Shown piece by piece: positions 1 to 43,784 of a stretch of DNA of 43,784 nucleotides. Source of the stretch: a virus. Lineage: Duplodnaviria; Caudoviricetes. Location of the stretch: the IMG/VR virus record IMGVR_UViG_3300015370_000024, positions 1-43,784 of that record. One strand, 5' to 3'. Under the pieces are notes generated by a model. It had not been told where the DNA came from. It saw only the letters and a program-made list of their open reading frames with translations, and ran no database searches. The position numbers and the translations under genes were made by a program. Every line of letters begins with the position of its first letter. Within the stretch, counting starts at the first letter, position 1.

Positions 1-179
1 GGCTCTAATCGGTTGACCTCTGGCCTATTCCATCCAAACTCGCGCCCGTATTCGTACCAGTGTTTTACTCGCCACAAAGTACGGTCAAAACTATTCGGCT
101 CTTGTGGCTCTGGCTGCGGAATAGCAAACTCCACCGCGCCGTCAGAATATACATACAAATCACGGATAAGCGTTACCAT
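1..179 (-). CDS. Hypothetical protein, N-terminal part running off the window start
   Basis: Not in ORF track; ATG at 179 overlaps end of 160..465; open to base 1 (MVTLIRDLYVYSDGAVEFAIPQPEPQEP...); shares VYSDG motif with upstream gene. Confidence 0.6.
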   Translation of the reverse strand, partial: MVTLIRDLYVYSDGAVEFAIPQPEPQEPNSFDRTLWRVKHWYEYGREFGWNRPEVNRLE

Positions 180-465
180 CTACCGTTATACTCCCGTCAC
201 TGTAAACTTTGATCGTGTGCGTCAGGGTTGGTCCACCTGGCTCTGGATCCGGCTCCTCATCAGTTACCACCGTCAATAATTTTTTGTCGATATACATCCC
301 CTCGAGATTTTCCCTATTGCTATACATGATAATGTGATAGACCACTCCGCCCTTTTGGATGGTGGAATTTCCCAATACCACCACAGTCAGGCGGCCAGCT
401 TTTCCCCCCACATTCCCGCTCTTTGTCCTGTACACTGTCCCATCCGGCACGCTGTAAGTAATCAT
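160..465 (-). CDS. Hypothetical protein with Pro/Glu linker
   Basis: GAGGTG RBS and upstream TATAAT; EEPDPEPGGP linker. Confidence 0.65.
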   Translation of the reverse strand: MITYSVPDGTVYRTKSGNVGGKAGRLTVVVLGNSTIQKGGVVYHIIMYSNRENLEGMYIDKKLLTVVTDEEPDPEPGGPTLTHTIKVYSDGSITVDGNAYP

Positions 466-539
466 CGCTCACCTCTGTTATAATTATACCATCGCTCGGC
501 GTGTGGCCTGCCAAATCAATTCGCAGATACCCGGAGCGA

Positions 540-1361
540 CTATATCATTACCAATTCTACCGGATCGCCTATGTCGCCGCCCGCGTGTATTACGAAATAT
601 TGCAATCCAACTTTATTTAGCGTCAATGGTGCCACTTTGTACGCATATCGCGTTTTTTGTTGCCAACTGGGAGATATAAGCCCGCGAACGGGGAAATATG
701 CGCCTTTGTAACGCGCGATAAATATCTGCCAGTATGGATCATGGGTGTGCCCAGAAATAATCATGTGCGGCGGCTCCTGTCCTTCATTCACCGTATCGTA
801 GTAGATATTCCTTAACCAATTCCTAAAACCGTTGCCTTTGTTCGCGCCCTTGCCGCTAACGGGCCCGTGATGTACCCACCATATACGCCTATCATTGATT
901 GTCAATTTCAATTCGTTGAACGCATAAAGATTATCATCCGCCTGGACCGCCCCCATTTTTTCGCCTATCACATCCTCCCCGGAATTTGTGTGAACTTCTG
1001 TCCCAAGTGTGTAATACAACAAATCCCCGCGCCGATAATCCACCGCCCGTTTGAACCATGTCATCAATTCAGTGTGGATGTCTATTTGTTCCTTTTCGAG
1101 CAAAGTGCAGACAGTAGATAGCCCATAGCGATTTCCTTCGATTGCATCCCCATTGATGACAATGATTAGCCGCTTATCTTTTCGCGCCTTCAATACCTCC
1201 CTGGCGCAATATTCAAAGTGTTTCCAAATTCTCAACTGCGCTCCCTTCGGCGCATGGACTTGTTTAGACTCCGCAAATTCGACAAATCTGTCAGGAAACA
1301 GCGCGAAATTGCTCCCGCTGTGCATGTCCGATAGTGTGACCACCAGCGTGTCTCTATTCAT
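540..1361 (-). CDS. Calcineurin-like metallophosphoesterase
   Basis: Motifs LSDMH, INGDAIEG, GTEVH, HHG, GHTH in the expected order. Confidence 0.8.
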   Translation of the reverse strand: MNRDTLVVTLSDMHSGSNFALFPDRFVEFAESKQVHAPKGAQLRIWKHFEYCAREVLKARKDKRLIIVINGDAIEGNRYGLSTVCTLLEKEQIDIHTELMTWFKRAVDYRRGDLLYYTLGTEVHTNSGEDVIGEKMGAVQADDNLYAFNELKLTINDRRIWWVHHGPVSGKGANKGNGFRNWLRNIYYDTVNEGQEPPHMIISGHTHDPYWQIFIARYKGAYFPVRGLISPSWQQKTRYAYKVAPLTLNKVGLQYFVIHAGGDIGDPVELVMI

Positions 1362-1476
1362 TTGATTTTATCCTTTTGGGATTGTACTCATTATGGCAAA
1401 TTTACGATGATTGCTATCGTTACAGCAACCGCAATAAGTCCTAAAATGATAAGGTAAATTCGAGCGCCGTTTCTCA

Positions 1477-1788
1477 TTAGCCCCCCGCCGTTTGTAATAG
1501 TCTGATTATGCCGTATCCAATTGCAGATAGCAACGGCATCAATATCCCACCTAAAATAACGAGGATAAGTTTTACCCTATCCTCCAGCCTGCTTATTCTC
1601 TTTTCGTGGTCGTCCACTGCCCGCTCGTTGTTTTCAACAACCTTATCCTTATGCCTCCGTTCAGCCATTGATAATTTTATAGTATCAATAGACTGCTGCA
1701 AAGCATTGAAGTGATCGTCCGTCTTTTTTTCAAAGTCTTTGAAGTCTTTGGATGATACCGAGATGTCACCGTTTGCCATAATAGACAA
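1477..1788 (-). CDS. Coiled-coil protein with C-terminal TM helix (XhlA/holin-like)
   Basis: DDHEKRISRLE coiled coil then one hydrophobic helix; next to holin-like gene. Confidence 0.5.
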   Translation of the reverse strand: MSIMANGDISVSSKDFKDFEKKTDDHFNALQQSIDTIKLSMAERRHKDKVVENNERAVDDHEKRISRLEDRVKLILVILGGILMPLLSAIGYGIIRLLQTAGG

Positions 1789-1885
1789 CCCTTATGTTAA
1801 TGTCCCGGTATTGGTGGCGGGCATTATATTATTTCGCCGGGGGTAGTTCGCCGCTACCCCCGGCATAGAAAGGAGGAGGAAACGT

Positions 1886-2080
1886 TTATCCCTTGCGCAG
1901 GCTCACCTTCGTGCTGGTAACGAGCCGCAAGACAAGGACAATTACAGACACAACAACGTTGACGATCTCGGTCACGTTGCTGTCCGGGGTGTAATCAGCG
2001 TAACCGAACAAACCGGCCACACTCACAAGCCCGAACAAAACCGCGAACCATACAGTTTTACTTTCATACCATGCTTTCAT
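1886..2080 (-). CDS. Putative holin (2 TM)
   Basis: MKAWYESKTVW start, two hydrophobic helices, basic C-terminus. Confidence 0.6.
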   Translation of the reverse strand: MKAWYESKTVWFAVLFGLVSVAGLFGYADYTPDSNVTEIVNVVVSVIVLVLRLVTSTKVSLRKG

Positions 2081-2277
2081 TTTTTATCTCCTTCTAACAT
2101 AGAACGAACAAAGCAATCTTTTGCCTCTAGCAATTTACGCATCCCCGCTGATTTTTCAGGGCCATCGGGAAGCGCCGCCTCCATTAAATATGCAAGGTCA
2201 CATAATGGTTTAGCAACTTCTTGCAAATTTTCGGGAAGGTGGTCGTATTCAAAATACTGAATTGTGGTACTTGGCAT
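2077..2277 (-). CDS. Small helical phage protein, Acb2/Tad1-hairpin-like
   Basis: Start moved to ATG 2277 (AAGGAG RBS); F.Y.HLP..LQ.V.KP...LPDGPEKS...RKLLEAKDCFVR. Confidence 0.5.
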   Translation of the reverse strand: MPSTTIQYFEYDHLPENLQEVAKPLCDLAYLMEAALPDGPEKSAGMRKLLEAKDCFVRSMLEGDKK

Positions 2278-2302
2278 TATTACTCCTTTTTCAAAAATTA
2301 TA

Positions 2303-2704
2303 CTACAAAACTTCAAGATACCATCCGGCGGTATCAAGTTCTTTCAAGCTAATGTACACCGCGCCGCCTTCCTCAACGTCCCCAACCTCCCGGACTGTCC
2401 GGCGTATCAAGTTGTCATCCAGCCCTAGCGCCTTGAATATCCCATCGCGTGTGCTCTTGAAGGCGGCCTCGATGTTATCATCATCGCGCCTGCGCCTATC
2501 TGGCGGACATATCAACATATACAATTCGAGCGGCTTCTCTCCGCTAAATCCCAACTTGCTATCCAGGGTGATGTAATAACCAACTTGCCGCGCGTATTGT
2601 CTCTCGTTTGTCAGGCGCCTGTGATCCTTGCGCGAGTTTGGCGATAGGCGCATGTCAGGAAATGGATACCGGATTAGTTCAGTCGTCTTCGGCTTCGCTG
2701 TCAT
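2303..2704 (-). CDS. rusA: RusA-like Holliday junction resolvase
   Basis: PPDRRRRDDDNI...K...DG...LGLDD catalytic signature. Confidence 0.75.
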   Translation of the reverse strand: MTAKPKTTELIRYPFPDMRLSPNSRKDHRRLTNERQYARQVGYYITLDSKLGFSGEKPLELYMLICPPDRRRRDDDNIEAAFKSTRDGIFKALGLDDNLIRRTVREVGDVEEGGAVYISLKELDTAGWYLEVL

Positions 2705-2827
2705 CTAACTCAATCCGCATTTCCACGCCCTCGCGAAACGCAAAGGCGGCAATCTCTTCCGCCGTCATGAATGGCCAGATTACGTATATCACACTGGTTT
2801 CACTCATCGATCAACTTTCTATCTCAT

Positions 2828-3253
2828 TCATATCTCTAACTCCGCATCAATAAAAAAATCTTCGGGTAATTCGCGTCCGCGTACCTTGTAAAGAAGTCTT
2901 ACCCACTCTATTTCTGTTATCTCAATTTTCTTGGGAACAAACTTGCGAGCATAATCATTCAATGAAACAACGCGCCACCACGAAAAATTATCAGCATACC
3001 GAACAGCAAATACAGGAATGCCCGCACGATCACCCAAATCTATAAGCGCCTTATAGGTTGCAGTAGTTGGCGTTTGTGGTTTTGCATATTCATGCTTGTA
3101 TTCCACCAGCGCAGTAGCTTTGCAATTATCATATTCAACAAATAGCCAATCAATATCAAACCCAGGACAATCCCAACCCCACCTTCTATGCCTTGCGCTT
3201 AGTCTTTGATCGCGCCAGCCCGTCCGTTCCTCGGCCACTTTATTTGACATCAT
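2828..3253 (-). CDS. Putative PD-(D/E)xK nuclease-fold protein
   Basis: DID...LVEYK motif; overlaps the stop of the MTase gene. Confidence 0.45.
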   Translation of the reverse strand: MMSNKVAEERTGWRDQRLSARHRRWGWDCPGFDIDWLFVEYDNCKATALVEYKHEYAKPQTPTTATYKALIDLGDRAGIPVFAVRYADNFSWWRVVSLNDYARKFVPKKIEITEIEWVRLLYKVRGRELPEDFFIDAELEI

Positions 3254-4307
3254 TCAATCTCGCCTTTGAAATATTCACATTGTCAATGTCGATTTCAACA
3301 CCATCAAAAAGACAACCCAACTCAAGCGCAGCTACACCCGTAGAGCCTGCGCCACAAAATGGATCTAAAATATAATCACCTTCATTAGCAAACCGCCTGA
3401 TAATATCTGTCATTCCGCTTACAGATTGCCCCCAGTCATGGCCGCTTTTGTCGTTGTCATTTACATCAGACTTGCAAACATCTCCAAACCATTTCCCATC
3501 ATACTCGCCTTTAGCATAAATAAGTAGTGGCTTCCAATATGGCATAGCTTTTCTTGGGAACACTTGTGCTGACTGTCCGCCTGGCGTAAGGTATGCGCCT
3601 GTCCACCAATATTTCAAGTGCCTATCGAACATAGCATAAATCTGATTTAAGTATGCTTGTCCACACATAGCAATCAAAAGCCCGCCATCTTTCAGCCATT
3701 CATTAGCCGCCCGCTTTGCCAAGATTGGATAAAGATATAAATATTCGTATTTGTAAGGCGCGTCTGTGATAATGAAATTGTATTGTCGAGGCGCTTTCCA
3801 CGCTTGCATGTCCGCATGGTAAACGTTCCATCGTTCTGTCGGCTGTAGGTCTTTGCCAAGCGCTGCAATTCCATTTCGTTCTTTCTTGCGTAAATGATTT
3901 TTGGCAAGACCACGCAAACCCGACGCGCTTATTTCTCTTTCAGTTGACAGGCATTCATCCACCCATTCGAGAAAACGCTCTTCTGGCAAGGCCGCCTCTA
4001 ATTGCCAGCGGGAACTTTCATATCTATTTATTCCATCTGGCAAACGAGTCGCATCTTGCAACTCGTTGCCAGCAACTGCGCCGCGATGATCTACATTTCT
4101 TTCCAGCCACGCCCCCGCCCTGCGCTCTGCCTTTAGCTGGAATATCTTAGCCTTTTGCGCCGCATCTTTGAAGCCCTGAGCGTTTGCGAACAATTGAAAA
4201 GCAGCCGCCCTATCACGCAAAGATACCATTTCGTGAATATTGTCCGCCCGCTCAAGCGCCTGTTCTGCCGCGCTAATCTCTACGAGAGCCTTATTTTCTT
4301 CTTCCAC
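3240..4307 (-). CDS. N6-adenine/N4-cytosine DNA methyltransferase with N-terminal helical extension
   Basis: ITDAPY (DPPY-like) before ILDPFCGAGSTG, beta-class order. Confidence 0.8.
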   Translation of the reverse strand: MEEENKALVEISAAEQALERADNIHEMVSLRDRAAAFQLFANAQGFKDAAQKAKIFQLKAERRAGAWLERNVDHRGAVAGNELQDATRLPDGINRYESSRWQLEAALPEERFLEWVDECLSTEREISASGLRGLAKNHLRKKERNGIAALGKDLQPTERWNVYHADMQAWKAPRQYNFIITDAPYKYEYLYLYPILAKRAANEWLKDGGLLIAMCGQAYLNQIYAMFDRHLKYWWTGAYLTPGGQSAQVFPRKAMPYWKPLLIYAKGEYDGKWFGDVCKSDVNDNDKSGHDWGQSVSGMTDIIRRFANEGDYILDPFCGAGSTGVAALELGCLFDGVEIDIDNVNISKARLNDVK

Positions 4308-4320
4308 AATTCTCCAAAAT

Positions 4321-4417
4321 AAAAAGCGACTGCCGAGAAATCAAGGGCTTGCTTAGGGCTCAGTCTCAGTAGTCGCTTTTTATCCTCGATGTCTGATCCC
4401 TAAGCGGCTTTATTTTA
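4321..4417 (-). promoter_or_regulatory. Promoter plus terminator-like leader upstream of the MTase
   Basis: Extended -10 TGGTAAAAT (TAAAAT 4412-4417); long hairpin 4321-4381 ending in T-tract; 8-nt complementarity 4351-4358/4398-4405. Confidence 0.55.
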
Positions 4418-4600
4418 CCACAACTTACTCACCTTTTAACGGCGGTTTAAAGACTATTTTCCGGCAATCGTCTCCCAGCCGAAATACATAATCCACCCGC
4501 TTGCTAGTAGGCGTGTTTATCCATTCCGGGCCGCGCGTATAGGATGTCAACGGCAACCAACCCTTGATGAGACCGAGAAACCACATCTTAATTTTCCAGG

Positions 4601-4993
4601 TCATTTGCTCGCCTCCTGTAATACTTCCCTGTTTTCTAGCGCTCGCGCCAGTTCCTTGACCGGCCAGTCAAACAAACTTCTATATACGCGCGGCTTGCGT
4701 TTCCGTTTCGTCACAACTTGAGACTGACAGTCATAACAATGGACAACGCCGTGTACCAAACACACTGGAGCCGGGGCCTCGTAGGGTATCCCAAACCGCG
4801 CTTTGAATTTATCCGGTATCTCACGTTCGCCTTTCGCAATCGCCCAAAGCGTACCCGGCTTTATCCCTTTGTATTCGCCCATTTTGGCAATTTTACGCCA
4901 AGACAGCCCGTATGTATCATGTAGCTCATTTAATTGGGCCTTGATAATGTCACACTTGTGACGCGCATCCCTAGATTGCGGCCGAGAACTCAT
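4601..4993 (-). CDS. Putative HTH DNA-binding protein with Cys/His motif
   Basis: GLSWRKIAK...IKPGTLWAIAKG HTH-like; CLVHGVVHCYDC. Confidence 0.5.
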   Translation of the reverse strand: MSSRPQSRDARHKCDIIKAQLNELHDTYGLSWRKIAKMGEYKGIKPGTLWAIAKGEREIPDKFKARFGIPYEAPAPVCLVHGVVHCYDCQSQVVTKRKRKPRVYRSLFDWPVKELARALENREVLQEASK

Positions 4994-5267
4994 CCGCGCC
5001 TCTTGTCGATTATCAGCGCAACCATCCACAGCACCAGAATGAGGGCGGCAATTCCGAAAACTCTAACAACTATTTCAATCGGTATCATCGCCGTTTACGT
5101 TATCTGCCGCTTCATGACAGCGTTTGGAGATTCTCTATAGTGATTCTCGACAACGCCGTCCGCCTGGGCCGCAACCAACATTCGTTCTTTTGCGCGTCGC
5201 CTCTCTGCTTTTAGCAATGCCACTTTGGCCAAGCGACTGGCTCTCAAAAGTGAAATTTTCATAGTCG

Positions 5268-5849
5268 TCACTCCAATTCTTGCAGCGTTCTGGTGTGTAA
5301 AAACTCCTCAAAATGTTTCCAGCATTTTTCATGAGCAGCATCATTGCGCCACAACCACGAATGAGAACCGGCGGCGCTGTCTTTTATTACAAATCCATGC
5401 GCCTCTAAATTCTTCCTGATCTGTTCCCACGACCATTCAGGCAGCCAATCGTTTCGACAATTCCTGATTGGGAACACCTGTTTTTTATCCGAACCGTGCA
5501 TAAATCTAATAAAGTAAACAAGCGGGACATCGGTATCGTCATAATATTGTATTGCTCGTGATCCAGTCCATTTGACACGGATTTTCGGAAGAGAAATACC
5601 CAGGCACTCAAAACGGTCTGCCTGCATTTTATCTAGTTTTTCAGCAGCACCGCCAACAATCCACCAAAAATTCTCGGCACTCTTCCAGGCAAGCATAATC
5701 AAAATAACAGCAATGATTACAACACAGACAATCCAGGCAACAGTAAAAACGCTACTCGCCTTTTCCCAAATTACACCAATAACACCTAAAATAATCCCCA
5801 GTATCAAAACTCCTATTGCATGTCCCACGCTTGGATTGTATTGTGACAC
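5268..5849 (-). CDS. Hypothetical membrane protein
   Basis: Two N-terminal hydrophobic helices then a soluble domain. Confidence 0.6.
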   Translation of the reverse strand: MSQYNPSVGHAIGVLILGIILGVIGVIWEKASSVFTVAWIVCVVIIAVILIMLAWKSAENFWWIVGGAAEKLDKMQADRFECLGISLPKIRVKWTGSRAIQYYDDTDVPLVYFIRFMHGSDKKQVFPIRNCRNDWLPEWSWEQIRKNLEAHGFVIKDSAAGSHSWLWRNDAAHEKCWKHFEEFLHTRTLQELE

Positions 5850-6167
5850 AATTATTTACCATTATTGTGATCGAAACCCAATACAATCACGACGATGGCC
5901 AAAATAACGATTACCCCCAGCAGAACGAACAAAACAACTAAATCCTTGTCCGGTTCTGCCAAAAAACGCAAAATTGCGTGTTGGGGAGCTATTTTAGCCA
6001 GTAAGAGGGGGATAAACACGGTGGGGGAGTGGTTCACAGTTCCTTCTTTCTCTAACTGGGGCCGCTTTGGCGACCCCGTTACAGTATTCCTACACATGGC
6101 AGGCCCGCTATCCTACTATTATACGCTAATACAATCCTAAGCCGTTGCCATTTGTTCATAGTTCACC

Positions 6168-6668
6168 TCATCTCTTCCACCTTTCTTGACGGCTGCGTTT
6201 TTCGTAGTCTGGCCCGTTCAGAAAATCACGCACATCTTGACTGGCAGGGCGTCTAGGCACAAGTTTCATTTTGAATTTGTCATAAAATTTATCACACGCC
6301 ATATATTCATCTTGTACATCCACGACCTGTCCATTCTGGAAAATAACCTCTGTCTTTGCCCAAACCTCACCAGGCGTAACGTTGGCCTTGCTTTTTTCCA
6401 GTATGTGTTGCGCCCAATGCCCAGCCTTTTCTGACAACGGAGCGCCTGAAATTCCAGCCTGCGTTTGACCTGGATAGTATGTAACAACTGTACGGCCCTG
6501 ATCCTCTGGTTCACGCACCCCGACAAATAGACAGAGCAAATCTACCGCGAAAACAACACAGAACGCGCCAAATACCTTGAGAGTCCAGTTCCATTCAGGA
6601 ACAACCTTATACAGCACAAGGGAAAGCATGAACAGAAAAACAGTGAGCCTAAAAAGAAAGTTACCCAT
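6168..6668 (-). CDS. Hypothetical membrane protein
   Basis: Two N-terminal TM helices; start overlaps upstream stop. Confidence 0.6.
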   Translation of the reverse strand: MGNFLFRLTVFLFMLSLVLYKVVPEWNWTLKVFGAFCVVFAVDLLCLFVGVREPEDQGRTVVTYYPGQTQAGISGAPLSEKAGHWAQHILEKSKANVTPGEVWAKTEVIFQNGQVVDVQDEYMACDKFYDKFKMKLVPRRPASQDVRDFLNGPDYEKRSRQERWKR

Positions 6669-6871
6669 TATTTCACCACCTTTGCTCCCATTCGCAACGC
6701 CTCGGCAATCCCAGCCCGCCGCGCTTCATACTGGGTAACATACACTCCCGTCTCCCTCCTCTGCCCCATCACGATCACCGTTGCGCGATACATTGGCTTT
6801 CCCCCGGCCACGCACGGCCAAACATCAATAACCGCTTTTACTTCGCCATCACCGTGTAGTACGTGTGTCAT
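6668..6871 (-). CDS. Hypothetical protein
   Basis: Part of a chain of overlapping minus-strand small ORFs. Confidence 0.55.
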   Translation of the reverse strand: MTHVLHGDGEVKAVIDVWPCVAGGKPMYRATVIVMGQRRETGVYVTQYEARRAGIAEALRMGAKVVK

Positions 6872-7040
6872 TTTTAGCCTTCCTTGCCTTCATGTGACAC
6901 TCCTGAGCATTGGTCACATGACCAATAGCCCTATACTGATGCTTCAATTCCATCCATTCGCTATACGTTCCCCCACGATCTATCAAGCGCGAGTATTTCA
7001 GGTTCAGCTCTAACAATTGTCTTTCATGCGCCGTTGTCAT
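6849..7040 (-). CDS. Hypothetical protein
   Basis: Overlapping operon arrangement. Confidence 0.5.
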   Translation of the reverse strand: MTTAHERQLLELNLKYSRLIDRGGTYSEWMELKHQYRAIGHVTNAQECHMKARKAKNDTRTTR

Positions 7041-7290
7041 CCTGTCCGCCTTTCAATAGTTCAGCACAGTTTTGACAGCACTCATTTGTACATTCCCGAA
7101 AACTAAAGCCCGTATGGTATTTTTTTCCTAGGTATTGCGCGTGTGCGTGTGCTCGTTGCGCGGCATCGTTGAGCGCCGCTTCAAGCTCGGCAATGCGCTC
7201 ACACATTACATGGTTCCCGGTTTCAGGATTGAACGCCCCCGCACACGTCTGGCAAATGTCACATTTGAAATAACCTAAGTCGTCTTTCAT
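7024..7290 (-). CDS. Cys-rich hypothetical protein
   Basis: CDICQTC and CTNECCQNC; ATGA overlap with upstream gene. Confidence 0.55.
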   Translation of the reverse strand: MKDDLGYFKCDICQTCAGAFNPETGNHVMCERIAELEAALNDAAQRAHAHAQYLGKKYHTGFSFRECTNECCQNCAELLKGGQDDNGA

Positions 7291-7454
7291 TCCACGCCTG
7301 CGCTTTCTTTTTCATCTGTCTTGAATTCCTTCAAAAGTAATGGCCGATCTTCGTAACAGGCCAACACAATCTTCTCCCCACTTTCGCGGATAAGCACCAA
7401 GTCATAATGACCATCTGCCAACTTATCCAAATAAATATTTTCGACACGGTTCAT
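7287..7454 (-). CDS. Hypothetical protein, probably leaderless
   Basis: ATG 7454 lies 7 nt downstream of TGTATAAT. Confidence 0.5.
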   Translation of the reverse strand: MNRVENIYLDKLADGHYDLVLIRESGEKIVLACYEDRPLLLKEFKTDEKESAGVE

Positions 7455-7559
7455 ACCTAAAATTATACACGCCAACATTAAGAGAACATTAAAATCAGAT
7501 GAGTGTTTTCTAATCCGATTCTCATATTTCTTTAATCTTTCTGTGTATAATACTAATTG

Positions 7560-7704
7560 CACGGGCGGCGGCAAAGAAGGCTTCGAAATTGCTACGGCGA
7601 TTACGCACTTATCGTGAGCGCGTCAACGAGAAGCCCCCGCACGATCCGCCCGTGACTTCTCCTCTAGACCCCCGCCCGTAGGGCACAATACCCGGCGGGC
7701 GGGG
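7560..7704 (+). ncRNA. Candidate structured leader/small RNA at the divergence point
   Basis: TATAAT 7546-7551; nested stems CACGGGCGG/CCGCCCGTG and GGCTTC/GAAGCC; second hairpin 7670-7704. Confidence 0.35.
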
Positions 7705-7730
7705 CGAAGAGACAAACGAGAAAGGCAATT

Positions 7731-7943
7731 ATGACATCATTGAAACGAATTGAACATTTTGCGGGTCTGGCAAGAAATTCTCGTGGCGTAAGAAAAGAGG
7801 CTGCTTTGCGAGAAATGAAGCTGGCAATCTTGGATTTCTTGCGCGATGAGAGGGCCGAGATGCTCTGCGGTCATCCAAGAAGCGCCATTGTGTCATCAGA
7901 CGAGGGGACTAATTATTGTAGCGAGTGCGAAAGGGAAGCATGA
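7731..7943 (+). CDS. Hypothetical protein with C-terminal Zn-ribbon-like motif
   Basis: GAAAGG RBS; CGH...YCSEC. Confidence 0.6.
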   Translation: MTSLKRIEHFAGLARNSRGVRKEAALREMKLAILDFLRDERAEMLCGHPRSAIVSSDEGTNYCSECEREA

Positions 7944-8100
7944 CAGTCAGAGAATTCTTACAAGAAACAAAAGCGACCAGTTGGTATGAGTGTCACTGGT
8001 CTATCGCCGGAACGTTAGAGCAGGCGCAAGCATGGTTCAAAAACCACGGCCTCACAGGCGCTATCTATCCCGTCCCTTTTGGGTTTTGGTTGGTGACAGC

Positions 8101-8256
8101 ATGAAAAAATATATCGTTATCTATTGGGACGCGGGCGATCAGCTAGTTACCCGTACAGTTTGGGCCAACAATAGCGATGAAGCTATTGAGATGTTGGCGA
8201 ATGATCCACAAAACCCGCTCGCACAGGTCAAAGAGATTGAGTTGGTGCTGGAATGA
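8101..8256 (+). CDS. Hypothetical protein
   Basis: ATG 8101 (MKKYIVIYW) with ATGA coupling on both sides. Confidence 0.5.
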   Translation: MKKYIVIYWDAGDQLVTRTVWANNSDEAIEMLANDPQNPLAQVKEIELVLE

Positions 8257-8447
8257 CAGACAAAGAGGAAGCCGCGAAACACCTACGCAAGATTGGCAAA
8301 GAACTGGCCGAAAAATACCCGAAACACGCCAGCGCTGAAGTTCTAGCGAATGAAGCCGCCGACCGGCTGGAAAAACCAGACGACGTTGATCCAGAGCCGC
8401 CACCGATTAGGTTAATACACAAAAAATGTCAATTGTCTCGAATGTAA
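8253..8447 (+). CDS. Hypothetical protein
   Basis: ATGA overlap with previous gene. Confidence 0.5.
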   Translation: MTDKEEAAKHLRKIGKELAEKYPKHASAEVLANEAADRLEKPDDVDPEPPPIRLIHKKCQLSRM

Positions 8448-8470
8448 TTGACACCAGAAAGAAGGAAACG

Positions 8471-8740
8471 ATGGAAAAACCAGATTGCTATAGTTGTTCA
8501 CACAGGGGAACCGTTCCAGGAAGTTGTCACAGTTCTTGCCATCATCCCGAAGCCCAGACCATTCACTCCAATCCACTTGCGGTGTTGGCTGGAATTATGG
8601 GCGGAGCAATTATTGACATGGATAATACGTTGAATATAAAAGGAAACCCGCACGGTATCCGTAAAGGCTGGTTTGCTTGGCCTGTCAATTTCGATCCAGT
8701 TTGGCTTGAAAACTGCGACGGTTTTACTCCAAAGGAATAG
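8471..8740 (+). CDS. Cys/His-rich phage protein
   Basis: AAGGA RBS; CYSCSHR..PGSCHSSC and HGIRKGWFAWPVNFDPVWL..CDGF. Confidence 0.65.
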   Translation: MEKPDCYSCSHRGTVPGSCHSSCHHPEAQTIHSNPLAVLAGIMGGAIIDMDNTLNIKGNPHGIRKGWFAWPVNFDPVWLENCDGFTPKE

Positions 8741-8862
8741 CCACTTAAAATGCAAACAACAATACACACTGTATGGTTGGTTGGTGTTTGTCGAAGAAGC
8801 CGACACCGTAGAACTTGCGGAAATTGTCGAAACCGCTATTGACGAGAAGGAGAAGGACAACG

Positions 8863-9060
8863 ATGAATGAACAAGAAATAATCGAACAAAAACAGAAAGA
8901 ATACAAACGCGGATTTATCGATGGGTTGACCGCCTTTGCTCATTGGAGAGATGGAGTCCAGCGTGTTGGAACAAGCAGTGAGCGCCCGTTAAAACAAGCC
9001 GTTGAAGAAGTAGAACACACCTGGAACTACTTACCACCAACCCACGCGGAAGATGATTAG
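8863..9060 (+). CDS. Hypothetical protein
   Basis: AAGGA RBS before MNEQEIIEQ. Confidence 0.55.
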   Translation: MNEQEIIEQKQKEYKRGFIDGLTAFAHWRDGVQRVGTSSERPLKQAVEEVEHTWNYLPPTHAEDD

Positions 9061-9123
9061 CCACTCCGCCGGTGCCGCTGGCGGCTGTGCAAAATGTTAT
9101 GTCACCCGTTAGTATTTGCGCAC

Positions 9124-9153
9124 TTGACAAGGACAGGAGTCCGGGTGTATAAA
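9124..9153 (+). promoter_or_regulatory. Sigma70-type promoter for the replication operon
   Basis: TTGACA 9124-9129, 18 bp spacer, TATAAA 9148-9153. Confidence 0.65.
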
Positions 9154-9159
9154 TAGATA

Positions 9160-9570
9160 CAACAACTTGGCGCGAAAGCGCAAACCACTGTGGCAGGTGG
9201 AAATGCAAGGATAAACTCCCCTCTTTTTGGGCGTTCTGTGTCTTTTACCATACCTTGCAGGTACTTGCCACAGACGCAGGACGACCGAAAATAGAGGAGT
9301 TTTTTATTTTTACAACGGATTATCACAGACGCGGACGGGTGATGATCCTAAATAGATGACAACCGGGAAACCGTCCCAACCGTTACGATAAGTTCACGAC
9401 CGGCGAAACCCAGACCAGGCCGCAAGGCCATCCCCCGACAAAGCGGAGAACGGGAGGGGACCAGGGCGAAACCCTAACCGGGTAGACTGGAAATGTGGCA
9501 AGTAGCCGACTTTCTCCCTAACCGGGAATGCGAAAGCAGAGAGTCGCCGATACCCAACGCAAGGAAGAAA
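9160..9570 (+). ncRNA. Long structured leader, C4/CI-like antisense RNA candidate
   Basis: Hairpin 9213-9303 with T-tract; internal segments complementary to sites upstream and downstream; several GNRA-capped hairpins 9364-9538. Confidence 0.5.
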
Positions 9571-9619
9571 AAAAATTTTCTCACCCTTGAGGGTTAATCC
9601 TTTTAACCCAGGAGCTTAA

Positions 9620-10075
9620 ATGACTAAAACAACTAATTCAAGACAATTAAGACTATTTATTCAAGATGTGTATAATAGTTATGGGGAACCTATTCCAGCA
9701 GGCTTCGAATTTTATCTTGTTGACGCAGTTATGAAATATGTTCGCTCAGTTTATGAAGATAATGAAAGTCCCGTTACAGTTCGGGAACGATTGACAAATG
9801 CCATGTTCAAAGGAGCAAAGCGGGCGGCAACCTTGGAAACCATTACAGATACCATAAAGAAGAAATTGAACATAAACCCATCCGAGGAGTTCGCAGAGTT
9901 CGCTTATAATAAATCTAAGCACGGGGAAGATATAGAAACGTTTTGTACTTACTGGCTAGAGAACGGGGGAGAACCTACATACTGGTCAGAGAAAAGAATG
10001 ATGATGCTATGGCCGCAAGCGTTCACCCAAACACTATCCTATGATGAACAGCTCGCAAAGGCAGGATACAAGTGA
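9620..10075 (+). CDS. Putative replication initiation/helicase-associated protein
   Basis: AGGAG RBS; GTGA-coupled to dnaB; function inferred from position only. Confidence 0.45.
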   Translation: MTKTTNSRQLRLFIQDVYNSYGEPIPAGFEFYLVDAVMKYVRSVYEDNESPVTVRERLTNAMFKGAKRAATLETITDTIKKKLNINPSEEFAEFAYNKSKHGEDIETFCTYWLENGGEPTYWSEKRMMMLWPQAFTQTLSYDEQLAKAGYK

Positions 10076-11346
10076 CAGAAATACCGCGCAGCAGAGAAGC
10101 AGAGGAAGCGTTGCTCGGATCGTTGATTATCGCGCCAGAACTCATGCCAACGATAGCGCTAAAGCCGGAGTATTTTTACATCGTTCGTCATCAATGGATT
10201 TTTGCAGCCATGCAAGAACTGGACCGCCGGGGGATTACATTTGACTTAGTTACGCTATCCGAAGAATTGAATAAGCATGACCGGCTTACAGAATTGGGCG
10301 GACCTGCCTATCTCACAGCCCTGATAAACCAATCCCCCACATCTCTAAATGCCTCGCATTATGCCGATATTGTCAGGGACAAGGCGTCAAGGCGCAACGA
10401 TATAAAAATAGCCAATATGATTGCAGAGGGCGCTTTCAATGGCGGAGTGGACAGGGCAAAGGCTATTGATTTACTTACCAAGAATTCCGATAATGGCAAG
10501 GGCGCAACGCCTTTAGCCGATAGCCTTCCTGAATTTATGGATCTGGTAGAAAAACGAGCCATGAACCCGAAAGATGTATGGGGAATAGATACTGGACTCC
10601 CTGATCTTAATAAACGTACAGGCGGATTGCACAAACAACAAACTACCATGCTAGTAGGCGCGCCAGGAGTGGGAAAAACTACATTAATGTTACAGATTGC
10701 TTTGCACGCGGCTCAGAAGGATTGCTCGGTAGCTATCTATGAATTGGAAATGGACTTGCAGCCCCGTCTTATTTCTCGCCTTATGTTTATGTTGACGGGT
10801 GTCCCTTCCCGTGCCATGCTATCAGGAAACATGCGTGAAGAATATTGGCCGATGCTTACAAATGGTATAGAAATCTTGGCAACCTTGCCGATTTATATCT
10901 GTGACAACCCGGTCATGGATACAATGAAGATACGGGCGGACGTTGCCAGGATGAAAGCGCAAAAAGGGATTGAATTTGTTGCACTGGATTATTTGAATTT
11001 GCTCACAGACAAGGACGGTGACAACTCGAATGAGAACACAAGCGCAAAGGCTACACGGTTCAGGCAGATATGCAGGGAGTTTGACGTTGCTGGCCTAACT
11101 GTCCAGTCGATGAACAAAGAAGGGATGAAGTCGCTCATCCCGCACTTGGCGGATATGTCCGGTCCTGCTGAGGTTGCCTTTAGCGCCGATAATGTTTTCT
11201 TCCTGGTCGAAGAGCCAGACAAACCATTGATGTATAAACTACTACCAGCCAAACAAAGGGATGGCGATATGGGACATTCACCAATCCAGCTTATCCGGCC
11301 TAAAAATAAAATAGGCTTTCAATGTACTACACTTTTGGAGAGATAA
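10072..11346 (+). CDS. dnaB: Replicative DNA helicase
   Basis: IPRSREAEEALLGSLI N-domain, GIDTGLPDL..TGGL, Walker A GAPGVGKTT, LEM, LDYL, KQRDG. Confidence 0.95.
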   Translation: MTEIPRSREAEEALLGSLIIAPELMPTIALKPEYFYIVRHQWIFAAMQELDRRGITFDLVTLSEELNKHDRLTELGGPAYLTALINQSPTSLNASHYADIVRDKASRRNDIKIANMIAEGAFNGGVDRAKAIDLLTKNSDNGKGATPLADSLPEFMDLVEKRAMNPKDVWGIDTGLPDLNKRTGGLHKQQTTMLVGAPGVGKTTLMLQIALHAAQKDCSVAIYELEMDLQPRLISRLMFMLTGVPSRAMLSGNMREEYWPMLTNGIEILATLPIYICDNPVMDTMKIRADVARMKAQKGIEFVALDYLNLLTDKDGDNSNENTSAKATRFRQICREFDVAGLTVQSMNKEGMKSLIPHLADMSGPAEVAFSADNVFFLVEEPDKPLMYKLLPAKQRDGDMGHSPIQLIRPKNKIGFQCTTLLER

Positions 11347-11537
11347 TGGAAACTCAAGCAGAATATAAAACAGGAAGCCCCGCTCTATTTCACGCCACCG
11401 CCACAGAGTACAGAATATGGACGTACTGTCCGAACTGCTGGGACAGAACGGAACATCTATTCAAGTACGAAGATGAAACAAAAGAATATTACGAATGTCA
11501 GTGTTGCCAAAAACTACACGGCATTGCAGTAAGATGA
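11346..11537 (+). CDS. Small Zn-ribbon protein
   Basis: YCPNC...YECQCC; GGAG RBS. Confidence 0.55.
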   Translation: METQAEYKTGSPALFHATATEYRIWTYCPNCWDRTEHLFKYEDETKEYYECQCCQKLHGIAVR

Positions 11538-11734
11538 CCACAGATGAACGAATAGACTGGCTGTATGATGCGCTTATTGAAATCGAAGGCTTGTTGGTCG
11601 AACAGGCAGACTGGACAGAGCGCGAAAGGAAAATCTACTCTATCATTGCGCATGCGCTAAATGATTTTGATGCCAGCGAAATTAAGACGAATGTCACCTT
11701 GATTTTATGACAACGAATAGCGTAAAATGATAGT

Positions 11735-11902
11735 ATGGAAATCAATCTGAACAAAGATTTGTTCCACGCACTAAAGTTTCTAGTAGCCGCTATAGACAAT
11801 GACCAGCAATACGGGTTGGCGCTGGCGTTAGATGAAGCGCGGACGGTGATCGCAAACACCGAAATGGTGCTGGATTTTCAAGAAGTTTTGGAAGAAGGCT
11901 GA
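11735..11902 (+). CDS. Hypothetical protein, probably leaderless (55 aa)
   Basis: Not in track; TAAAAT 11723-11728, 6 nt, then ATG; open to TGA 11902. Confidence 0.5.
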   Translation: MEINLNKDLFHALKFLVAAIDNDQQYGLALALDEARTVIANTEMVLDFQEVLEEG

Positions 11903-11903
11903 A

Positions 11904-12455
11904 ATGTCAACAATAAATCAATACGACCGAATGAACGATCCCGAACTTGGCAGTGGTATTTACGCTCAGACAAGTTTTGTAGAACAATGGTGTACCGCGC
12001 TCGCTCGTCTGAAGGAACTCGATCCGGATTGGGAAACGTGGTACGACGAACGACCGGAGCAAACAACGGGCAAACTGCTACCGCTGATTGAAGCGCGGAT
12101 TATCTGGCTGGAGGGCGCAATTGAAACACTAGAGCGGGACGAACGCGCTGGTGTTGATATTGACGGCTTTTTGTTGGTCATGGCTGTAGCAGACTGCCCG
12201 CCCGATACGTATCGGATTGCAGACGACCCCGACCGGCTGGGGAAGGCGGTGGCTCTGGCTTATATGGAATTCCCCGAACCAGACTGGCGCGAAAAGCGGA
12301 AACAGGAATGGCAAGACTGGAAGGCGCGCTGGATTGCGGCAAATGGTGATTATCTAACGCCTCACGGGTATAGAACGATCCGCCCGCCACTTACAGACCG
12401 AGGGTTGCAAGACGATGAATTTCAATGCTGGCACGACGATCCGGGATTGTATTAA
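11904..12455 (+). CDS. Hypothetical protein
   Basis: 183 aa ORF with AAGG RBS in the + strand operon. Confidence 0.65.
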   Translation: MSTINQYDRMNDPELGSGIYAQTSFVEQWCTALARLKELDPDWETWYDERPEQTTGKLLPLIEARIIWLEGAIETLERDERAGVDIDGFLLVMAVADCPPDTYRIADDPDRLGKAVALAYMEFPEPDWREKRKQEWQDWKARWIAANGDYLTPHGYRTIRPPLTDRGLQDDEFQCWHDDPGLY

Positions 12456-12658
12456 TAGGGCTGTGATGCAAAAATATTGGTATTACATTACTATTTATTA
12501 TTGCCCACAATGTAACAAAACTGTCGAAATTCGTGAGCGCAAATATACTCTACGACCCGACAAATGGGAAGAACGCCACGAAGTCAAAGAGCAATATGAT
12601 TGGTGCGGATAGGGCTACCGCTGGCCTTAGATAGCGGCAAGGAGACACCAGACAAGAT

Positions 12659-12705
12659 AACTAACTCTAACTTACTCGAACTCAAACTCGAACTCAAACT
12701 CTAAC
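12659..12705 (+). repeat. Degenerate AACTCN hexamer tandem repeat
   Basis: ..ctcg aactca aactcg aactca aactct aac.. directly before the RBS of 12722. Confidence 0.7.
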
Positions 12706-12721
12706 CAGAAAAGGATATAAA

Positions 12722-13174
12722 ATGAAACTCTCAGAAATGTTCCCCAGCGACCTGCTCAAATCACAGGATATTTTAGACGCAGGCGGCGAAATGACACTCA
12801 CCATCCTGAAAGTTGAAATGAAAACTTTCGACCGGGATGAGGGCGACAAAGACACAAAGCCTATTGTTTACTTTGAAGAGGGCAAGCAATTGGTTTTGAA
12901 CGTTACCAACAAGAACGCAATTGCAGAAATGCACGGCCAGGAAGATACCGATCAATGGATTGGTAAGCAAGTTACTTTGACCGTCAAAGATGTCGAATTC
13001 CAGGGCAAAACTGTTCTTGGCATCCGAGTCAAAAACGAAAACAGCAAGGATGCTCTTATCCAAGAATTTTGGTCAAGCGCCCGCGCTCTTGGATATGACC
13101 AGAAAGCCGGTCAGGAGTTGTTGAAAGAACACAACATGGATTTCAAGGCAGCTATCGCCGCTCTCGAATTCTAA
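12722..13174 (+). CDS. Putative ssDNA-binding/recombination-associated phage protein
   Basis: FPSDLLK..D...KPIVYF...KQLVLN.TN...W.GK.VTL...V.F.G...GIRV pattern typical of phage replication modules. Confidence 0.5.
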   Translation: MKLSEMFPSDLLKSQDILDAGGEMTLTILKVEMKTFDRDEGDKDTKPIVYFEEGKQLVLNVTNKNAIAEMHGQEDTDQWIGKQVTLTVKDVEFQGKTVLGIRVKNENSKDALIQEFWSSARALGYDQKAGQELLKEHNMDFKAAIAALEF

Positions 13175-13233
13175 CCCCTCAACGCCCGTCCTGCTCTACT
13201 TGGCTGGGCAGGACGGGCTCGGAAAGGTACTAT

Positions 13234-13584
13234 ATGGCAAAAGGTGATTACCCAACAGGCGCATTAGTTGTAGTTTTGCGCGAATATAGATATAGTGGCG
13301 GAAGCCATGAAGTTTATGAGCATGCAAAAAAGGAATTGAAAAACCTGATGATGTGCCTCGTAAATTTTGAAGCCGCCCAACAAGGCGTGCAGTCGGAACA
13401 GATGGGGCAGGATACTGACCCTAAACAGAATCCAGGCGAAAAGAGCGAAGCCGCCTGTCCCTATTACACACACAATGCCCTGTTAGCGTGGCATGGAAAC
13501 TATAAGTATTGTCCTGAGTGCGGGGAGCGGCTTCGCTGGTCTGGTAAAGAGACGGATTCTCAACCCGCCCCATCTGTCCGCTGA
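13234..13584 (+). CDS. Cassette ORF, hypothetical, C-terminal Zn-ribbon-like
   Basis: GAAAGG RBS; reads through attC and stops at TGA in the L' box. Confidence 0.65.
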   Translation: MAKGDYPTGALVVVLREYRYSGGSHEVYEHAKKELKNLMMCLVNFEAAQQGVQSEQMGQDTDPKQNPGEKSEAACPYYTHNALLAWHGNYKYCPECGERLRWSGKETDSQPAPSVR

Positions 13585-13601
13585 CGCTCTGCCCGTTAGC
13601 C
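13375..13601 (+). repeat. attC-like site 1
   Basis: GCCCAAC-AAG-GCGT(G)CAG(T)CGG(A)ACAGATGGGG ... CCCCATCTGTCCGCTGACGC-TCTGCCC-GTTAGCC. Confidence 0.8.
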
Positions 13602-13690
13602 CGCGCTGCGGCCACCCAACGAACGGGTGTCCTTGGCGGGCTAATGGGGCAAGCACTAATGCAGAGCTAGCCCTTCGTGAAAGGAAAAAG

Positions 13691-14074
13691 ATGTTCACTG
13701 ATATTCTTGAAGCCGAAATAAAATGGTGTGAAAATAATGATGGCGCTATGCCAGAAGAATTTCGTAAAGGGTTTATTGCTGGCCTAAAGCAAGCGATTTA
13801 CCTGATAAACGCCGCTCTTCAACGGATAGGGTGGGAAGAAGGTGTGCTTGAAAATGATGGAGTCTGGTTAGACATGCGCGGGCTAACTCTGCATGAAGCT
13901 GTCCAACGGTACGGGGATAATCCCGTTTCCGAAGATTCTACAGGCTATTCGGGTTCTGCTTTTTGTGAATGTACGGGTGATAAGTATGGCTATTTTGACA
14001 AGGTTTCTGGAAAATGTTTGTATTGCAACAAGCAGCAGAACCCTCACGCATTCCGTGACAGGTTTTTTTCCTAA
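13691..14074 (+). CDS. Cassette ORF, hypothetical, C-terminal Cys-rich
   Basis: Start reassigned to ATG 13691 (AAAGGA RBS); CEC...CLYC in the attC loop. Confidence 0.65.
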   Translation: MFTDILEAEIKWCENNDGAMPEEFRKGFIAGLKQAIYLINAALQRIGWEEGVLENDGVWLDMRGLTLHEAVQRYGDNPVSEDSTGYSGSAFCECTGDKYGYFDKVSGKCLYCNKQQNPHAFRDRFFS

Positions 14075-14119
14075 GCCCGCCCCGTACTCCGTTGGCAGCT
14101 TATGCTCGCCCCATTAGGC
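13881..14119 (+). repeat. attC-like site 2 (ATT core variant)
   Basis: GGCTAAC-TCT-GCAT(G)AAGCTG(T)CCAACGG ... CCGTTGGCAGCTTATGC-TCGCCCC-ATTAGGC. Confidence 0.8.
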
Positions 14120-14207
14120 GGAACTGCGGCGGGTAGCAACCCCGCCTTGCCGTCCAACGGCACCCAGCGACCCAACGCAGAGCTGGACTTCTTGAAAGGA
14201 TAAAAAG

Positions 14208-14522
14208 ATGGCAAATAATCATGATCTCGCAAATCTCATCTACCTTGCTCTCAAAGATAAGGGGGCGGGAGTGGGTAACGCTTCGATAGGTATCATTCGG
14301 AAAGTTCTTGATGAACATAATGCAGTCCGTCCAACTCTGCGTGCACCCGTCCATAGGGGGGTCTCAGTGGAATTGCCAGATTATCCACTGTATGAACTGG
14401 TTGAGGAGCTAAAAAACGGGGTGTACGTTCAATTTGTTGGCGTCCACGCTCTTGAATGGCGATCCGAATGGGGTCGTCCTAAATATGGCTTTATTGAATA
14501 CGACCCTCCCAATGGCGGGTGA
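14208..14522 (+). CDS. Cassette ORF, hypothetical
   Basis: AAAGGA RBS; stop TGA inside the L' box. Confidence 0.65.
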   Translation: MANNHDLANLIYLALKDKGAGVGNASIGIIRKVLDEHNAVRPTLRAPVHRGVSVELPDYPLYELVEELKNGVYVQFVGVHALEWRSEWGRPKYGFIEYDPPNGG

Positions 14523-14540
14523 CGCTGGGTGCCGTTAGGC
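14329..14540 (+). repeat. attC-like site 3
   Basis: GTCCAAC-TCT-GCGT(G)CACCCG(T)CCATAGGGGGGTC ... GACCCTCCCAATGGCGGGTGACGC-TGGGTGCC-GTTAGGC. Confidence 0.82.
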
Positions 14541-14549
14541 CGCTTACTT

Positions 14550-15395
14550 ATGAATAAATTTGATTTGCATTTCGGTGATTGTCTCAATGTGTTGCCCCGG
14601 TTGAAGGGCGGCAGTATAGATGCAATTATCACTGATCCTCCATACTCAAGCGGCGGTGCATACCGAGCAGACCGCACACAAACAACGGATAAAAAGTATC
14701 AACATACAGCAGAAACAAATCGTAGTTATGCAACATTTTCAGGAGACAATAGAGACCAAAGAAGTTTTGAAAAGTGGTGCTATATGTGGATGTCTGAAAG
14801 TCTAAGAGTAACCAGGGAAGGTGGTATTTTTGCAACGTTTATTGATTGGCGAAACATAGCCAGCATGATTGATGCCGTTCAGATTGCTGGGTGGGTATTT
14901 CGCGGAATAGTTCCATGGTACAAAGGAAAAGATCAACGCCCGCGCAAGGGTTGGTTTAGGGCAAATGTGGAATATTTAGTAATGGCTTCAAATGGCCCAT
15001 TGCTAACAGGCCACAAAGCACCTGGTATTTGTGCAGATGGTATTATTTATGCTCGCATAAATGGAATTGAAAAATATCATCAAACCGGAAAACCCGTTGA
15101 GGTTGCAACTCATCTTGTTACCATGCGGCCAGACATTCAAAAAGTTCTTGACCCCTTTATGGGAAGTGGTACAACCGGCATAGCATGTATGCAAACAGAA
15201 AGATATTTTATCGGTATTGAAAAAGAAAATGAGTATTTTGAAATAGCTAAAGAGCGCATTGAAAACGCCGCCCTTCAACCTGTCTTGCTAGAAAAAGGCG
15301 GCCTAACACAGCGTGAACCTGACAAGGGGGATTCTCCCCGTCAATCGAGTTTTATCAGCCCCGAAGCGGATACCGCTCAGGGAGCATTATCGTAG
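14550..15395 (+). CDS. N6-adenine/N4-cytosine DNA methyltransferase (cassette-borne)
   Basis: GDCL, ITDPPY, HQTGKP, VLDPFMGSGTTG; ATG 14550 just after R'. Confidence 0.9.
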   Translation: MNKFDLHFGDCLNVLPRLKGGSIDAIITDPPYSSGGAYRADRTQTTDKKYQHTAETNRSYATFSGDNRDQRSFEKWCYMWMSESLRVTREGGIFATFIDWRNIASMIDAVQIAGWVFRGIVPWYKGKDQRPRKGWFRANVEYLVMASNGPLLTGHKAPGICADGIIYARINGIEKYHQTGKPVEVATHLVTMRPDIQKVLDPFMGSGTTGIACMQTERYFIGIEKENEYFEIAKERIENAALQPVLLEKGGLTQREPDKGDSPRQSSFISPEADTAQGALS

Positions 15396-15428
15396 CCCGC
15401 CCCTTGCAGGTTACGCAAACCGTTAGAC
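15301..15428 (+). repeat. attC-like site 4
   Basis: GCCTAAC-ACA-GCGT(G)AACCTG(A)CAAGGGG ... CCCCTTGCAGGTTACGC-AAACC-GTTAGAC. Confidence 0.88.
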
Positions 15429-15531
15429 CGCGCTCGGCGACCAGCAACGAACGCTGGCCCCCTCCCTCGGTCTAACGGCGCGAGCACTAATGCAGAGTCA
15501 GACCGCTTACTCTAAAAGAAAGGTGTTGCAA

Positions 15532-15762
15532 ATGGAATATGAATTACTGGCTATCTTATATGCAACCAAAAACAGTCGTAAATTGTCAGCGTCGCAAATG
15601 GATGCTATAAAGGAATTTGCCATCTTCCTAGACACGCGCGGTCTAACTCTGCATGAACCCGTCACAGCCATTCAGGGCGGGTTTACGTGTGAAAATTGCG
15701 GGTGCGCTAATAGTGGCTCATTCGATACGTGTGTAGAGTGCGATGCCCCCCGCCCTTCATGA
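15532..15762 (+). CDS. Cassette ORF with C-terminal CxxC...CxxC Zn ribbon
   Basis: AAAGGTG RBS; FTCENCGCAN...CVEC in the attC loop. Confidence 0.65.
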   Translation: MEYELLAILYATKNSRKLSASQMDAIKEFAIFLDTRGLTLHEPVTAIQGGFTCENCGCANSGSFDTCVECDAPRPS

Positions 15763-15795
15763 ACGGCTGAGCGGGTTATGCTCGTGCCGTTAGGC
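15641..15795 (+). repeat. attC-like site 5
   Basis: GTCTAAC-TCT-GCAT(G)AACCCG...CAGCC ... GGCTGAGCGGGTTATGC-TCGTGCC-GTTAGGC. Confidence 0.82.
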
Positions 15796-15874
15796 GGCCC
15801 GCGGATGGGCAACAACCGCCCACCCTTGCCCGCCTAATGGCGCAAGCACAAATGCAGTAGCTAGGCTACTAGAA

Positions 15875-16075
15875 ATGGAAGAAAAGATGGATCGTAAATG
15901 TGAAAATTGCAAATTTTTTGAGGATATAAACAAATGGGGCCATTGCAGGCGTTATGCCCCTCGTCATATATCGGGTGTAGGTACAGGCTATGAGGAAAAA
16001 ATGTGGCCTGAAGTTAAATCGTATGATTGGTGTGGTGAATTCCAAGAGAAAGAGCCTTGCCCGAAGGCCGCCTAA
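15875..16075 (+). CDS. Cassette ORF, Cys-rich phage protein
   Basis: CENCKFF..GHCRRYAP..WP.V...DWCGEF; stop TAA inside R''. Confidence 0.7.
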   Translation: MEEKMDRKCENCKFFEDINKWGHCRRYAPRHISGVGTGYEEKMWPEVKSYDWCGEFQEKEPCPKAA

Positions 16076-16197
16076 CTACTGCATGGAGCGGAACTTGGGC
16101 AAGCTCCATCAAAGAAATTTATACCGATGTCTAAAAACATTTATCCGATTAGCAAGCGCGTACTCGCCCAAGTCCGCTCATGCTTGCGCCATTGGGC
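16070..16197 (+). repeat. attC-like site 6 (ATT core variant)
   Basis: GCCTAAC-TACT-GCAT(G)GAGCGGA(A)CTTGGGC ... GCCCAAGTCCGCTCATGC-TTGCGCC-ATTGGGC. Confidence 0.82.
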
Positions 16198-16219
16198 GGA
16201 CTGCTCAAAGAAGGTGATT

Positions 16220-16453
16220 ATGGAAGAAGAACTTTATCAATCGCTAAAAGATGTTCTAAGCATGTTTGGTGATGTAGAGCCAGGCAGTCGCACATGGCAC
16301 TTTATCAACAAGGCAAACATAGTTATTGCCAAATATGAAGGCCGCCCAACAAAGCGTGCAGCGGACGGGGTAACGGGCTGTGCATGTAAGCCTGAATTAC
16401 CCTATCTTCTAACTGGCGACATTTGTTCGGAGTGTAAATTACCCCGCCGCTGA
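16220..16453 (+). CDS. Cassette ORF with C-terminal Cys motif
   Basis: AAGGTG RBS, ATG 16220; CAC...CSEC; stop in L'. Confidence 0.65.
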   Translation: MEEELYQSLKDVLSMFGDVEPGSRTWHFINKANIVIAKYEGRPTKRAADGVTGCACKPELPYLLTGDICSECKLPRR

Positions 16454-16468
16454 CGCAAACCGTTAGAC
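16344..16468 (+). repeat. attC-like site 7
   Basis: GCCCAAC-AAA-GCGT(G)CAGCGG(A)CGGGGTAA ... TTACCCCGCCGCTGACGC-AAACC-GTTAGAC. Confidence 0.88.
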
Positions 16469-16513
16469 CCCTTCTTGTAAAATTATCTCACCCCTAAAAG
16501 GAAAGGTTATCCA

Positions 16514-16897
16514 ATGAATGAAAACGAAATCAAACAGAAGTTAGACCAGTTGGCAGAGTTTCAATCCGAGCGCGATGTTGCTATGCTTGAAAAACAACGT
16601 CTGCTCGATGAAATTTATACCGCCGAAATCAAGGCGCGGATGGCTGAAATAGAAGCCGAGTTTGCAGGTAAGACCGAAGCGGTAAACGAAAACATCTCCG
16701 TACTCGAAGCCGAAATAAAACAGGCTATTATCGAGCATGGCGCAAGCGTCAAAGGCTCTGTGTTTCATGCGGTCTTTGCAAAAGGTCGCGTATCGTGGGA
16801 TACAAAATCTCTCGATGGTTACGCAACCGCTCATCCTGAATTGCTTACGTTCCGAAAAGAAGGTGAGCCATCAGTCAGTATCCGTGTTGCAAAATAG
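16514..16897 (+). CDS. Cassette ORF, coiled-coil protein (Mu Gam/Gp157-like)
   Basis: Long N-terminal coiled coil; C-terminal KGRVSWD.K.L....HPEL..FRKEGEPSVSIR. Confidence 0.5.
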   Translation: MNENEIKQKLDQLAEFQSERDVAMLEKQRLLDEIYTAEIKARMAEIEAEFAGKTEAVNENISVLEAEIKQAIIEHGASVKGSVFHAVFAKGRVSWDTKSLDGYATAHPELLTFRKEGEPSVSIRVAK

Positions 16898-16904
16898 GCA
16901 CGGG

Positions 16905-17263
16905 GTCTAACACAGCGTGAACCAGACGGCGGGAATCATACCGTTGAAAATGAGTTGTTCCCGCCCGAAGCTTATTCCGATTTTGAAGGAGAGCAGTAAT
17001 CCACCCGCCGCCGAACAACGCAATGAAGCTGTCCAACGGAGAGATGAAATGAGTTTCAAAGAAGCATGTGCAAAAGCAGCAATAAAAGCAGGTGAAACAG
17101 GAGTGCAGTTTTTCGTGTACGATGCCCCTACCACGTGGGATGTTACTGCTTCTTTTCGTCCAGGTTGGTTGTTTCGTGCGTATCCCGGTGGCCGTAAGGT
17201 TTTGTCGGTTGAAGGCACAAAGCTCTTGCAAGAAGATGAGCTGCCTAACGCAAACCGTTGGGC
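16905..17263 (+). repeat. Disrupted/composite attC-like site 8
   Basis: Left arm GTCTAAC-ACA-GCGTGAACCAGACGGCGGG; partial partner CCCGCCG 17004-17010; second left arm at 17010; orphan right end ACGC-AAACC-GTTGGGC ending 17263. Confidence 0.6.
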
Positions 17264-17288
17264 TGCTGTAGGTGGCCCGGAAAGGTAA
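17049..17288 (+). CDS. Cassette-region ORF, hypothetical
   Basis: GGAG RBS, ATG 17049 (MSFKEACAK). Confidence 0.55.
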   Translation: MSFKEACAKAAIKAGETGVQFFVYDAPTTWDVTASFRPGWLFRAYPGGRKVLSVEGTKLLQEDELPNANRWAAVGGPER

Positions 17289-17294
17289 AGAATA

Positions 17295-17582
17295 ATGAGT
17301 ATCCCATTCACACAATATCTTCTCCCAAATGGTAGGTGCAATCTAGTTACGATTGATATGCCAGAAGATGTCGAAAAGAAAGCACATGCACTTATTGAAG
17401 CAGGTTGTCATTTTGATATTGAAGTTCTCACTACTGGCCTTGTCAGTATGACGTGTGAACGCGATGACGATATGCTTTCGATTGAAGTTTGCGAAGGTGG
17501 GCCGCCTGTTGTTGCTGGCGTGCGTAAGATTGTTGAGAGCGCAGCAGCCCAACTACGCGTGCACTTGACGGGTGAAGCGTGA
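17295..17582 (+). CDS. Cassette ORF, hypothetical phage protein
   Basis: GAAAGG RBS; MSIPFTQYLLPNGR; ends inside attC 9. Confidence 0.7.
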   Translation: MSIPFTQYLLPNGRCNLVTIDMPEDVEKKAHALIEAGCHFDIEVLTTGLVSMTCERDDDMLSIEVCEGGPPVVAGVRKIVESAAAQLRVHLTGEA

Positions 17583-17640
17583 CCGTTATATCGGTATTCC
17601 CCGTTATGTTTCACCCGCAAGTAACGCAAGTTCGTTCGAC
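17547..17640 (+). repeat. attC-like site 9
   Basis: GCCCAAC-TAC-GCGT(G)CACTTG(A)CGGGTGAA ... TTCACCCGCAAGTAACGC-AAGTTC-GTTCGAC. Confidence 0.75.
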
Positions 17641-17764
17641 CGCGTGCGGCCAGGGGCAACGAACGCCGCCCCCCTCCCTCGGCCTAATGGGGCGAGCATA
17701 CAATGCAGAGTTATGCTCGCGCCATTAGCTGGCTTCGTGCCAGAGAAAGAGTTGAAAGTCTAGG

Positions 17765-17983
17765 ATGCTAACTTATGATGAAATGAAATTAGTAGCCGAA
17801 GGTTGCTATCGCCCATCTAACGATCAACGGGTTCGCGCAATGGTGAAGCTGATTGAGGATATTGTATTCCCAGAGCATGTGTTTTCATATTCCGAGGAAG
17901 AAATGCTAAACGCATTGATGCGTAAATTGGGTGTTCAGTTGACGCTTGCGCATTGGGCAGACCCCGAAAGGATAGAAGCATGA
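17765..17983 (+). CDS. Hypothetical protein (array)
   Basis: ORF after the ATTAGCT core; ATGA-coupled to next gene. Confidence 0.55.
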   Translation: MLTYDEMKLVAEGCYRPSNDQRVRAMVKLIEDIVFPEHVFSYSEEEMLNALMRKLGVQLTLAHWADPERIEA

Positions 17984-18192
17984 CGTATGATTTTATGAGA
18001 GAGTTACGCGCTCAGTGGACAAGGTGGGTGGAAGAAGAAAATAAATGTCCGCATTGTGGTGGTGTCCTGCCACGGATACAAAGTCCGTTAGCTAATAATC
18101 TGTCTGCCCAACAAAACGTGCAGCGGAAGCATGAGCATAATCACGTATTTATTGGCGGTGTGTGTCGTCACTGTGGCAAGAAATGTTATTAA
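17980..18192 (+). CDS. Small Zn-finger-like protein (array)
   Basis: CPHCG and H.H...CRHCG; reads through an orphan attC left arm at 18106. Confidence 0.6.
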   Translation: MTYDFMRELRAQWTRWVEEENKCPHCGGVLPRIQSPLANNLSAQQNVQRKHEHNHVFIGGVCRHCGKKCY

Positions 18193-18214
18193 TCCGCCAA
18201 GAGAGTAGGTAATT

Positions 18215-18589
18215 GTGACAAAAATTATTGCTCAAAATGCACTAGGGCGTGGAACACGTCAGGTCATTATCCAAAGCAATGATGGCAAAATATACGAAGC
18301 CCATCTGGAGCGCGGAGATAAAATCGAGAATGCCGATTGGAAACCAACGCAGTCGCAAGACCCCGCTAGCTTTGGGGGTGCTATGTACCATCAGGGCCAG
18401 GGCTGGCTCTTTGTTGGTTACTGTGCTCTCATGGCTCCGTTTTTCCTGATTGCGTATTTGCTCATAACGGGTCGTATGCAATGGCAAACGGTTGAATTGT
18501 TGGGTCAGATATGCGGCATTCCAGTGTTTTTGTTTTTCGCGGTCGGGATGCCAGTCATTATTGCAATTAAGAAACGTCACCATGGATGA
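18215..18589 (+). CDS. Membrane protein (2 TM)
   Basis: GTG start with AGGT RBS; two C-terminal hydrophobic helices. Confidence 0.55.
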   Translation: MTKIIAQNALGRGTRQVIIQSNDGKIYEAHLERGDKIENADWKPTQSQDPASFGGAMYHQGQGWLFVGYCALMAPFFLIAYLLITGRMQWQTVELLGQICGIPVFLFFAVGMPVIIAIKKRHHG

Positions 18590-18770
18590 ACTTGAAATTG
18601 CTAAAAATGCACTTGAGCAAATCATCGGATATTATCGGCGCAGTCATAAGCATGGCAAAAATACGTGCTATATGATGTGCCTTGAGGCAGAGAGGGCTTT
18701 GCAAGAAATGAGCCTTCTAACACAGCGCGCGGACGAGCTGACAACGTTATCCCTCAAGAGCAAGCTCTAA
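18582..18770 (+). CDS. Hypothetical protein ending in a degenerate attC remnant
   Basis: ATG 18582; TTCTAAC-ACA-GCG.. at 18715 gives LLTQRAD. Confidence 0.5.
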   Translation: MDELEIAKNALEQIIGYYRRSHKHGKNTCYMMCLEAERALQEMSLLTQRADELTTLSLKSKL

Positions 18771-19304
18771 GTAAGCCTCTTCCTCTAATGTTTGTCTTAT
18801 TCTTTCAGCATCTTCTTCCCCATAAATATAAGATAGTATCTCCTCGATGTATGTTCTCTCTCTAGTTGTAGTAGGTTTATATTCTGGGAACTTTTTCGTA
18901 AAATCACCCAAATCAAATCTATTCCAATGTCCAAATTCCTTGTATACATCTTCCAATAATATAACTTCTGCTCTTGACAATTTCTGAAATTTCACAGGCT
19001 TGCCATGAAGTCTTATTGAAACATCATCAGATTGCTCAATGTGTTTGCGCCATAGTGGATCTTTGATTTTGTCGTTAATCAAATCTAAAACCCCACTTAG
19101 TACTTGTCCTTCTTTCATGGAATAATATGTATCAAATGTAATTGGACGCTCCCAATTCTCCAATGCTTTTCTATCTGCTATGTACAACAACTTTATTATT
19201 TTGAGGCGGCTCATTTTTCCCCCATGCATACTAAGAAGCAATGAAGCTGCTTCAGTAGCCTTTTGTTCATTGAACTCAGGATACTTCTTATCGTTTATTA
19301 TCAT
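18747..19304 (-). CDS. Panacea (SocA/GepA, DUF4065-like) antitoxin-domain protein
   Basis: K..KLLYIADR......PIT.D.Y.SMKEGQV motif; GAGGAG RBS and own TGTATAAT; AT-rich. Confidence 0.75.
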   Translation of the reverse strand: MIINDKKYPEFNEQKATEAASLLLSMHGGKMSRLKIIKLLYIADRKALENWERPITFDTYYSMKEGQVLSGVLDLINDKIKDPLWRKHIEQSDDVSIRLHGKPVKFQKLSRAEVILLEDVYKEFGHWNRFDLGDFTKKFPEYKPTTTRERTYIEEILSYIYGEEDAERIRQTLEEEAYLELALEG

Positions 19305-19382
19305 TTTCTCCTCAATGTGATTATACAACATCAAGGCACCTGTTACAATAAAGCGGAGGAGTCTATTCATTTCCCATCGTTT

Positions 19383-20582
19383 TTATGTAAATTCCACCAA
19401 GACGTGCGGCCCAGCCATATATAAACTGCCGGGACTGCCTGTTTTAGTAACGATAACCAAAATGCCTTTATTCGCGCTTGTGACTGTATCGATGATCCAG
19501 GCGTCATCATCGTTTCTGTAATGCGTGTTTGGACTGCCCGCTGCGGTCGTGAAGGAATTCATTGTTTCCCACGCGCTCCCGGCGCTATCCAATCTGCTGA
19601 GTGCGATTGTCCAGTAGTGGCTGGCGTTATTAGTTGTGGCGACATACCAATGCTGGCTCCATTCCAGCATAGTCAAAGAGTTTCGGTTGGTGTACATGTA
19701 TGGGAATGCTGTGCCCGTGAAAGGGGCTACGTTTGCGTAAATACCGAAAGGTAGCAGGAAGCTTCCTGCTCCGCCGATGTTGTCATCCACGTACTTCTTA
19801 TTTGCTACCTGGTAGTCTGTGGTTGGCGCGCTGGAAGGGGTAACAGGAAAAGAAGAAAAGGTTTTGATCCCGGCAACGGTCTCATCGCCGGTGGTGTCTA
19901 CGTGCCCGCTGTGGGGCGCGGACGCGGCCAGGTGTGTGTCGATTTGTGCATGGGTGTTCGTGCCGATGTTGGACAAACCGGTGTGATTGATCTGCGCACC
20001 ATCGCCGCCTACGTGGTCGTGGGAGTCGCCGTTGGTGACGCCTTTGGCTGTTGCTGCATAGATGGTATCGAAATATGTCTTCAGAAATGCTTTTACTTGT
20101 GTCCAGGTGGATGTTACTAAAGCGTCACTGGCCGTACTGTCCCTGTAAATTGCCTTGTCTGCGTCAATGGGTGGGTTCTTAGTTCCCAGTGCGCCTAAGG
20201 CTATATCTGTTCCCTGTGTGTGTCTTGCGGCTGTATTCTCGCTAATCCCGTCGTGGTCATGCAGGGTGGTGTCACTCCCGTCTGTCAGTTGTTCCAATTC
20301 CGCGCCGGTCACGTCCGTGGCCGCGTCGTTGGCTGATATGTCATCGTAGTCTGCACTAGATGCTAGATAAGCGTGTGTATGTACTGTTCCGGCGTAGTCA
20401 TGGACATGCCCTCGTTCCGCAAACCAATCCAGCAAAGTCCTTTTTTGAATGGAAAATAACTCTGACGCTGAATGATTGTGAATTTGAAACGGGTGTACAT
20501 GCTCGCCCTGTGGTGGGTGAGAATGTACGCGTAATCTTTCCTGTATCTGGTAAATCAGCTTTGTCAGAGTTTCAGTATTCAT
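19383..20582 (-). CDS. Tail fibre protein
   Basis: Many HxH motifs, GDETVAGIKTFSS and PTTDYQVANKKYVD fibre motifs, C-terminal beta domain. Confidence 0.75.
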   Translation of the reverse strand: MNTETLTKLIYQIQERLRVHSHPPQGEHVHPFQIHNHSASELFSIQKRTLLDWFAERGHVHDYAGTVHTHAYLASSADYDDISANDAATDVTGAELEQLTDGSDTTLHDHDGISENTAARHTQGTDIALGALGTKNPPIDADKAIYRDSTASDALVTSTWTQVKAFLKTYFDTIYAATAKGVTNGDSHDHVGGDGAQINHTGLSNIGTNTHAQIDTHLAASAPHSGHVDTTGDETVAGIKTFSSFPVTPSSAPTTDYQVANKKYVDDNIGGAGSFLLPFGIYANVAPFTGTAFPYMYTNRNSLTMLEWSQHWYVATTNNASHYWTIALSRLDSAGSAWETMNSFTTAAGSPNTHYRNDDDAWIIDTVTSANKGILVIVTKTGSPGSLYMAGPHVLVEFT

Positions 20583-20941
20583 TAATCTGTCACACGCTCA
20601 ACATATCCACTAACTACAACAACGTTCGCAACCGCCGCAAACGCTTTCACTGTTTTTGAGTTTTGCAATATCAACCCAGGCACTACCAAAAATAAGCCCT
20701 GCTCGAACGGGATTGTTTTTACAATATGGTTAGTCGGGTCAGTCGCCCCGCCGAATTCTATTGTAAGCTGCACGTCGGCTGTGTGACTGTTATACGCCCA
20801 CAACCAAATCTTGTCATACGATCCGTCTGCGGTTTCCGCCGTTGCGGTATGAATGGCCGTTCCTGCGGTAGCCGTAGCGACGATCTTGATAGGTACGCCA
20901 TCAGCCCCGCCCGAAAATTCCCTGATTACGATTGTGCTCAT
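20582..20941 (-). CDS. Putative virion structural protein
   Basis: AAGGAG RBS at MSTIVI; beta-rich; within tail module. Confidence 0.55.
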   Translation of the reverse strand: MSTIVIREFSGGADGVPIKIVATATAGTAIHTATAETADGSYDKIWLWAYNSHTADVQLTIEFGGATDPTNHIVKTIPFEQGLFLVVPGLILQNSKTVKAFAAVANVVVVSGYVERVTD

Positions 20942-21402
20942 AGTTTCAATTTCTCCTTTATGGCCTGCGCCGTCATGCTGGTGGTAAGCGCTTCGTGCTC
21001 CCAAATCTGCACGACTTTCTTATGGTAGGCCGCCTCGATCCTGGCAAACAGAAAAGCATCTTCGTCCTCTTTGTTCCCGCGCGTATGCCAGTAATCGCCC
21101 TGCGCAAAAATGAAAACGCCCTGAACGGGTAAATGTACAAGGAAATCAACTACGCTCCCGCCGCTCACCCGTCCGCCGAAAACAGGAACCTGATACTCAT
21201 AATTCAACTCGAACTCATCCAGCCCTATAGCTACATTCCATTCGAGCGCAGACCCTACCGCCTTACCCTGTATACTCAATCCTTCTACGGAGAAGTGCGG
21301 CATTTTCGGGTCAATGTTCTCCGCTTTCGGGCCCGCCCTGACTTCTCGTAACGCAGCAGGCAGGACGCTTCGGGGGATAGTAAAGGCTTTTATCTTAGGC
21401 AT
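20938..21402 (-). CDS. Vsr/DUF559-like endonuclease
   Basis: VDF...QGDYWH...ED...VVQIWEHE signature. Confidence 0.65.
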   Translation of the reverse strand: MPKIKAFTIPRSVLPAALREVRAGPKAENIDPKMPHFSVEGLSIQGKAVGSALEWNVAIGLDEFELNYEYQVPVFGGRVSGGSVVDFLVHLPVQGVFIFAQGDYWHTRGNKEDEDAFLFARIEAAYHKKVVQIWEHEALTTSMTAQAIKEKLKL

Positions 21403-21405
21403 CTC

Positions 21406-24400
21406 TTAAGCATCTTGTAATGTCAACTGGCCTATATACTGTACCTCTCCGCTTTGGTCGTCTCGCTTTACAAGCGTTTCCACGAAGGGCAGTAAGAGAA
21501 CCATCTTATTATCAAAGCGTGCATCCATGGACTCCATGAACAACGGCCCTTCATCTGCCCAATCTATCAGGGTTGCCAGTTTTCCATCAGCGGTAGTAAG
21601 GACGCTATTGCTGTCCACTTCTTCCTGGTTGAGTAAATCTAACGGGTGCTTGTTCGCTGACCCTTCCAAAACAAACGGGACAGTGTAAGAGTATTTGTTT
21701 ACGATCCTTGCCAGCCCCTCAACGACCAGCGCTTTCAACACGGGCGTTTTAGTTTTGTCGGTTGTAAAGAGCTTTATCCGCAAGCGCAGGGAGTACCCGT
21801 TCAGTCCATAGTAGGGCGTTCCTGATACAACATTGGTAAGGTTATACAGGATAGTGGTGTCATCGTCGGTGGTAGGATTGGCGGCGTTATCTAGGTCTGT
21901 CCAGGTCGTGCCCTCGTCAAGAGAATATTGTATTTCTGAATACTGTTCAGTCAATATGTCTTTGAATATGAACTTGATAGAAGCAATGTACTTCAAGGCG
22001 GTTTTCAGTTCTGTGTAATAGCTGGACGTTTCCAGATACCCGCCAGCCGTATAGAGCATGTTGCTGTCATTTAGAGGGTTAGGGGTATCGCTGGGCATGG
22101 GCACCCAGAGCAAATCCCCGCCCGCCGCAATCCACAAACGATCCAAAGATACTCCCGGTATGGTCTGCGGCATGATAGATAGTACCCTTTGTCCATACGC
22201 GCCTCTCCACTCTTCATGCCAGCCGCCGGATGATAGTACAGAAGAATACCCGGTAGTATCCCCATCTACTCCAATGAAGAAGCGCCCAGGATAGCCAGCC
22301 CCGCAGCGAATAGCCCCGGCTCGTGTTTCTGGTAAACCTTCGTCCTGGTTGGGGCCAACGCTGTCAAGGTTGGGGTTGTACCAACGCTGTAAGCCGTTTG
22401 CAAAGCTAAAGTACACGTTCGTGTCATGTGCCAATGAAAAGCGCCCATTTCGGCTACTGGCCAATACCTGCATTTCGTCCAGTTGTACGCGGTTATATTC
22501 GCCTTGCGAGATAAATCCGAACTCCCCTTCTTTGAATATCATTGGGGCCTTATAGCCAAAACTATCTATATAAGATACTAGCCCCGAAAAGACATCCACG
22601 ATCGAGCCGCACTGAATTGAAGAGCTCCATACCCGCGCGTTGGCGATTCCGTCTGTTATATTCCCCGTCGCAGCGCTGCGCGCCTGGGTTGCCTCTGTGT
22701 GTTCTACTCCCCAGAGAGTATTGCCAACCTGACATATAAAACGCGGGCCTGGTGCGGCGGCGTCATCAGCAAAATATAAACTTCCGGCATCAGCGGCAAC
22801 AGAGCCTTCGTACATTTTCACCATAGCAAATGCCGAACCTTGAGCAAAATACACCACACCGTTATTAGCCACCAAAATGTCATGCACGTATCCGGTCAAG
22901 CCATGTTGATTGAGTGCAGGCGTCCCAACTACACCGCCCGGTATTTCTTCCCAGTGGTCTGTCCCAAGAATACAGTAAAACGTAGTAGCATCTAACGCAA
23001 CGTCAAAACCATCTGAAAATGTAATCGCGCCTGCGCTGGTATTGGATGCGATCACGCGCCAGCGTTGATGCTGCGAGAACCCACTTCCGCCGCGTACAAA
23101 AAATATCTTGCCTGCCAACTCGTTTGTTTCCCATACCCCGGCGAAGGTATCATCTATGGCAGTTGCAGTCCCTCCAGTGGTCAACATCCCCGCATATCCG
23201 TTTTTCCAGAGATGAGTAACCCCATCTATGGTTTGAAGATAATAAGGTCTATACCAATAGTTAAAGAGTTTCCCGTAACTTGGCTCTTTCTTTACCACCG
23301 CGCGACAAGGAAAACCCTCATCTAAGACAGGACTTCCTGCCTGTTTCAAGTAGCCTGCGATTGCGCCATCCGGCGCGTATTTTGTAGTCCCCGCCACCAA
23401 TGGCACGCTGATCCAAATCCCGTCTAAATCCACCGTAACCGCAGAAGTCAGGTCTATGACATGCCAGCCAGGAGCGAATGACGGGGGGGTGCTGTTCGGG
23501 GTAGTTTGAAGCAGGGTTACAAAAGCAGCATCCGCGCCGTCGTATAGCTTTACCCCAGAGATAGCGGTATCCAGGTGGGACCATATCCAAATCTGGTCTA
23601 TTGGCCGCAATCCCCAAATTGAAATAATATCTGTAACGGTTGTAGCATCCGAATAGCCTGTGCCCGCCGGGTTCGGTAAGGCCGCGAAGGCCGCCGCCTT
23701 GTACTTTCTTGCCGTTGCGGCTGAGGCTATTGCGCCGACTATATCTCCGCTGGAATTGTACCCAATCCAATAAGCAGTACCGGATGTGATACTGATAGCC
23801 GTAGTCAGGGGTACTTTGATTTCCCTTTCCCTTGTTCCTGATGCCACCGCCAGTGTAGCGGTCTGTCCCAGGAGCGCTCCGGGACTTCCGGCGCTATCTG
23901 CGTACAGACCAAATACAACATTGCCAGCCACTCCCGCGTCTGCCCTAAACCTAAATTCGGTTACAACTCCCGTATAGCCCGCCGTGATCTTCAACAATAT
24001 AATATTGTTTGCCCCACTTGCGCCAGCCGTATTTTGATCTTGCGTGCCCGCGTTGTACTCGAATGTATCCGGGGTTATTTTCGTAGCCCACTCGGTAGAG
24101 TTTGGCGTAGGTACGCTGGGCTCGGCCATGTTTCCGGGCTGTAGCTGTCCCCCGGAGCGTAAGAGGGCAGATAGTTGCTCCTGTCCGTTCAGGTGTACAT
24201 AGCCGCCCCTACGAGTATTCAATCCACCAGCATCAAGGAATCTTGTTTTGTCTTTCGAGAAATCATCTAGCGCTCTTCCGCCTGAAAAGTCATCCTGTTT
24301 CAGCGCGTAATATGGAGGCCGCCAGTCTGAATACTCGGTATCTCCCGAACTGGTTTTCATGGCCGTGCGGTCGATGGGGGAGCGGTTGAGGTGCTTTACA

Positions 24401-24519
24401 TCCTTCTCTATCACGCCTCCGCGAACCGCTGCGGCGATTATCCCTATTTGATAGCCGTCAGAGTCTTTGAGCGCTACATGGTGCGTGCATCTCTCGGTCG
24501 GGCCTACCGTGATAGCCAT
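21406..24519 (-). CDS. Large tail protein (nozzle/tail tubular B-like)
   Basis: 1037 aa beta-rich; QDDFSGG near N-terminus; follows adaptor-like gene. Confidence 0.6.
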   Translation of the reverse strand: MAITVGPTERCTHHVALKDSDGYQIGIIAAAVRGGVIEKDVKHLNRSPIDRTAMKTSSGDTEYSDWRPPYYALKQDDFSGGRALDDFSKDKTRFLDAGGLNTRRGGYVHLNGQEQLSALLRSGGQLQPGNMAEPSVPTPNSTEWATKITPDTFEYNAGTQDQNTAGASGANNIILLKITAGYTGVVTEFRFRADAGVAGNVVFGLYADSAGSPGALLGQTATLAVASGTREREIKVPLTTAISITSGTAYWIGYNSSGDIVGAIASAATARKYKAAAFAALPNPAGTGYSDATTVTDIISIWGLRPIDQIWIWSHLDTAISGVKLYDGADAAFVTLLQTTPNSTPPSFAPGWHVIDLTSAVTVDLDGIWISVPLVAGTTKYAPDGAIAGYLKQAGSPVLDEGFPCRAVVKKEPSYGKLFNYWYRPYYLQTIDGVTHLWKNGYAGMLTTGGTATAIDDTFAGVWETNELAGKIFFVRGGSGFSQHQRWRVIASNTSAGAITFSDGFDVALDATTFYCILGTDHWEEIPGGVVGTPALNQHGLTGYVHDILVANNGVVYFAQGSAFAMVKMYEGSVAADAGSLYFADDAAAPGPRFICQVGNTLWGVEHTEATQARSAATGNITDGIANARVWSSSIQCGSIVDVFSGLVSYIDSFGYKAPMIFKEGEFGFISQGEYNRVQLDEMQVLASSRNGRFSLAHDTNVYFSFANGLQRWYNPNLDSVGPNQDEGLPETRAGAIRCGAGYPGRFFIGVDGDTTGYSSVLSSGGWHEEWRGAYGQRVLSIMPQTIPGVSLDRLWIAAGGDLLWVPMPSDTPNPLNDSNMLYTAGGYLETSSYYTELKTALKYIASIKFIFKDILTEQYSEIQYSLDEGTTWTDLDNAANPTTDDDTTILYNLTNVVSGTPYYGLNGYSLRLRIKLFTTDKTKTPVLKALVVEGLARIVNKYSYTVPFVLEGSANKHPLDLLNQEEVDSNSVLTTADGKLATLIDWADEGPLFMESMDARFDNKMVLLLPFVETLVKRDDQSGEVQYIGQLTLQDA

Positions 24520-25316
24520 TACGCCACCCTCACCATAATATTATGATCTCCAACCAACGGGCGGACAGAGATTACCTTTTGCTGCGCTTCCTCGAAGGGA
24601 ACTTTCACCTCACCCCAGGACTTAATTCTAGTACCCAACGATCTAAGTAGGTTCACACTGGCCGCATAAGTCAACCACTGTTTATTTACGTTCGGGTTTA
24701 CAACATCTTCGTAGGTATCCAACACGCTATGAGGAGCATAGTATTTCAATCTCAAAGGATACCCGTCTCCCAGGTAGCCGGTGTACTGGTAGGGGATATA
24801 TAAATACCCGTTGTTTTCTGTAAAGTGCGTGAATTTTCTCCACTTGTAAGGCGCTGACGTTGCTCCCGCTACCCACATTTGGCGGACATTGCGAACCCCG
24901 GTGGGAAGCGCGTACTCTTCGGTATCCGTTGCGCTAATCAGGGTAGCATCGTCCACGTAATCAATGATGGTAGGAATGTCGCCAAGCTCGAAAAGAGCCT
25001 GGTTTATCGCCCTTACAATGTCATACATATTCGCCCCGCTGGATAGAGCGCAAGCTTCATACAACACGCCCGAAACAACCAGGCCTGTAGTGGAGAAGGT
25101 GAACGTTCCGGTAGCCCCGTCGTAGTCCGCGACCATCGTATATTTACCTGCATTCGTACCAGTCAGGAAGAAGATAATACCCGCGTTGAACTGGTCACTA
25201 ATCTGTTTTCTCAGGTTGTCTACAAGGGTGGTTGTGCCCCCGCCTGTCGCCGCGCCGGAGTGCATGACGAGGCTAAAGCGAGAAACGGCCAGGAGCATGT
25301 CGTTTAGAGTTGTCAT
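24519..25316 (-). CDS. Head-tail adaptor/tail tubular A-like protein
   Basis: MTTLNDM.. start, AINQAL and YALP motifs; position after the capsid block. Confidence 0.55.
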   Translation of the reverse strand: MTTLNDMLLAVSRFSLVMHSGAATGGGTTTLVDNLRKQISDQFNAGIIFFLTGTNAGKYTMVADYDGATGTFTFSTTGLVVSGVLYEACALSSGANMYDIVRAINQALFELGDIPTIIDYVDDATLISATDTEEYALPTGVRNVRQMWVAGATSAPYKWRKFTHFTENNGYLYIPYQYTGYLGDGYPLRLKYYAPHSVLDTYEDVVNPNVNKQWLTYAASVNLLRSLGTRIKSWGEVKVPFEEAQQKVISVRPLVGDHNIMVRVA

Positions 25317-25486
25317 TTTCTCATTTTCCTAAAAGTCATCGCAAGGCGTGCGCGCCTCCCCAACTTTCCCTTTTTCTTCGATGCAGCAACAAGACGATCC
25401 CAGGGTATTTTTTTACCTTCTTTGATACCGAGTGACCGGCGGAGCGCGCCCTTCTTGAGATTTTTGGGTATCCATTTCTCAGCCAT
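25313..25486 (-). CDS. Small highly basic phage protein (57 aa)
   Basis: Not in track; GAGGTG RBS; MAEKWIPKNLKKGALRRSLGIKEGKKIPW...KLGRRARLAMTFRKMRK; ATGA overlap with next gene. Confidence 0.75.
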   Translation of the reverse strand: MAEKWIPKNLKKGALRRSLGIKEGKKIPWDRLVAASKKKGKLGRRARLAMTFRKMRK

Positions 25487-25517
25487 AATTCACCTCTAGG
25501 CCAAATATGACATCTTT

Positions 25518-25838
25518 CTAATCCACTTGTGTGAATTCTTGTATTGCTATGGGGGTATCTTCTCCGGATGCAATCGCCTTAACTTTGCCAGCGGAAAAGG
25601 CACATTCATTCATCATAAACATTTCATGTGGGTAGAGCGTAACTCCCTTATACAGAGTGGGGTTATTGTCGCCAAACGAAAGCGATACAATGTTCGTGTC
25701 GTGTACGTTTTGAAGAACAAGCCCGACACGATCAGGGGTATTGTATAATATTGTGGTCTTTTCGGTGCCTACTGATTTTTGATCCGGAGCGCTTGACTCC
25801 ATCAGAAATACTTCGGGGACATATCCTGGTTTTGTCAT
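25518..25838 (-). CDS. Putative virion protein
   Basis: GGAGG RBS; beta-rich; structural operon. Confidence 0.55.
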   Translation of the reverse strand: MTKPGYVPEVFLMESSAPDQKSVGTEKTTILYNTPDRVGLVLQNVHDTNIVSLSFGDNNPTLYKGVTLYPHEMFMMNECAFSAGKVKAIASGEDTPIAIQEFTQVD

Positions 25839-26143
25839 GGTTCATCCTCCATGAATTTCTCATAAACCGCAATGTGATTTTCACTTAACTTACCATCCTT
25901 GTTAAGTTCTTCTAGCGCGGAGACAATGATTGTCAATGCCTTTGGGCCTATGTTTATTTCTTTATCAATATTTTTTTTCCATACCACTTGATTGCCCTCT
26001 TGGCTAATTTCGCATTCCTCAACGTCTTTCTCATCGAACCCTAACGCTGTACGCAAATCACGAATGATCTTTATTGTAACAATATCGCCCTCTTTAGGTA
26101 GAATGCTTTGCAGCAAAACACGATCTAAAATAGACAGTTTCAT
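25835..26143 (-). CDS. Hypothetical protein
   Basis: AGGAG RBS; coupled to next gene. Confidence 0.6.
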   Translation of the reverse strand: MKLSILDRVLLQSILPKEGDIVTIKIIRDLRTALGFDEKDVEECEISQEGNQVVWKKNIDKEINIGPKALTIIVSALEELNKDGKLSENHIAVYEKFMEDEP

Positions 26144-26156
26144 ACATACTCCTATT

Positions 26157-26183
26157 GAAGCAGGCGAGTTTCCCCGCCTGCTT
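26157..26183 (-). terminator. Hairpin after the capsid gene cluster
   Basis: AAGCAGGCG/CGCCTGCTT inverted repeat between 26214..27005 and 25835..26143. Confidence 0.45.
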
Positions 26184-26213
26184 TGTTATTGCTCGGTTCC
26201 GCTTCCTGCCTCT

Positions 26214-27005
26214 TTATGTATTCACATACAGTGGAATCCAGTATTCAGAAGAGCCAACTTTGCAGCGAATGCCCAGGTCGGGAGCGCCCGAACAATTAGC
26301 CTCGTCCGCTCCCCAGGTCGTGAATGGAGACGTAGCCTCTGACACGTTCAGGAAGTATGTAGATAGTACAGATGCGCCCGCGTTAATGTGAATAATGTTT
26401 TGCAGCAATCCAGAGTCTACGCTCAATTGGAGCACGCTGGTCTGTTGTCCGTTGATTGGCGTAACATTGGATTGATACAAGAAGCAGGCAACCGCCGAAA
26501 TCGCGCCGGATTCAATCGTAGCGCCATCGAACAGCATCTTGAACTGAGCGGCATACGCGCCGTACAGGGGAGAACCGCCAGCCGTTGCCAGCGTTGCGCC
26601 AGCCGACATAGTAGTAATCGCCTGTAGGCTCAAGATGGTATTCACGTCTGCGCCACTATCTGCGAAGGCAAAGCGCCCAGCGCCATAAACGATCTCGGTT
26701 GCTTCCGTGTGCATTTCCATGTAGTCCATGTATGCTGATACAGAACTTAATGTACCAGTAAAACAGACCCATCCAGAAGCGCGGGTAGGGACAATTTCGG
26801 TCCCGCGAATGACATTCGAGCTGCTTGGAAGTGTTACGCTTGAAAAGTTAAGCGGGTGGGTAGTTGGAGAGCTTGACGAAAAGTTAAGCTCAGGGGCTGC
26901 GCCAGATATAGCCAGCCTTCCACCACCCGACAAAGTAATATTTACAGAATGCCCGGCGGGAGGCGTGAACGTCCAGAGGCCGTCAATTCTTTCAAAGCCT
27001 TTCAT
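26214..27005 (-). CDS. Putative capsid decoration/fibre protein
   Basis: AAGGAGG RBS; Ser/Thr/Gly-rich; C-terminal YWIPLY. Confidence 0.5.
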   Translation of the reverse strand: MKGFERIDGLWTFTPPAGHSVNITLSGGGRLAISGAAPELNFSSSSPTTHPLNFSSVTLPSSSNVIRGTEIVPTRASGWVCFTGTLSSVSAYMDYMEMHTEATEIVYGAGRFAFADSGADVNTILSLQAITTMSAGATLATAGGSPLYGAYAAQFKMLFDGATIESGAISAVACFLYQSNVTPINGQQTSVLQLSVDSGLLQNIIHINAGASVLSTYFLNVSEATSPFTTWGADEANCSGAPDLGIRCKVGSSEYWIPLYVNT

Positions 27006-27015
27006 AATGGCCTCC

Positions 27016-27393
27016 TTAGGTCAGGTACGGACCGTTGTAACGATTGGCGTTGTCAATCCACACTTTCACCGCACCGGCTGAAAAGCCGCCACCACCAACA
27101 TCTGTAACATTCAGCTTGACTTGCAAGTACTCCAGGGTTGGGGCCATAAAGAACGGGACTGCGTAGTGTCCGGCTGCTGTGATCTGCTTCATGTTCATAT
27201 TGTAAACTTCGGTGGTCGATGCAGCGGAATCGCAGAACTCAAGTTCCACATCCAGGGTATCGGTTGCAGTGATAGACGGGACGAGCAAATGCAGCCACAT
27301 GGGGCGCGACATAGGACCAACCTGCACACTGGTCAGGGTTTCATCTGCGGTCAAATCAGCAGAACCATCGCGTAATTCTAAATTGGTATCCAT
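27016..27393 (-). CDS. Putative capsid cement/decoration protein
   Basis: Start reassigned to MDTNLELRDG (AGGAGA RBS); directly after MCP; jelly-roll-like pattern. Confidence 0.55.
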   Translation of the reverse strand: MDTNLELRDGSADLTADETLTSVQVGPMSRPMWLHLLVPSITATDTLDVELEFCDSAASTTEVYNMNMKQITAAGHYAVPFFMAPTLEYLQVKLNVTDVGGGGFSAGAVKVWIDNANRYNGPYLT

Positions 27394-27404
27394 TTTATCT
27401 CTCC

Positions 27405-28376
27405 TTATGCAGCCGTCCAGCCATAAGCCAATGCGGCGCTGCGTGGGCTGGTCATGAATAAGCCGGGGCTGAAACGAACGACCGTGCGATAGTTCACGCG
27501 ATCTTCGAGCAATCCAACATCTTCCGCGTTGGGCATTTCCTGACACCAGCCGCTTACATACGGTTCGCCAAAGCGGACGCAATACATTGAGCTATCCGTT
27601 CCGCCGGTCAAAGCGGTAATACCGTTCTCGGCGTCTGCCAGGATTGCGGTAGACTGGTCGTACTTGTAGCCAGCGTCGATGATCTTCGGGCCGCCTTCGC
27701 CGTAGGTAGTGAAAACGCGGCCAAGCTGGTCTTTAGTCGTGGCAAGCAGGCCGGATTGTCGGCAATAGGACTGGAAGCGCCGCCAAAGGGTCAAGCCCAT
27801 AAACAGCGCTTTTTCGCCAGGATTGCCGTCTACCCGCGAAAGCAGGTAATCAACGGCGTCGAACATCTGATTCATGATAGCCGCAGTTACCGCAACGTCA
27901 GCGGAAACATCCAGGCCGGTATCGAAATATTGACCACTGCCCAGGTCGTTCTTGATGCGATACCACATGCCCACAATTGCATCTTCATCAGCAGCGGGGG
28001 TGTTGTTGAAGAAGGCGTCATTGAAGCCAAAGGCGGCGGTTTTCATCTCTGCCTCTGTCTGCGCGGCCCGCACGTCGATCAGCGATTCTGCTTTGATGTA
28101 TTCGTAGGGGACGTCGATCTTTGCGCCCATGAAGAACAGGCGCTCTTCGATGGGTTCTGGTACGACTTTGTGTTGAGTAAAATCTTCGCCAATCTTGCGC
28201 CAGGTTGCGGCGTTAAGACTGTTGAAGCGCAGCACCTTCTCACTCAGCTTGGTGCTAGTCCGAAACTTGAGCATGTCAAGAATAGGGCTTGCTTCGCGCC
28301 AAGTGCGTGCTACTGCTTTGTTCAGATTATCGGGCGCGGTGCGCTCATAATCTGCAAGGGTGAATTCATCTGCCAT
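27405..28376 (-). CDS. Major capsid protein (HK97-fold)
   Basis: AAGGAG RBS at MADEFTLAD; ~323 aa; SPILD.L.F and SMYCVRFG patterns; follows scaffold. Confidence 0.8.
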   Translation of the reverse strand: MADEFTLADYERTAPDNLNKAVARTWREASPILDMLKFRTSTKLSEKVLRFNSLNAATWRKIGEDFTQHKVVPEPIEERLFFMGAKIDVPYEYIKAESLIDVRAAQTEAEMKTAAFGFNDAFFNNTPAADEDAIVGMWYRIKNDLGSGQYFDTGLDVSADVAVTAAIMNQMFDAVDYLLSRVDGNPGEKALFMGLTLWRRFQSYCRQSGLLATTKDQLGRVFTTYGEGGPKIIDAGYKYDQSTAILADAENGITALTGGTDSSMYCVRFGEPYVSGWCQEMPNAEDVGLLEDRVNYRTVVRFSPGLFMTSPRSAALAYGWTAA

Positions 28377-28412
28377 TTGGAGGCTCCTTTTAGTAGTGGC
28401 CTCCAAAGAGTT

Positions 28413-29039
28413 TTATTTTTTGGGGTACGCCCTTTGGTAGTAATCATGAGCGGACTCAGCAACAAACTCTCCGGGGCCTTGTCCACTTGGAACGGGTGTT
28501 CTAAGTGGGGCTTTTTCTCGTTGTTGGAGAGTGCGCGCTTTCTTCGCATCGATTGCCTTCCGCATAGCTGCGGTATATTGCCAGCGAGAGGAGTTATCAT
28601 TCTCGAAAAGCGGCTTCAAAAATTCTTCATATTCCGGGTCGCTTTCCTGGATGCTAACCCTCTCCATGTCCATCATGGCAAAGGCATCTTCTAATTCAGG
28701 CGGTATGTCCGGCGTGGGGCTGCCCTGTTCTTCTTCGTCATCTCGTAGATTGTCTACGATCTGAGCATGAAGTTTCTGCTCCACTTCCGGCGTAAGGGGG
28801 ATACCTGCGGCTTCTAGCCGTTGTTTCATGGTATCCATCTCTGCCTTTATTTGCTTGGCGCGCTGCTTATCGGCTTGCTTGATTTCACGCTTTTGTTGCG
28901 CGAGTAACTCGGTAAGCTCTTCACGGGTGATGTACGTCTGTTCTTCCTGTGTCGCTTCCGGTGTCTGCGTCTCTTCGGACGGTGTTTCAGTTACCGGGGT
29001 GGGCTCCTGTTGCTCCACAGGTGCGACTTCATCAGTCAT
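28413..29039 (-). CDS. Capsid scaffolding protein
   Basis: Acidic disordered N-terminus, coiled coil, directly upstream of MCP; own TGCTATAAT promoter. Confidence 0.65.
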   Translation of the reverse strand: MTDEVAPVEQQEPTPVTETPSEETQTPEATQEEQTYITREELTELLAQQKREIKQADKQRAKQIKAEMDTMKQRLEAAGIPLTPEVEQKLHAQIVDNLRDDEEEQGSPTPDIPPELEDAFAMMDMERVSIQESDPEYEEFLKPLFENDNSSRWQYTAAMRKAIDAKKARTLQQREKAPLRTPVPSGQGPGEFVAESAHDYYQRAYPKK

Positions 29040-29080
29040 AGTGAACTCCTATTCTTTTGTAAAAACATTATAGCACAAAA

Positions 29081-32000
29081 CTATTGGCTAATATCCTGCA
29101 TCATCTGGTTTTTCAAACTTGGATAAACACTATTGTACACCCAACTATCGAAACTTCCATATGGTTGGCCTTCGCTTATCCAGACCTGCTCCAGTATCGC
29201 TTTTGTGCCACTGGATAATCTATCTCCTGTAAGGGCGGCCTCTTGTGTCACAGACAATAGAGAGGGCGGCCAATTGGTTGTATCGATTCTCTTGAATACT
29301 GTACCTTTTATGACAGGTGCTAAATCTGGATAATCATTATATTTTTGCTTGATCCATTTTTGATACCCGGCATATTCGGGGAAATTTACCAAGAACCTTT
29401 TCCGCTCGCTTGGGGGTAAATTATAATAAGCAGATTGCAGATTATAATAATTAGGGAATTTCTCTTTTCGCTCCTCGAATATCTTGTCTGTAACCCTGGT
29501 CACTTCGGGCGAGAAGAAATCGATCTGTGGCGTTTGTCCCACCCCTTGCGTTTCAGGTGTTTGTGGCACCATGCCATTCAACATCTTCGACCACGTAGCC
29601 AATTGCTCGTTCGAGAACTCCACTCCACTATCAGCATCTAAGAAGTCTTGGAACTGCGGACCCATAAAAGCGGTAGCCTGTTTCTTGTCAGTCGGCCCCA
29701 AGTCCCCGTAAGCGTCCCAAATCTCCGACTTTAGGAATTGTGTCATGCGCTCCTGCGGGTCGCGCCTTAGCGCCAACCTGGTCGAATATTCAGGATGTTT
29801 GTCAAAGAACTCCGTAAAGGCTTCTTTGTTGCCGTTCTTGTAGGCTTCCCATACAAGGCTGTATTCCTGTTTCAATCCCTTGTATTCCATCTCCCCAGGT
29901 GGTAACAATCCACCGGGAAACAGAGACGGCAACACAGAACCGACAATCTTGTCCAGCGTTGCCCCGTGCGCTGCTCCATACAGCGGAGCCATGCCGGGGA
30001 CTTTCAACATCAGTTCTTGTCTTACTCTCTCATTGGCCTGATCCCAAATATCGCCCTTCTTTTCGATAAGCGCCATTTGTCCGGTTTTGGGGTCAATCAC
30101 TCCCTCGGCCACCATATTAGCCACCTGGCGTTCGATGTAATACTCTCCCCATTCCCCGAACTCGTTCAGCCCTTTAGCTTCGCGTAAAGCCTTCTCCGGT
30201 TTCGCTAAATTCCCGGCAATATTACCAACCCATTCAAGCGGGGTGTCTTTGAAGGCGGTCTCTAGTCCCTGCCCAAACTTGGTGATAGGCAATTGACCGG
30301 ATGGCCAGCTTGATTGTATCCCGCCCATTTTCTTTCCGGTTGCAAGGTAATAAGGCAGGGTCAAGTAGAGGGCAGGGGATAGCAGCATAGAGAAGTAGTC
30401 CGCCGCGCCGTTCTTGTTTTCTCCCCGTTCGATCTTGGCCTGTTCTATAGCTCTTTCCCAAATAGGCCCGGTCTGGTTTGCAATCGCTTGATCGTACTGG
30501 TCTTTTGTGATGAGTCCATCATCTTGCATGTTCTGTAAGATATAGCTGGCGTTATTTACGATGTACTCATTATCACGCCTCAGGGCGTCCAGTGGTTGCG
30601 TGAATTGCTTGAACGGGAACAGTTGAAATGTGGGGTCTATGAACATTCCACCGCCTGCCCATTCCGGGAGGAAGGGCATGGGAACGAACAACTTATTCCT
30701 TGTTCTCTCTGGAAGTTGCGACTGGTAGGTGTTGTGCAAGTTCTGTAATCTGACATACTGCGAAATCCAAGCGGGGCGATCTGCAACCCTGGTCAGCCAC
30801 GTTCCGGCGCTGCGAGTACCGAAGAACTCATAGGGCACTAATCCCGATAACGGTTTATCGAATCCGTATTGACGGCTGTAATCTAATAATGCAAAGTCTC
30901 TCTGCGCTTCTCCGTATGCTTTAGCCTGGTGTTTTGTGCTTGCCATTTTCGAGCGGGTATCGCGCAGCCAGTTATTTAACTGCGCCTGTGTATCCGCGTC
31001 CATATCCGCGAAATTGTGGGTAGTTTCAGGCTGCGCGGCGGCTTCTCGCATAGCATCCATAACCGGCTTGACTTCGGTGTTATAGCCGTCAAGAAGTATC
31101 TTTTGATAGTCCACATAGCCCGTAAATTGGTCGTACCCACCGGGAGGGAATAGCTCTTGCGCGCGCGTCTCTTCCGTAACTTTGGCATCCCGCACTTTCT
31201 TCAAGTTCTTTTGTACAGTGTTGGTATCCAAAGGCCCTTCTGCTTTGCGAATGTCCATCTCTGCCTGTGTCATGCCTTCGGCAATGGCTACATCGTTGCG
31301 CAAGTCTTTTATTTCATTTGCAACCCTGGTTTGCAGTTCTGTAAGTCGTTCTATCATTGCGGGGTCTGCATCATCTGGTAGGGCTTCCCAGGCGCGTTGT
31401 ACTTCCGCGTTCAGGTCGTTGAGCGCTTTTTCTTGTGTGGTGTACTTCCGTTTAGCAAGCGCGGCATCGTAAGTTTTTTCAAAATCATCGAAGCGGACTT
31501 GTTCTGTCGGTATTGTAACTTCGCCCTTGATAGCCTGCTCTCGCAATTGCAAAGCCTTCTCTACCATCTCAGGCGTAAGGTCTCTATAGGTATTTACATC
31601 CGCAGCCTCAGCCCCCAGGTATTTCTTTACAGTAGCCAACAGGCGGCGGTTATTAGGAATACCTGTTTCTGTAGCAGTAGGAATGCCGTACTTGTTAGCA
31701 ATCTCTTCGATACTGGCAAACTTCCCGACATCCGGCGCAACCGGCGCGTGCGCTTCGGGTGGAAGTTCGCCAAACTTATAAAGGCCTCCAGCCCCTTCCA
31801 TGTCAATGCGCACAAAATCAAGATACATTGCACGAAGTTCTGGCTTACGCGCTTCCCAGGCTGCTGAATGCCAAAGCTCGGTAGACGTAAATTGTGGAGG
31901 CATATTCTTTTCATCCGCCAGGAAATCACGAAAAGCAATGTTACTTTCATTGATTCTTTGATGAGCTTCAAACGCCGCATCTGTCCACATCTTAGCAGTA

Positions 32001-35000
32001 ACCCCGGCTGCTTCTCCGTAGGCGCGCTTCATCTCATCTACAAAGACAGTATCCATCTTGCGCTGAATTTCCAGCACAGGCGCATCAACATCGCTTTTGT
32101 ATCTTTCCCTTAATTCAAGCTCAACGTCTTTCCACTCAACAGGTTTTCCGGCCTCTAAATCATCAAAAAATTGAGTAATGCGCCTGGTTCTATATTCATG
32201 ATAATTTCTATAAACCTTATGCTGTTCGCTCAAATCCCCCAAAAAACTTCGCTTAAACTGTGTATCCAGCCCCAACCCTTCGATAGCACCTTGTAGCAAC
32301 GCGCCTTGACGTGCCTGTGTTCGCTTCCATGCCGCACTTGTTTTTCTTGCAGCATCGGCCTTTATAGAACGTCGCAGGGCTACATTATCAACAGATGCAG
32401 CCTTACGATATGTATCTCCCCAAATCTTATCTACCATTAGCCCGGTATCGTAATAATCAAGGCGTATATCCCGGAATGCCTGAACTGCCCCCGCCCCCCC
32501 CTCGGTCTTGATCTTGTTCCTGGTTTGCTCTAATAAGTTCTGTAACCCTTGCGCTTGTTTCTGGTCGAAGTTCTCATAGAGCTTATTTTCGATAGCGTCG
32601 AAGGCGGCTTGTCTGGCTTCGGATGTCTTGGCTCTTTCCAATCCTCCCCGCAGTTCATCGGCAATACCCAACTCTTCCAGCATCCCCATAACGGCGGCTG
32701 GCTCTTTGCCTAATTGTTTGGCCGCATTATCCGCAAACGAATTGACGTTATTATTCGATATACGTTGATTGATGCTCTCTAGTTGCTTGGTTGACATCAC
32801 CCCTTCGAGATTCTTGTATACCGTGTTGGCGTCCAGTCCATATTCTTTCAACCGTCCTTCTAGCGCGGCGGGCATCCGGTCGAACCCAACTCCCGCGCGC
32901 CATTGTTTAGACCAGAACGTCTTAGCTGATTTATAGAATATCTGCCTGGCGTGTGCCGCGTTGAACCTTGCTGAGGCTTGCGGTCTCAGCAGGTAAGAGC
33001 GTCCTTTGTTTACAGCATCGGCCACTGAACCGATTGCGCTACTCCCGCGCGTCATGCTGCTTACAACGTCCGTTTCCTTGACCGGCAAATCTCCTAACAG
33101 TCCATACCCGGCCTCTTTGGGGGTAAAGCCGAAATCTTTTACCCAGGCATCGATGACTTTATGCGGCGTAAGTCCCAACGTCCCGGTAGTTGCCATCATC
33201 ACCCGTTCGTTGATGAAGTCGTTCACCATCGCAGAGGGGGACAGGTCTAACAGTAATAATGACTGCGCTCCCTTTAGCAATCTAAGGCTGTCATCCCAAA
33301 CGCTATCCTTCGTCAGTTTGAAATAATCCTTCCCCCAGGTTTTCATGTGATCTTCCATAGTGTTAATAAATTGCGCGCTGAACTCTTCCGGCCTGATTGC
33401 CACCTTCCCGTCCCTGAACGGCTCGAAGGCTTTTGTCAGTGTGTCGGGGGTCATTCTCCCCGCTTCGATCTCAGCTAACATTGCCTTAGCTTCCGGCAAG
33501 TCAGTTCTTTGTAAGGTTTCTGTAAGGCGCTTGAAATCCGCGCGCGCGTCACCGTCTAAGAAATTTTTCAACAAATCTTTTGGCGGGTCTCCTAGAATGC
33601 TCTGGATCTGCCAGAACAGGTTGCGGCTTGCCCCGGCTGCTTCGTAGGTAACTACCTTGCTTTCTAATGCGTTTACACCATCACGAGCAGCGCCCAAAAT
33701 CGTATAAGCCTCTGGAGTGTTCAAATATTCTGCACCTAAATCGTGCAACTTCCGCATATCTCCATTGGCCATCGACTTGGCAACATCATATAAATCTCTA
33801 ACTGTCGCATCGGTCATCTTGCCCCAATCGAACAGGCTTGAAACGGTCGTATGGTAACGCTCCAGGAACATCTTTGCTTTTGCTTTTGGTTGAAGCGTTA
33901 GCATGGTTTCGATGAACTTTGGAACCCTGCCCTCAAGCGGGCTTGGCAACAATTCCCTTATTTTCCCGTCTGGTGTTATCCCTGCTACCGTCCGCTCCCA
34001 TTTCGTCATGAACCTGGCATCTTCGGGTTTGATAGCGCCGGACGTTATCAATGCTCTAAATTTCTTGCCCGCTTCTCCCCAGGTTATACCGAGCGGCGTT
34101 CCAGGCACATGCGCTTCAAGCCCCAAAATTCCAGGGGTAGTTTCATACACCGTTGCCTTAGCGGTCTCGATCCTGGCTCTTGCGTCCAGTTGCGCTATTT
34201 TCTCAACCGAAGATATTCCGGGCGTTTCTCGAAGCGTAACCGCTTCTACTGCCGCAGCTCCGGCTTTGCCTCTCGATATTTTCCCGCGCGCGCCGCTTAT
34301 GATCTCAGGCACGACGTTCAACGGGTCGTAGATAGTTGACTGTGCAAAGTCTGTAAACGTTCCAGATATTCCGTACTCCCTGGCAAAGTCAGCCTGTACC
34401 TCCCCGGCGCTCTCCCCGTTCAGTATCCTTTGGGCTGCGTCGTCGAGAGTGTATCCGGCTCTAACTTGTACTGGTTGGTTTTCACCTAATACCCAAACGG
34501 TGCCTTCTTCTTTCATCATGGGGAGAAAACTATTGGCAACCTTAGAGATATTGTCAATCTGTTCAGATGTCAGGCTTCCGTCTGCTTTCAAAATCTCTGT
34601 TAACTTACTTTCATTTGCCCCTGTAATCTCATAATAGGATTTACCCGCCTCCCAAACGGCGGCTCTAATCTTGGGGTCTGAAATAAACCCAGATAATTTC
34701 TGTGTAGCTTCCTGGCTAATTTGTGCCAATTCTTGAGGAGTCTTTTGGAAGGCGCTTAGTACCACTTTGGGGATAGTCTGTGTAATTTGCGCGGGGGTGT
34801 ACTCCATAGGGCTTTCTGGTAAGTCAAACACATTGAAATAAGAAGCCAATCCTCTAACCTGTTCCGTTTTTTCTGCTCCCCACATAAAGGGTTTCAGAAG
34901 CGTTTCGGAAGTTACCCGTATTGCTTCATTTTCAGATTGCGCCCCGTATCCAAGTAACGTCATGGGAATGGCAAGGGCTAATCCCTTCCCCTTCGTCATA

Positions 35001-35782
35001 ACAGTAAGCGCCGCTCCCTGTACTGCTGGGGTGGTCTTTGGGTTAGATAGAATAGAAAATGCTGGCCGTTGCCACCACTGCAATTGTCCTTTCCCGAATT
35101 GCCAACGACCACCCTCCTTCACGAATTCAGAATCAGAGAAGATAAGTCCTTGTTGTCCTGGCGCTGTGACTTTGGCAATGGAGAAATTAGGGTCTTTTAG
35201 AATTTCTTGTTTCTGTTCTACCGTCAGGCGTTGCCAGTCGAAATCAGGCGCTTTGAAGTCTGCCTGCGACGTTCCGCCGGGCTGTAATAATTTCGGATCT
35301 GTTGCCCCCCATATCTTCGTTTCACTCTCGCTCAAAAAATTATTGGAAGGCGCGGGGATGTTTTTCAAATACTCCCGCATCGGGTCATCAGCGCCCAATC
35401 TCCACAAGTTTTTATTCTGGATACCCTTACTCTGATATTGGATGTAATCGTATGCGCCCTTTAGGGTCTGCGCGTCCATCCCCTCGGGTAATTGGATAGT
35501 AGGGTCAGCCTGTGAGCGGGTATACCAATCTACGATCTTATCCGGGTTTTCCCAATACGTTTGCTCCCGTTGCGCTACACTGCCCTTGAACGAATAAGCA
35601 AAGGGGAAGGCCTCTCGTAAGGAAGGTTGGCGCTGTGGTTGTATGCCTGGCTGTGTAGGTTGTTGAGTTTGTTGAGCTGGTTGCTGTCTTTGACTTTCTT
35701 CAATGCGTTCTTTGATCCGGTGCCTTACCGCTCCCGAACCTATATCCTGCCAGGTCTTTTGACGCTTCTTATAGTCCGACAT
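29081..35782 (-). CDS. Very large virion/ejection-type protein (2233 aa)
   Basis: Uninterrupted ORF in the structural operon, mostly helical; no catalytic motif recognised. Confidence 0.6.
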   Translation of the reverse strand: MSDYKKRQKTWQDIGSGAVRHRIKERIEESQRQQPAQQTQQPTQPGIQPQRQPSLREAFPFAYSFKGSVAQREQTYWENPDKIVDWYTRSQADPTIQLPEGMDAQTLKGAYDYIQYQSKGIQNKNLWRLGADDPMREYLKNIPAPSNNFLSESETKIWGATDPKLLQPGGTSQADFKAPDFDWQRLTVEQKQEILKDPNFSIAKVTAPGQQGLIFSDSEFVKEGGRWQFGKGQLQWWQRPAFSILSNPKTTPAVQGAALTVMTKGKGLALAIPMTLLGYGAQSENEAIRVTSETLLKPFMWGAEKTEQVRGLASYFNVFDLPESPMEYTPAQITQTIPKVVLSAFQKTPQELAQISQEATQKLSGFISDPKIRAAVWEAGKSYYEITGANESKLTEILKADGSLTSEQIDNISKVANSFLPMMKEEGTVWVLGENQPVQVRAGYTLDDAAQRILNGESAGEVQADFAREYGISGTFTDFAQSTIYDPLNVVPEIISGARGKISRGKAGAAAVEAVTLRETPGISSVEKIAQLDARARIETAKATVYETTPGILGLEAHVPGTPLGITWGEAGKKFRALITSGAIKPEDARFMTKWERTVAGITPDGKIRELLPSPLEGRVPKFIETMLTLQPKAKAKMFLERYHTTVSSLFDWGKMTDATVRDLYDVAKSMANGDMRKLHDLGAEYLNTPEAYTILGAARDGVNALESKVVTYEAAGASRNLFWQIQSILGDPPKDLLKNFLDGDARADFKRLTETLQRTDLPEAKAMLAEIEAGRMTPDTLTKAFEPFRDGKVAIRPEEFSAQFINTMEDHMKTWGKDYFKLTKDSVWDDSLRLLKGAQSLLLLDLSPSAMVNDFINERVMMATTGTLGLTPHKVIDAWVKDFGFTPKEAGYGLLGDLPVKETDVVSSMTRGSSAIGSVADAVNKGRSYLLRPQASARFNAAHARQIFYKSAKTFWSKQWRAGVGFDRMPAALEGRLKEYGLDANTVYKNLEGVMSTKQLESINQRISNNNVNSFADNAAKQLGKEPAAVMGMLEELGIADELRGGLERAKTSEARQAAFDAIENKLYENFDQKQAQGLQNLLEQTRNKIKTEGGAGAVQAFRDIRLDYYDTGLMVDKIWGDTYRKAASVDNVALRRSIKADAARKTSAAWKRTQARQGALLQGAIEGLGLDTQFKRSFLGDLSEQHKVYRNYHEYRTRRITQFFDDLEAGKPVEWKDVELELRERYKSDVDAPVLEIQRKMDTVFVDEMKRAYGEAAGVTAKMWTDAAFEAHQRINESNIAFRDFLADEKNMPPQFTSTELWHSAAWEARKPELRAMYLDFVRIDMEGAGGLYKFGELPPEAHAPVAPDVGKFASIEEIANKYGIPTATETGIPNNRRLLATVKKYLGAEAADVNTYRDLTPEMVEKALQLREQAIKGEVTIPTEQVRFDDFEKTYDAALAKRKYTTQEKALNDLNAEVQRAWEALPDDADPAMIERLTELQTRVANEIKDLRNDVAIAEGMTQAEMDIRKAEGPLDTNTVQKNLKKVRDAKVTEETRAQELFPPGGYDQFTGYVDYQKILLDGYNTEVKPVMDAMREAAAQPETTHNFADMDADTQAQLNNWLRDTRSKMASTKHQAKAYGEAQRDFALLDYSRQYGFDKPLSGLVPYEFFGTRSAGTWLTRVADRPAWISQYVRLQNLHNTYQSQLPERTRNKLFVPMPFLPEWAGGGMFIDPTFQLFPFKQFTQPLDALRRDNEYIVNNASYILQNMQDDGLITKDQYDQAIANQTGPIWERAIEQAKIERGENKNGAADYFSMLLSPALYLTLPYYLATGKKMGGIQSSWPSGQLPITKFGQGLETAFKDTPLEWVGNIAGNLAKPEKALREAKGLNEFGEWGEYYIERQVANMVAEGVIDPKTGQMALIEKKGDIWDQANERVRQELMLKVPGMAPLYGAAHGATLDKIVGSVLPSLFPGGLLPPGEMEYKGLKQEYSLVWEAYKNGNKEAFTEFFDKHPEYSTRLALRRDPQERMTQFLKSEIWDAYGDLGPTDKKQATAFMGPQFQDFLDADSGVEFSNEQLATWSKMLNGMVPQTPETQGVGQTPQIDFFSPEVTRVTDKIFEERKEKFPNYYNLQSAYYNLPPSERKRFLVNFPEYAGYQKWIKQKYNDYPDLAPVIKGTVFKRIDTTNWPPSLLSVTQEAALTGDRLSSGTKAILEQVWISEGQPYGSFDSWVYNSVYPSLKNQMMQDISQ

Positions 35783-36643
35783 TTAGAAATTCCAACGACT
35801 GAGAAGTCCTTGCAAATATCTTTGATACTCTTGTGGTAAATAGCTGCTTCCGCCGTAGCTGCTCCCGCCGCCTCCTCCACCCTTATACCCACCACCCCTG
35901 TACCCGCCCCCGCTACCACCTCCGCCACCATACCCTCCGCTACTGCCCCCGCTCGTTGTCCCTGGTGTAGGCCAATAGGGAGTAGTGTATCCAAGTTCCT
36001 TGTTCTTATCGTAGTTTATATAATCCTGGTAACGTTCCTCGATTGTTTTATTCGGAGTATTGTAGTATATATTTCTGTAAGCATCAGACCCCGGCCCGGT
36101 AGGGCGCCCGATTTTTTGTTCCTGTATTTTTTTGGGGTTTACATTTAAGCCAAAGGCGCGCGAAATTGCGGGGGCCGCCAATGTGCCTACGGTTGCGGAG
36201 CCTGCTAAACCATACAATAAAGGATTAGATATAATTGCAGACCCTTGTCGAATACCCTGAATAGCCTTGCTTACATTTGATGTTCTTCCGGCAGCCCCAG
36301 TTATTGTTGATCTTCCAGAAGTTCCAGTTATCCCCCTGTCGACTGTTTCTCCGGTAAGTCTTACTAGCGCTTGGTTGTAGGCCTGTTCTTTCTGGATACC
36401 CGGCATCAAGTCCGGCCCCTTTCGCCAAGGGACGCCCTCTATCGTCTCCCTCTTGACGCCCGTTATTGGTTGCAATTGAGAAACATCAACGCGCCTTACG
36501 CCTTCTATTGGCGTAAGTTTGGATGTGACTGGCGCTTCTCCGCCCGTCAATCTATTTCCGTACCCGCCCTCTCCATAGCGTTCTTTCTCTCGCTGGATTT
36601 GGCGGTAATTCAAGTTCGTTTTAGGTTTTCTATACTTTGCCAC
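35783..36643 (-). CDS. Gly-rich putative internal virion protein
   Basis: GGAGGT RBS; basic N-terminus; GGY/GGG C-terminal tract. Confidence 0.5.
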   Translation of the reverse strand: MAKYRKPKTNLNYRQIQREKERYGEGGYGNRLTGGEAPVTSKLTPIEGVRRVDVSQLQPITGVKRETIEGVPWRKGPDLMPGIQKEQAYNQALVRLTGETVDRGITGTSGRSTITGAAGRTSNVSKAIQGIRQGSAIISNPLLYGLAGSATVGTLAAPAISRAFGLNVNPKKIQEQKIGRPTGPGSDAYRNIYYNTPNKTIEERYQDYINYDKNKELGYTTPYWPTPGTTSGGSSGGYGGGGGSGGGYRGGGYKGGGGGGSSYGGSSYLPQEYQRYLQGLLSRWNF

Positions 36644-36845
36644 CTACCACCTCCAAAGCCTTTTTGTACCCTTGCGGATCGTTCTTCTTCAACCACTCTT
36701 TCATTTCAGGCGGCATCATTGCCCAGGCTTGTTTCAGTTGTCCTTTCTGTATCGTCTCCTGCCATGTGGAAAGGAAGTTTTTTCGCCAGGTCATATACCT
36801 GCCAACCCCTTCCATAATGGCCTCTTCGTTTTCGCGTGAACCCAT
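36630..36845 (-). CDS. Hypothetical protein
   Basis: Coupled to the portal stop codon. Confidence 0.55.
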   Translation of the reverse strand: MGSRENEEAIMEGVGRYMTWRKNFLSTWQETIQKGQLKQAWAMMPPEMKEWLKKNDPQGYKKALEVVGGKV

Positions 36846-38614
36846 TAGCCCACCCCTGGCGGTCTCCCGCCCAGCGCTTCTTCCGGTATGGGTTGGTTTC
36901 CTGGTAAGACTGCCCCGCCAGCATTCGGACCGCCTACCATTTCAGGGCGGGATGTATTTACCGGCCCTTCTGGTGGTGCTCCGGGTGGCATTCCTTCGGG
37001 TGGAACTCCGGGCGGCATCCCGCCTGGGGGTACCATCCCTTCCGGTGGAGCTTCTTCGGGTGGTGGAGCTTGTAGCATCTGGATAAGCTGTGGAATTAGC
37101 GACTCCATGCCCATGTTGAAGGCGGCTACCTCCGCGCGTTCGCTCATCCAGTCATGTACCATCTTCGCGCTGTCCCTGATCTGCAATTCGTTATGGATCC
37201 ATTCGGTAGAGATAGGAACGTTCAGGTTAGACAATTGCGCCAATGCTTGTGCGGCCTGTACTTTATCTTGTGGCAGTTCTACCGTCAGCTTGACTTCGAT
37301 CTCTACATCGTCAAGTATTTCGTCCGGTTTCAGCCCTTCCCACTCGATATTTTCCTCTTTGAACAGTTCAAGAGCGTAGACAACCGCGTCGTGGATGACT
37401 TTCTTCTCCGCTTCTTCGATGTCGATCAGCGGCAATCTACCGCCTTTTTGTGCGGCTAAATAGCCACTATAGGCAGTATATTTCTCTATAGCTTCTCCAA
37501 GAGCCTGGCCTGAAATAGCGGTAGACTCTCCCATCTGTCCATACATATTATAGGCTTGGAACAACACACCGTCGAAGGCTTTATCGTCTACCAATTGCGG
37601 TTTGCCGTGCATGGACATGATACGAACTAGTCCCTCGTGGGTCACGTCTATCGCGTCATCCTGATAGCCGGGCTCCGATTTATTCCTCAACACCAAAGGC
37701 CCGCCGCCGCGATTGAAAATACTCGAAGCTATGACTGTCAATAATTCATCTTCGCGTTTGTGGATGTTAGACTTCCATTTACCATATAAGAACGGATTAC
37801 GCTTTTTGTTCTCTTCGTGGAATAACTCGGTGCCATCGGTCACGGATGTAAATCTTGGAATGTCGGGGAGTTCATGCTCCCCTCCAACAATTTGCTTTTC
37901 GTCGAAGTACACGCAGCGATAGACTAAATTCCAGTAATCGTTGACCACATAATCGTGGTCATCCTGCACGTCCATGATCCCCCAAGTTTCTTTGATCTCG
38001 ATACCTTTCATGGTGGTTTGTGTCAAATGTTCGCTTTTGCCGTTCCTGCCCCATACAGGATAGGCGTCTAGCGCGCTTTCGGTCTCGAACAAGAACGGCG
38101 TTTTCTTGCGGAGATGCTTGAGCCGCTTTACCAGAATCTTCTTTATTTTATTGTCCCCATTCTCCAACTCAGTTATCATGTCATCGACTTTGGTGACGGA
38201 TAAATTCATATCCGCCCATAACGCGCCGGAGAAAGACAACTCGCTCTCGTTGGTAAAGCGTAAACGTTCGTTGCTTGCCAGCCACCACTTATCAAGCACC
38301 TGCTCGATCTTGTTGGCATAACCCTTGTCATTACACTTCACGCTAAATTTGGGCTTGGTAGATTTTAGCAGCCTATGTAACCCGGTTATCTGGTCGCGGC
38401 TATTGGTGGAAGCGGTCAAACGAATATCATCCCCCCAGGCTTCCTGATTGTACCGAATGCCCAGGCTGCTGTTGCCCGCGTTCACATCGGTTTCAGCAAT
38501 CCAGAACATATCGGCCATAGCCTTGTTCATATTCTTGACCGCGCTTTGTGACGCTACGATCTGCCCCACCCTTGTCCTGATTTTCTCGAATTCTTCCAGC
38601 GGTAATAATTCCAT
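36845..38614 (-). CDS. Portal protein
   Basis: 589 aa, immediately after TerL; Pro/Gly/Met-rich C-terminal tail. Confidence 0.7.
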   Translation of the reverse strand: MELLPLEEFEKIRTRVGQIVASQSAVKNMNKAMADMFWIAETDVNAGNSSLGIRYNQEAWGDDIRLTASTNSRDQITGLHRLLKSTKPKFSVKCNDKGYANKIEQVLDKWWLASNERLRFTNESELSFSGALWADMNLSVTKVDDMITELENGDNKIKKILVKRLKHLRKKTPFLFETESALDAYPVWGRNGKSEHLTQTTMKGIEIKETWGIMDVQDDHDYVVNDYWNLVYRCVYFDEKQIVGGEHELPDIPRFTSVTDGTELFHEENKKRNPFLYGKWKSNIHKREDELLTVIASSIFNRGGGPLVLRNKSEPGYQDDAIDVTHEGLVRIMSMHGKPQLVDDKAFDGVLFQAYNMYGQMGESTAISGQALGEAIEKYTAYSGYLAAQKGGRLPLIDIEEAEKKVIHDAVVYALELFKEENIEWEGLKPDEILDDVEIEVKLTVELPQDKVQAAQALAQLSNLNVPISTEWIHNELQIRDSAKMVHDWMSERAEVAAFNMGMESLIPQLIQMLQAPPPEEAPPEGMVPPGGMPPGVPPEGMPPGAPPEGPVNTSRPEMVGGPNAGGAVLPGNQPIPEEALGGRPPGVG

Positions 38615-40041
38615 TAGTTCCTCCCGAACACTGCCACCATCGGGTTATCTACTTTCTTTTTCTTGGGCTGGCCTGCCAGTTCGATCCTGCGTTCGTTGGT
38701 CAATCCATACCTCAACGTATCGTAGGCGTGATCTTTCTGGGTAGTGTCCACATCTTCGAGGTTGTGTTGATCCGAAGCAAGGCTGCCCAACTCTTCAATT
38801 AGATTGTCACACGTATCGAAAACCTGCAAGCCTGGTTCCCCGTCCGGCAAATCTGCTAACAGATTGTTGATCTTGCGCTTGCCGCTCAATCTGTTGTTAT
38901 CGCCGCGTGCCAGTATTATACCCTCATTTGCATACTCGTCAGCAGTAGAAAATACTTCCCCAGCCCTGCTCTTTCTCTCCCACAAAGCCGGGTCAGCGTA
39001 GTGAATGAATATCAATTCAGACGGGGGTGACATATCCAGTATTTGCCGCGCCTGTTGCCTGTCCGTCAAATTCGCCTGGTACAACTCACGATAGACGAAT
39101 ATCCTCTGCGTGTCAGGGTCTTTGGTCAACCATAGAGTACAAAACGGACTGGCATAGCCCCAATCCGTAGCCCTCCATTTCAACCAGTTAGACGGTATTT
39201 CAAACGGCTTTACTACGTGCCTTTCCCTGTTCCACTCAGGAAACGCCATCCCTGCAAAGGCATCCCAATCCCCATCCCTCCACGCCTTCCTAAGCGGCCC
39301 GCTCAAACTATCCAACCACTCGTCATACTCTTTATTGATGAACGGGTTCTTGATATTGGTCACATCCAAAAAGCGGGTTTCCTTCTCGCGCCCTTCCCGG
39401 TGCGGCTCGATAATTCGCTTCTTGAACCACTGCAACCCCGGCCCGTCCGCGTTCGTATCTAAATACAATCTCGGCCTGAATCCCTTACTGCTCCGCAAGC
39501 TCCCCCGCAGTTTATCGAACTTCATCTCCCCAATCTGCGTACATTCCCCTACAGAGATAACGTCATACTCCAACCCCAGATACTTCTCGATGTCCTTATC
39601 GTCCTTGTACCCGCCAATAATGATCCTGCTCTTATTCGGAAACTCTACCCCGTCAGTTATTGGAGTGTGTGGAGTATAGCGAAATACGTTGTAACTAATA
39701 TCTTCAAGGCTCTCTTTACTCGCTCTCTGCAACTTGCGAATAAACAACGCTTTCAGTCGCGCAAAGCGTTGACAGTCATCTAACCCCACCTGCGCCATCT
39801 CTGTATGAGTTTTCCCCGGCCCACGCTTCCCGCCCATTGCTATCACCGTCGGCCCGTCATCATCGTCCGCTTCCCTGGCATACGCGTGAAAACGCAACAT
39901 CCCACCATCAGGCTCGATGATAGGGAAGTACCCGCCACGTATGAAACGCGCTATCTGATCCGCCGGACACCCAGCGCGCTTCGCCGCAACGAGTAATTTC
40001 TCTATCCGCGCGTCAGCTTTTATCCGGGCTGTGGTTTGCAT
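38614..40041 (-). CDS. terL: Terminase large subunit
   Basis: GGKRGPGKT Walker A, DWGYASP and DHAYDTLRY nuclease motifs. Confidence 0.93.
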   Translation of the reverse strand: MQTTARIKADARIEKLLVAAKRAGCPADQIARFIRGGYFPIIEPDGGMLRFHAYAREADDDDGPTVIAMGGKRGPGKTHTEMAQVGLDDCQRFARLKALFIRKLQRASKESLEDISYNVFRYTPHTPITDGVEFPNKSRIIIGGYKDDKDIEKYLGLEYDVISVGECTQIGEMKFDKLRGSLRSSKGFRPRLYLDTNADGPGLQWFKKRIIEPHREGREKETRFLDVTNIKNPFINKEYDEWLDSLSGPLRKAWRDGDWDAFAGMAFPEWNRERHVVKPFEIPSNWLKWRATDWGYASPFCTLWLTKDPDTQRIFVYRELYQANLTDRQQARQILDMSPPSELIFIHYADPALWERKSRAGEVFSTADEYANEGIILARGDNNRLSGKRKINNLLADLPDGEPGLQVFDTCDNLIEELGSLASDQHNLEDVDTTQKDHAYDTLRYGLTNERRIELAGQPKKKKVDNPMVAVFGRN

Positions 40042-40297
40042 ACCATTCCTCGGGAATGCTTATGATGTCACCGCACTTCTTACACCTGAGTTGTATTGCA
40101 ACAATGTTCAACTCCCAATTATCTGAATAGGGAATAGAGTATTCATTCCCACAAACACACGTTACCGCAATAAAAGCACATCGCGTTAATGAGCCACCGT
40201 TGACATAAAACATCGGGGGTGTTTCAAATTGTTTTGGCATTGCTGCATCCTTGTTCCAGCAGTAGCCTACAACGCTATCTCGTGGGTAGAACAACAT
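40013..40297 (-). CDS. Small Zn-ribbon protein
   Basis: CVCG...RCKKCG; overlaps terL start. Confidence 0.5.
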   Translation of the reverse strand: MLFYPRDSVVGYCWNKDAAMPKQFETPPMFYVNGGSLTRCAFIAVTCVCGNEYSIPYSDNWELNIVAIQLRCKKCGDIISIPEEWYANHSPDKS

Positions 40298-40574
40298 CCT
40301 TGCCGCCTTTCAAAAGTTGAGTTAGAAAATTCCGAAAGTTGAAAAAAGAAATACTTGCAGTACTGGTGTTGATGCTGCTGATGTTTTTACTTATACCCAT
40401 GCCCCTGCTACTCCTACTACCCATGGCTCTATCTGTCTGTCTGTGTGTGTGTTGTGTGTATGTATGTGGTTTAGGGGTCGGCTGTCGCTCGGTGCTGGGG
40501 TTGGCTGGTCTGGGTTGGGTCTGCATTTTGGGTTTGCGTTTGAGCGCTTACGGAAACTGCCATATACGTAAGTG

Positions 40575-41051
40575 TTATTTGCCATCTTCCAGCTGCGCCG
40601 GCTCGGCCACTACACCGTCCACGATCTCGCCGTACACGCGCTCGATTAGCTGATCCAGGCCGGTCACTTCTAGCTTGCCGTCCACCTCAGCCCGGAATGG
40701 GACGCGGCCTTCCAGCCTGTCCATCAACTCGCGGAACATCACGCCGTTGGGGTCGAACATTTGGCTGGCAAACACACGGAGAATGAGCACCCACTTCATT
40801 TGTACGTTTTTCGGATACTTCGCTATCTCGCGCCCCAGGTCGTTATTAACCCCGATGATGTCCACGATCTCATCCGATGTCATGTTGCCCACGCGCCGGA
40901 TGATACCGCTCCAGCTTTCGTCGTCCTTCGGCCTGCCTTTGGGGTTGCCGCTTTCGCCGGGCCGCCAACTGGCCGGGGTCGGTTTGCGCTTCTGCTGTTT
41001 TTTTGCTGTAAAAGTTGTGCGGGCGGGCGTAGTTAAGCTATCTACGCTCAT
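40575..41051 (-). CDS. Terminase small subunit-like protein
   Basis: WRPGESGNPKGRPK motif, LMDRLEGR; upstream of terL. Confidence 0.7.
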   Translation of the reverse strand: MSVDSLTTPARTTFTAKKQQKRKPTPASWRPGESGNPKGRPKDDESWSGIIRRVGNMTSDEIVDIIGVNNDLGREIAKYPKNVQMKWVLILRVFASQMFDPNGVMFRELMDRLEGRVPFRAEVDGKLEVTGLDQLIERVYGEIVDGVVAEPAQLEDGK

Positions 41052-41233
41052 CACAAATCCCTTTCCTCGACGCACCAAACACCTACCTTCTGCGGCATTC
41101 CCGGCTGGATGTACTCAGGCTGGTAGTTTGTGCATACGATAATGGTGGGTGGTGGCTGGCTGCCTACATATACGGCGAGCGCGATAGCATTCGCCACAAT
41201 CAGCAGGATGATGAGCCATGTATACCATTTCAT
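41051..41233 (-). CDS. Small membrane protein, probably leaderless
   Basis: TGTATAAT, 6 nt, then ATG 41233; N-terminal TM helix. Confidence 0.5.
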   Translation of the reverse strand: MKWYTWLIILLIVANAIALAVYVGSQPPPTIIVCTNYQPEYIQPGMPQKVGVWCVEERDL

Positions 41234-41278
41234 AGCTACATTATACATCAAATTTCAACGGGTGAATTGTAGGAAATG

Positions 41279-41342
41279 TGACATTTGTCATGTTGGAATA
41301 TGACATTTGTCACTTGCAATTGTATAACGGACGTGCTATCAT
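41279..41342 (+). promoter_or_regulatory. Tandem palindromic operators plus sigma70 promoter
   Basis: TGACATTTGTCA at 41279-41290 and 41301-41312; TTGCAA 41314-41319, 17 bp, TATCAT 41337-41342. Confidence 0.7.
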
Positions 41343-41455
41343 ATAGTCAGAAACAAACAACAGCACATTGACAACCAAATACCGGAACCGAAAGAGTGAC
41401 AACCCCCTGCAAGCAAGACCTTCGGGTGACAGGACAAGACCAAAGGAACCGGATA

Positions 41456-41524
41456 CCCCCCCCGATTACAGCAACAATCAGCTTATCACTCTGTGATAGG
41501 CTGGCATGTTCCTATAATCAAACA
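41456..41524 (+). repeat. ~70 bp direct repeat, copy 1 (expression module)
   Basis: C-run, GATTACAGC, hairpin CAGCTTATCAC/GTGATAGGCTG, CCTATAATCAAACAA, AGGAG. Confidence 0.85.
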
Positions 41525-41537
41525 AGGAGAAGATACG

Positions 41538-41732
41538 ATGACTGCAACATCTGTTAGAAAAGCAACCAGAACTGATGTACTCGAATGCAAACATACATAC
41601 AGATTGTTTGTCTACGCTGATGGTACAAACAAAATCGAAGATTGGATTTACGGCAAAGATGGCGCCTTAATCGCAATCAACGAATACCGAAATGTTCCAC
41701 AGCCCAACATTGACAAGATTTTCAACAACTAG
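41538..41732 (+). CDS. Hypothetical early protein
   Basis: AAGGAG RBS, ATG 41538. Confidence 0.65.
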   Translation: MTATSVRKATRTDVLECKHTYRLFVYADGTNKIEDWIYGKDGALIAINEYRNVPQPNIDKIFNN

Positions 41733-41780
41733 CCCACCCGTACCGATGATGACAGGCTATTAGTCGAAAAGGAGTTAAAA

Positions 41781-41996
41781 ATGTCACGCTGTCAGGAAAT
41801 CTCAGACGCAACATCATTTGATGCAGGTTCAAGATTCGAAACCGTGCAGGAAGTGCGCTCATATTTCACCGTCGAAAATATGAGCGCTATGTTCGGGGCA
41901 GATGCCGCTGAGCAATACCCGCTCTATGCCGATCAGGATGAGTTGACATCAATGGCAAACGATGTCATCGCAAACAAATGGCATTGCGATTTCTAA
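41781..41996 (+). CDS. Hypothetical early protein
   Basis: AAGGAG RBS. Confidence 0.65.
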   Translation: MSRCQEISDATSFDAGSRFETVQEVRSYFTVENMSAMFGADAAEQYPLYADQDELTSMANDVIANKWHCDF

Positions 41997-41999
41997 CAA

Positions 42000-42070
42000 C
42001 CCCCCCCGATTACAGCAGCAATCAGCTTATCACTCCGGTGGTAGGCTGGCGTGTTCCTATAATCAAACAA
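42000..42070 (+). repeat. ~70 bp direct repeat, copy 2
   Basis: Near-identical to 41456-41524. Confidence 0.85.
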
Positions 42071-42085
42071 AAAAGGAGAAATACA

Positions 42086-42352
42086 ATGAACGCAATCCAA
42101 ATCCTGTGTGACGGTACAACCAAAGCCGCAATCCTAATTCTGGAGAGCAAGGGGATCGAGAGAAAGTCTATCGATGCTGAAAGGCTATCCGCCGATCTTC
42201 GTGTCGCCCTTAAGGCTGAGATTGAAATCGCAATGGCTGAATGGAGAAAGGCCGTCGATGCTAATATGAACGAGTTATGGCTTCGCGAGTTGATGAATAC
42301 CCAGTGCAATCATATCGCCCTGCACGCCCTCAAGGCAGGCGAGTGGTTCTAA
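42086..42352 (+). CDS. Hypothetical early protein
   Basis: AAGGAG RBS, ATG 42086. Confidence 0.65.
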   Translation: MNAIQILCDGTTKAAILILESKGIERKSIDAERLSADLRVALKAEIEIAMAEWRKAVDANMNELWLRELMNTQCNHIALHALKAGEWF

Positions 42353-42366
42353 TCCCCAGCAGTCCC

Positions 42367-42485
42367 GTTTACGGGCTGCTATGGCCGATCCCGACCGGGT
42401 CCAATGTCATGCAGAATGACTAACCAAAAGCGGATGAAAGCAGAGTGATCCCGGTACACTCTGCGGGCCATAGGAACCCGTAAGC
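42367..42485 (+). ncRNA. Candidate multi-branched pseudoknotted RNA
   Basis: ~20 bp closing stem with three internal hairpins in an intergenic gap. Confidence 0.45.
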
Positions 42486-42537
42486 AAATCTATAAGTTGA
42501 GAGTGGTTCTCAACAAAAACAAAAAAGGAGAAATAAA

Positions 42538-42747
42538 ATGAACATCATCGATCGAGATACAGCCAAGGTTTTCCTCAATGCCTGCAAGGCGCGCCAAGTT
42601 GCGACGGCTGAAAATGATACTAGCCGCGTCGTCATGTACGAAATTGACCGCCTTGTAGACGGCGAGGAAATCACAGAGACATGGACTGAGAGGGAAAGCA
42701 AACTTGAGGAACCCGAATATTACTACGAGCTAAAACGCAAAAGCTAA
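42538..42747 (+). CDS. Hypothetical early protein
   Basis: AAGGAG RBS. Confidence 0.65.
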   Translation: MNIIDRDTAKVFLNACKARQVATAENDTSRVVMYEIDRLVDGEEITETWTERESKLEEPEYYYELKRKS

Positions 42748-42788
42748 ATCGCCTATCGTATCCTACTAGAATTAGACAGGAGAATGAC

Positions 42789-43013
42789 ATGCCAAAAGGA
42801 CGCCCCGCTAACCCCCAATTGCTCACGGATACCGTGACCGCCGTCCGCGAATTCAGGCAGGAGAACGGCTACCTGCCCAGCGTCCGCGAGCTGGCCAAGC
42901 TGTTGGGCCGTGCCACTTACTCAACCCACAGGCGATTACGGAAATGCGTTGACGCTGGCTTACTGCGCTATGCAAACGGCCACTACATACCAACCAAAAA
43001 CCCCTCAGCTTGA
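42789..43013 (+). CDS. LexA-N-like winged-helix DNA-binding protein
   Basis: F..ENGYLPSVRELA..LG....T...L......GLL; no peptidase domain. Confidence 0.7.
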   Translation: MPKGRPANPQLLTDTVTAVREFRQENGYLPSVRELAKLLGRATYSTHRRLRKCVDAGLLRYANGHYIPTKNPSA

Positions 43014-43023
43014 GGGGTTTTTT
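42996..43023. terminator. Bidirectional intrinsic terminator
   Basis: AAAAACCCCTCA-GCT-TGAGGGGTTTTT between convergent genes. Confidence 0.8.
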
Positions 43024-43139
43024 GATTTAACAAAGCAGCCAGCGGCGGGCAGGCCACTGGCTTGGGCAACACGACGCAACTGGGAAGTGCTGCTAATCGT
43101 GTACAGGTATTATACCCCGTAAATGGTTTTTTGCGTTAA

Positions 43140-43565
43140 TTATGATATACTTTGTATAGACGGCTGTCTATTTGGTGTAGTTGTCTTACAACTGTAAAAG
43201 GCAGAACCTATGCTGCCAGCCGCACAAGCCCCGCCACTAACGGGGTTTTGTGTTACCTCTGTGTACAATTTGCTAAATGTCTCCATGTTCCGCTCTAGTT
43301 TCCAGCGCCGATGATCGTTATGTATTTCGTTGAAGCGTCTTGCAATTCGACCCCGGTAATCATCACAGCCGCCAAATTTGCGCATTAACCTTTCTGTGGT
43401 TTTTAGGCTGGCGCCATGCGCATGAGTCCACCAACCGTACACCGTCATCCTGTCAACTTCTAACCCGTCCGCAATGTCGCTGATTGTCAGGCGTAAACGC
43501 GGTTCCGCGTATCTGTGCTTTAGCTCACGCTGGATCGTTTCGTGAAAACGATAGTCAACTGTCAT
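43140..43565 (-). CDS. Putative XRE-type HTH protein
   Basis: LTISDIADGLEVDRMTVYGW. Confidence 0.55.
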   Translation of the reverse strand: MTVDYRFHETIQRELKHRYAEPRLRLTISDIADGLEVDRMTVYGWWTHAHGASLKTTERLMRKFGGCDDYRGRIARRFNEIHNDHRRWKLERNMETFSKLYTEVTQNPVSGGACAAGSIGSAFYSCKTTTPNRQPSIQSIS

Positions 43566-43574
43566 AGTTAAGTT

Positions 43575-43784
43575 CTATTGTGGACATTCTACAAATATAG
43601 CATAGACATCATTATTGTAAAACAAATCCATGAATATATACCCATTAGGCTCTGTCACTTTGGCCGCCATGCCCACGCCAGGAATAGTCAATATTTCCAA
43701 TGGCCTGAAAACAAATCCAGGCCCCAAGTATGAGCGCCCATCAGCATTATTGCCCATGCTCGGACCGTAACGAATGTTAAGCCC
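43575..43784 (-). CDS. SH3b-like cell-wall-binding domain, 5'-truncated by the window end
   Basis: Frame is open to the window edge and reads GLNIRYGPS before the tracked Met. Confidence 0.55.
   Translation of the reverse strand, partial: GLNIRYGPSMGNNADGRSYLGPGFVFRPLEILTIPGVGMAAKVTEPNGYIFMDLFYNNDVYAIFVECPQ

What the first reader, a model, noticed from the sequence alone, without database searches (positions are those of the whole stretch)
13234..18770. Integron-type cassette array inside a phage genome with no integrase
Seen: 8 complete palindromic sites (13375, 13881, 14329, 15301, 15641, 16070, 16344, 17547; 94-239 bp), each with an RYYYAAC left core, a bulged G in the L''-like box, usually a second bulge, and a GTT/ATT right core. 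Cassette starts complement their own R'' flank: TTAGGCCGC/GCGGCCTAA (MTase), TTGGGCGG/CCGCCCAA, TTAGACCCC/GGGGTCTAA, TTGGGCTGCTG/CAGCAGCCCAA. This is the hallmark of units that once existed as circles. No tyrosine recombinase ORF was recognised. The cargo (MTase, Gam-like protein, small Zn-finger proteins) looks phage-like. Inference: the phage uses a host IntI in trans to shuffle its accessory genes.
Basis: partly seen in the sequence, partly recalled or inferred. Interest (0 to 1): 0.88.

Follow-up and report, generated by a model that had tools for sequence, protein, structure and literature searches.

The report
Phage-native integron cassette array
A phage that likely infects Anaerolineales bacteria carries a row of integron gene cassettes but no integrase; related phages hold different cassettes at the same spot, and these phage cassettes show self-complementary leaders and preferred lengths that may hint at how new cassettes are made.

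Summary
Confirmed. All eight attC sites are real (folding z -2.4 to -4.9); a model built only from Anaerolineales-type chromosomal attC hits four of them. The phage has no tyrosine recombinase, so this is a CALIN, a kind already published for phages. It is not a stray host fragment. Five relatives sharing the upstream gene carry an attI-like site there, each with another first cassette; this phage has lost that site and its distal sites are eroded. Two window cassettes recur at about 90% identity in other phages, and none in the host arrays sampled. Seven phage records head their arrays with an attI-like site (six near-identical to host attI) with no IntI found, which supports use in trans; 35 of 80 viral IntI loci carry their own co-oriented IntI and attI. 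Not found in my searches of print: leaders that are inverted copies of a cassette's own attC (4 here), attC bodies swapped under the same gene, and cassette lengths near 148, 216 and 289 nt. Activity is not shown. The scan noted phage integrons before on other DNA.

The parts
12722..13174 (+). Anchor gene directly upstream of the array; predicted OB-fold, possibly a single-strand DNA binding protein (weak)
   Evidence: Shared at 57-89% with phages that carry an attI-like site behind it. Model pLDDT 83; best fold match PrgE, E 3.5e-4, TM only 0.32.
13184..13218 (+). GC-rich hairpin after the anchor gene; in relatives the attI-like site follows it, here it is missing
   Evidence: Sequence; comparison with L014, L564, L565, L566.
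13234..13584 (+). Cassette 1 ORF, headless (attI and core lost); reads through attC1
   Evidence: Its attC flank predicts a core GTTGGGCGGC that is absent upstream; L567 has attI, this core and an ORF start MAKGN versus MAKGD here (only 5 codons visible).
13375..13601 (+). attC1, 227 nt; loop encodes a CxxC peptide also found in the attC of another ORF in L083
   Evidence: Not hit by host model R1.
13595..14119 (+). Cassette 2: leader 13595-13673 (inverted, loop-less copy of own attC), ORF 13691-14074, attC2 13881-14119
   Evidence: body 286 nt.
14113..14540 (+). Cassette 3: leader 14113-14190, ORF 14208-14522, attC3 14329-14540
   Evidence: body 216 nt. The same start sits first behind attI in relative L565.
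14534..15428 (+). Cassette 4: N6/N4 DNA methyltransferase 14550-15395, attC4 15301-15428 (host-like loop)
   Evidence: PF01555 E 1e-29; model R1 87.8 bits; 71% over 137 nt to host attC.
15422..15795 (+). Cassette 5: leader 15422-15506, ORF 15532-15762, attC5 15641-15795
   Evidence: body 219 nt.
15789..16197 (+). Cassette 6: leader 15789-15866, ORF 15875-16075, attC6 16070-16197
   Evidence: (41 bits); body 281 nt.
16191..16468 (+). Cassette 7: ORF 16220-16453, attC7 16344-16468
   Evidence: (59 bits); body 153 nt.
16462..17034 (+). Cassette 8: Gam-like ORF 16514-16897; attC left arm at 16905, right arm lost
   Evidence: Same cassette in L398 (both boundaries) and L078/L400 (3' boundary; 90% nt), each with another attC body; R1 28.8 bits.
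17049..17288 (+). ORF ending at a collapsed attC (17243-17263)
   Evidence: (14.6 bits).
17257..17640 (+). Cassette: ORF 17295-17582, attC 17547-17640
   Evidence: Core/flank run 11 nt, body 290 nt; R1 47 bits.
17634..17730 (+). Empty leader fused to an attC right arm (payload and left arm deleted)
   Evidence: 82% like leader 15421-15486 (family D7); sequence.
17952..18192 (+). Eroded cassette: right-arm remnant 17940-17957 before it, ORF 17980-18192, left arm at 18106
   Evidence: Core/flank run 10 nt, body 154 nt.
18582..18770 (+). Last cassette remnant, left arm at about 18715
   Evidence: 92% aa to an intact cassette in IntI-bearing phage L376.

Best explanation
This is an array of integron gene cassettes in a tailed phage that likely infects Anaerolineales; it was likely built at an attI site behind the phage's upstream gene by an integrase supplied in trans, likely from a cassette pool that circulates among phages, and the phage has since likely lost that attI. 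Shown: the attC sites, the absence of any tyrosine recombinase and of a recognisable attI, different first cassettes behind an attI-like site at the same position in relatives, and the same cassettes in other phages. Inferred: IntI (host's or a co-infecting phage's) binds folded bottom-strand attC during phage replication, excises cassettes as circles and inserts them at attI; the cassettes lack promoters and are read with the early operon; the methyltransferase likely protects against host restriction and the Gam-like protein may protect DNA ends. Without attI this array would mostly lose or donate cassettes (attC x attC), which fits its eroded distal end. attC bodies are likely exchanged by crossover in the R''/L'' arm, which would change the C-terminus of ORFs that read through the site. 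The leaders are predicted to pair with their own attC and to damp its folding.
For: Sites. Host family: 72 of 80 listed genome rows with the left-arm motif name Chloroflexota; IntI over cut-off in 9 of 20 such genomes, with divergent layout and attI TAAATCATA|GTT, TAAAACATA|GTT. Same locus, other cassettes: L014, L564, L565, L566, L567 have attI-like sites with five different starts; L568 has no array. attI-like head and no IntI found: L014, L019, L021, L043, L047, L083, L084; first core matches own flank at 9-11 of 11. Shared cassettes. Separate pool: 0 of 132 phage cassettes hit 134 host cassettes, 24 of 132 have a cassette homolog in another phage; median body 360 versus 688 nt; host attC nearly all 128-131 nt, phage attC in several classes. 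Cargo: methyltransferases, Mom-like, HNH, queuine tRNA-ribosyltransferase in phages; other families in hosts. Loss of attI plus the start of cassette 1 is also seen in L309.
Against: No direct sign of activity: no clean excision joint in 4 runs, all contigs. Four long sites (13375, 13881, 14329, 15641) are not hit by the host model, and four have P(R box paired) of 0.02 or less in the linear array. The host cassette sample is small and host cassettes rarely match each other either (120 give 116 clusters), so zero overlap is weak. The attI-like sites of the closest relatives (L564-L566) match neither host nor phage attI exactly, and those contigs are short. Five of the seven IntI-less records are under 90% complete by CheckV, and one recombinase match in G024 was not scanned for IntI. 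The host is inferred from the attC family only.
Confidence: 0.68

Rival explanations
1. The array was built by the phage's own IntI, later deleted together with attI.
For: 35 of 80 viral IntI loci have attI at the 3' end of a co-oriented intI; they form two phage-only clades, SH-aLRT 100 each. The last window ORF is 92% identical to a cassette of IntI-bearing L376. L309 shows such a deletion.
Against: In four relatives the attI-like site lies within about 110 nt of the anchor gene's stop, leaving no room for intI; L014's record has no tyrosine recombinase. No intI remnant in G000.
Confidence: 0.15
2. Units now move mainly by IntI-independent recombination between similar attC arms (phage annealing proteins, slippage).
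For: 30 of 40 homologous cassette pairs keep the ORF end and R'' but have unrelated attC bodies, and the crossover cannot be placed within the shared 20-nt motif. Collapsed and half sites in the window look like slippage products.
Against: First cassettes change exactly at G|TT behind an identical attI (6 and 4 different starts behind two 15-nt contexts); core/flank complementarity needs a circular stage.
Confidence: 0.1
3. A one-off capture of part of a host chromosomal integron, as described for Vibrio and Shewanella prophages.
For: attC4 is 71% like host sites and scores 87.8 bits on the host model. Capture of host arrays is published (PMC9892861).
Against: Of 15 window ORF queries only the methyltransferase hit 221 host-side loci, weakly, while two hit phage cassettes at 92%. 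Cassette and attC sizes differ from hosts. Leaders occur at 14 of 678 viral and 0 of 440 host candidate sites. Gam-like homologs at 33-69% are ordinary phage genes.
Confidence: 0.06

Closest known systems
Phage-borne CALINs (Qi et al. 2023, PMC9892861)
   Same: Two or more co-oriented attC sites, no intI, orphan DNA methyltransferase cargo; five of six such sites recombined with attI1 in that paper.
   Different: Table S1 lists 2-4 sites per phage and no Chloroflexota host; the paper suggests illegitimate capture. Here there are 8 complete and about 6 eroded sites, an attI in relatives and a pool shared among phages.
CALIN (Cury et al. 2016, PMC4889954)
   Same: Meets the definition: at least two attC sites, no nearby intI.
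   Different: Defined on bacterial replicons; here the cargo is phage-type and small.
Sedentary chromosomal integrons of Anaerolineales (G001, G005, G006, G011 here)
   Same: Same R''/spacer/L'' and L'/spacer/R' motifs; attC4 shares the host loop; six IntI-less phages carry nearly the same attI.
   Different: Host: divergent intI, attC of 128-131 nt, median body 688 nt, no leaders, no length classes.
Inverted integron-integrase group (Treponema; passage in PMC4889954)
   Same: intI co-oriented with the cassettes, as in the IntI-bearing phages found here.
   Different: Phage-only clades inside an early operon; the window phage itself has no intI. GenBank virus Rctr41k (KX853513) has this layout but is annotated xerD-like.

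Membership tests
CALIN | At least two co-oriented attC sites | tested here: met
   8 complete sites; 4 also pass a host-only covariance model.
CALIN | No intI nearby | tested here: met
   None in the whole record, CheckV 100%.
attC site | R''/L''/L'/R' imperfect palindrome with extrahelical G and unpaired central spacer | tested here: met
attC site | Scores on the IntegronFinder or HattCI model | not testable with these tools
Own model R1 from 37 host sites hit 4 of 8 complete sites and missed the four of 155-239 nt. Rfam gave no match.
attC site | Recombined by IntI as folded bottom strand | not testable with these tools
   Needs an assay.
Gene cassette | Core at the start complements own R'' flank; unit moves at G|TT | tested here: met
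   8 of 9 cassettes; Gam-like cassette has the same boundaries among other neighbours in L398.
Complete integron | intI gene | tested here: not met
Complete integron | attI at the array head | tested here: not met
   No motif match; present at this position in relatives.
Complete integron | Pc promoter | tested here: inconclusive
   9 promoter-like sites versus 9.0 expected.
IntI (for the related phages only) | TIGR02249 over the curated cut-off of 265 bits | tested here: met
   4 of 9 viral recombinases scanned: 397-436 bits.

The most novel reading that the evidence does not exclude
Phages of Anaerolineales run their own integron economy and mint cassettes from phage genes. The minting process leaves footprints: a leader that is a fold-back copy of the cassette's own attC with the loop skipped, and payloads cut to a ruler of about 70 nt (perhaps 35), as a single-strand binding protein would impose. 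Swapping of attC bodies then gives read-through proteins new C-termini. These phages would be a tractable place to watch cassette birth.
Probability: 0.3. Interest if true: 0.92.

Novelty: new variant of a known kind. Interest (0 to 1): 0.74.

Why it matters
Integrons are viewed as bacterial devices, and phage-borne ones as rare captures (21 of 10,705 genomes in PMC9892861). Here unrelated phages (only 5 of 48 array-bearing records share the window's terminase) use one attC family, with their own IntI, with an attI alone, or with neither, and carry counter-defence-type cargo. How cassettes are made de novo is called largely unknown (PMC5371416). The leader, the attC-body swaps and the length classes are concrete, testable clues to it.

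Tried and rejected
Reads: four runs, all contigs, gave no clean excision joint; the one joint (15427 to 16345, 22-nt side) is off the G|TT boundaries and was rejected; contigs drop rare variants, so this is not evidence of absence. Runs X3-X5 hold small shares and were not used for habitat. Strand of the leader pairing: 12 of 17 changes in the leader's GTT copy keep a bottom-strand G.T pair, but any transition in GTT does so, and the other 275 positions show no bias (4 versus 2); rejected as strand evidence. A strict 35.5-nt period is not established: p 0.019 in the independent set but 0.77 in 11 first cassettes. Gam tree cannot polarise cassette versus ordinary gene (2 changes, 18% of bootstraps give one). 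Rfam: none. Promoter and terminator scans at chance level. One search gave 0 because I mis-set the spacer of the pattern. One search gave 3 loci, not followed. Nine terminase relatives (G218-G226) show no left-arm pattern, and five show no match to the window's DnaB, so gene order could not be compared in them. blastn of attC4 against GenBank phages gave nothing although Rctr41k has such sites, so that search is insensitive. Profile search of the anchor protein against PDB sequences: nothing significant. Two off-by-one starts were corrected; one ORF query (15533) was in the wrong frame.
Full report
SETTING. The window is the whole record G000, a linear virus record, CheckV 100%, with terminase, major head protein and DnaB. 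The array lies at the end of the plus-strand early region, facing the late genes.

OBSERVATION. Bottom-strand folding z-scores are -2.4 to -4.9. A covariance model built only from 37 bacterial attC sites (host stem covariation 92% paired) hits 15301 (87.8 bits), 16344 (59.1), 17547 (47.1) and 16070 (41), plus eroded sites at 16905 and 17243, and misses the four sites of 155-239 nt. The host sites were found with a motif taken from the window, so the arms match partly by construction; the 71% match over 137 nt of attC4, loop included, does not. Core/flank complementarity holds in 8 of 9 cassettes (p 2e-5). No tyrosine recombinase or IntI remnant exists in G000. Contigs of a second study (X2) match the window at 99-100% across several cassette junctions, so the array is not an assembly artefact; X1 may be the source run.

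HOST. The left-arm motif matched 184 listed stretches in genomes (scan stopped at its limit); 72 of the 80 rows shown name Chloroflexota, mostly Anaerolineales. IntI passed the cut-off in 9 of 20 of these genomes and 12 of 121 in a phylum sample. Host integrons have the classical divergent layout with attI such as TAAATCATA|GTT. The host assignment is an inference.

RELATIVES AT THE SAME LOCUS. The anchor gene 12722-13174 has relatives at 57-89%. Behind it, L014, L564, L565, L566 and L567 carry an attI-like site followed by five different starts; L568 has no array. L565 starts with the sequence that opens the window's third cassette. L567 starts with the core that the window's attC1 predicts and with MAKGN against MAKGD, though only five codons are visible. 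So the window likely lost attI and the first core by a short deletion; no attI motif is left. The distal end shows collapsed and half sites.

THE WIDER SYSTEM. One left-arm motif gave 66 viral stretches, one right-arm motif 148 listed. Of 47 other array-bearing records searched, 15 have a tyrosine recombinase; 4 of 9 proteins scanned are IntI. A scan with these four found 162 viral stretches and kept 80. In 35 of 80 an attI motif lies at the 3' end of a co-oriented intI (the motif list was read off, so the count is descriptive). Six and four different first cassettes follow two identical 15-nt attI contexts. In a tree of 81 proteins these IntI form two phage-only clades of 22 and 9 rows (SH-aLRT 100 each) apart from 14 of 15 host rows; the viral rows were collected with phage queries, and host loci that failed a motif filter were left out. 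Among 69 sequences scanned, seven records (L014, L019, L021, L043, L047, L083, L084) head their arrays with an attI-like site with no IntI found, six of them near-identical to host attI; five are under 90% complete. Only 5 of 48 array-bearing records match the window's terminase, and 0 of 9 terminase relatives G218-G226 show the left-arm pattern while G021 does: the system is patchy and crosses phage groups. In GenBank phages an IntI relative occurs in 9 of 50,697 records; one, Rctr41k, has this layout unannotated, and no paper in the library names it.

CARGO. The Gam-like cassette recurs in L398 and L078/L400 among other neighbours; homologs at 80-83% have remnants or none, and those at 33-69% are ordinary phage genes. 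The tree does not polarise this. The last ORF is 92% identical to a cassette in IntI-bearing L376. 0 of 132 phage cassettes hit 134 host cassettes, 24 have a cassette homolog in another phage and 22 a homolog without an attC arm, by a crude test; host cassettes seldom match each other either. Named PHROG hits among 131 ORFs are mostly DNA methyltransferases, with one Mom-like, one HNH and one queuine tRNA-ribosyltransferase; most ORFs have no hit. Fifty host ORFs gave other families. That these enzymes counter restriction rests on established knowledge and on PMC9892861.

THREE UNEXPECTED FEATURES. (1) Leaders. Four window cassettes open with core, hairpin, then the reverse complement of their own attC's right spacer and left spacer, the L stem and loop left out. 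Such leaders scored at 14 of 678 viral candidate sites (swapped control 0-1) and 0 of 440 host sites (candidates include false positives, and hosts were chosen by one motif). 266 of 275 positions pair; the leader's GTT copy is altered in 12 of 14; the leader fold of the bottom-strand circle is predicted to be 14-39 kcal/mol better than the attC fold. Either it is a selected lock on excision or a footprint of fold-back copying at birth; I favour the lock slightly because pairing is kept while GTT is lost, but cannot separate them. (2) attC-body swaps. 30 of 40 homologous cassette pairs have unrelated bodies after the R''/L'' arm, 8 have similar ones (pairs are not independent and some sites are eroded). 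As 90 of 132 ORFs read more than 10 nt into attC (automatic ORF choice), swaps would change C-termini. Top-strand attC recombination exists at about a thousandth of the bottom-strand rate (PMC5371416) and is one candidate route. (3) Length classes. Bodies (core to R'') cluster near 148, 216 and 289 nt: best period 35.5, p 0.001, n 81; none in 116 host cassettes, which are mostly longer. It survives protein-level de-duplication (n 80, p 2e-4) and removal of leader cassettes (n 98, p 2e-4). An independent set gave p 0.019 at 35.5 with the same phase but 0.11 at 71 (n 25); 11 first cassettes gave 0.77 and 0.08. All 7 window bodies under 300 nt lie within 8 nt of a class (five were in the first set). 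SSB binds attC in 35- and 65-nt modes (PMC8946536); a ruler of that kind is speculation.

WHAT IS KNOWN. PMC9892861: I read parts 1-4 of 7 (abstract to start of references) and part 1 of 2 of its supplement; its Dryad annotation file was not seen. PMC4889954, PMC5371416, PMC8618304, PMC8946536: passages. 10.1101/2022.09.11.507474: abstract and outline. Searches found no paper on Chloroflexota phage integrons, on such leaders or on length classes; the library lacks most subscription papers, so this is limited. Earlier notes of this scan report phage integrons with co-oriented IntI on other DNA and none on leaders or length classes.

VERDICT. The window is a CALIN by test and not a complete integron. 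It works like an integron array served in trans, now likely decaying. The phage CALIN itself is known; the phage-native pool, the attI-only phages and the three features make it a new variant. Interest 0.74.

Noticed in passing
L578 (KX853513.1, virus Rctr41k) 4495-9960: A GenBank phage with co-oriented IntI annotated as xerD-like, an attI-like site and an attC array with methyltransferase cargo; a named example of the complete form.
   Followed up: partly
L309:2048-2956: Phage intI cut just after the TTMVY motif and joined to the end of a cassette: a deletion that removed attI and the first core.
   Followed up: partly
45 of 80 viral IntI loci (for example L339-L347, L351-L359): IntI relatives in phages without the attI motif at the 3' end, mostly with few or no attC of this family; several form their own clades.
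   Followed up: no
viral loci: Phage attC lengths cluster near 91, 109, 127 and 160 nt, steps of about 18 and 35 nt; host sites are 128-131 nt.
   Followed up: partly
window 17023-17046 and 13893-13912: A 17-nt piece of attC2's L'' and inner stem recurs where the right arm of the 16905 site should be; attC2's inner stem itself looks like a nested R''/R' pair.
   Followed up: no
window 18747-19370 (-): Panacea/SocA-like antitoxin domain gene (PF13274, E 6e-16) abutting the end of the array, with no toxin partner recognised.
   Followed up: no
window 3240-4307 (-): A second N6/N4 methyltransferase outside the array, with a long N-terminal extension.
   Followed up: no
window 16543-16885, run X1: A second variant of the Gam-like gene (43 differences) is present in the same run at lower depth.
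   Followed up: no
window 29081-35782 (-): A 2233-aa ORF in the virion module with no Pfam or PHROG hit.
   Followed up: no
window 12673-12705: Short tandem repeat (12-nt unit) just upstream of the anchor gene.
   Followed up: no

Follow-up and report, generated by a model that had tools for sequence, protein, structure and literature searches.

Cassette genes of a tailed phage read through attC sites that are likely points of protein-domain shuffling

The attC sites of a tailed phage and its relatives are likely, judging from their sequences, to be natural points of protein-domain shuffling. The analysed window, a stretch of 43,784 nucleotides, is a 43.8-kb tailed phage genome with an attC array and no integrase; its host is likely a member of the Anaerolineae. 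The genes of the array run in frame through attC, and therefore each loop codes for a protein tail. The reading that we favour with moderate confidence is a phage-borne cassette array in which loop-encoded tails have been re-paired among relatives.

The window contains several co-oriented attC sites and no nearby intI, as is typical of CALINs. Searches for tyrosine recombinases and intI with PF00589 and TIGR02249 gave no matches within the window, which thus does not qualify as a complete integron. No attI is evident there, and no GTT core precedes the first cassette. Matches in the promoter and terminator scan of the window were at chance level, tRNA and Rfam scans of it gave no matches, and all Atlas feature matches scored below 0.9. 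The cassette genes are phage-type, and the array continues past position 18192 up to a truncated arm at 18715. Several array junctions were recovered in contigs from a second study with zero to two differences; one low-side joint of 22 letters was left out of this count. The locus that is the window's own contig (L373) was excluded from all counts, and one candidate relative (L469) was rejected as spurious. Eight complete attC-like hairpins were detected in the window:

13375..13601, plus strand, attC-like site, 227 bp
13881..14119, plus strand, attC-like site, 239 bp, nested R''/R'-like pair within the stem
14329..14540, plus strand, attC-like site, 212 bp
15301..15428, plus strand, attC-like site, 128 bp
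15641..15795, plus strand, attC-like site, 155 bp
16070..16197, plus strand, attC-like site, 128 bp, no read-through
16344..16468, plus strand, attC-like site, 125 bp
17547-17640, plus strand, attC site, entered ten codons deep by an ORF

The site detector returned 890 matches on real sequence and 16 on reversed sequence. The window sites combine complementary L boxes with the cores R'' (RYYYAAC) and R' (GTTRRRY), three of the latter being ATT variants, and their bottom strands are predicted to fold (z -2.6 to -6.8) into hairpins with the extrahelical bases and unpaired spacer expected of attC. In four sites the R box is left unpaired in the predicted minimum-free-energy fold, so these may be poor substrates now. 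The R'' box is perfectly complementary to the 5' end of its own cassette over 8 nt at six of ten window boundaries; among phage pairs, R'' matched its own cassette start in 87/144 cases, compared to 13/144 for same-site pairs. Cassettes are thus bounded at R'. The long loops proposed in the original prediction, with sites of up to 239 bp, occur in half of the sites (227, 239, 212, and 155 bp), which exceed the attC range of 57-141 bp given in excerpts of PMC5027507, but the others span only 94-128 bp. The loops are indeed non-palindromic; however, this is not distinctive, since the loop cores of host sites have just as little structure (median z -0.56 versus -0.22).

Cassette ORFs are expected to end before or in R'', and this rule is broken at seven of the eight detected window sites. 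The peptides, stops, and coordinates quoted in the original prediction were all located in the sequence, including the two ORFs that end in the usual place and the stops inside L' at 13584, 14522, and 16453. The ORFs of the array are as follows:

13234..13584, plus strand, cassette ORF, 116 aa, through attC 13375-13601, CxxC in loop, TGA in L'
13691..14074, plus strand, cassette ORF, 127 aa, loop-encoded Cys-rich tail
14208..14522, plus strand, cassette ORF, 104 aa, Cys-free 63-aa tail, TGA in L'
14550..15395, plus strand, DNA methyltransferase cassette (PF01555), running into a common 128-bp loop type
15532..15762, plus strand, cassette ORF, 76 aa, putative RanBP2-type four-Cys tail in loop
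15875..16075, plus strand, cassette ORF, canonical stop in R''
16220..16453, plus strand, cassette ORF, 77 aa, ending at a TGA in L', loop-encoded tail with four Cys
16514..16897, plus strand, cassette ORF, stop just ahead of R''
17295..17582, plus strand, cassette ORF, entering attC 17547-17640 by ten codons
17783..17983, plus strand, ORF almost entirely inside a degenerate site (~17815-17958)
17980..18192, plus strand, ORF with a CxxC tail, reached by crossing the orphan left arm at 18106
18582..18770, plus strand, ORF crossing the truncated arm at 18715

Read-through was found at 149 phage sites, with 42 canonical ends, whereas in host genomes the numbers are 14 and 95 (p 4e-29). The stop in L' is in frame with the gene at 101 of 126 phage sites, and at 43/58, where one third would be expected. 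The sites are not independent, single linkage placing 195 of 218 in one cluster; draws of one site per cluster still gave 12.5/16.9, and 9.2 versus 0/21. The stops gather in L' irrespective of the peptide, all three frames are in use (72/32/28), and many unrelated genes, methyltransferases among them, read into one and the same loop family.

One class of loops encodes cysteine knuckles. The cysteine motifs noted earlier are present in the loops of sites 13375, 13881, 15641, and 16344, four of the seven complete read-through sites, but the loops of 14329, 15301, and 17547 are Cys-free. The predicted CRHC motif is there too, after the orphan left arm at 18106, but no right arm was found at that position. 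Of 217 loops, 37 contain paired-cysteine knuckles, compared to 3 of 217 windows of equal length just upstream. A double knuckle is encoded in the gene frame of 21/149 sites, compared to 3/298 in the other frames, and in the metagenome loci the counts are 12/62 and 0/124. The idea of the loop as a coding slot for exchangeable C-terminal zinc modules is supported, but for about one loop in six; the other 180 of the 217 lack a knuckle pair, and cysteine frequency overall is not raised (0.041 versus 0.037). The tail of site 15641 is predicted to form a four-Cys, two-knuckle fold (model pLDDT 81), for which the top Foldseek rows are RanBP2/NZF fingers (rmsd 0.4-0.7 Å over 27-28 residues, E ~0.01-0.1); the single-sequence fold of the full 15532-15762 protein is poor (pLDDT 56). 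The tail thus resembles a RanBP2-type zinc finger and is predicted to bind zinc, with part of the likeness coming from the conserved stems (G-W start, P-R end). It has no match to PF00641, and two kin tails match with E-values of 6e-5 and 1e-4, below the cut-off. Pfam matches at E<=0.01 were obtained for 14 of 60 tails, two of them above a cut-off, and for one of six window tails. One tail matches an ordinary gene without arms (L318). RanBP2/NZF fingers, DnaJ-type zinc fingers, and small CPxCG proteins share cysteine spacing and predicted fold with one tail class, but tail scores are mostly below Pfam cut-offs and the likeness may be convergent. Cys-rich loops were also examined for an origin in host loops, and 0/43 scored above shuffles.

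Neutral evolution of the loop codons would have argued against the coding slot. Cys-rich loops are not neutral: dN/dS is 0.21 in two pairs selected by DNA, with 2.8 and 3.3 in shifted frames, and pN/pS is 0.32 in seven pairs, a figure biased downwards because these were chosen by protein identity. The loop of site 15641 differs from its copy on an unrelated gene by six synonymous and three non-synonymous changes. Cys-poor loops, on the other hand, are weakly constrained (dN/dS 0.72, CI 0.55-0.96, 19 pairs).

Genes and tails do not come in fixed pairs, the other outcome that would have spoken against the idea. All seven non-self homologues of the N-terminal part of 13691..14074 carry other tails, seven in number; one (P0002) matches it at 98% identity in residues 1-62 and has the same arm peptide, but ends in a different four-Cys tail. 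Homologues with other tails were found for four window genes, among them 13234..13584 (P0012-P0014) and 15532..15762, whose family has a different Zn loop in L457. Two window loops also occur on unrelated genes: that of 15532..15762 in L327, and that of 14208..14522, the tail of which has an 84% identical counterpart on an unrelated N-terminus (P0010). The gene 18582..18770 has a 92% identical counterpart with a full attC and a Cys-rich loop (G050), and an 86% identical cassette gene to 16514..16897 is present in L007. Where two sites share a gene end, their loops are unrelated in 26/33 pairs; in L342/L346 and L360/L400 the gene ends are 100% identical and the unrelated loops each have their own complementary stems. 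In the comparison of L360 with L400, another loop is replaced while both neighbours stay identical. The bases of R'' track the gene (10/14, background 17%) and those of the stem track the loop (29/38, background 18%). The breakpoint, predicted at R'', does fall in the left arm, but is resolved just to the span from R'' to the L'' stem. It seems to vary, being after L'' base 3 in L400 and, by peptide, about 10 nt into the stem in P0002. The right spacer tracks the gene in 9 of 11 pairs and not the loop (11/21, background 0.41), and host pairs with the same loop are also unlinked by spacer (18/37).

At the start of four window cassettes lies an inverted, loop-less duplicate of the cassette's own attC. 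Several sites at the distal end are broken, and a compound site and a collapsed cassette are listed here together with the four copies:

13637..13673, minus strand, inverted loop-less copy, arms of own site 13881
14149..14188, minus strand, inverted loop-less copy, arms of own site 14329
15468..15506, minus strand, inverted loop-less copy, arms of own site 15641
15830..15866, minus strand, inverted loop-less copy, arms of own site 16070
16905..17263, plus strand, broken compound site, a second left arm joined at ~17008 to the first arm and its stem
17680..17730, plus strand, collapsed cassette, inverted-arm element directly joined to a right arm

The GTT core of the inverted left-arm copy is altered in seven of eight inspected cases and kept in L445, which rules out that it is always destroyed. 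Pattern searches matched no viral contigs for the 5' inverted element, and gave one match for a long-spacer right arm. The compound site, inside which ORF 17049-17288 begins before crossing R', probably arose by deletion, and the collapsed cassette presumably lost its gene; both are apparent microhomology collapses.

An IntI of their own, in the orientation of the array, is encoded by nine of the 50 records from related phages. The phage IntIs form two phage-only clades, with monophyly of the whole set not supported (25/75), and a GTT core lies within 20 nt of the stop codon in 9/10. Based on these observations, a mechanism can be proposed. Whole cassettes are probably moved at R' by IntI acting in trans, from the host or a co-infecting relative. 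For the exchange of tails, the most likely route, with a chance just short of even, would be recombination at short homologies, or template switching, among near-identical arms of ~20-30 bp during phage replication; IntI itself is a somewhat less likely agent. The varying breakpoints and the two collapses, at 16905 and 17680, favour short-homology exchange. Selection would then retain joints in frame to the L' stop. The initial spread of read-through may have come from continued translation of the early operon past the hairpin; some of the loops may later have become or captured zinc-binding modules, which would act as interchangeable interaction tails on short proteins.

It is rather unlikely that IntI itself swaps the coding tails, whether by top-strand exchange at R'' or by L-box cleavage, either on its own or as a second strand exchange that trades the hairpin tips of two folded attC sites. 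The breakpoints do lie within the arm that holds both positions, the L360/L400 joint and loop replacement would fit, as would the phage-only, array-oriented integrases with their GTT cores, and top-strand recombination at R'' is described in excerpts of PMC5027507. However, the extrahelical T reported in parts of PMC5027507 and PMC2727003 to block L-box attack and second exchange is retained in window-type sites, a phage IntI can be aligned with VchIntIA over its full length, and the spacer linkage fits uncleanly, though host pairs are unlinked as well. An extension that we regard as unlikely makes Anaerolineae phage integrons two-level shufflers, in which IntI would move cassettes at R' and swap hairpin tips from L'' to L', re-assorting zinc-finger domains, with the inverted copy as a splint or lock.

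Read-through could also have been selected solely for ribosome passage and coupling to the next cassette, the tails being passengers and attC replacement a by-product. The clustering of stops in L' whatever the peptide, the use of all frames, the one loop family on many unrelated genes, and the 36 of 131 Cys-poor loops that resemble host non-coding loops all suit this account. Excerpts of PMC11511950 report one test in which a translated cassette 3' region doubled downstream expression, but also that attC removal was mostly without effect. The account leaves unexplained the loop- and frame-specific knuckle pairs, their dN/dS, and the conserved 63-aa tail of 14208. It probably holds for the majority loop class and not for the Cys-rich class; as the sole explanation it is very improbable and is contradicted by the knuckle and dN/dS statistics. 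The least probable reading, by far, takes the array for host integron DNA in decay, or for an artefact of assembly, with frames open by chance. The missing integrase and the broken distal sites would agree with it, but host cassettes stop ahead of R'' (95 versus 14), the cassette genes are phage-type, and the frame and knuckle results, together with the junctions repeated in second-study contigs, refute it.

According to excerpts of PMC9892861 (Qi et al. 2023), phage CALINs and integrons share with the window integrase-less attC arrays, methyltransferase cassettes, and a presumed IntI in trans. In contrast to them, the window genes are translated through attC, their loops act as coding modules under selection, and a co-oriented intI is present in relatives; the main text of that article has no matches to zinc or Chloroflexi and nothing on ORFs overlapping attC. 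The synthetic protein-coding attC sites in excerpts of PMC7439510 (Nivina et al. 2020) likewise hold in-frame protein code and were proposed for module shuffling, but they were engineered as linkers, have small loops of 3-21 nt, and cross over at R', whereas the window sites are natural, with the domain in the loop, the stop in L', and exchange at the left arm. Canonical attC sites and the sedentary integrons of Anaerolineae agree with the window in the R''-L''-L'-R' anatomy, the pair of extrahelical bases, the unpaired spacer, the arm sequences, and the cassette ends at G|TT. Unlike in the window, host sites are ~130 bp long and their genes stop before or in R''. The host intI is divergent, with an upstream opposite-strand attC in 6 of 17 host loci and none downstream. 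No description of natural read-through attC sites with coding loops was found in the literature searched, most subscription papers being outside its scope.

Arrays of this kind would probably escape cassette finders that set an upper limit on attC length or exclude sites overlapping ORFs. In the usual view, attC sites are signals without coding function, and integrons move whole genes. The window sites would be under dual constraint, as recombination sites that double as joints between protein parts, and would be a natural counterpart of attC engineered for domain shuffling. The named sites, loops, and phage IntIs are open to assays of IntI exchange at R'' or the L box, and they may also help to address how phage genes turn into cassettes and how short proteins acquire zinc-binding tails.

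The window, an entire virus record, encodes a terminase, a major head protein, a DnaB helicase and two DNA methyltransferases and therefore belongs to a tailed phage. The end of its replication-gene block carries an attC array:

13234 to ~18770, + strand, attC array

The whole 43,784-bp window gave no PF00589 or TIGR02249 match that would indicate a tyrosine recombinase or integron integrase. Contigs from a second study span positions 13943-14304, 15265-15679 and 16047-16708 with 0-2 differences. A right-arm pattern built from the window sites matched 118 viral-contig stretches and at least 149 stretches of bacterial genomes; the bacterial titles among the matches listed were mostly Anaerolineae and other Chloroflexota, so the phage host is probably a member of these groups. 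Past the R' at 17263, a contig from another study goes on with 17 different letters; these may belong to a different next cassette and are too few to be counted. A GC-rich hairpin separates a conserved 150-aa gene (phrog_21613) from the first cassette in the window (13178-13225) and in the comparison locus L001 (3670-3725), and the cassettes at the position after it are wholly different. The array converges at its end with a gene that has a Panacea/SocA-like antitoxin domain (PF13274; 18747-19370, - strand), for which no partner toxin was identified. A short tandem repeat of about three 12-nt units (12673-12708) precedes gene 12722.

The names R'', L' and EHB and the RanBP2 consensus follow common usage and the cited passages. 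Detection of a site required R'', L'', a complementary stem, L' and R'; over all loci, 16 false hits were obtained on reversed sequence versus 890 real ones. Eight sites were detected on the + strand of the window, and in their predicted folds two bases are extrahelical and the spacer is unpaired. Window cassettes start with the reverse complement of their own R'', perfect over 8 nt at 6/10 boundaries. Among adjacent phage pairs, R'' matched its own cassette start over 5 nt in 87/144, versus 13/144 for the R' of the same site. Since R'' mirrors the cassette's own start, the boundaries are those of substrates of the integron integrase, IntI. As the original prediction stated, ORFs read through attC: the upstream ORF crosses seven of the eight sites, stopping inside L' in three of the seven, and one window ORF ends canonically in R''. 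Cys-rich tails, the C-terminal peptides encoded by the loop, had also been predicted; they are present at four of the seven read-through sites and absent from the other three. Positions 16905-17288 contain a broken site in which a right stem is joined to another left arm, one of GCCGAAC type; a 79-aa ORF begins inside the tip and crosses R'. The stem of the 239-bp site encloses another R''/R'-like pair, at 13901-14097, near which the homologous protein P0002 diverges.

Read-through is common in phages and rare in bacterial genomes. Without near-duplicates, the set comprised 202 viral, 121 metagenome and 164 bacterial-genome sites, of which 11, 29 and 55, respectively, were unclassed because the locus ended or no ORF reached 40 aa. 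Read-through versus canonical stops numbered 149 versus 42 in viral, 62 versus 30 in metagenome and 14 versus 95 in genome sites. Three loci that may be of phage type (L150, L152, L158) account for eight of the 14 genome cases. At 101/126 and 43/58 sites, the L' stop triplet shares the frame of the gene, against an expectation of one third. All three frames are used at R'' (72/32/28), and site length varies with that frame. P-values, such as p 4e-29 for viral versus genome read-through, are inflated by relatedness (single linkage joined 195/218 sites); draws of one site per cluster still gave 12.5/16.9 (p 0.003).

Some loops are selected as protein. Double Cys/His knuckles occur in the gene frame of 21/149 viral loops versus 3/298 other frames, and of 12/62 metagenome loops versus 0/124, with 4/501 frames at canonical-stop sites. 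They are specific to the loop (37/217 loops versus 3/217 equal-length windows just upstream), and overall Cys frequency is not increased. Knuckle tails are borne by short genes (median 57 aa versus 82 aa for others); genes longer than 150 aa make up 1/37 with and 49/181 without such a tail. The loop of the 15641 site differs from its copy in locus L327 by six synonymous and three non-synonymous changes, plus compensatory stem changes. Neutral evolution, which would have contradicted the coding role, does not describe the Cys-rich loops: dN/dS was 0.21 in frame versus 2.8 and 3.3 in shifted frames (two DNA-selected pairs), and seven protein-selected pairs gave a pN/pS of 0.32, biased low. Constraint on Cys-poor loops is weak (dN/dS 0.72, 0.55-0.96, 19 pairs); loops behind canonical stops gave 0.97 (12 pairs). 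Likeness to host loops was found for 36/131 Cys-poor loops and 0/43 Cys-rich modules. The loops accordingly fall into two classes: most encode tails that are tolerated and under weak selection, and a minority encode selected modules. An alignment of 14 hand-picked tails matches RanBP2/NZF fingers in the PDB, and the model built from it (pLDDT 81) fits these fingers with an rmsd of 0.4-0.7 Å across 27-28 residues, at E-values >0.01. Other tails look like DnaJ-type or double zinc ribbons, and 14/60 tails match Pfam at E<=0.01.

Tails appear to be exchanged between genes. Residues 1-62 of gene 13691 retrieve seven other proteins, all with different tails, which argues against fixed N/C pairing; most of these tails start with an arm-like peptide and five have paired CxxC. 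P0002 is 98% identical to 13691 through the end of the arm, as read from the peptide of a protein-only record. An unrelated protein ends in a tail 84% identical to that of 14208. Of three homologues of 13234, two carry different arm-led tails and the third has no evident arm. Locus L457 carries a homologue of 15532 with a different Zn loop, found also on an unrelated gene in L356; the loop of 15532 itself recurs in L327, where it follows an unrelated gene that enters R'' in a different frame, a shift compensated by a 4-nt spacer. A 92% identical relative of 18582 has an intact Cys-rich site. Loops were unrelated in 26/33 site pairs sharing a gene end, and loop frame was preserved in 13/17 same-loop pairs. 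The R'' purine-pyrimidine run goes with the gene (10/14) and the stem after L'' with the loop (29/38); the breakpoint lies between them, in the left arm. The swapped unit may end at either L' or R'. Loci L360 and L400 differ by a swapped loop with both neighbours unchanged. The right spacer goes with the gene in 9/11 pairs (p 0.008 uncorrected), and spacers are unlinked in host pairs too. The commonest cassette genes are phage DNA methyltransferases of several types, with many different attC tails.

Of 50 related phage records, 18 encode a tyrosine recombinase, nine of which pass the integron-integrase cut-off. Phage IntIs form two phage-only clades (support 100/100 and 99/99), with 25/75 support for their joint monophyly:

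L417-L426, phage IntI loci, in records G004, G012, G026, G030, G035, G039, G043, G044, G049 and G050

Phage intI lies directly upstream of the array on the same strand. A tandem layout was never seen in 17 host intI loci, of which six are divergent. A GTT core lies within 20 nt of the intI stop in 9/10 phage IntIs and, because it is at or just after that stop, attI likely overlaps the 3' end of intI, judging from sequence. Since related records encode IntIs, cassettes are likely moved by IntI in trans. IntI may also perform the tail swaps, a close rival explanation: passages of PMC5027507 describe top-strand recombination at R'' as possible. Passages of PMC5027507 and PMC2727003 place recombination normally at R' and report that an extrahelical T blocks it at the L box. 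The apparent breakpoints vary and the window contains two microhomology-like collapses, which tips the balance towards short-homology exchange between the conserved arms.

Four of the eight detected window cassettes carry an inverted element ~35-45 nt after R', made of the inverted own right arm, 3-4 nt and the inverted own left arm, spacers included, without a loop:

13637-13673, inverted loop-less attC copy
14149-14188, inverted loop-less attC copy
15468-15506, inverted loop-less attC copy
15830-15866, inverted loop-less attC copy
17680-17708, remnant of a fifth element

A strict scan found it at 1/202 viral, 0/121 metagenome and 1 (doubtful)/164 genome sites; looser scans added L327, L457, L323 and L445. 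Cassettes with the element have long right spacers (window; L295, L327, L457, L323, L445). Of eight copies inspected, seven have an altered GTT in their inverted left arm. In predicted ssDNA folds, the element base-pairs with the two arms and is favoured over a shuffled element by 9-17 kcal/mol, and R-box pairing is low with either. We speculate that it might act as a lock or splint.

According to passages of the respective papers, phage CALINs, attC arrays without an integrase, were already known (PMC9892861), attC sites that encode protein have been made by engineering (PMC7439510) and small attC ORFs aid downstream translation (cited in PMC11511950). The window array shares the absence of an integrase with the CALINs described in PMC9892861 but differs in its selected coding loops. 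The open-licence literature yielded no report of natural attC loops encoding selected, exchanged domains. Read-through attC sites with coding loops are a real feature and a variation on the known integron cassette arrays.

Follow-up and report, generated by a model that had tools for sequence, protein, structure and literature searches.

Control of attC folding is thought to lie with the site itself and with host factors. In integron cassettes, including those of phage integrons and of arrays without an integrase (CALINs), these sites have an R''-L''...L'-R' arrangement, cross over at G/A|TT and are biased towards folding of the bottom strand, features shared by the cassettes described here; the available portions of these reports (PMC9892861, PMC5027507, PMC2727003) do not describe a further copy, antisense to both arms of the attC, like the one present here. 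In laboratory attC mutants in which the spacer is paired and the extrahelical base is missing (UCS-paired, EHB-deleted; mut13, mut20 and mut21), recombination by IntI1 falls 8.5e4-fold, a figure from the accessible part of a study of IntI1 rather than of this IntI clade (PMC2727003). Internal sequences complementary to recombination sites are found in other elements. For instance, the ICR of DIRS-1, which likewise involves ssDNA and a tyrosine recombinase, is complementary to both junction ends (PMC7192593, seen in part), while the seekRNAs or bridge RNAs of IS110/IS1111 elements, including the IS1111-attC group, carry short segments complementary to the recombination site beside a structured region (PMC11187229).

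The window analysed here, 43,784 nt in length, is a whole phage genome (IMG/VR record IMGVR_UViG_3300015370_000024) containing an attC array (Table 1), the sites of which have R'', L'', L' and R' boxes, a spacer and an extrahelical base. Neither an IntI integrase gene nor a recognisable attI was found within the window; in its kin, a full IntI lies beside the arrays, scoring above the TIGR02249 cut-off in two of the three kin searched, and attI and the first cassette are found at the 3' end of intI. This placement of attI and its co-orientation with intI differ from known integrons, as does the continuation of ORFs through attC. The array is backed by independent contigs, two leaders also being covered by a second sample, and GC skew is positive across it. 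Putative IntI-dependent excision and integration were observed as natural junctions only. GenBank record KX853513 bears the same integron family; a search of 17.6 kb of it gave no leader. No DNA match to GenBank phages and plasmids was found, and no usable array was present in a Vibrio phage record.

Table 1. Leaders, attC sites and leaderless cassettes of the phage array (window coordinates).
Positions	Strand	Feature	Details
13234..18770	+	attC array lacking an integrase (CALIN), in a phage genome	11 crossovers; five cassettes with leaders
13370..13595	+	attC of leaderless cassette	Upstream of leader 1
13596..13672	-	Leader 1	Start stem and hairpin; S1 13636-13655; S2 13659-13672; predicted bottom-strand fold
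13876..14113	+	Own attC of leader 1	Left-arm AAC 13885; crossover after 14113; ORF 13691-14074 runs through left arm
14114..14188	-	Leader 2	S1 14149-14169; S2 14175-14188; start mismatches S1 (chimeric 5' end)
14324..14534	+	Own attC of leader 2	AAC 14333; S1 mirrors the 8-nt spacer; ORF 14208-14522
14535..15422	+	Leaderless DNA-methyltransferase cassette	Ordinary attC with 5-nt spacer
15423..15506	-	Leader 3	S1 15467-15486; S2 15490-15506
15636..15789	+	Own attC of leader 3	AAC 15645; terminal loop encodes Cys-rich module of ORF 15532-15762
15790..15866	-	Leader 4	S1 15829-15848; S2 15852-15866; S2 tracks extra base of left arm
16065..16191	+	Own attC of leader 4	AAC 16074; ORF 15875-16075
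16192..16462	+	Leaderless cassette	Ordinary attC
17258..17634	+	Leaderless cassette	Preceding site 17244-17257 is a collapsed attC
17635..17724	-	Leader 5, collapsed	S1 17679-17698; S2 fused to right arm; crossover 17724

Five cassettes begin with a leader of ~73 nt, each at the place given in an earlier note and directly after an attC crossover (13595, 14113, 15422, 15789 and 17634). From 5' to 3', a leader comprises a start stem, a hairpin, a segment (S1) antisense to the right arm and crossover of the cassette's own attC, a linker, and a segment (S2) antisense to the left arm of the same site. The loops and linkers described in that note, and its S1 and S2 matches at 14159 and 15852, are all present, as is the agreement of leader AAT or AAC with the crossover base (5/5). 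The co-variation it reported within each cassette is likewise borne out, with 10, 11, 10 and 11 of 11 S1 bases matching the cassette's own right arm and S2 scoring highest on its own left arm in four cases out of four. The leader 5 cassette has collapsed: its ORF and left arm are missing, and S2 is joined to a right arm. Continuity of S1 with the right arm and cassette start only, also claimed, holds for three of the five leaders and fails at 14114, where the 5' half of S1 is closer to the cassette's own left arm (7/7) than to the cassette start (5/7), and at 17635, where this half also departs from the cassette start. The pattern goes beyond chance: a covariance model run over the whole window returned five leader matches, all at crossovers, plus self-complementary echoes; Rfam 15 gave nothing at gathering score across 12400-19000, and two chance matches at E above 3.

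Approximately 50 homologous leaders were located in other phage and metagenome contigs; L039, L042 and L057 were left out as duplicates of the window. Comparison of pairing with own and with other attC sites, named in the earlier note as a refuting test, strongly favoured the former and did not refute its proposal. S1 matched 10-11 of 11 bases of its own attC in 32 of 37 cassettes (0/100,000 permutations), the other five being mismatched. Among 22 distinct pairs the match was 9.5 of 11 with own sites and 6.1 with others, among type-I pairs only (n = 11) 10.4 and 7.9, and for S2 (n = 34) 12.4 and 7.0, with 0/100,000 permutations in each case. The pivot base pairs with the cassette's own crossover in 35/36 and with the upstream crossover in 15/35. 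As in the DIRS-1 ICR, both junction ends are copied internally, most cassettes having an S1 that fits the right arm plus the start; over its 5' half, S1 matches both left arm and start in 22 of 35 cassettes, the left arm only in six, the start only in four and neither in three. Between leaders and their own attC sites, co-variation is at the level of single bases and extends to indels and to the crossover base.

These sites are of a distinct type, with long GC-rich spacers lacking in ordinary ones: the right spacer is at least 7 nt in 32/36 leadered and 2/43 leaderless cassettes. Eleven of 47 leaders outside the window sit after an attI or attI-like site with a normal crossover, and near-identical scaffolds occur with many different downstream neighbours, indicating that the leader-bearing site is in use. 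Most cassettes of this family are leaderless. No leader-type antisense copy was found at 140 crossovers in leader-blind arrays, and 37 leader-blind loci yielded two strong matches; one leader-blind match had a swapped right arm, and for five of ten further leaders, a matching right arm was absent within 900 nt. Model R1 gave no match in 121 genomes of one phylum sample or four single genomes, a scan run without a positive control in which part of the candidates were scored, nor in 18 stretches of terminase kin. All 14 matches from a GTDB pattern scan were attributable to chance. No description of leader-type control of cassettes was found in the literature searched.

Of the three readings offered in the earlier note, the cis anti-attC switch acting by refolding has the strongest support, a guide RNA and a pure footprint both being disfavoured. 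There is about an even chance that the leader, as an antisense copy of its own attC arms, acts in cis as bottom-strand ssDNA to form a conditional brake on the integron integrase, the most likely explanation because the helix predicted to form is similar to that of a near-dead attC mutant already reported. On ssDNA, whether an excised circle or an exposed strand, S1 would take the right arm and start and S2 the left arm, the attC thereby becoming a predicted three-way junction at the extrahelical base; the long spacer would be the toehold from which an attC that has already folded is invaded. With its spacer paired and an extrahelical base lacking, the new R-box helix would be recombined poorly by IntI, and the cassette would therefore be expected to be excised and re-used less. 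Its predicted geometry is that of mut20 in the circle and of mut13 on a foreign upstream arm (PMC2727003, in the part available), but unlike the mutants it would arise naturally by refolding, with the three-way junction replacing the extrahelical base.

In equilibrium folding, modelled without SSB or IntI, the attC R box of the circle was predicted at 0.00 in 30/30 cases with DNA parameters, against medians of 0.86-0.91 when S1-S2 was shuffled, and the four window cassettes showed a predicted gap of 15-20 kcal/mol. For linear fragments without the start, the modelled value for a cassette's own L box was 0.00 in 14/14, against a shuffled median of 0.70; the predicted effect on the upstream attC was modest (L box 0.65 vs 0.93, n = 12). 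Linear folding of the whole array lost the attC in the control as well. Since leadered cassettes are also found at attI, the brake would have to be leaky or timed. Counted against it are the use of the leader-bearing site noted above, the equal locking of both strands in silico, the five mismatched cassettes, the five further leaders lacking a matching right arm, the leader-blind match with a swapped right arm and a length ladder in leaderless cassettes (below); the positive GC skew, which may place the bottom strand on the leading template, is also entered on this side.

The S2 core bears on whether leaders are themselves recombination sites. Alteration of its GTT, earlier claimed for all four intact cassettes of the window, is common but not universal: the core is broken in 30/34, with 23 different core 6-mers, and the preceding seven bases match at 88-100%. 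S1-linker-S2 does not constitute an attC, given this broken R box core and an L box of 4 bp. One natural crossover at S2 was seen, with L065:282 starting precisely where the L004 leader has its S2 core. The core is likely kept broken to stop the leader being a live site, such that it would be neither recombined as one nor cut off.

The main rival, possible but less favoured, is that the refolded form is the working one: S1 would be an internal ICR-like splint, or a substitute arm, that brings the two cassette ends into line at the crossover and thereby helps circles to form, cassettes to insert or new cassettes to be made from linear bottom-strand ssDNA. S1 spans the exact crossover and follows its base, the true core alone is predicted to remain intact after refolding, attI-type sites host leaders, near-identical S1-S2 pairs have unrelated N-terminal modules in 13/13 comparisons, and DIRS-1 provides a precedent (PMC7192593, in part). 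However, no reverse transcriptase was found in five genomes (control detected in 3/14), a paired-spacer helix is near-dead for IntI1, most cassettes lack leaders, and no consistent adaptation is apparent at IntI positions 109 and 161. Relative to the ICR as described in the portion seen, the element here lacks an associated RT, its junction copy is ~20 nt rather than 88, and a further segment is complementary to the other arm of the attC. IntI closes circles by itself, without a leader, so a splint is unneeded.

Leader length, 69-76 nt in 32/35, also fits a splint in equalling one step of a ladder. Lengths of the loop between S2 and the left arm follow a ladder with a step of 68.5 nt (R = 0.92, n = 34, 0/3000), near the 65-nt SSB wrap given in the accessible part of PMC9917605; this is taken as support for the brake, and leaderless cassettes share the ladder. 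The VTS loop clusters near 67 nt without clear-cut periodicity (R = 0.50), and a 35-nt half-step is present in the new set (0/1000) and absent from the first leaderless set (537/1000). It is conceivable, if doubtful, that the leader is a scaffold for making or launching cassettes, the SSB-coated bottom strand folding into a trefoil with SSB-sized loops, its ends splinted at the crossover, and IntI later cutting the leader away at the S2 core, after which the cassette would be an ordinary one.

An unlikely origin is a non-functional inverted duplication of the circle junction that an accident of IntI action or of replication left behind, with repair by template switching between the inverted repeats maintaining the match. 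The leader does read as the attC in reverse, the terminal stem being left out at the position of the extrahelical base, and rearrangement is heavy (chimeric starts, collapses, one inverted hairpin), yet such repair would also restore the S2 core, the hairpin retains strand-specific non-canonical features, leader length is fixed, and leadered attC sites form their own type.

The hairpin is more stable on the bottom strand in 37/41 leaders, carries C-GNA-G there in 31/41 against 3/41 on the top, and has loop ends A..C on the top strand (G.T on the bottom) in 25/41, with compensatory change in 11/14 pairs. Such bottom-strand signatures are shared by attC sites, according to the part of PMC5027507 available, and this attC-like DNA form argues against a guide RNA, whether bridge- or seek-like and cassette-specific or an R-loop RNA binding the top strand and freeing the bottom strand for IntI. 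Two guide-like segments do adjoin the hairpin on the transcribed strand, and long attC loops fold poorly out of dsDNA (PMC8946536, seen in part); this reading is nonetheless very improbable, as the bottom strand is favoured with RNA energies too (33/41), S1 and S2 pair with one strand, the leader is in every case in cis to its target and separated from it by a length that fits the ladder, promoters show no excess (9 vs 9.0 expected), Rfam gave no match, and, unlike IS110/IS1111, there is no sign of RNA and no DEDD/IS110 transposase in five genomes (control detected in 7/14). Least probable is an mRNA-level regulator in which leader-attC pairing tunes translation or read-through: S2 stops just ahead of the ribosome site, RNA folds give the same helices and ORFs run through the left arm in 35/36 automatic calls, but ribosome-site access in four cassettes changed little and in no fixed direction, the hairpin signature is that of the bottom strand, and tracking of the crossover base lacks an mRNA rationale.

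If the leader is a conditional brake, a cassette-borne, sequence-matched anti-attC would constitute a new layer of control, by which a single cassette sets its own mobility, and would also give attC engineering a switch that is ready to use. How cassettes are made is a question on which the ~35/70-nt steps of cassette and loop lengths bear, as do scaffolds common to unrelated genes; were the leader a scaffold for making them, it would reveal the birth of integron cassettes.

All five leaders claimed in the window by an earlier note proved to be real. Each runs from the cassette start through a hairpin, S1 (antisense to the right arm and crossover of the cassette's own attC), a 3-5 nt linker and S2 (antisense to its left arm) to a ribosome site. 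Read in reverse, S1-linker-S2 is the circular form of that cassette's own attC, minus the long terminal stem, which is bypassed at the extrahelical base. Pattern scans and a covariance model recovered about 50 homologous leaders, 47 of those listed lying outside the window; matches occurred in 9 of 14 virus records searched whole, clustered at arrays. The bacterial genomes searched yielded no leader. Leaders are rare in this array family, with two strong matches among 37 loci picked irrespective of leader content, and an antisense copy was present at 0/140 crossovers in leader-blind loci, as against 19/80 in leader-selected arrays.

One virus record, with a completeness rating of 100%, makes up the window and encodes DnaB, terminase, capsid and RusA; integrase, IS110 transposase and reverse transcriptase were sought there and none was found. 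Its array is an integron, and in relatives the same arrays follow a complete IntI (above the cut-off in kin genomes G001 and G003), with intI co-oriented and attI at its 3' end. GenBank KX853513, annotated just as xerD-like, is among the complete phage-borne integrons of this kind. Contigs with these arrays come from groundwater metagenomes. Phage-borne arrays without an integrase (CALINs) have been described (PMC9892861), in a text whose accessible part contains neither 'leader' nor 'antisense'.

Features of the window and of related contigs (L-numbers)
Feature	Contig	Position	Strand	Remark
attC cassette array	Window	13234-18770		Co-oriented small ORFs between attC sites; 11 crossovers
Start-to-left-arm ladder	Window; related arrays	13234-18770		~70 nt; about 152, 220, 292
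DNA methyltransferase genes	Window	3240-4307	-	
	Window	14550-15395	+	
Panacea/SocA-like antitoxin gene	Window	18747-19370	-	Array end
Unpaired L-box base	Window	13885, 14333, 15305, 15645		G on top, C on bottom strand
Collapsed/decayed attC	Window	17244-17257, 17002-17046, 17703-17724		Joined at short shared words
ORFs through attC left arm	Window	13885-14074, 15645-15762		Also L004, L049, L061
	L001	4057-4383		
Complete integrons	L001	1805-2791		intI co-oriented, attI at 3' end
	L004	4904-5929		As above
	L190	4680-5678		As above
Leadered arrays	L188 (G004)	1-3700, 11000-14609		Opposite orientations
Sole inverted hairpin	L059	1954-2025		Decayed cassette; inner hairpin flipped between two core repeats vs L043:1879-1950
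Expanded leaders	L004	2300-3660	-	
	L244	3120-3500		

The leader is a real, conserved and cassette-specific element. Taking the next crossover as each cassette's own attC, S1 matched it at 11/11 bases in 27 of 37 cassettes, at 10 in five and at 8 or fewer in five. The covariation described earlier held: own attC surpassed other attC in every test (0/100,000 permutations), also within a single attC type, and the covarying cases take in indels mirrored in both partners as well as cassettes with a second attC type; collapsing to 22 distinct leader-attC pairs removes kinship only in part. The pivot, the leader base facing the crossover base, pairs with it in 35/36, and five of ten further leaders matched their own attC at 11/11, the rest being without partner. 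S2 matches the left arm at 88-100% as far as the core, which is broken in 30/34 (two unaligned rows dropped; 23 distinct core 6-mers). The attC sites of leadered cassettes form a separate class: the left spacer begins with T in 30/36 (2/53 comparison sites), and the right spacer is at least 7 nt in 32/36 (2/43 leaderless). Papers describe a conserved G as the unpaired L-box base, unlike the bottom-strand C of four window sites.

Thirty circles (31 well-matched cassettes less one duplicate) were folded in silico, and the refolding suggested previously was predicted throughout: pairing of the attC R and L boxes drops to 0.00 in 30/30, and the helices start:S1, right arm:S1 and left arm:S2 form instead. 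With S1-S2 shuffled, the predicted R box recovers (median 0.86-0.91), and the computed energy gap is 15-20 kcal/mol. Linear fragments were predicted to lose their own L box in 14/14, with a modest effect on the upstream attC; in the whole-array linear fold, a control lost attC as well. An attC mutant with a paired spacer and no extrahelical bases recombined 8.5e4-fold less; where the extrahelical bases were the only loss, recombination fell 6-fold at attI and excision was blocked (PMC2727003). Combined with the predicted paired-spacer refold, these data suggest that the leader-refolded attC would brake recombination, a reading we consider about evenly balanced.

S1-to-left-arm distances cluster at 105, 171-184, 234-251 and 315-318 nt, with a period of 68.5 nt (R=0.92, n=34 with two related ORFs dropped; 0/3000 under three nulls); control ORFs have no ladder (R=0.10). 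Leader length (median 73) is one step. The ladder is shared by leaderless cassettes, half-steps (~35 nt) appearing in just one, newly collected set of them. Escherichia coli SSB binds ssDNA in wraps of 65 or 35 nt (PMC9917605), and the steps may reflect SSB-sized wrapping; 'periodic' is absent from the accessible part of PMC5371416. The ladder supports a single-stranded stage and does not separate the brake from other models, including a leader serving as splint or launch scaffold, which we hold possible, if doubtful.

Rearranged leaders also occur. The sequence starting at L065:282 is exactly that found 3' of the S2 core in the L004 leader; it shares the attC scaffold, has a different ORF, and is a single instance of a leader lost at S2. 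Leaders have collapsed onto the right arm in the window, L004 and L238. That the leader is a non-functional footprint seems improbable. A gene separates hairpin from S1 in L004 (twice) and L244, yet S1-S2 still fit the visible own arms, so pairing can act at long range. Two of three expanded leaders have an attI-like junction right behind the hairpin, as though hosting an inserted cassette. In read-through ORFs, the part lying in the attC terminal loop is often a CxxC zinc-ribbon module, and N- and C-modules are shuffled among cassettes (~2 ORFs were auto-called in the wrong frame).

Loops of the C-GNA-G kind are stable in DNA, and 31/41 distinct leaders carry one on the bottom strand. The hairpin is more stable on that strand in 37/41 with DNA energies. 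Traits of attC sites include G:T pairs on the bottom strand, purine skew and GAA loops (PMC5027507). Together these features point to bottom-strand ssDNA rather than a transcript as the acting molecule, and the leader is probably functional on ssDNA. The guide RNA proposed by the earlier note fares poorly, since the bottom strand is preferred even with RNA energies (33/41), and is very unlikely; control of mRNA is fractionally less credible still. The leader was rejected as an attC, as a seekRNA (PMC11187229) and as an Rfam family. Its closest likeness is the DIRS-1 ICR (PMC7192593), from which it differs in having no reverse transcriptase; no description of such leaders was found in the main texts of the open-access library searched.

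The brake would not be absolute, because an attI-type site directly precedes the leader in 11/47. Leadered cassettes may reach attI through loss of upstream cassettes, or in the interval before refolding.
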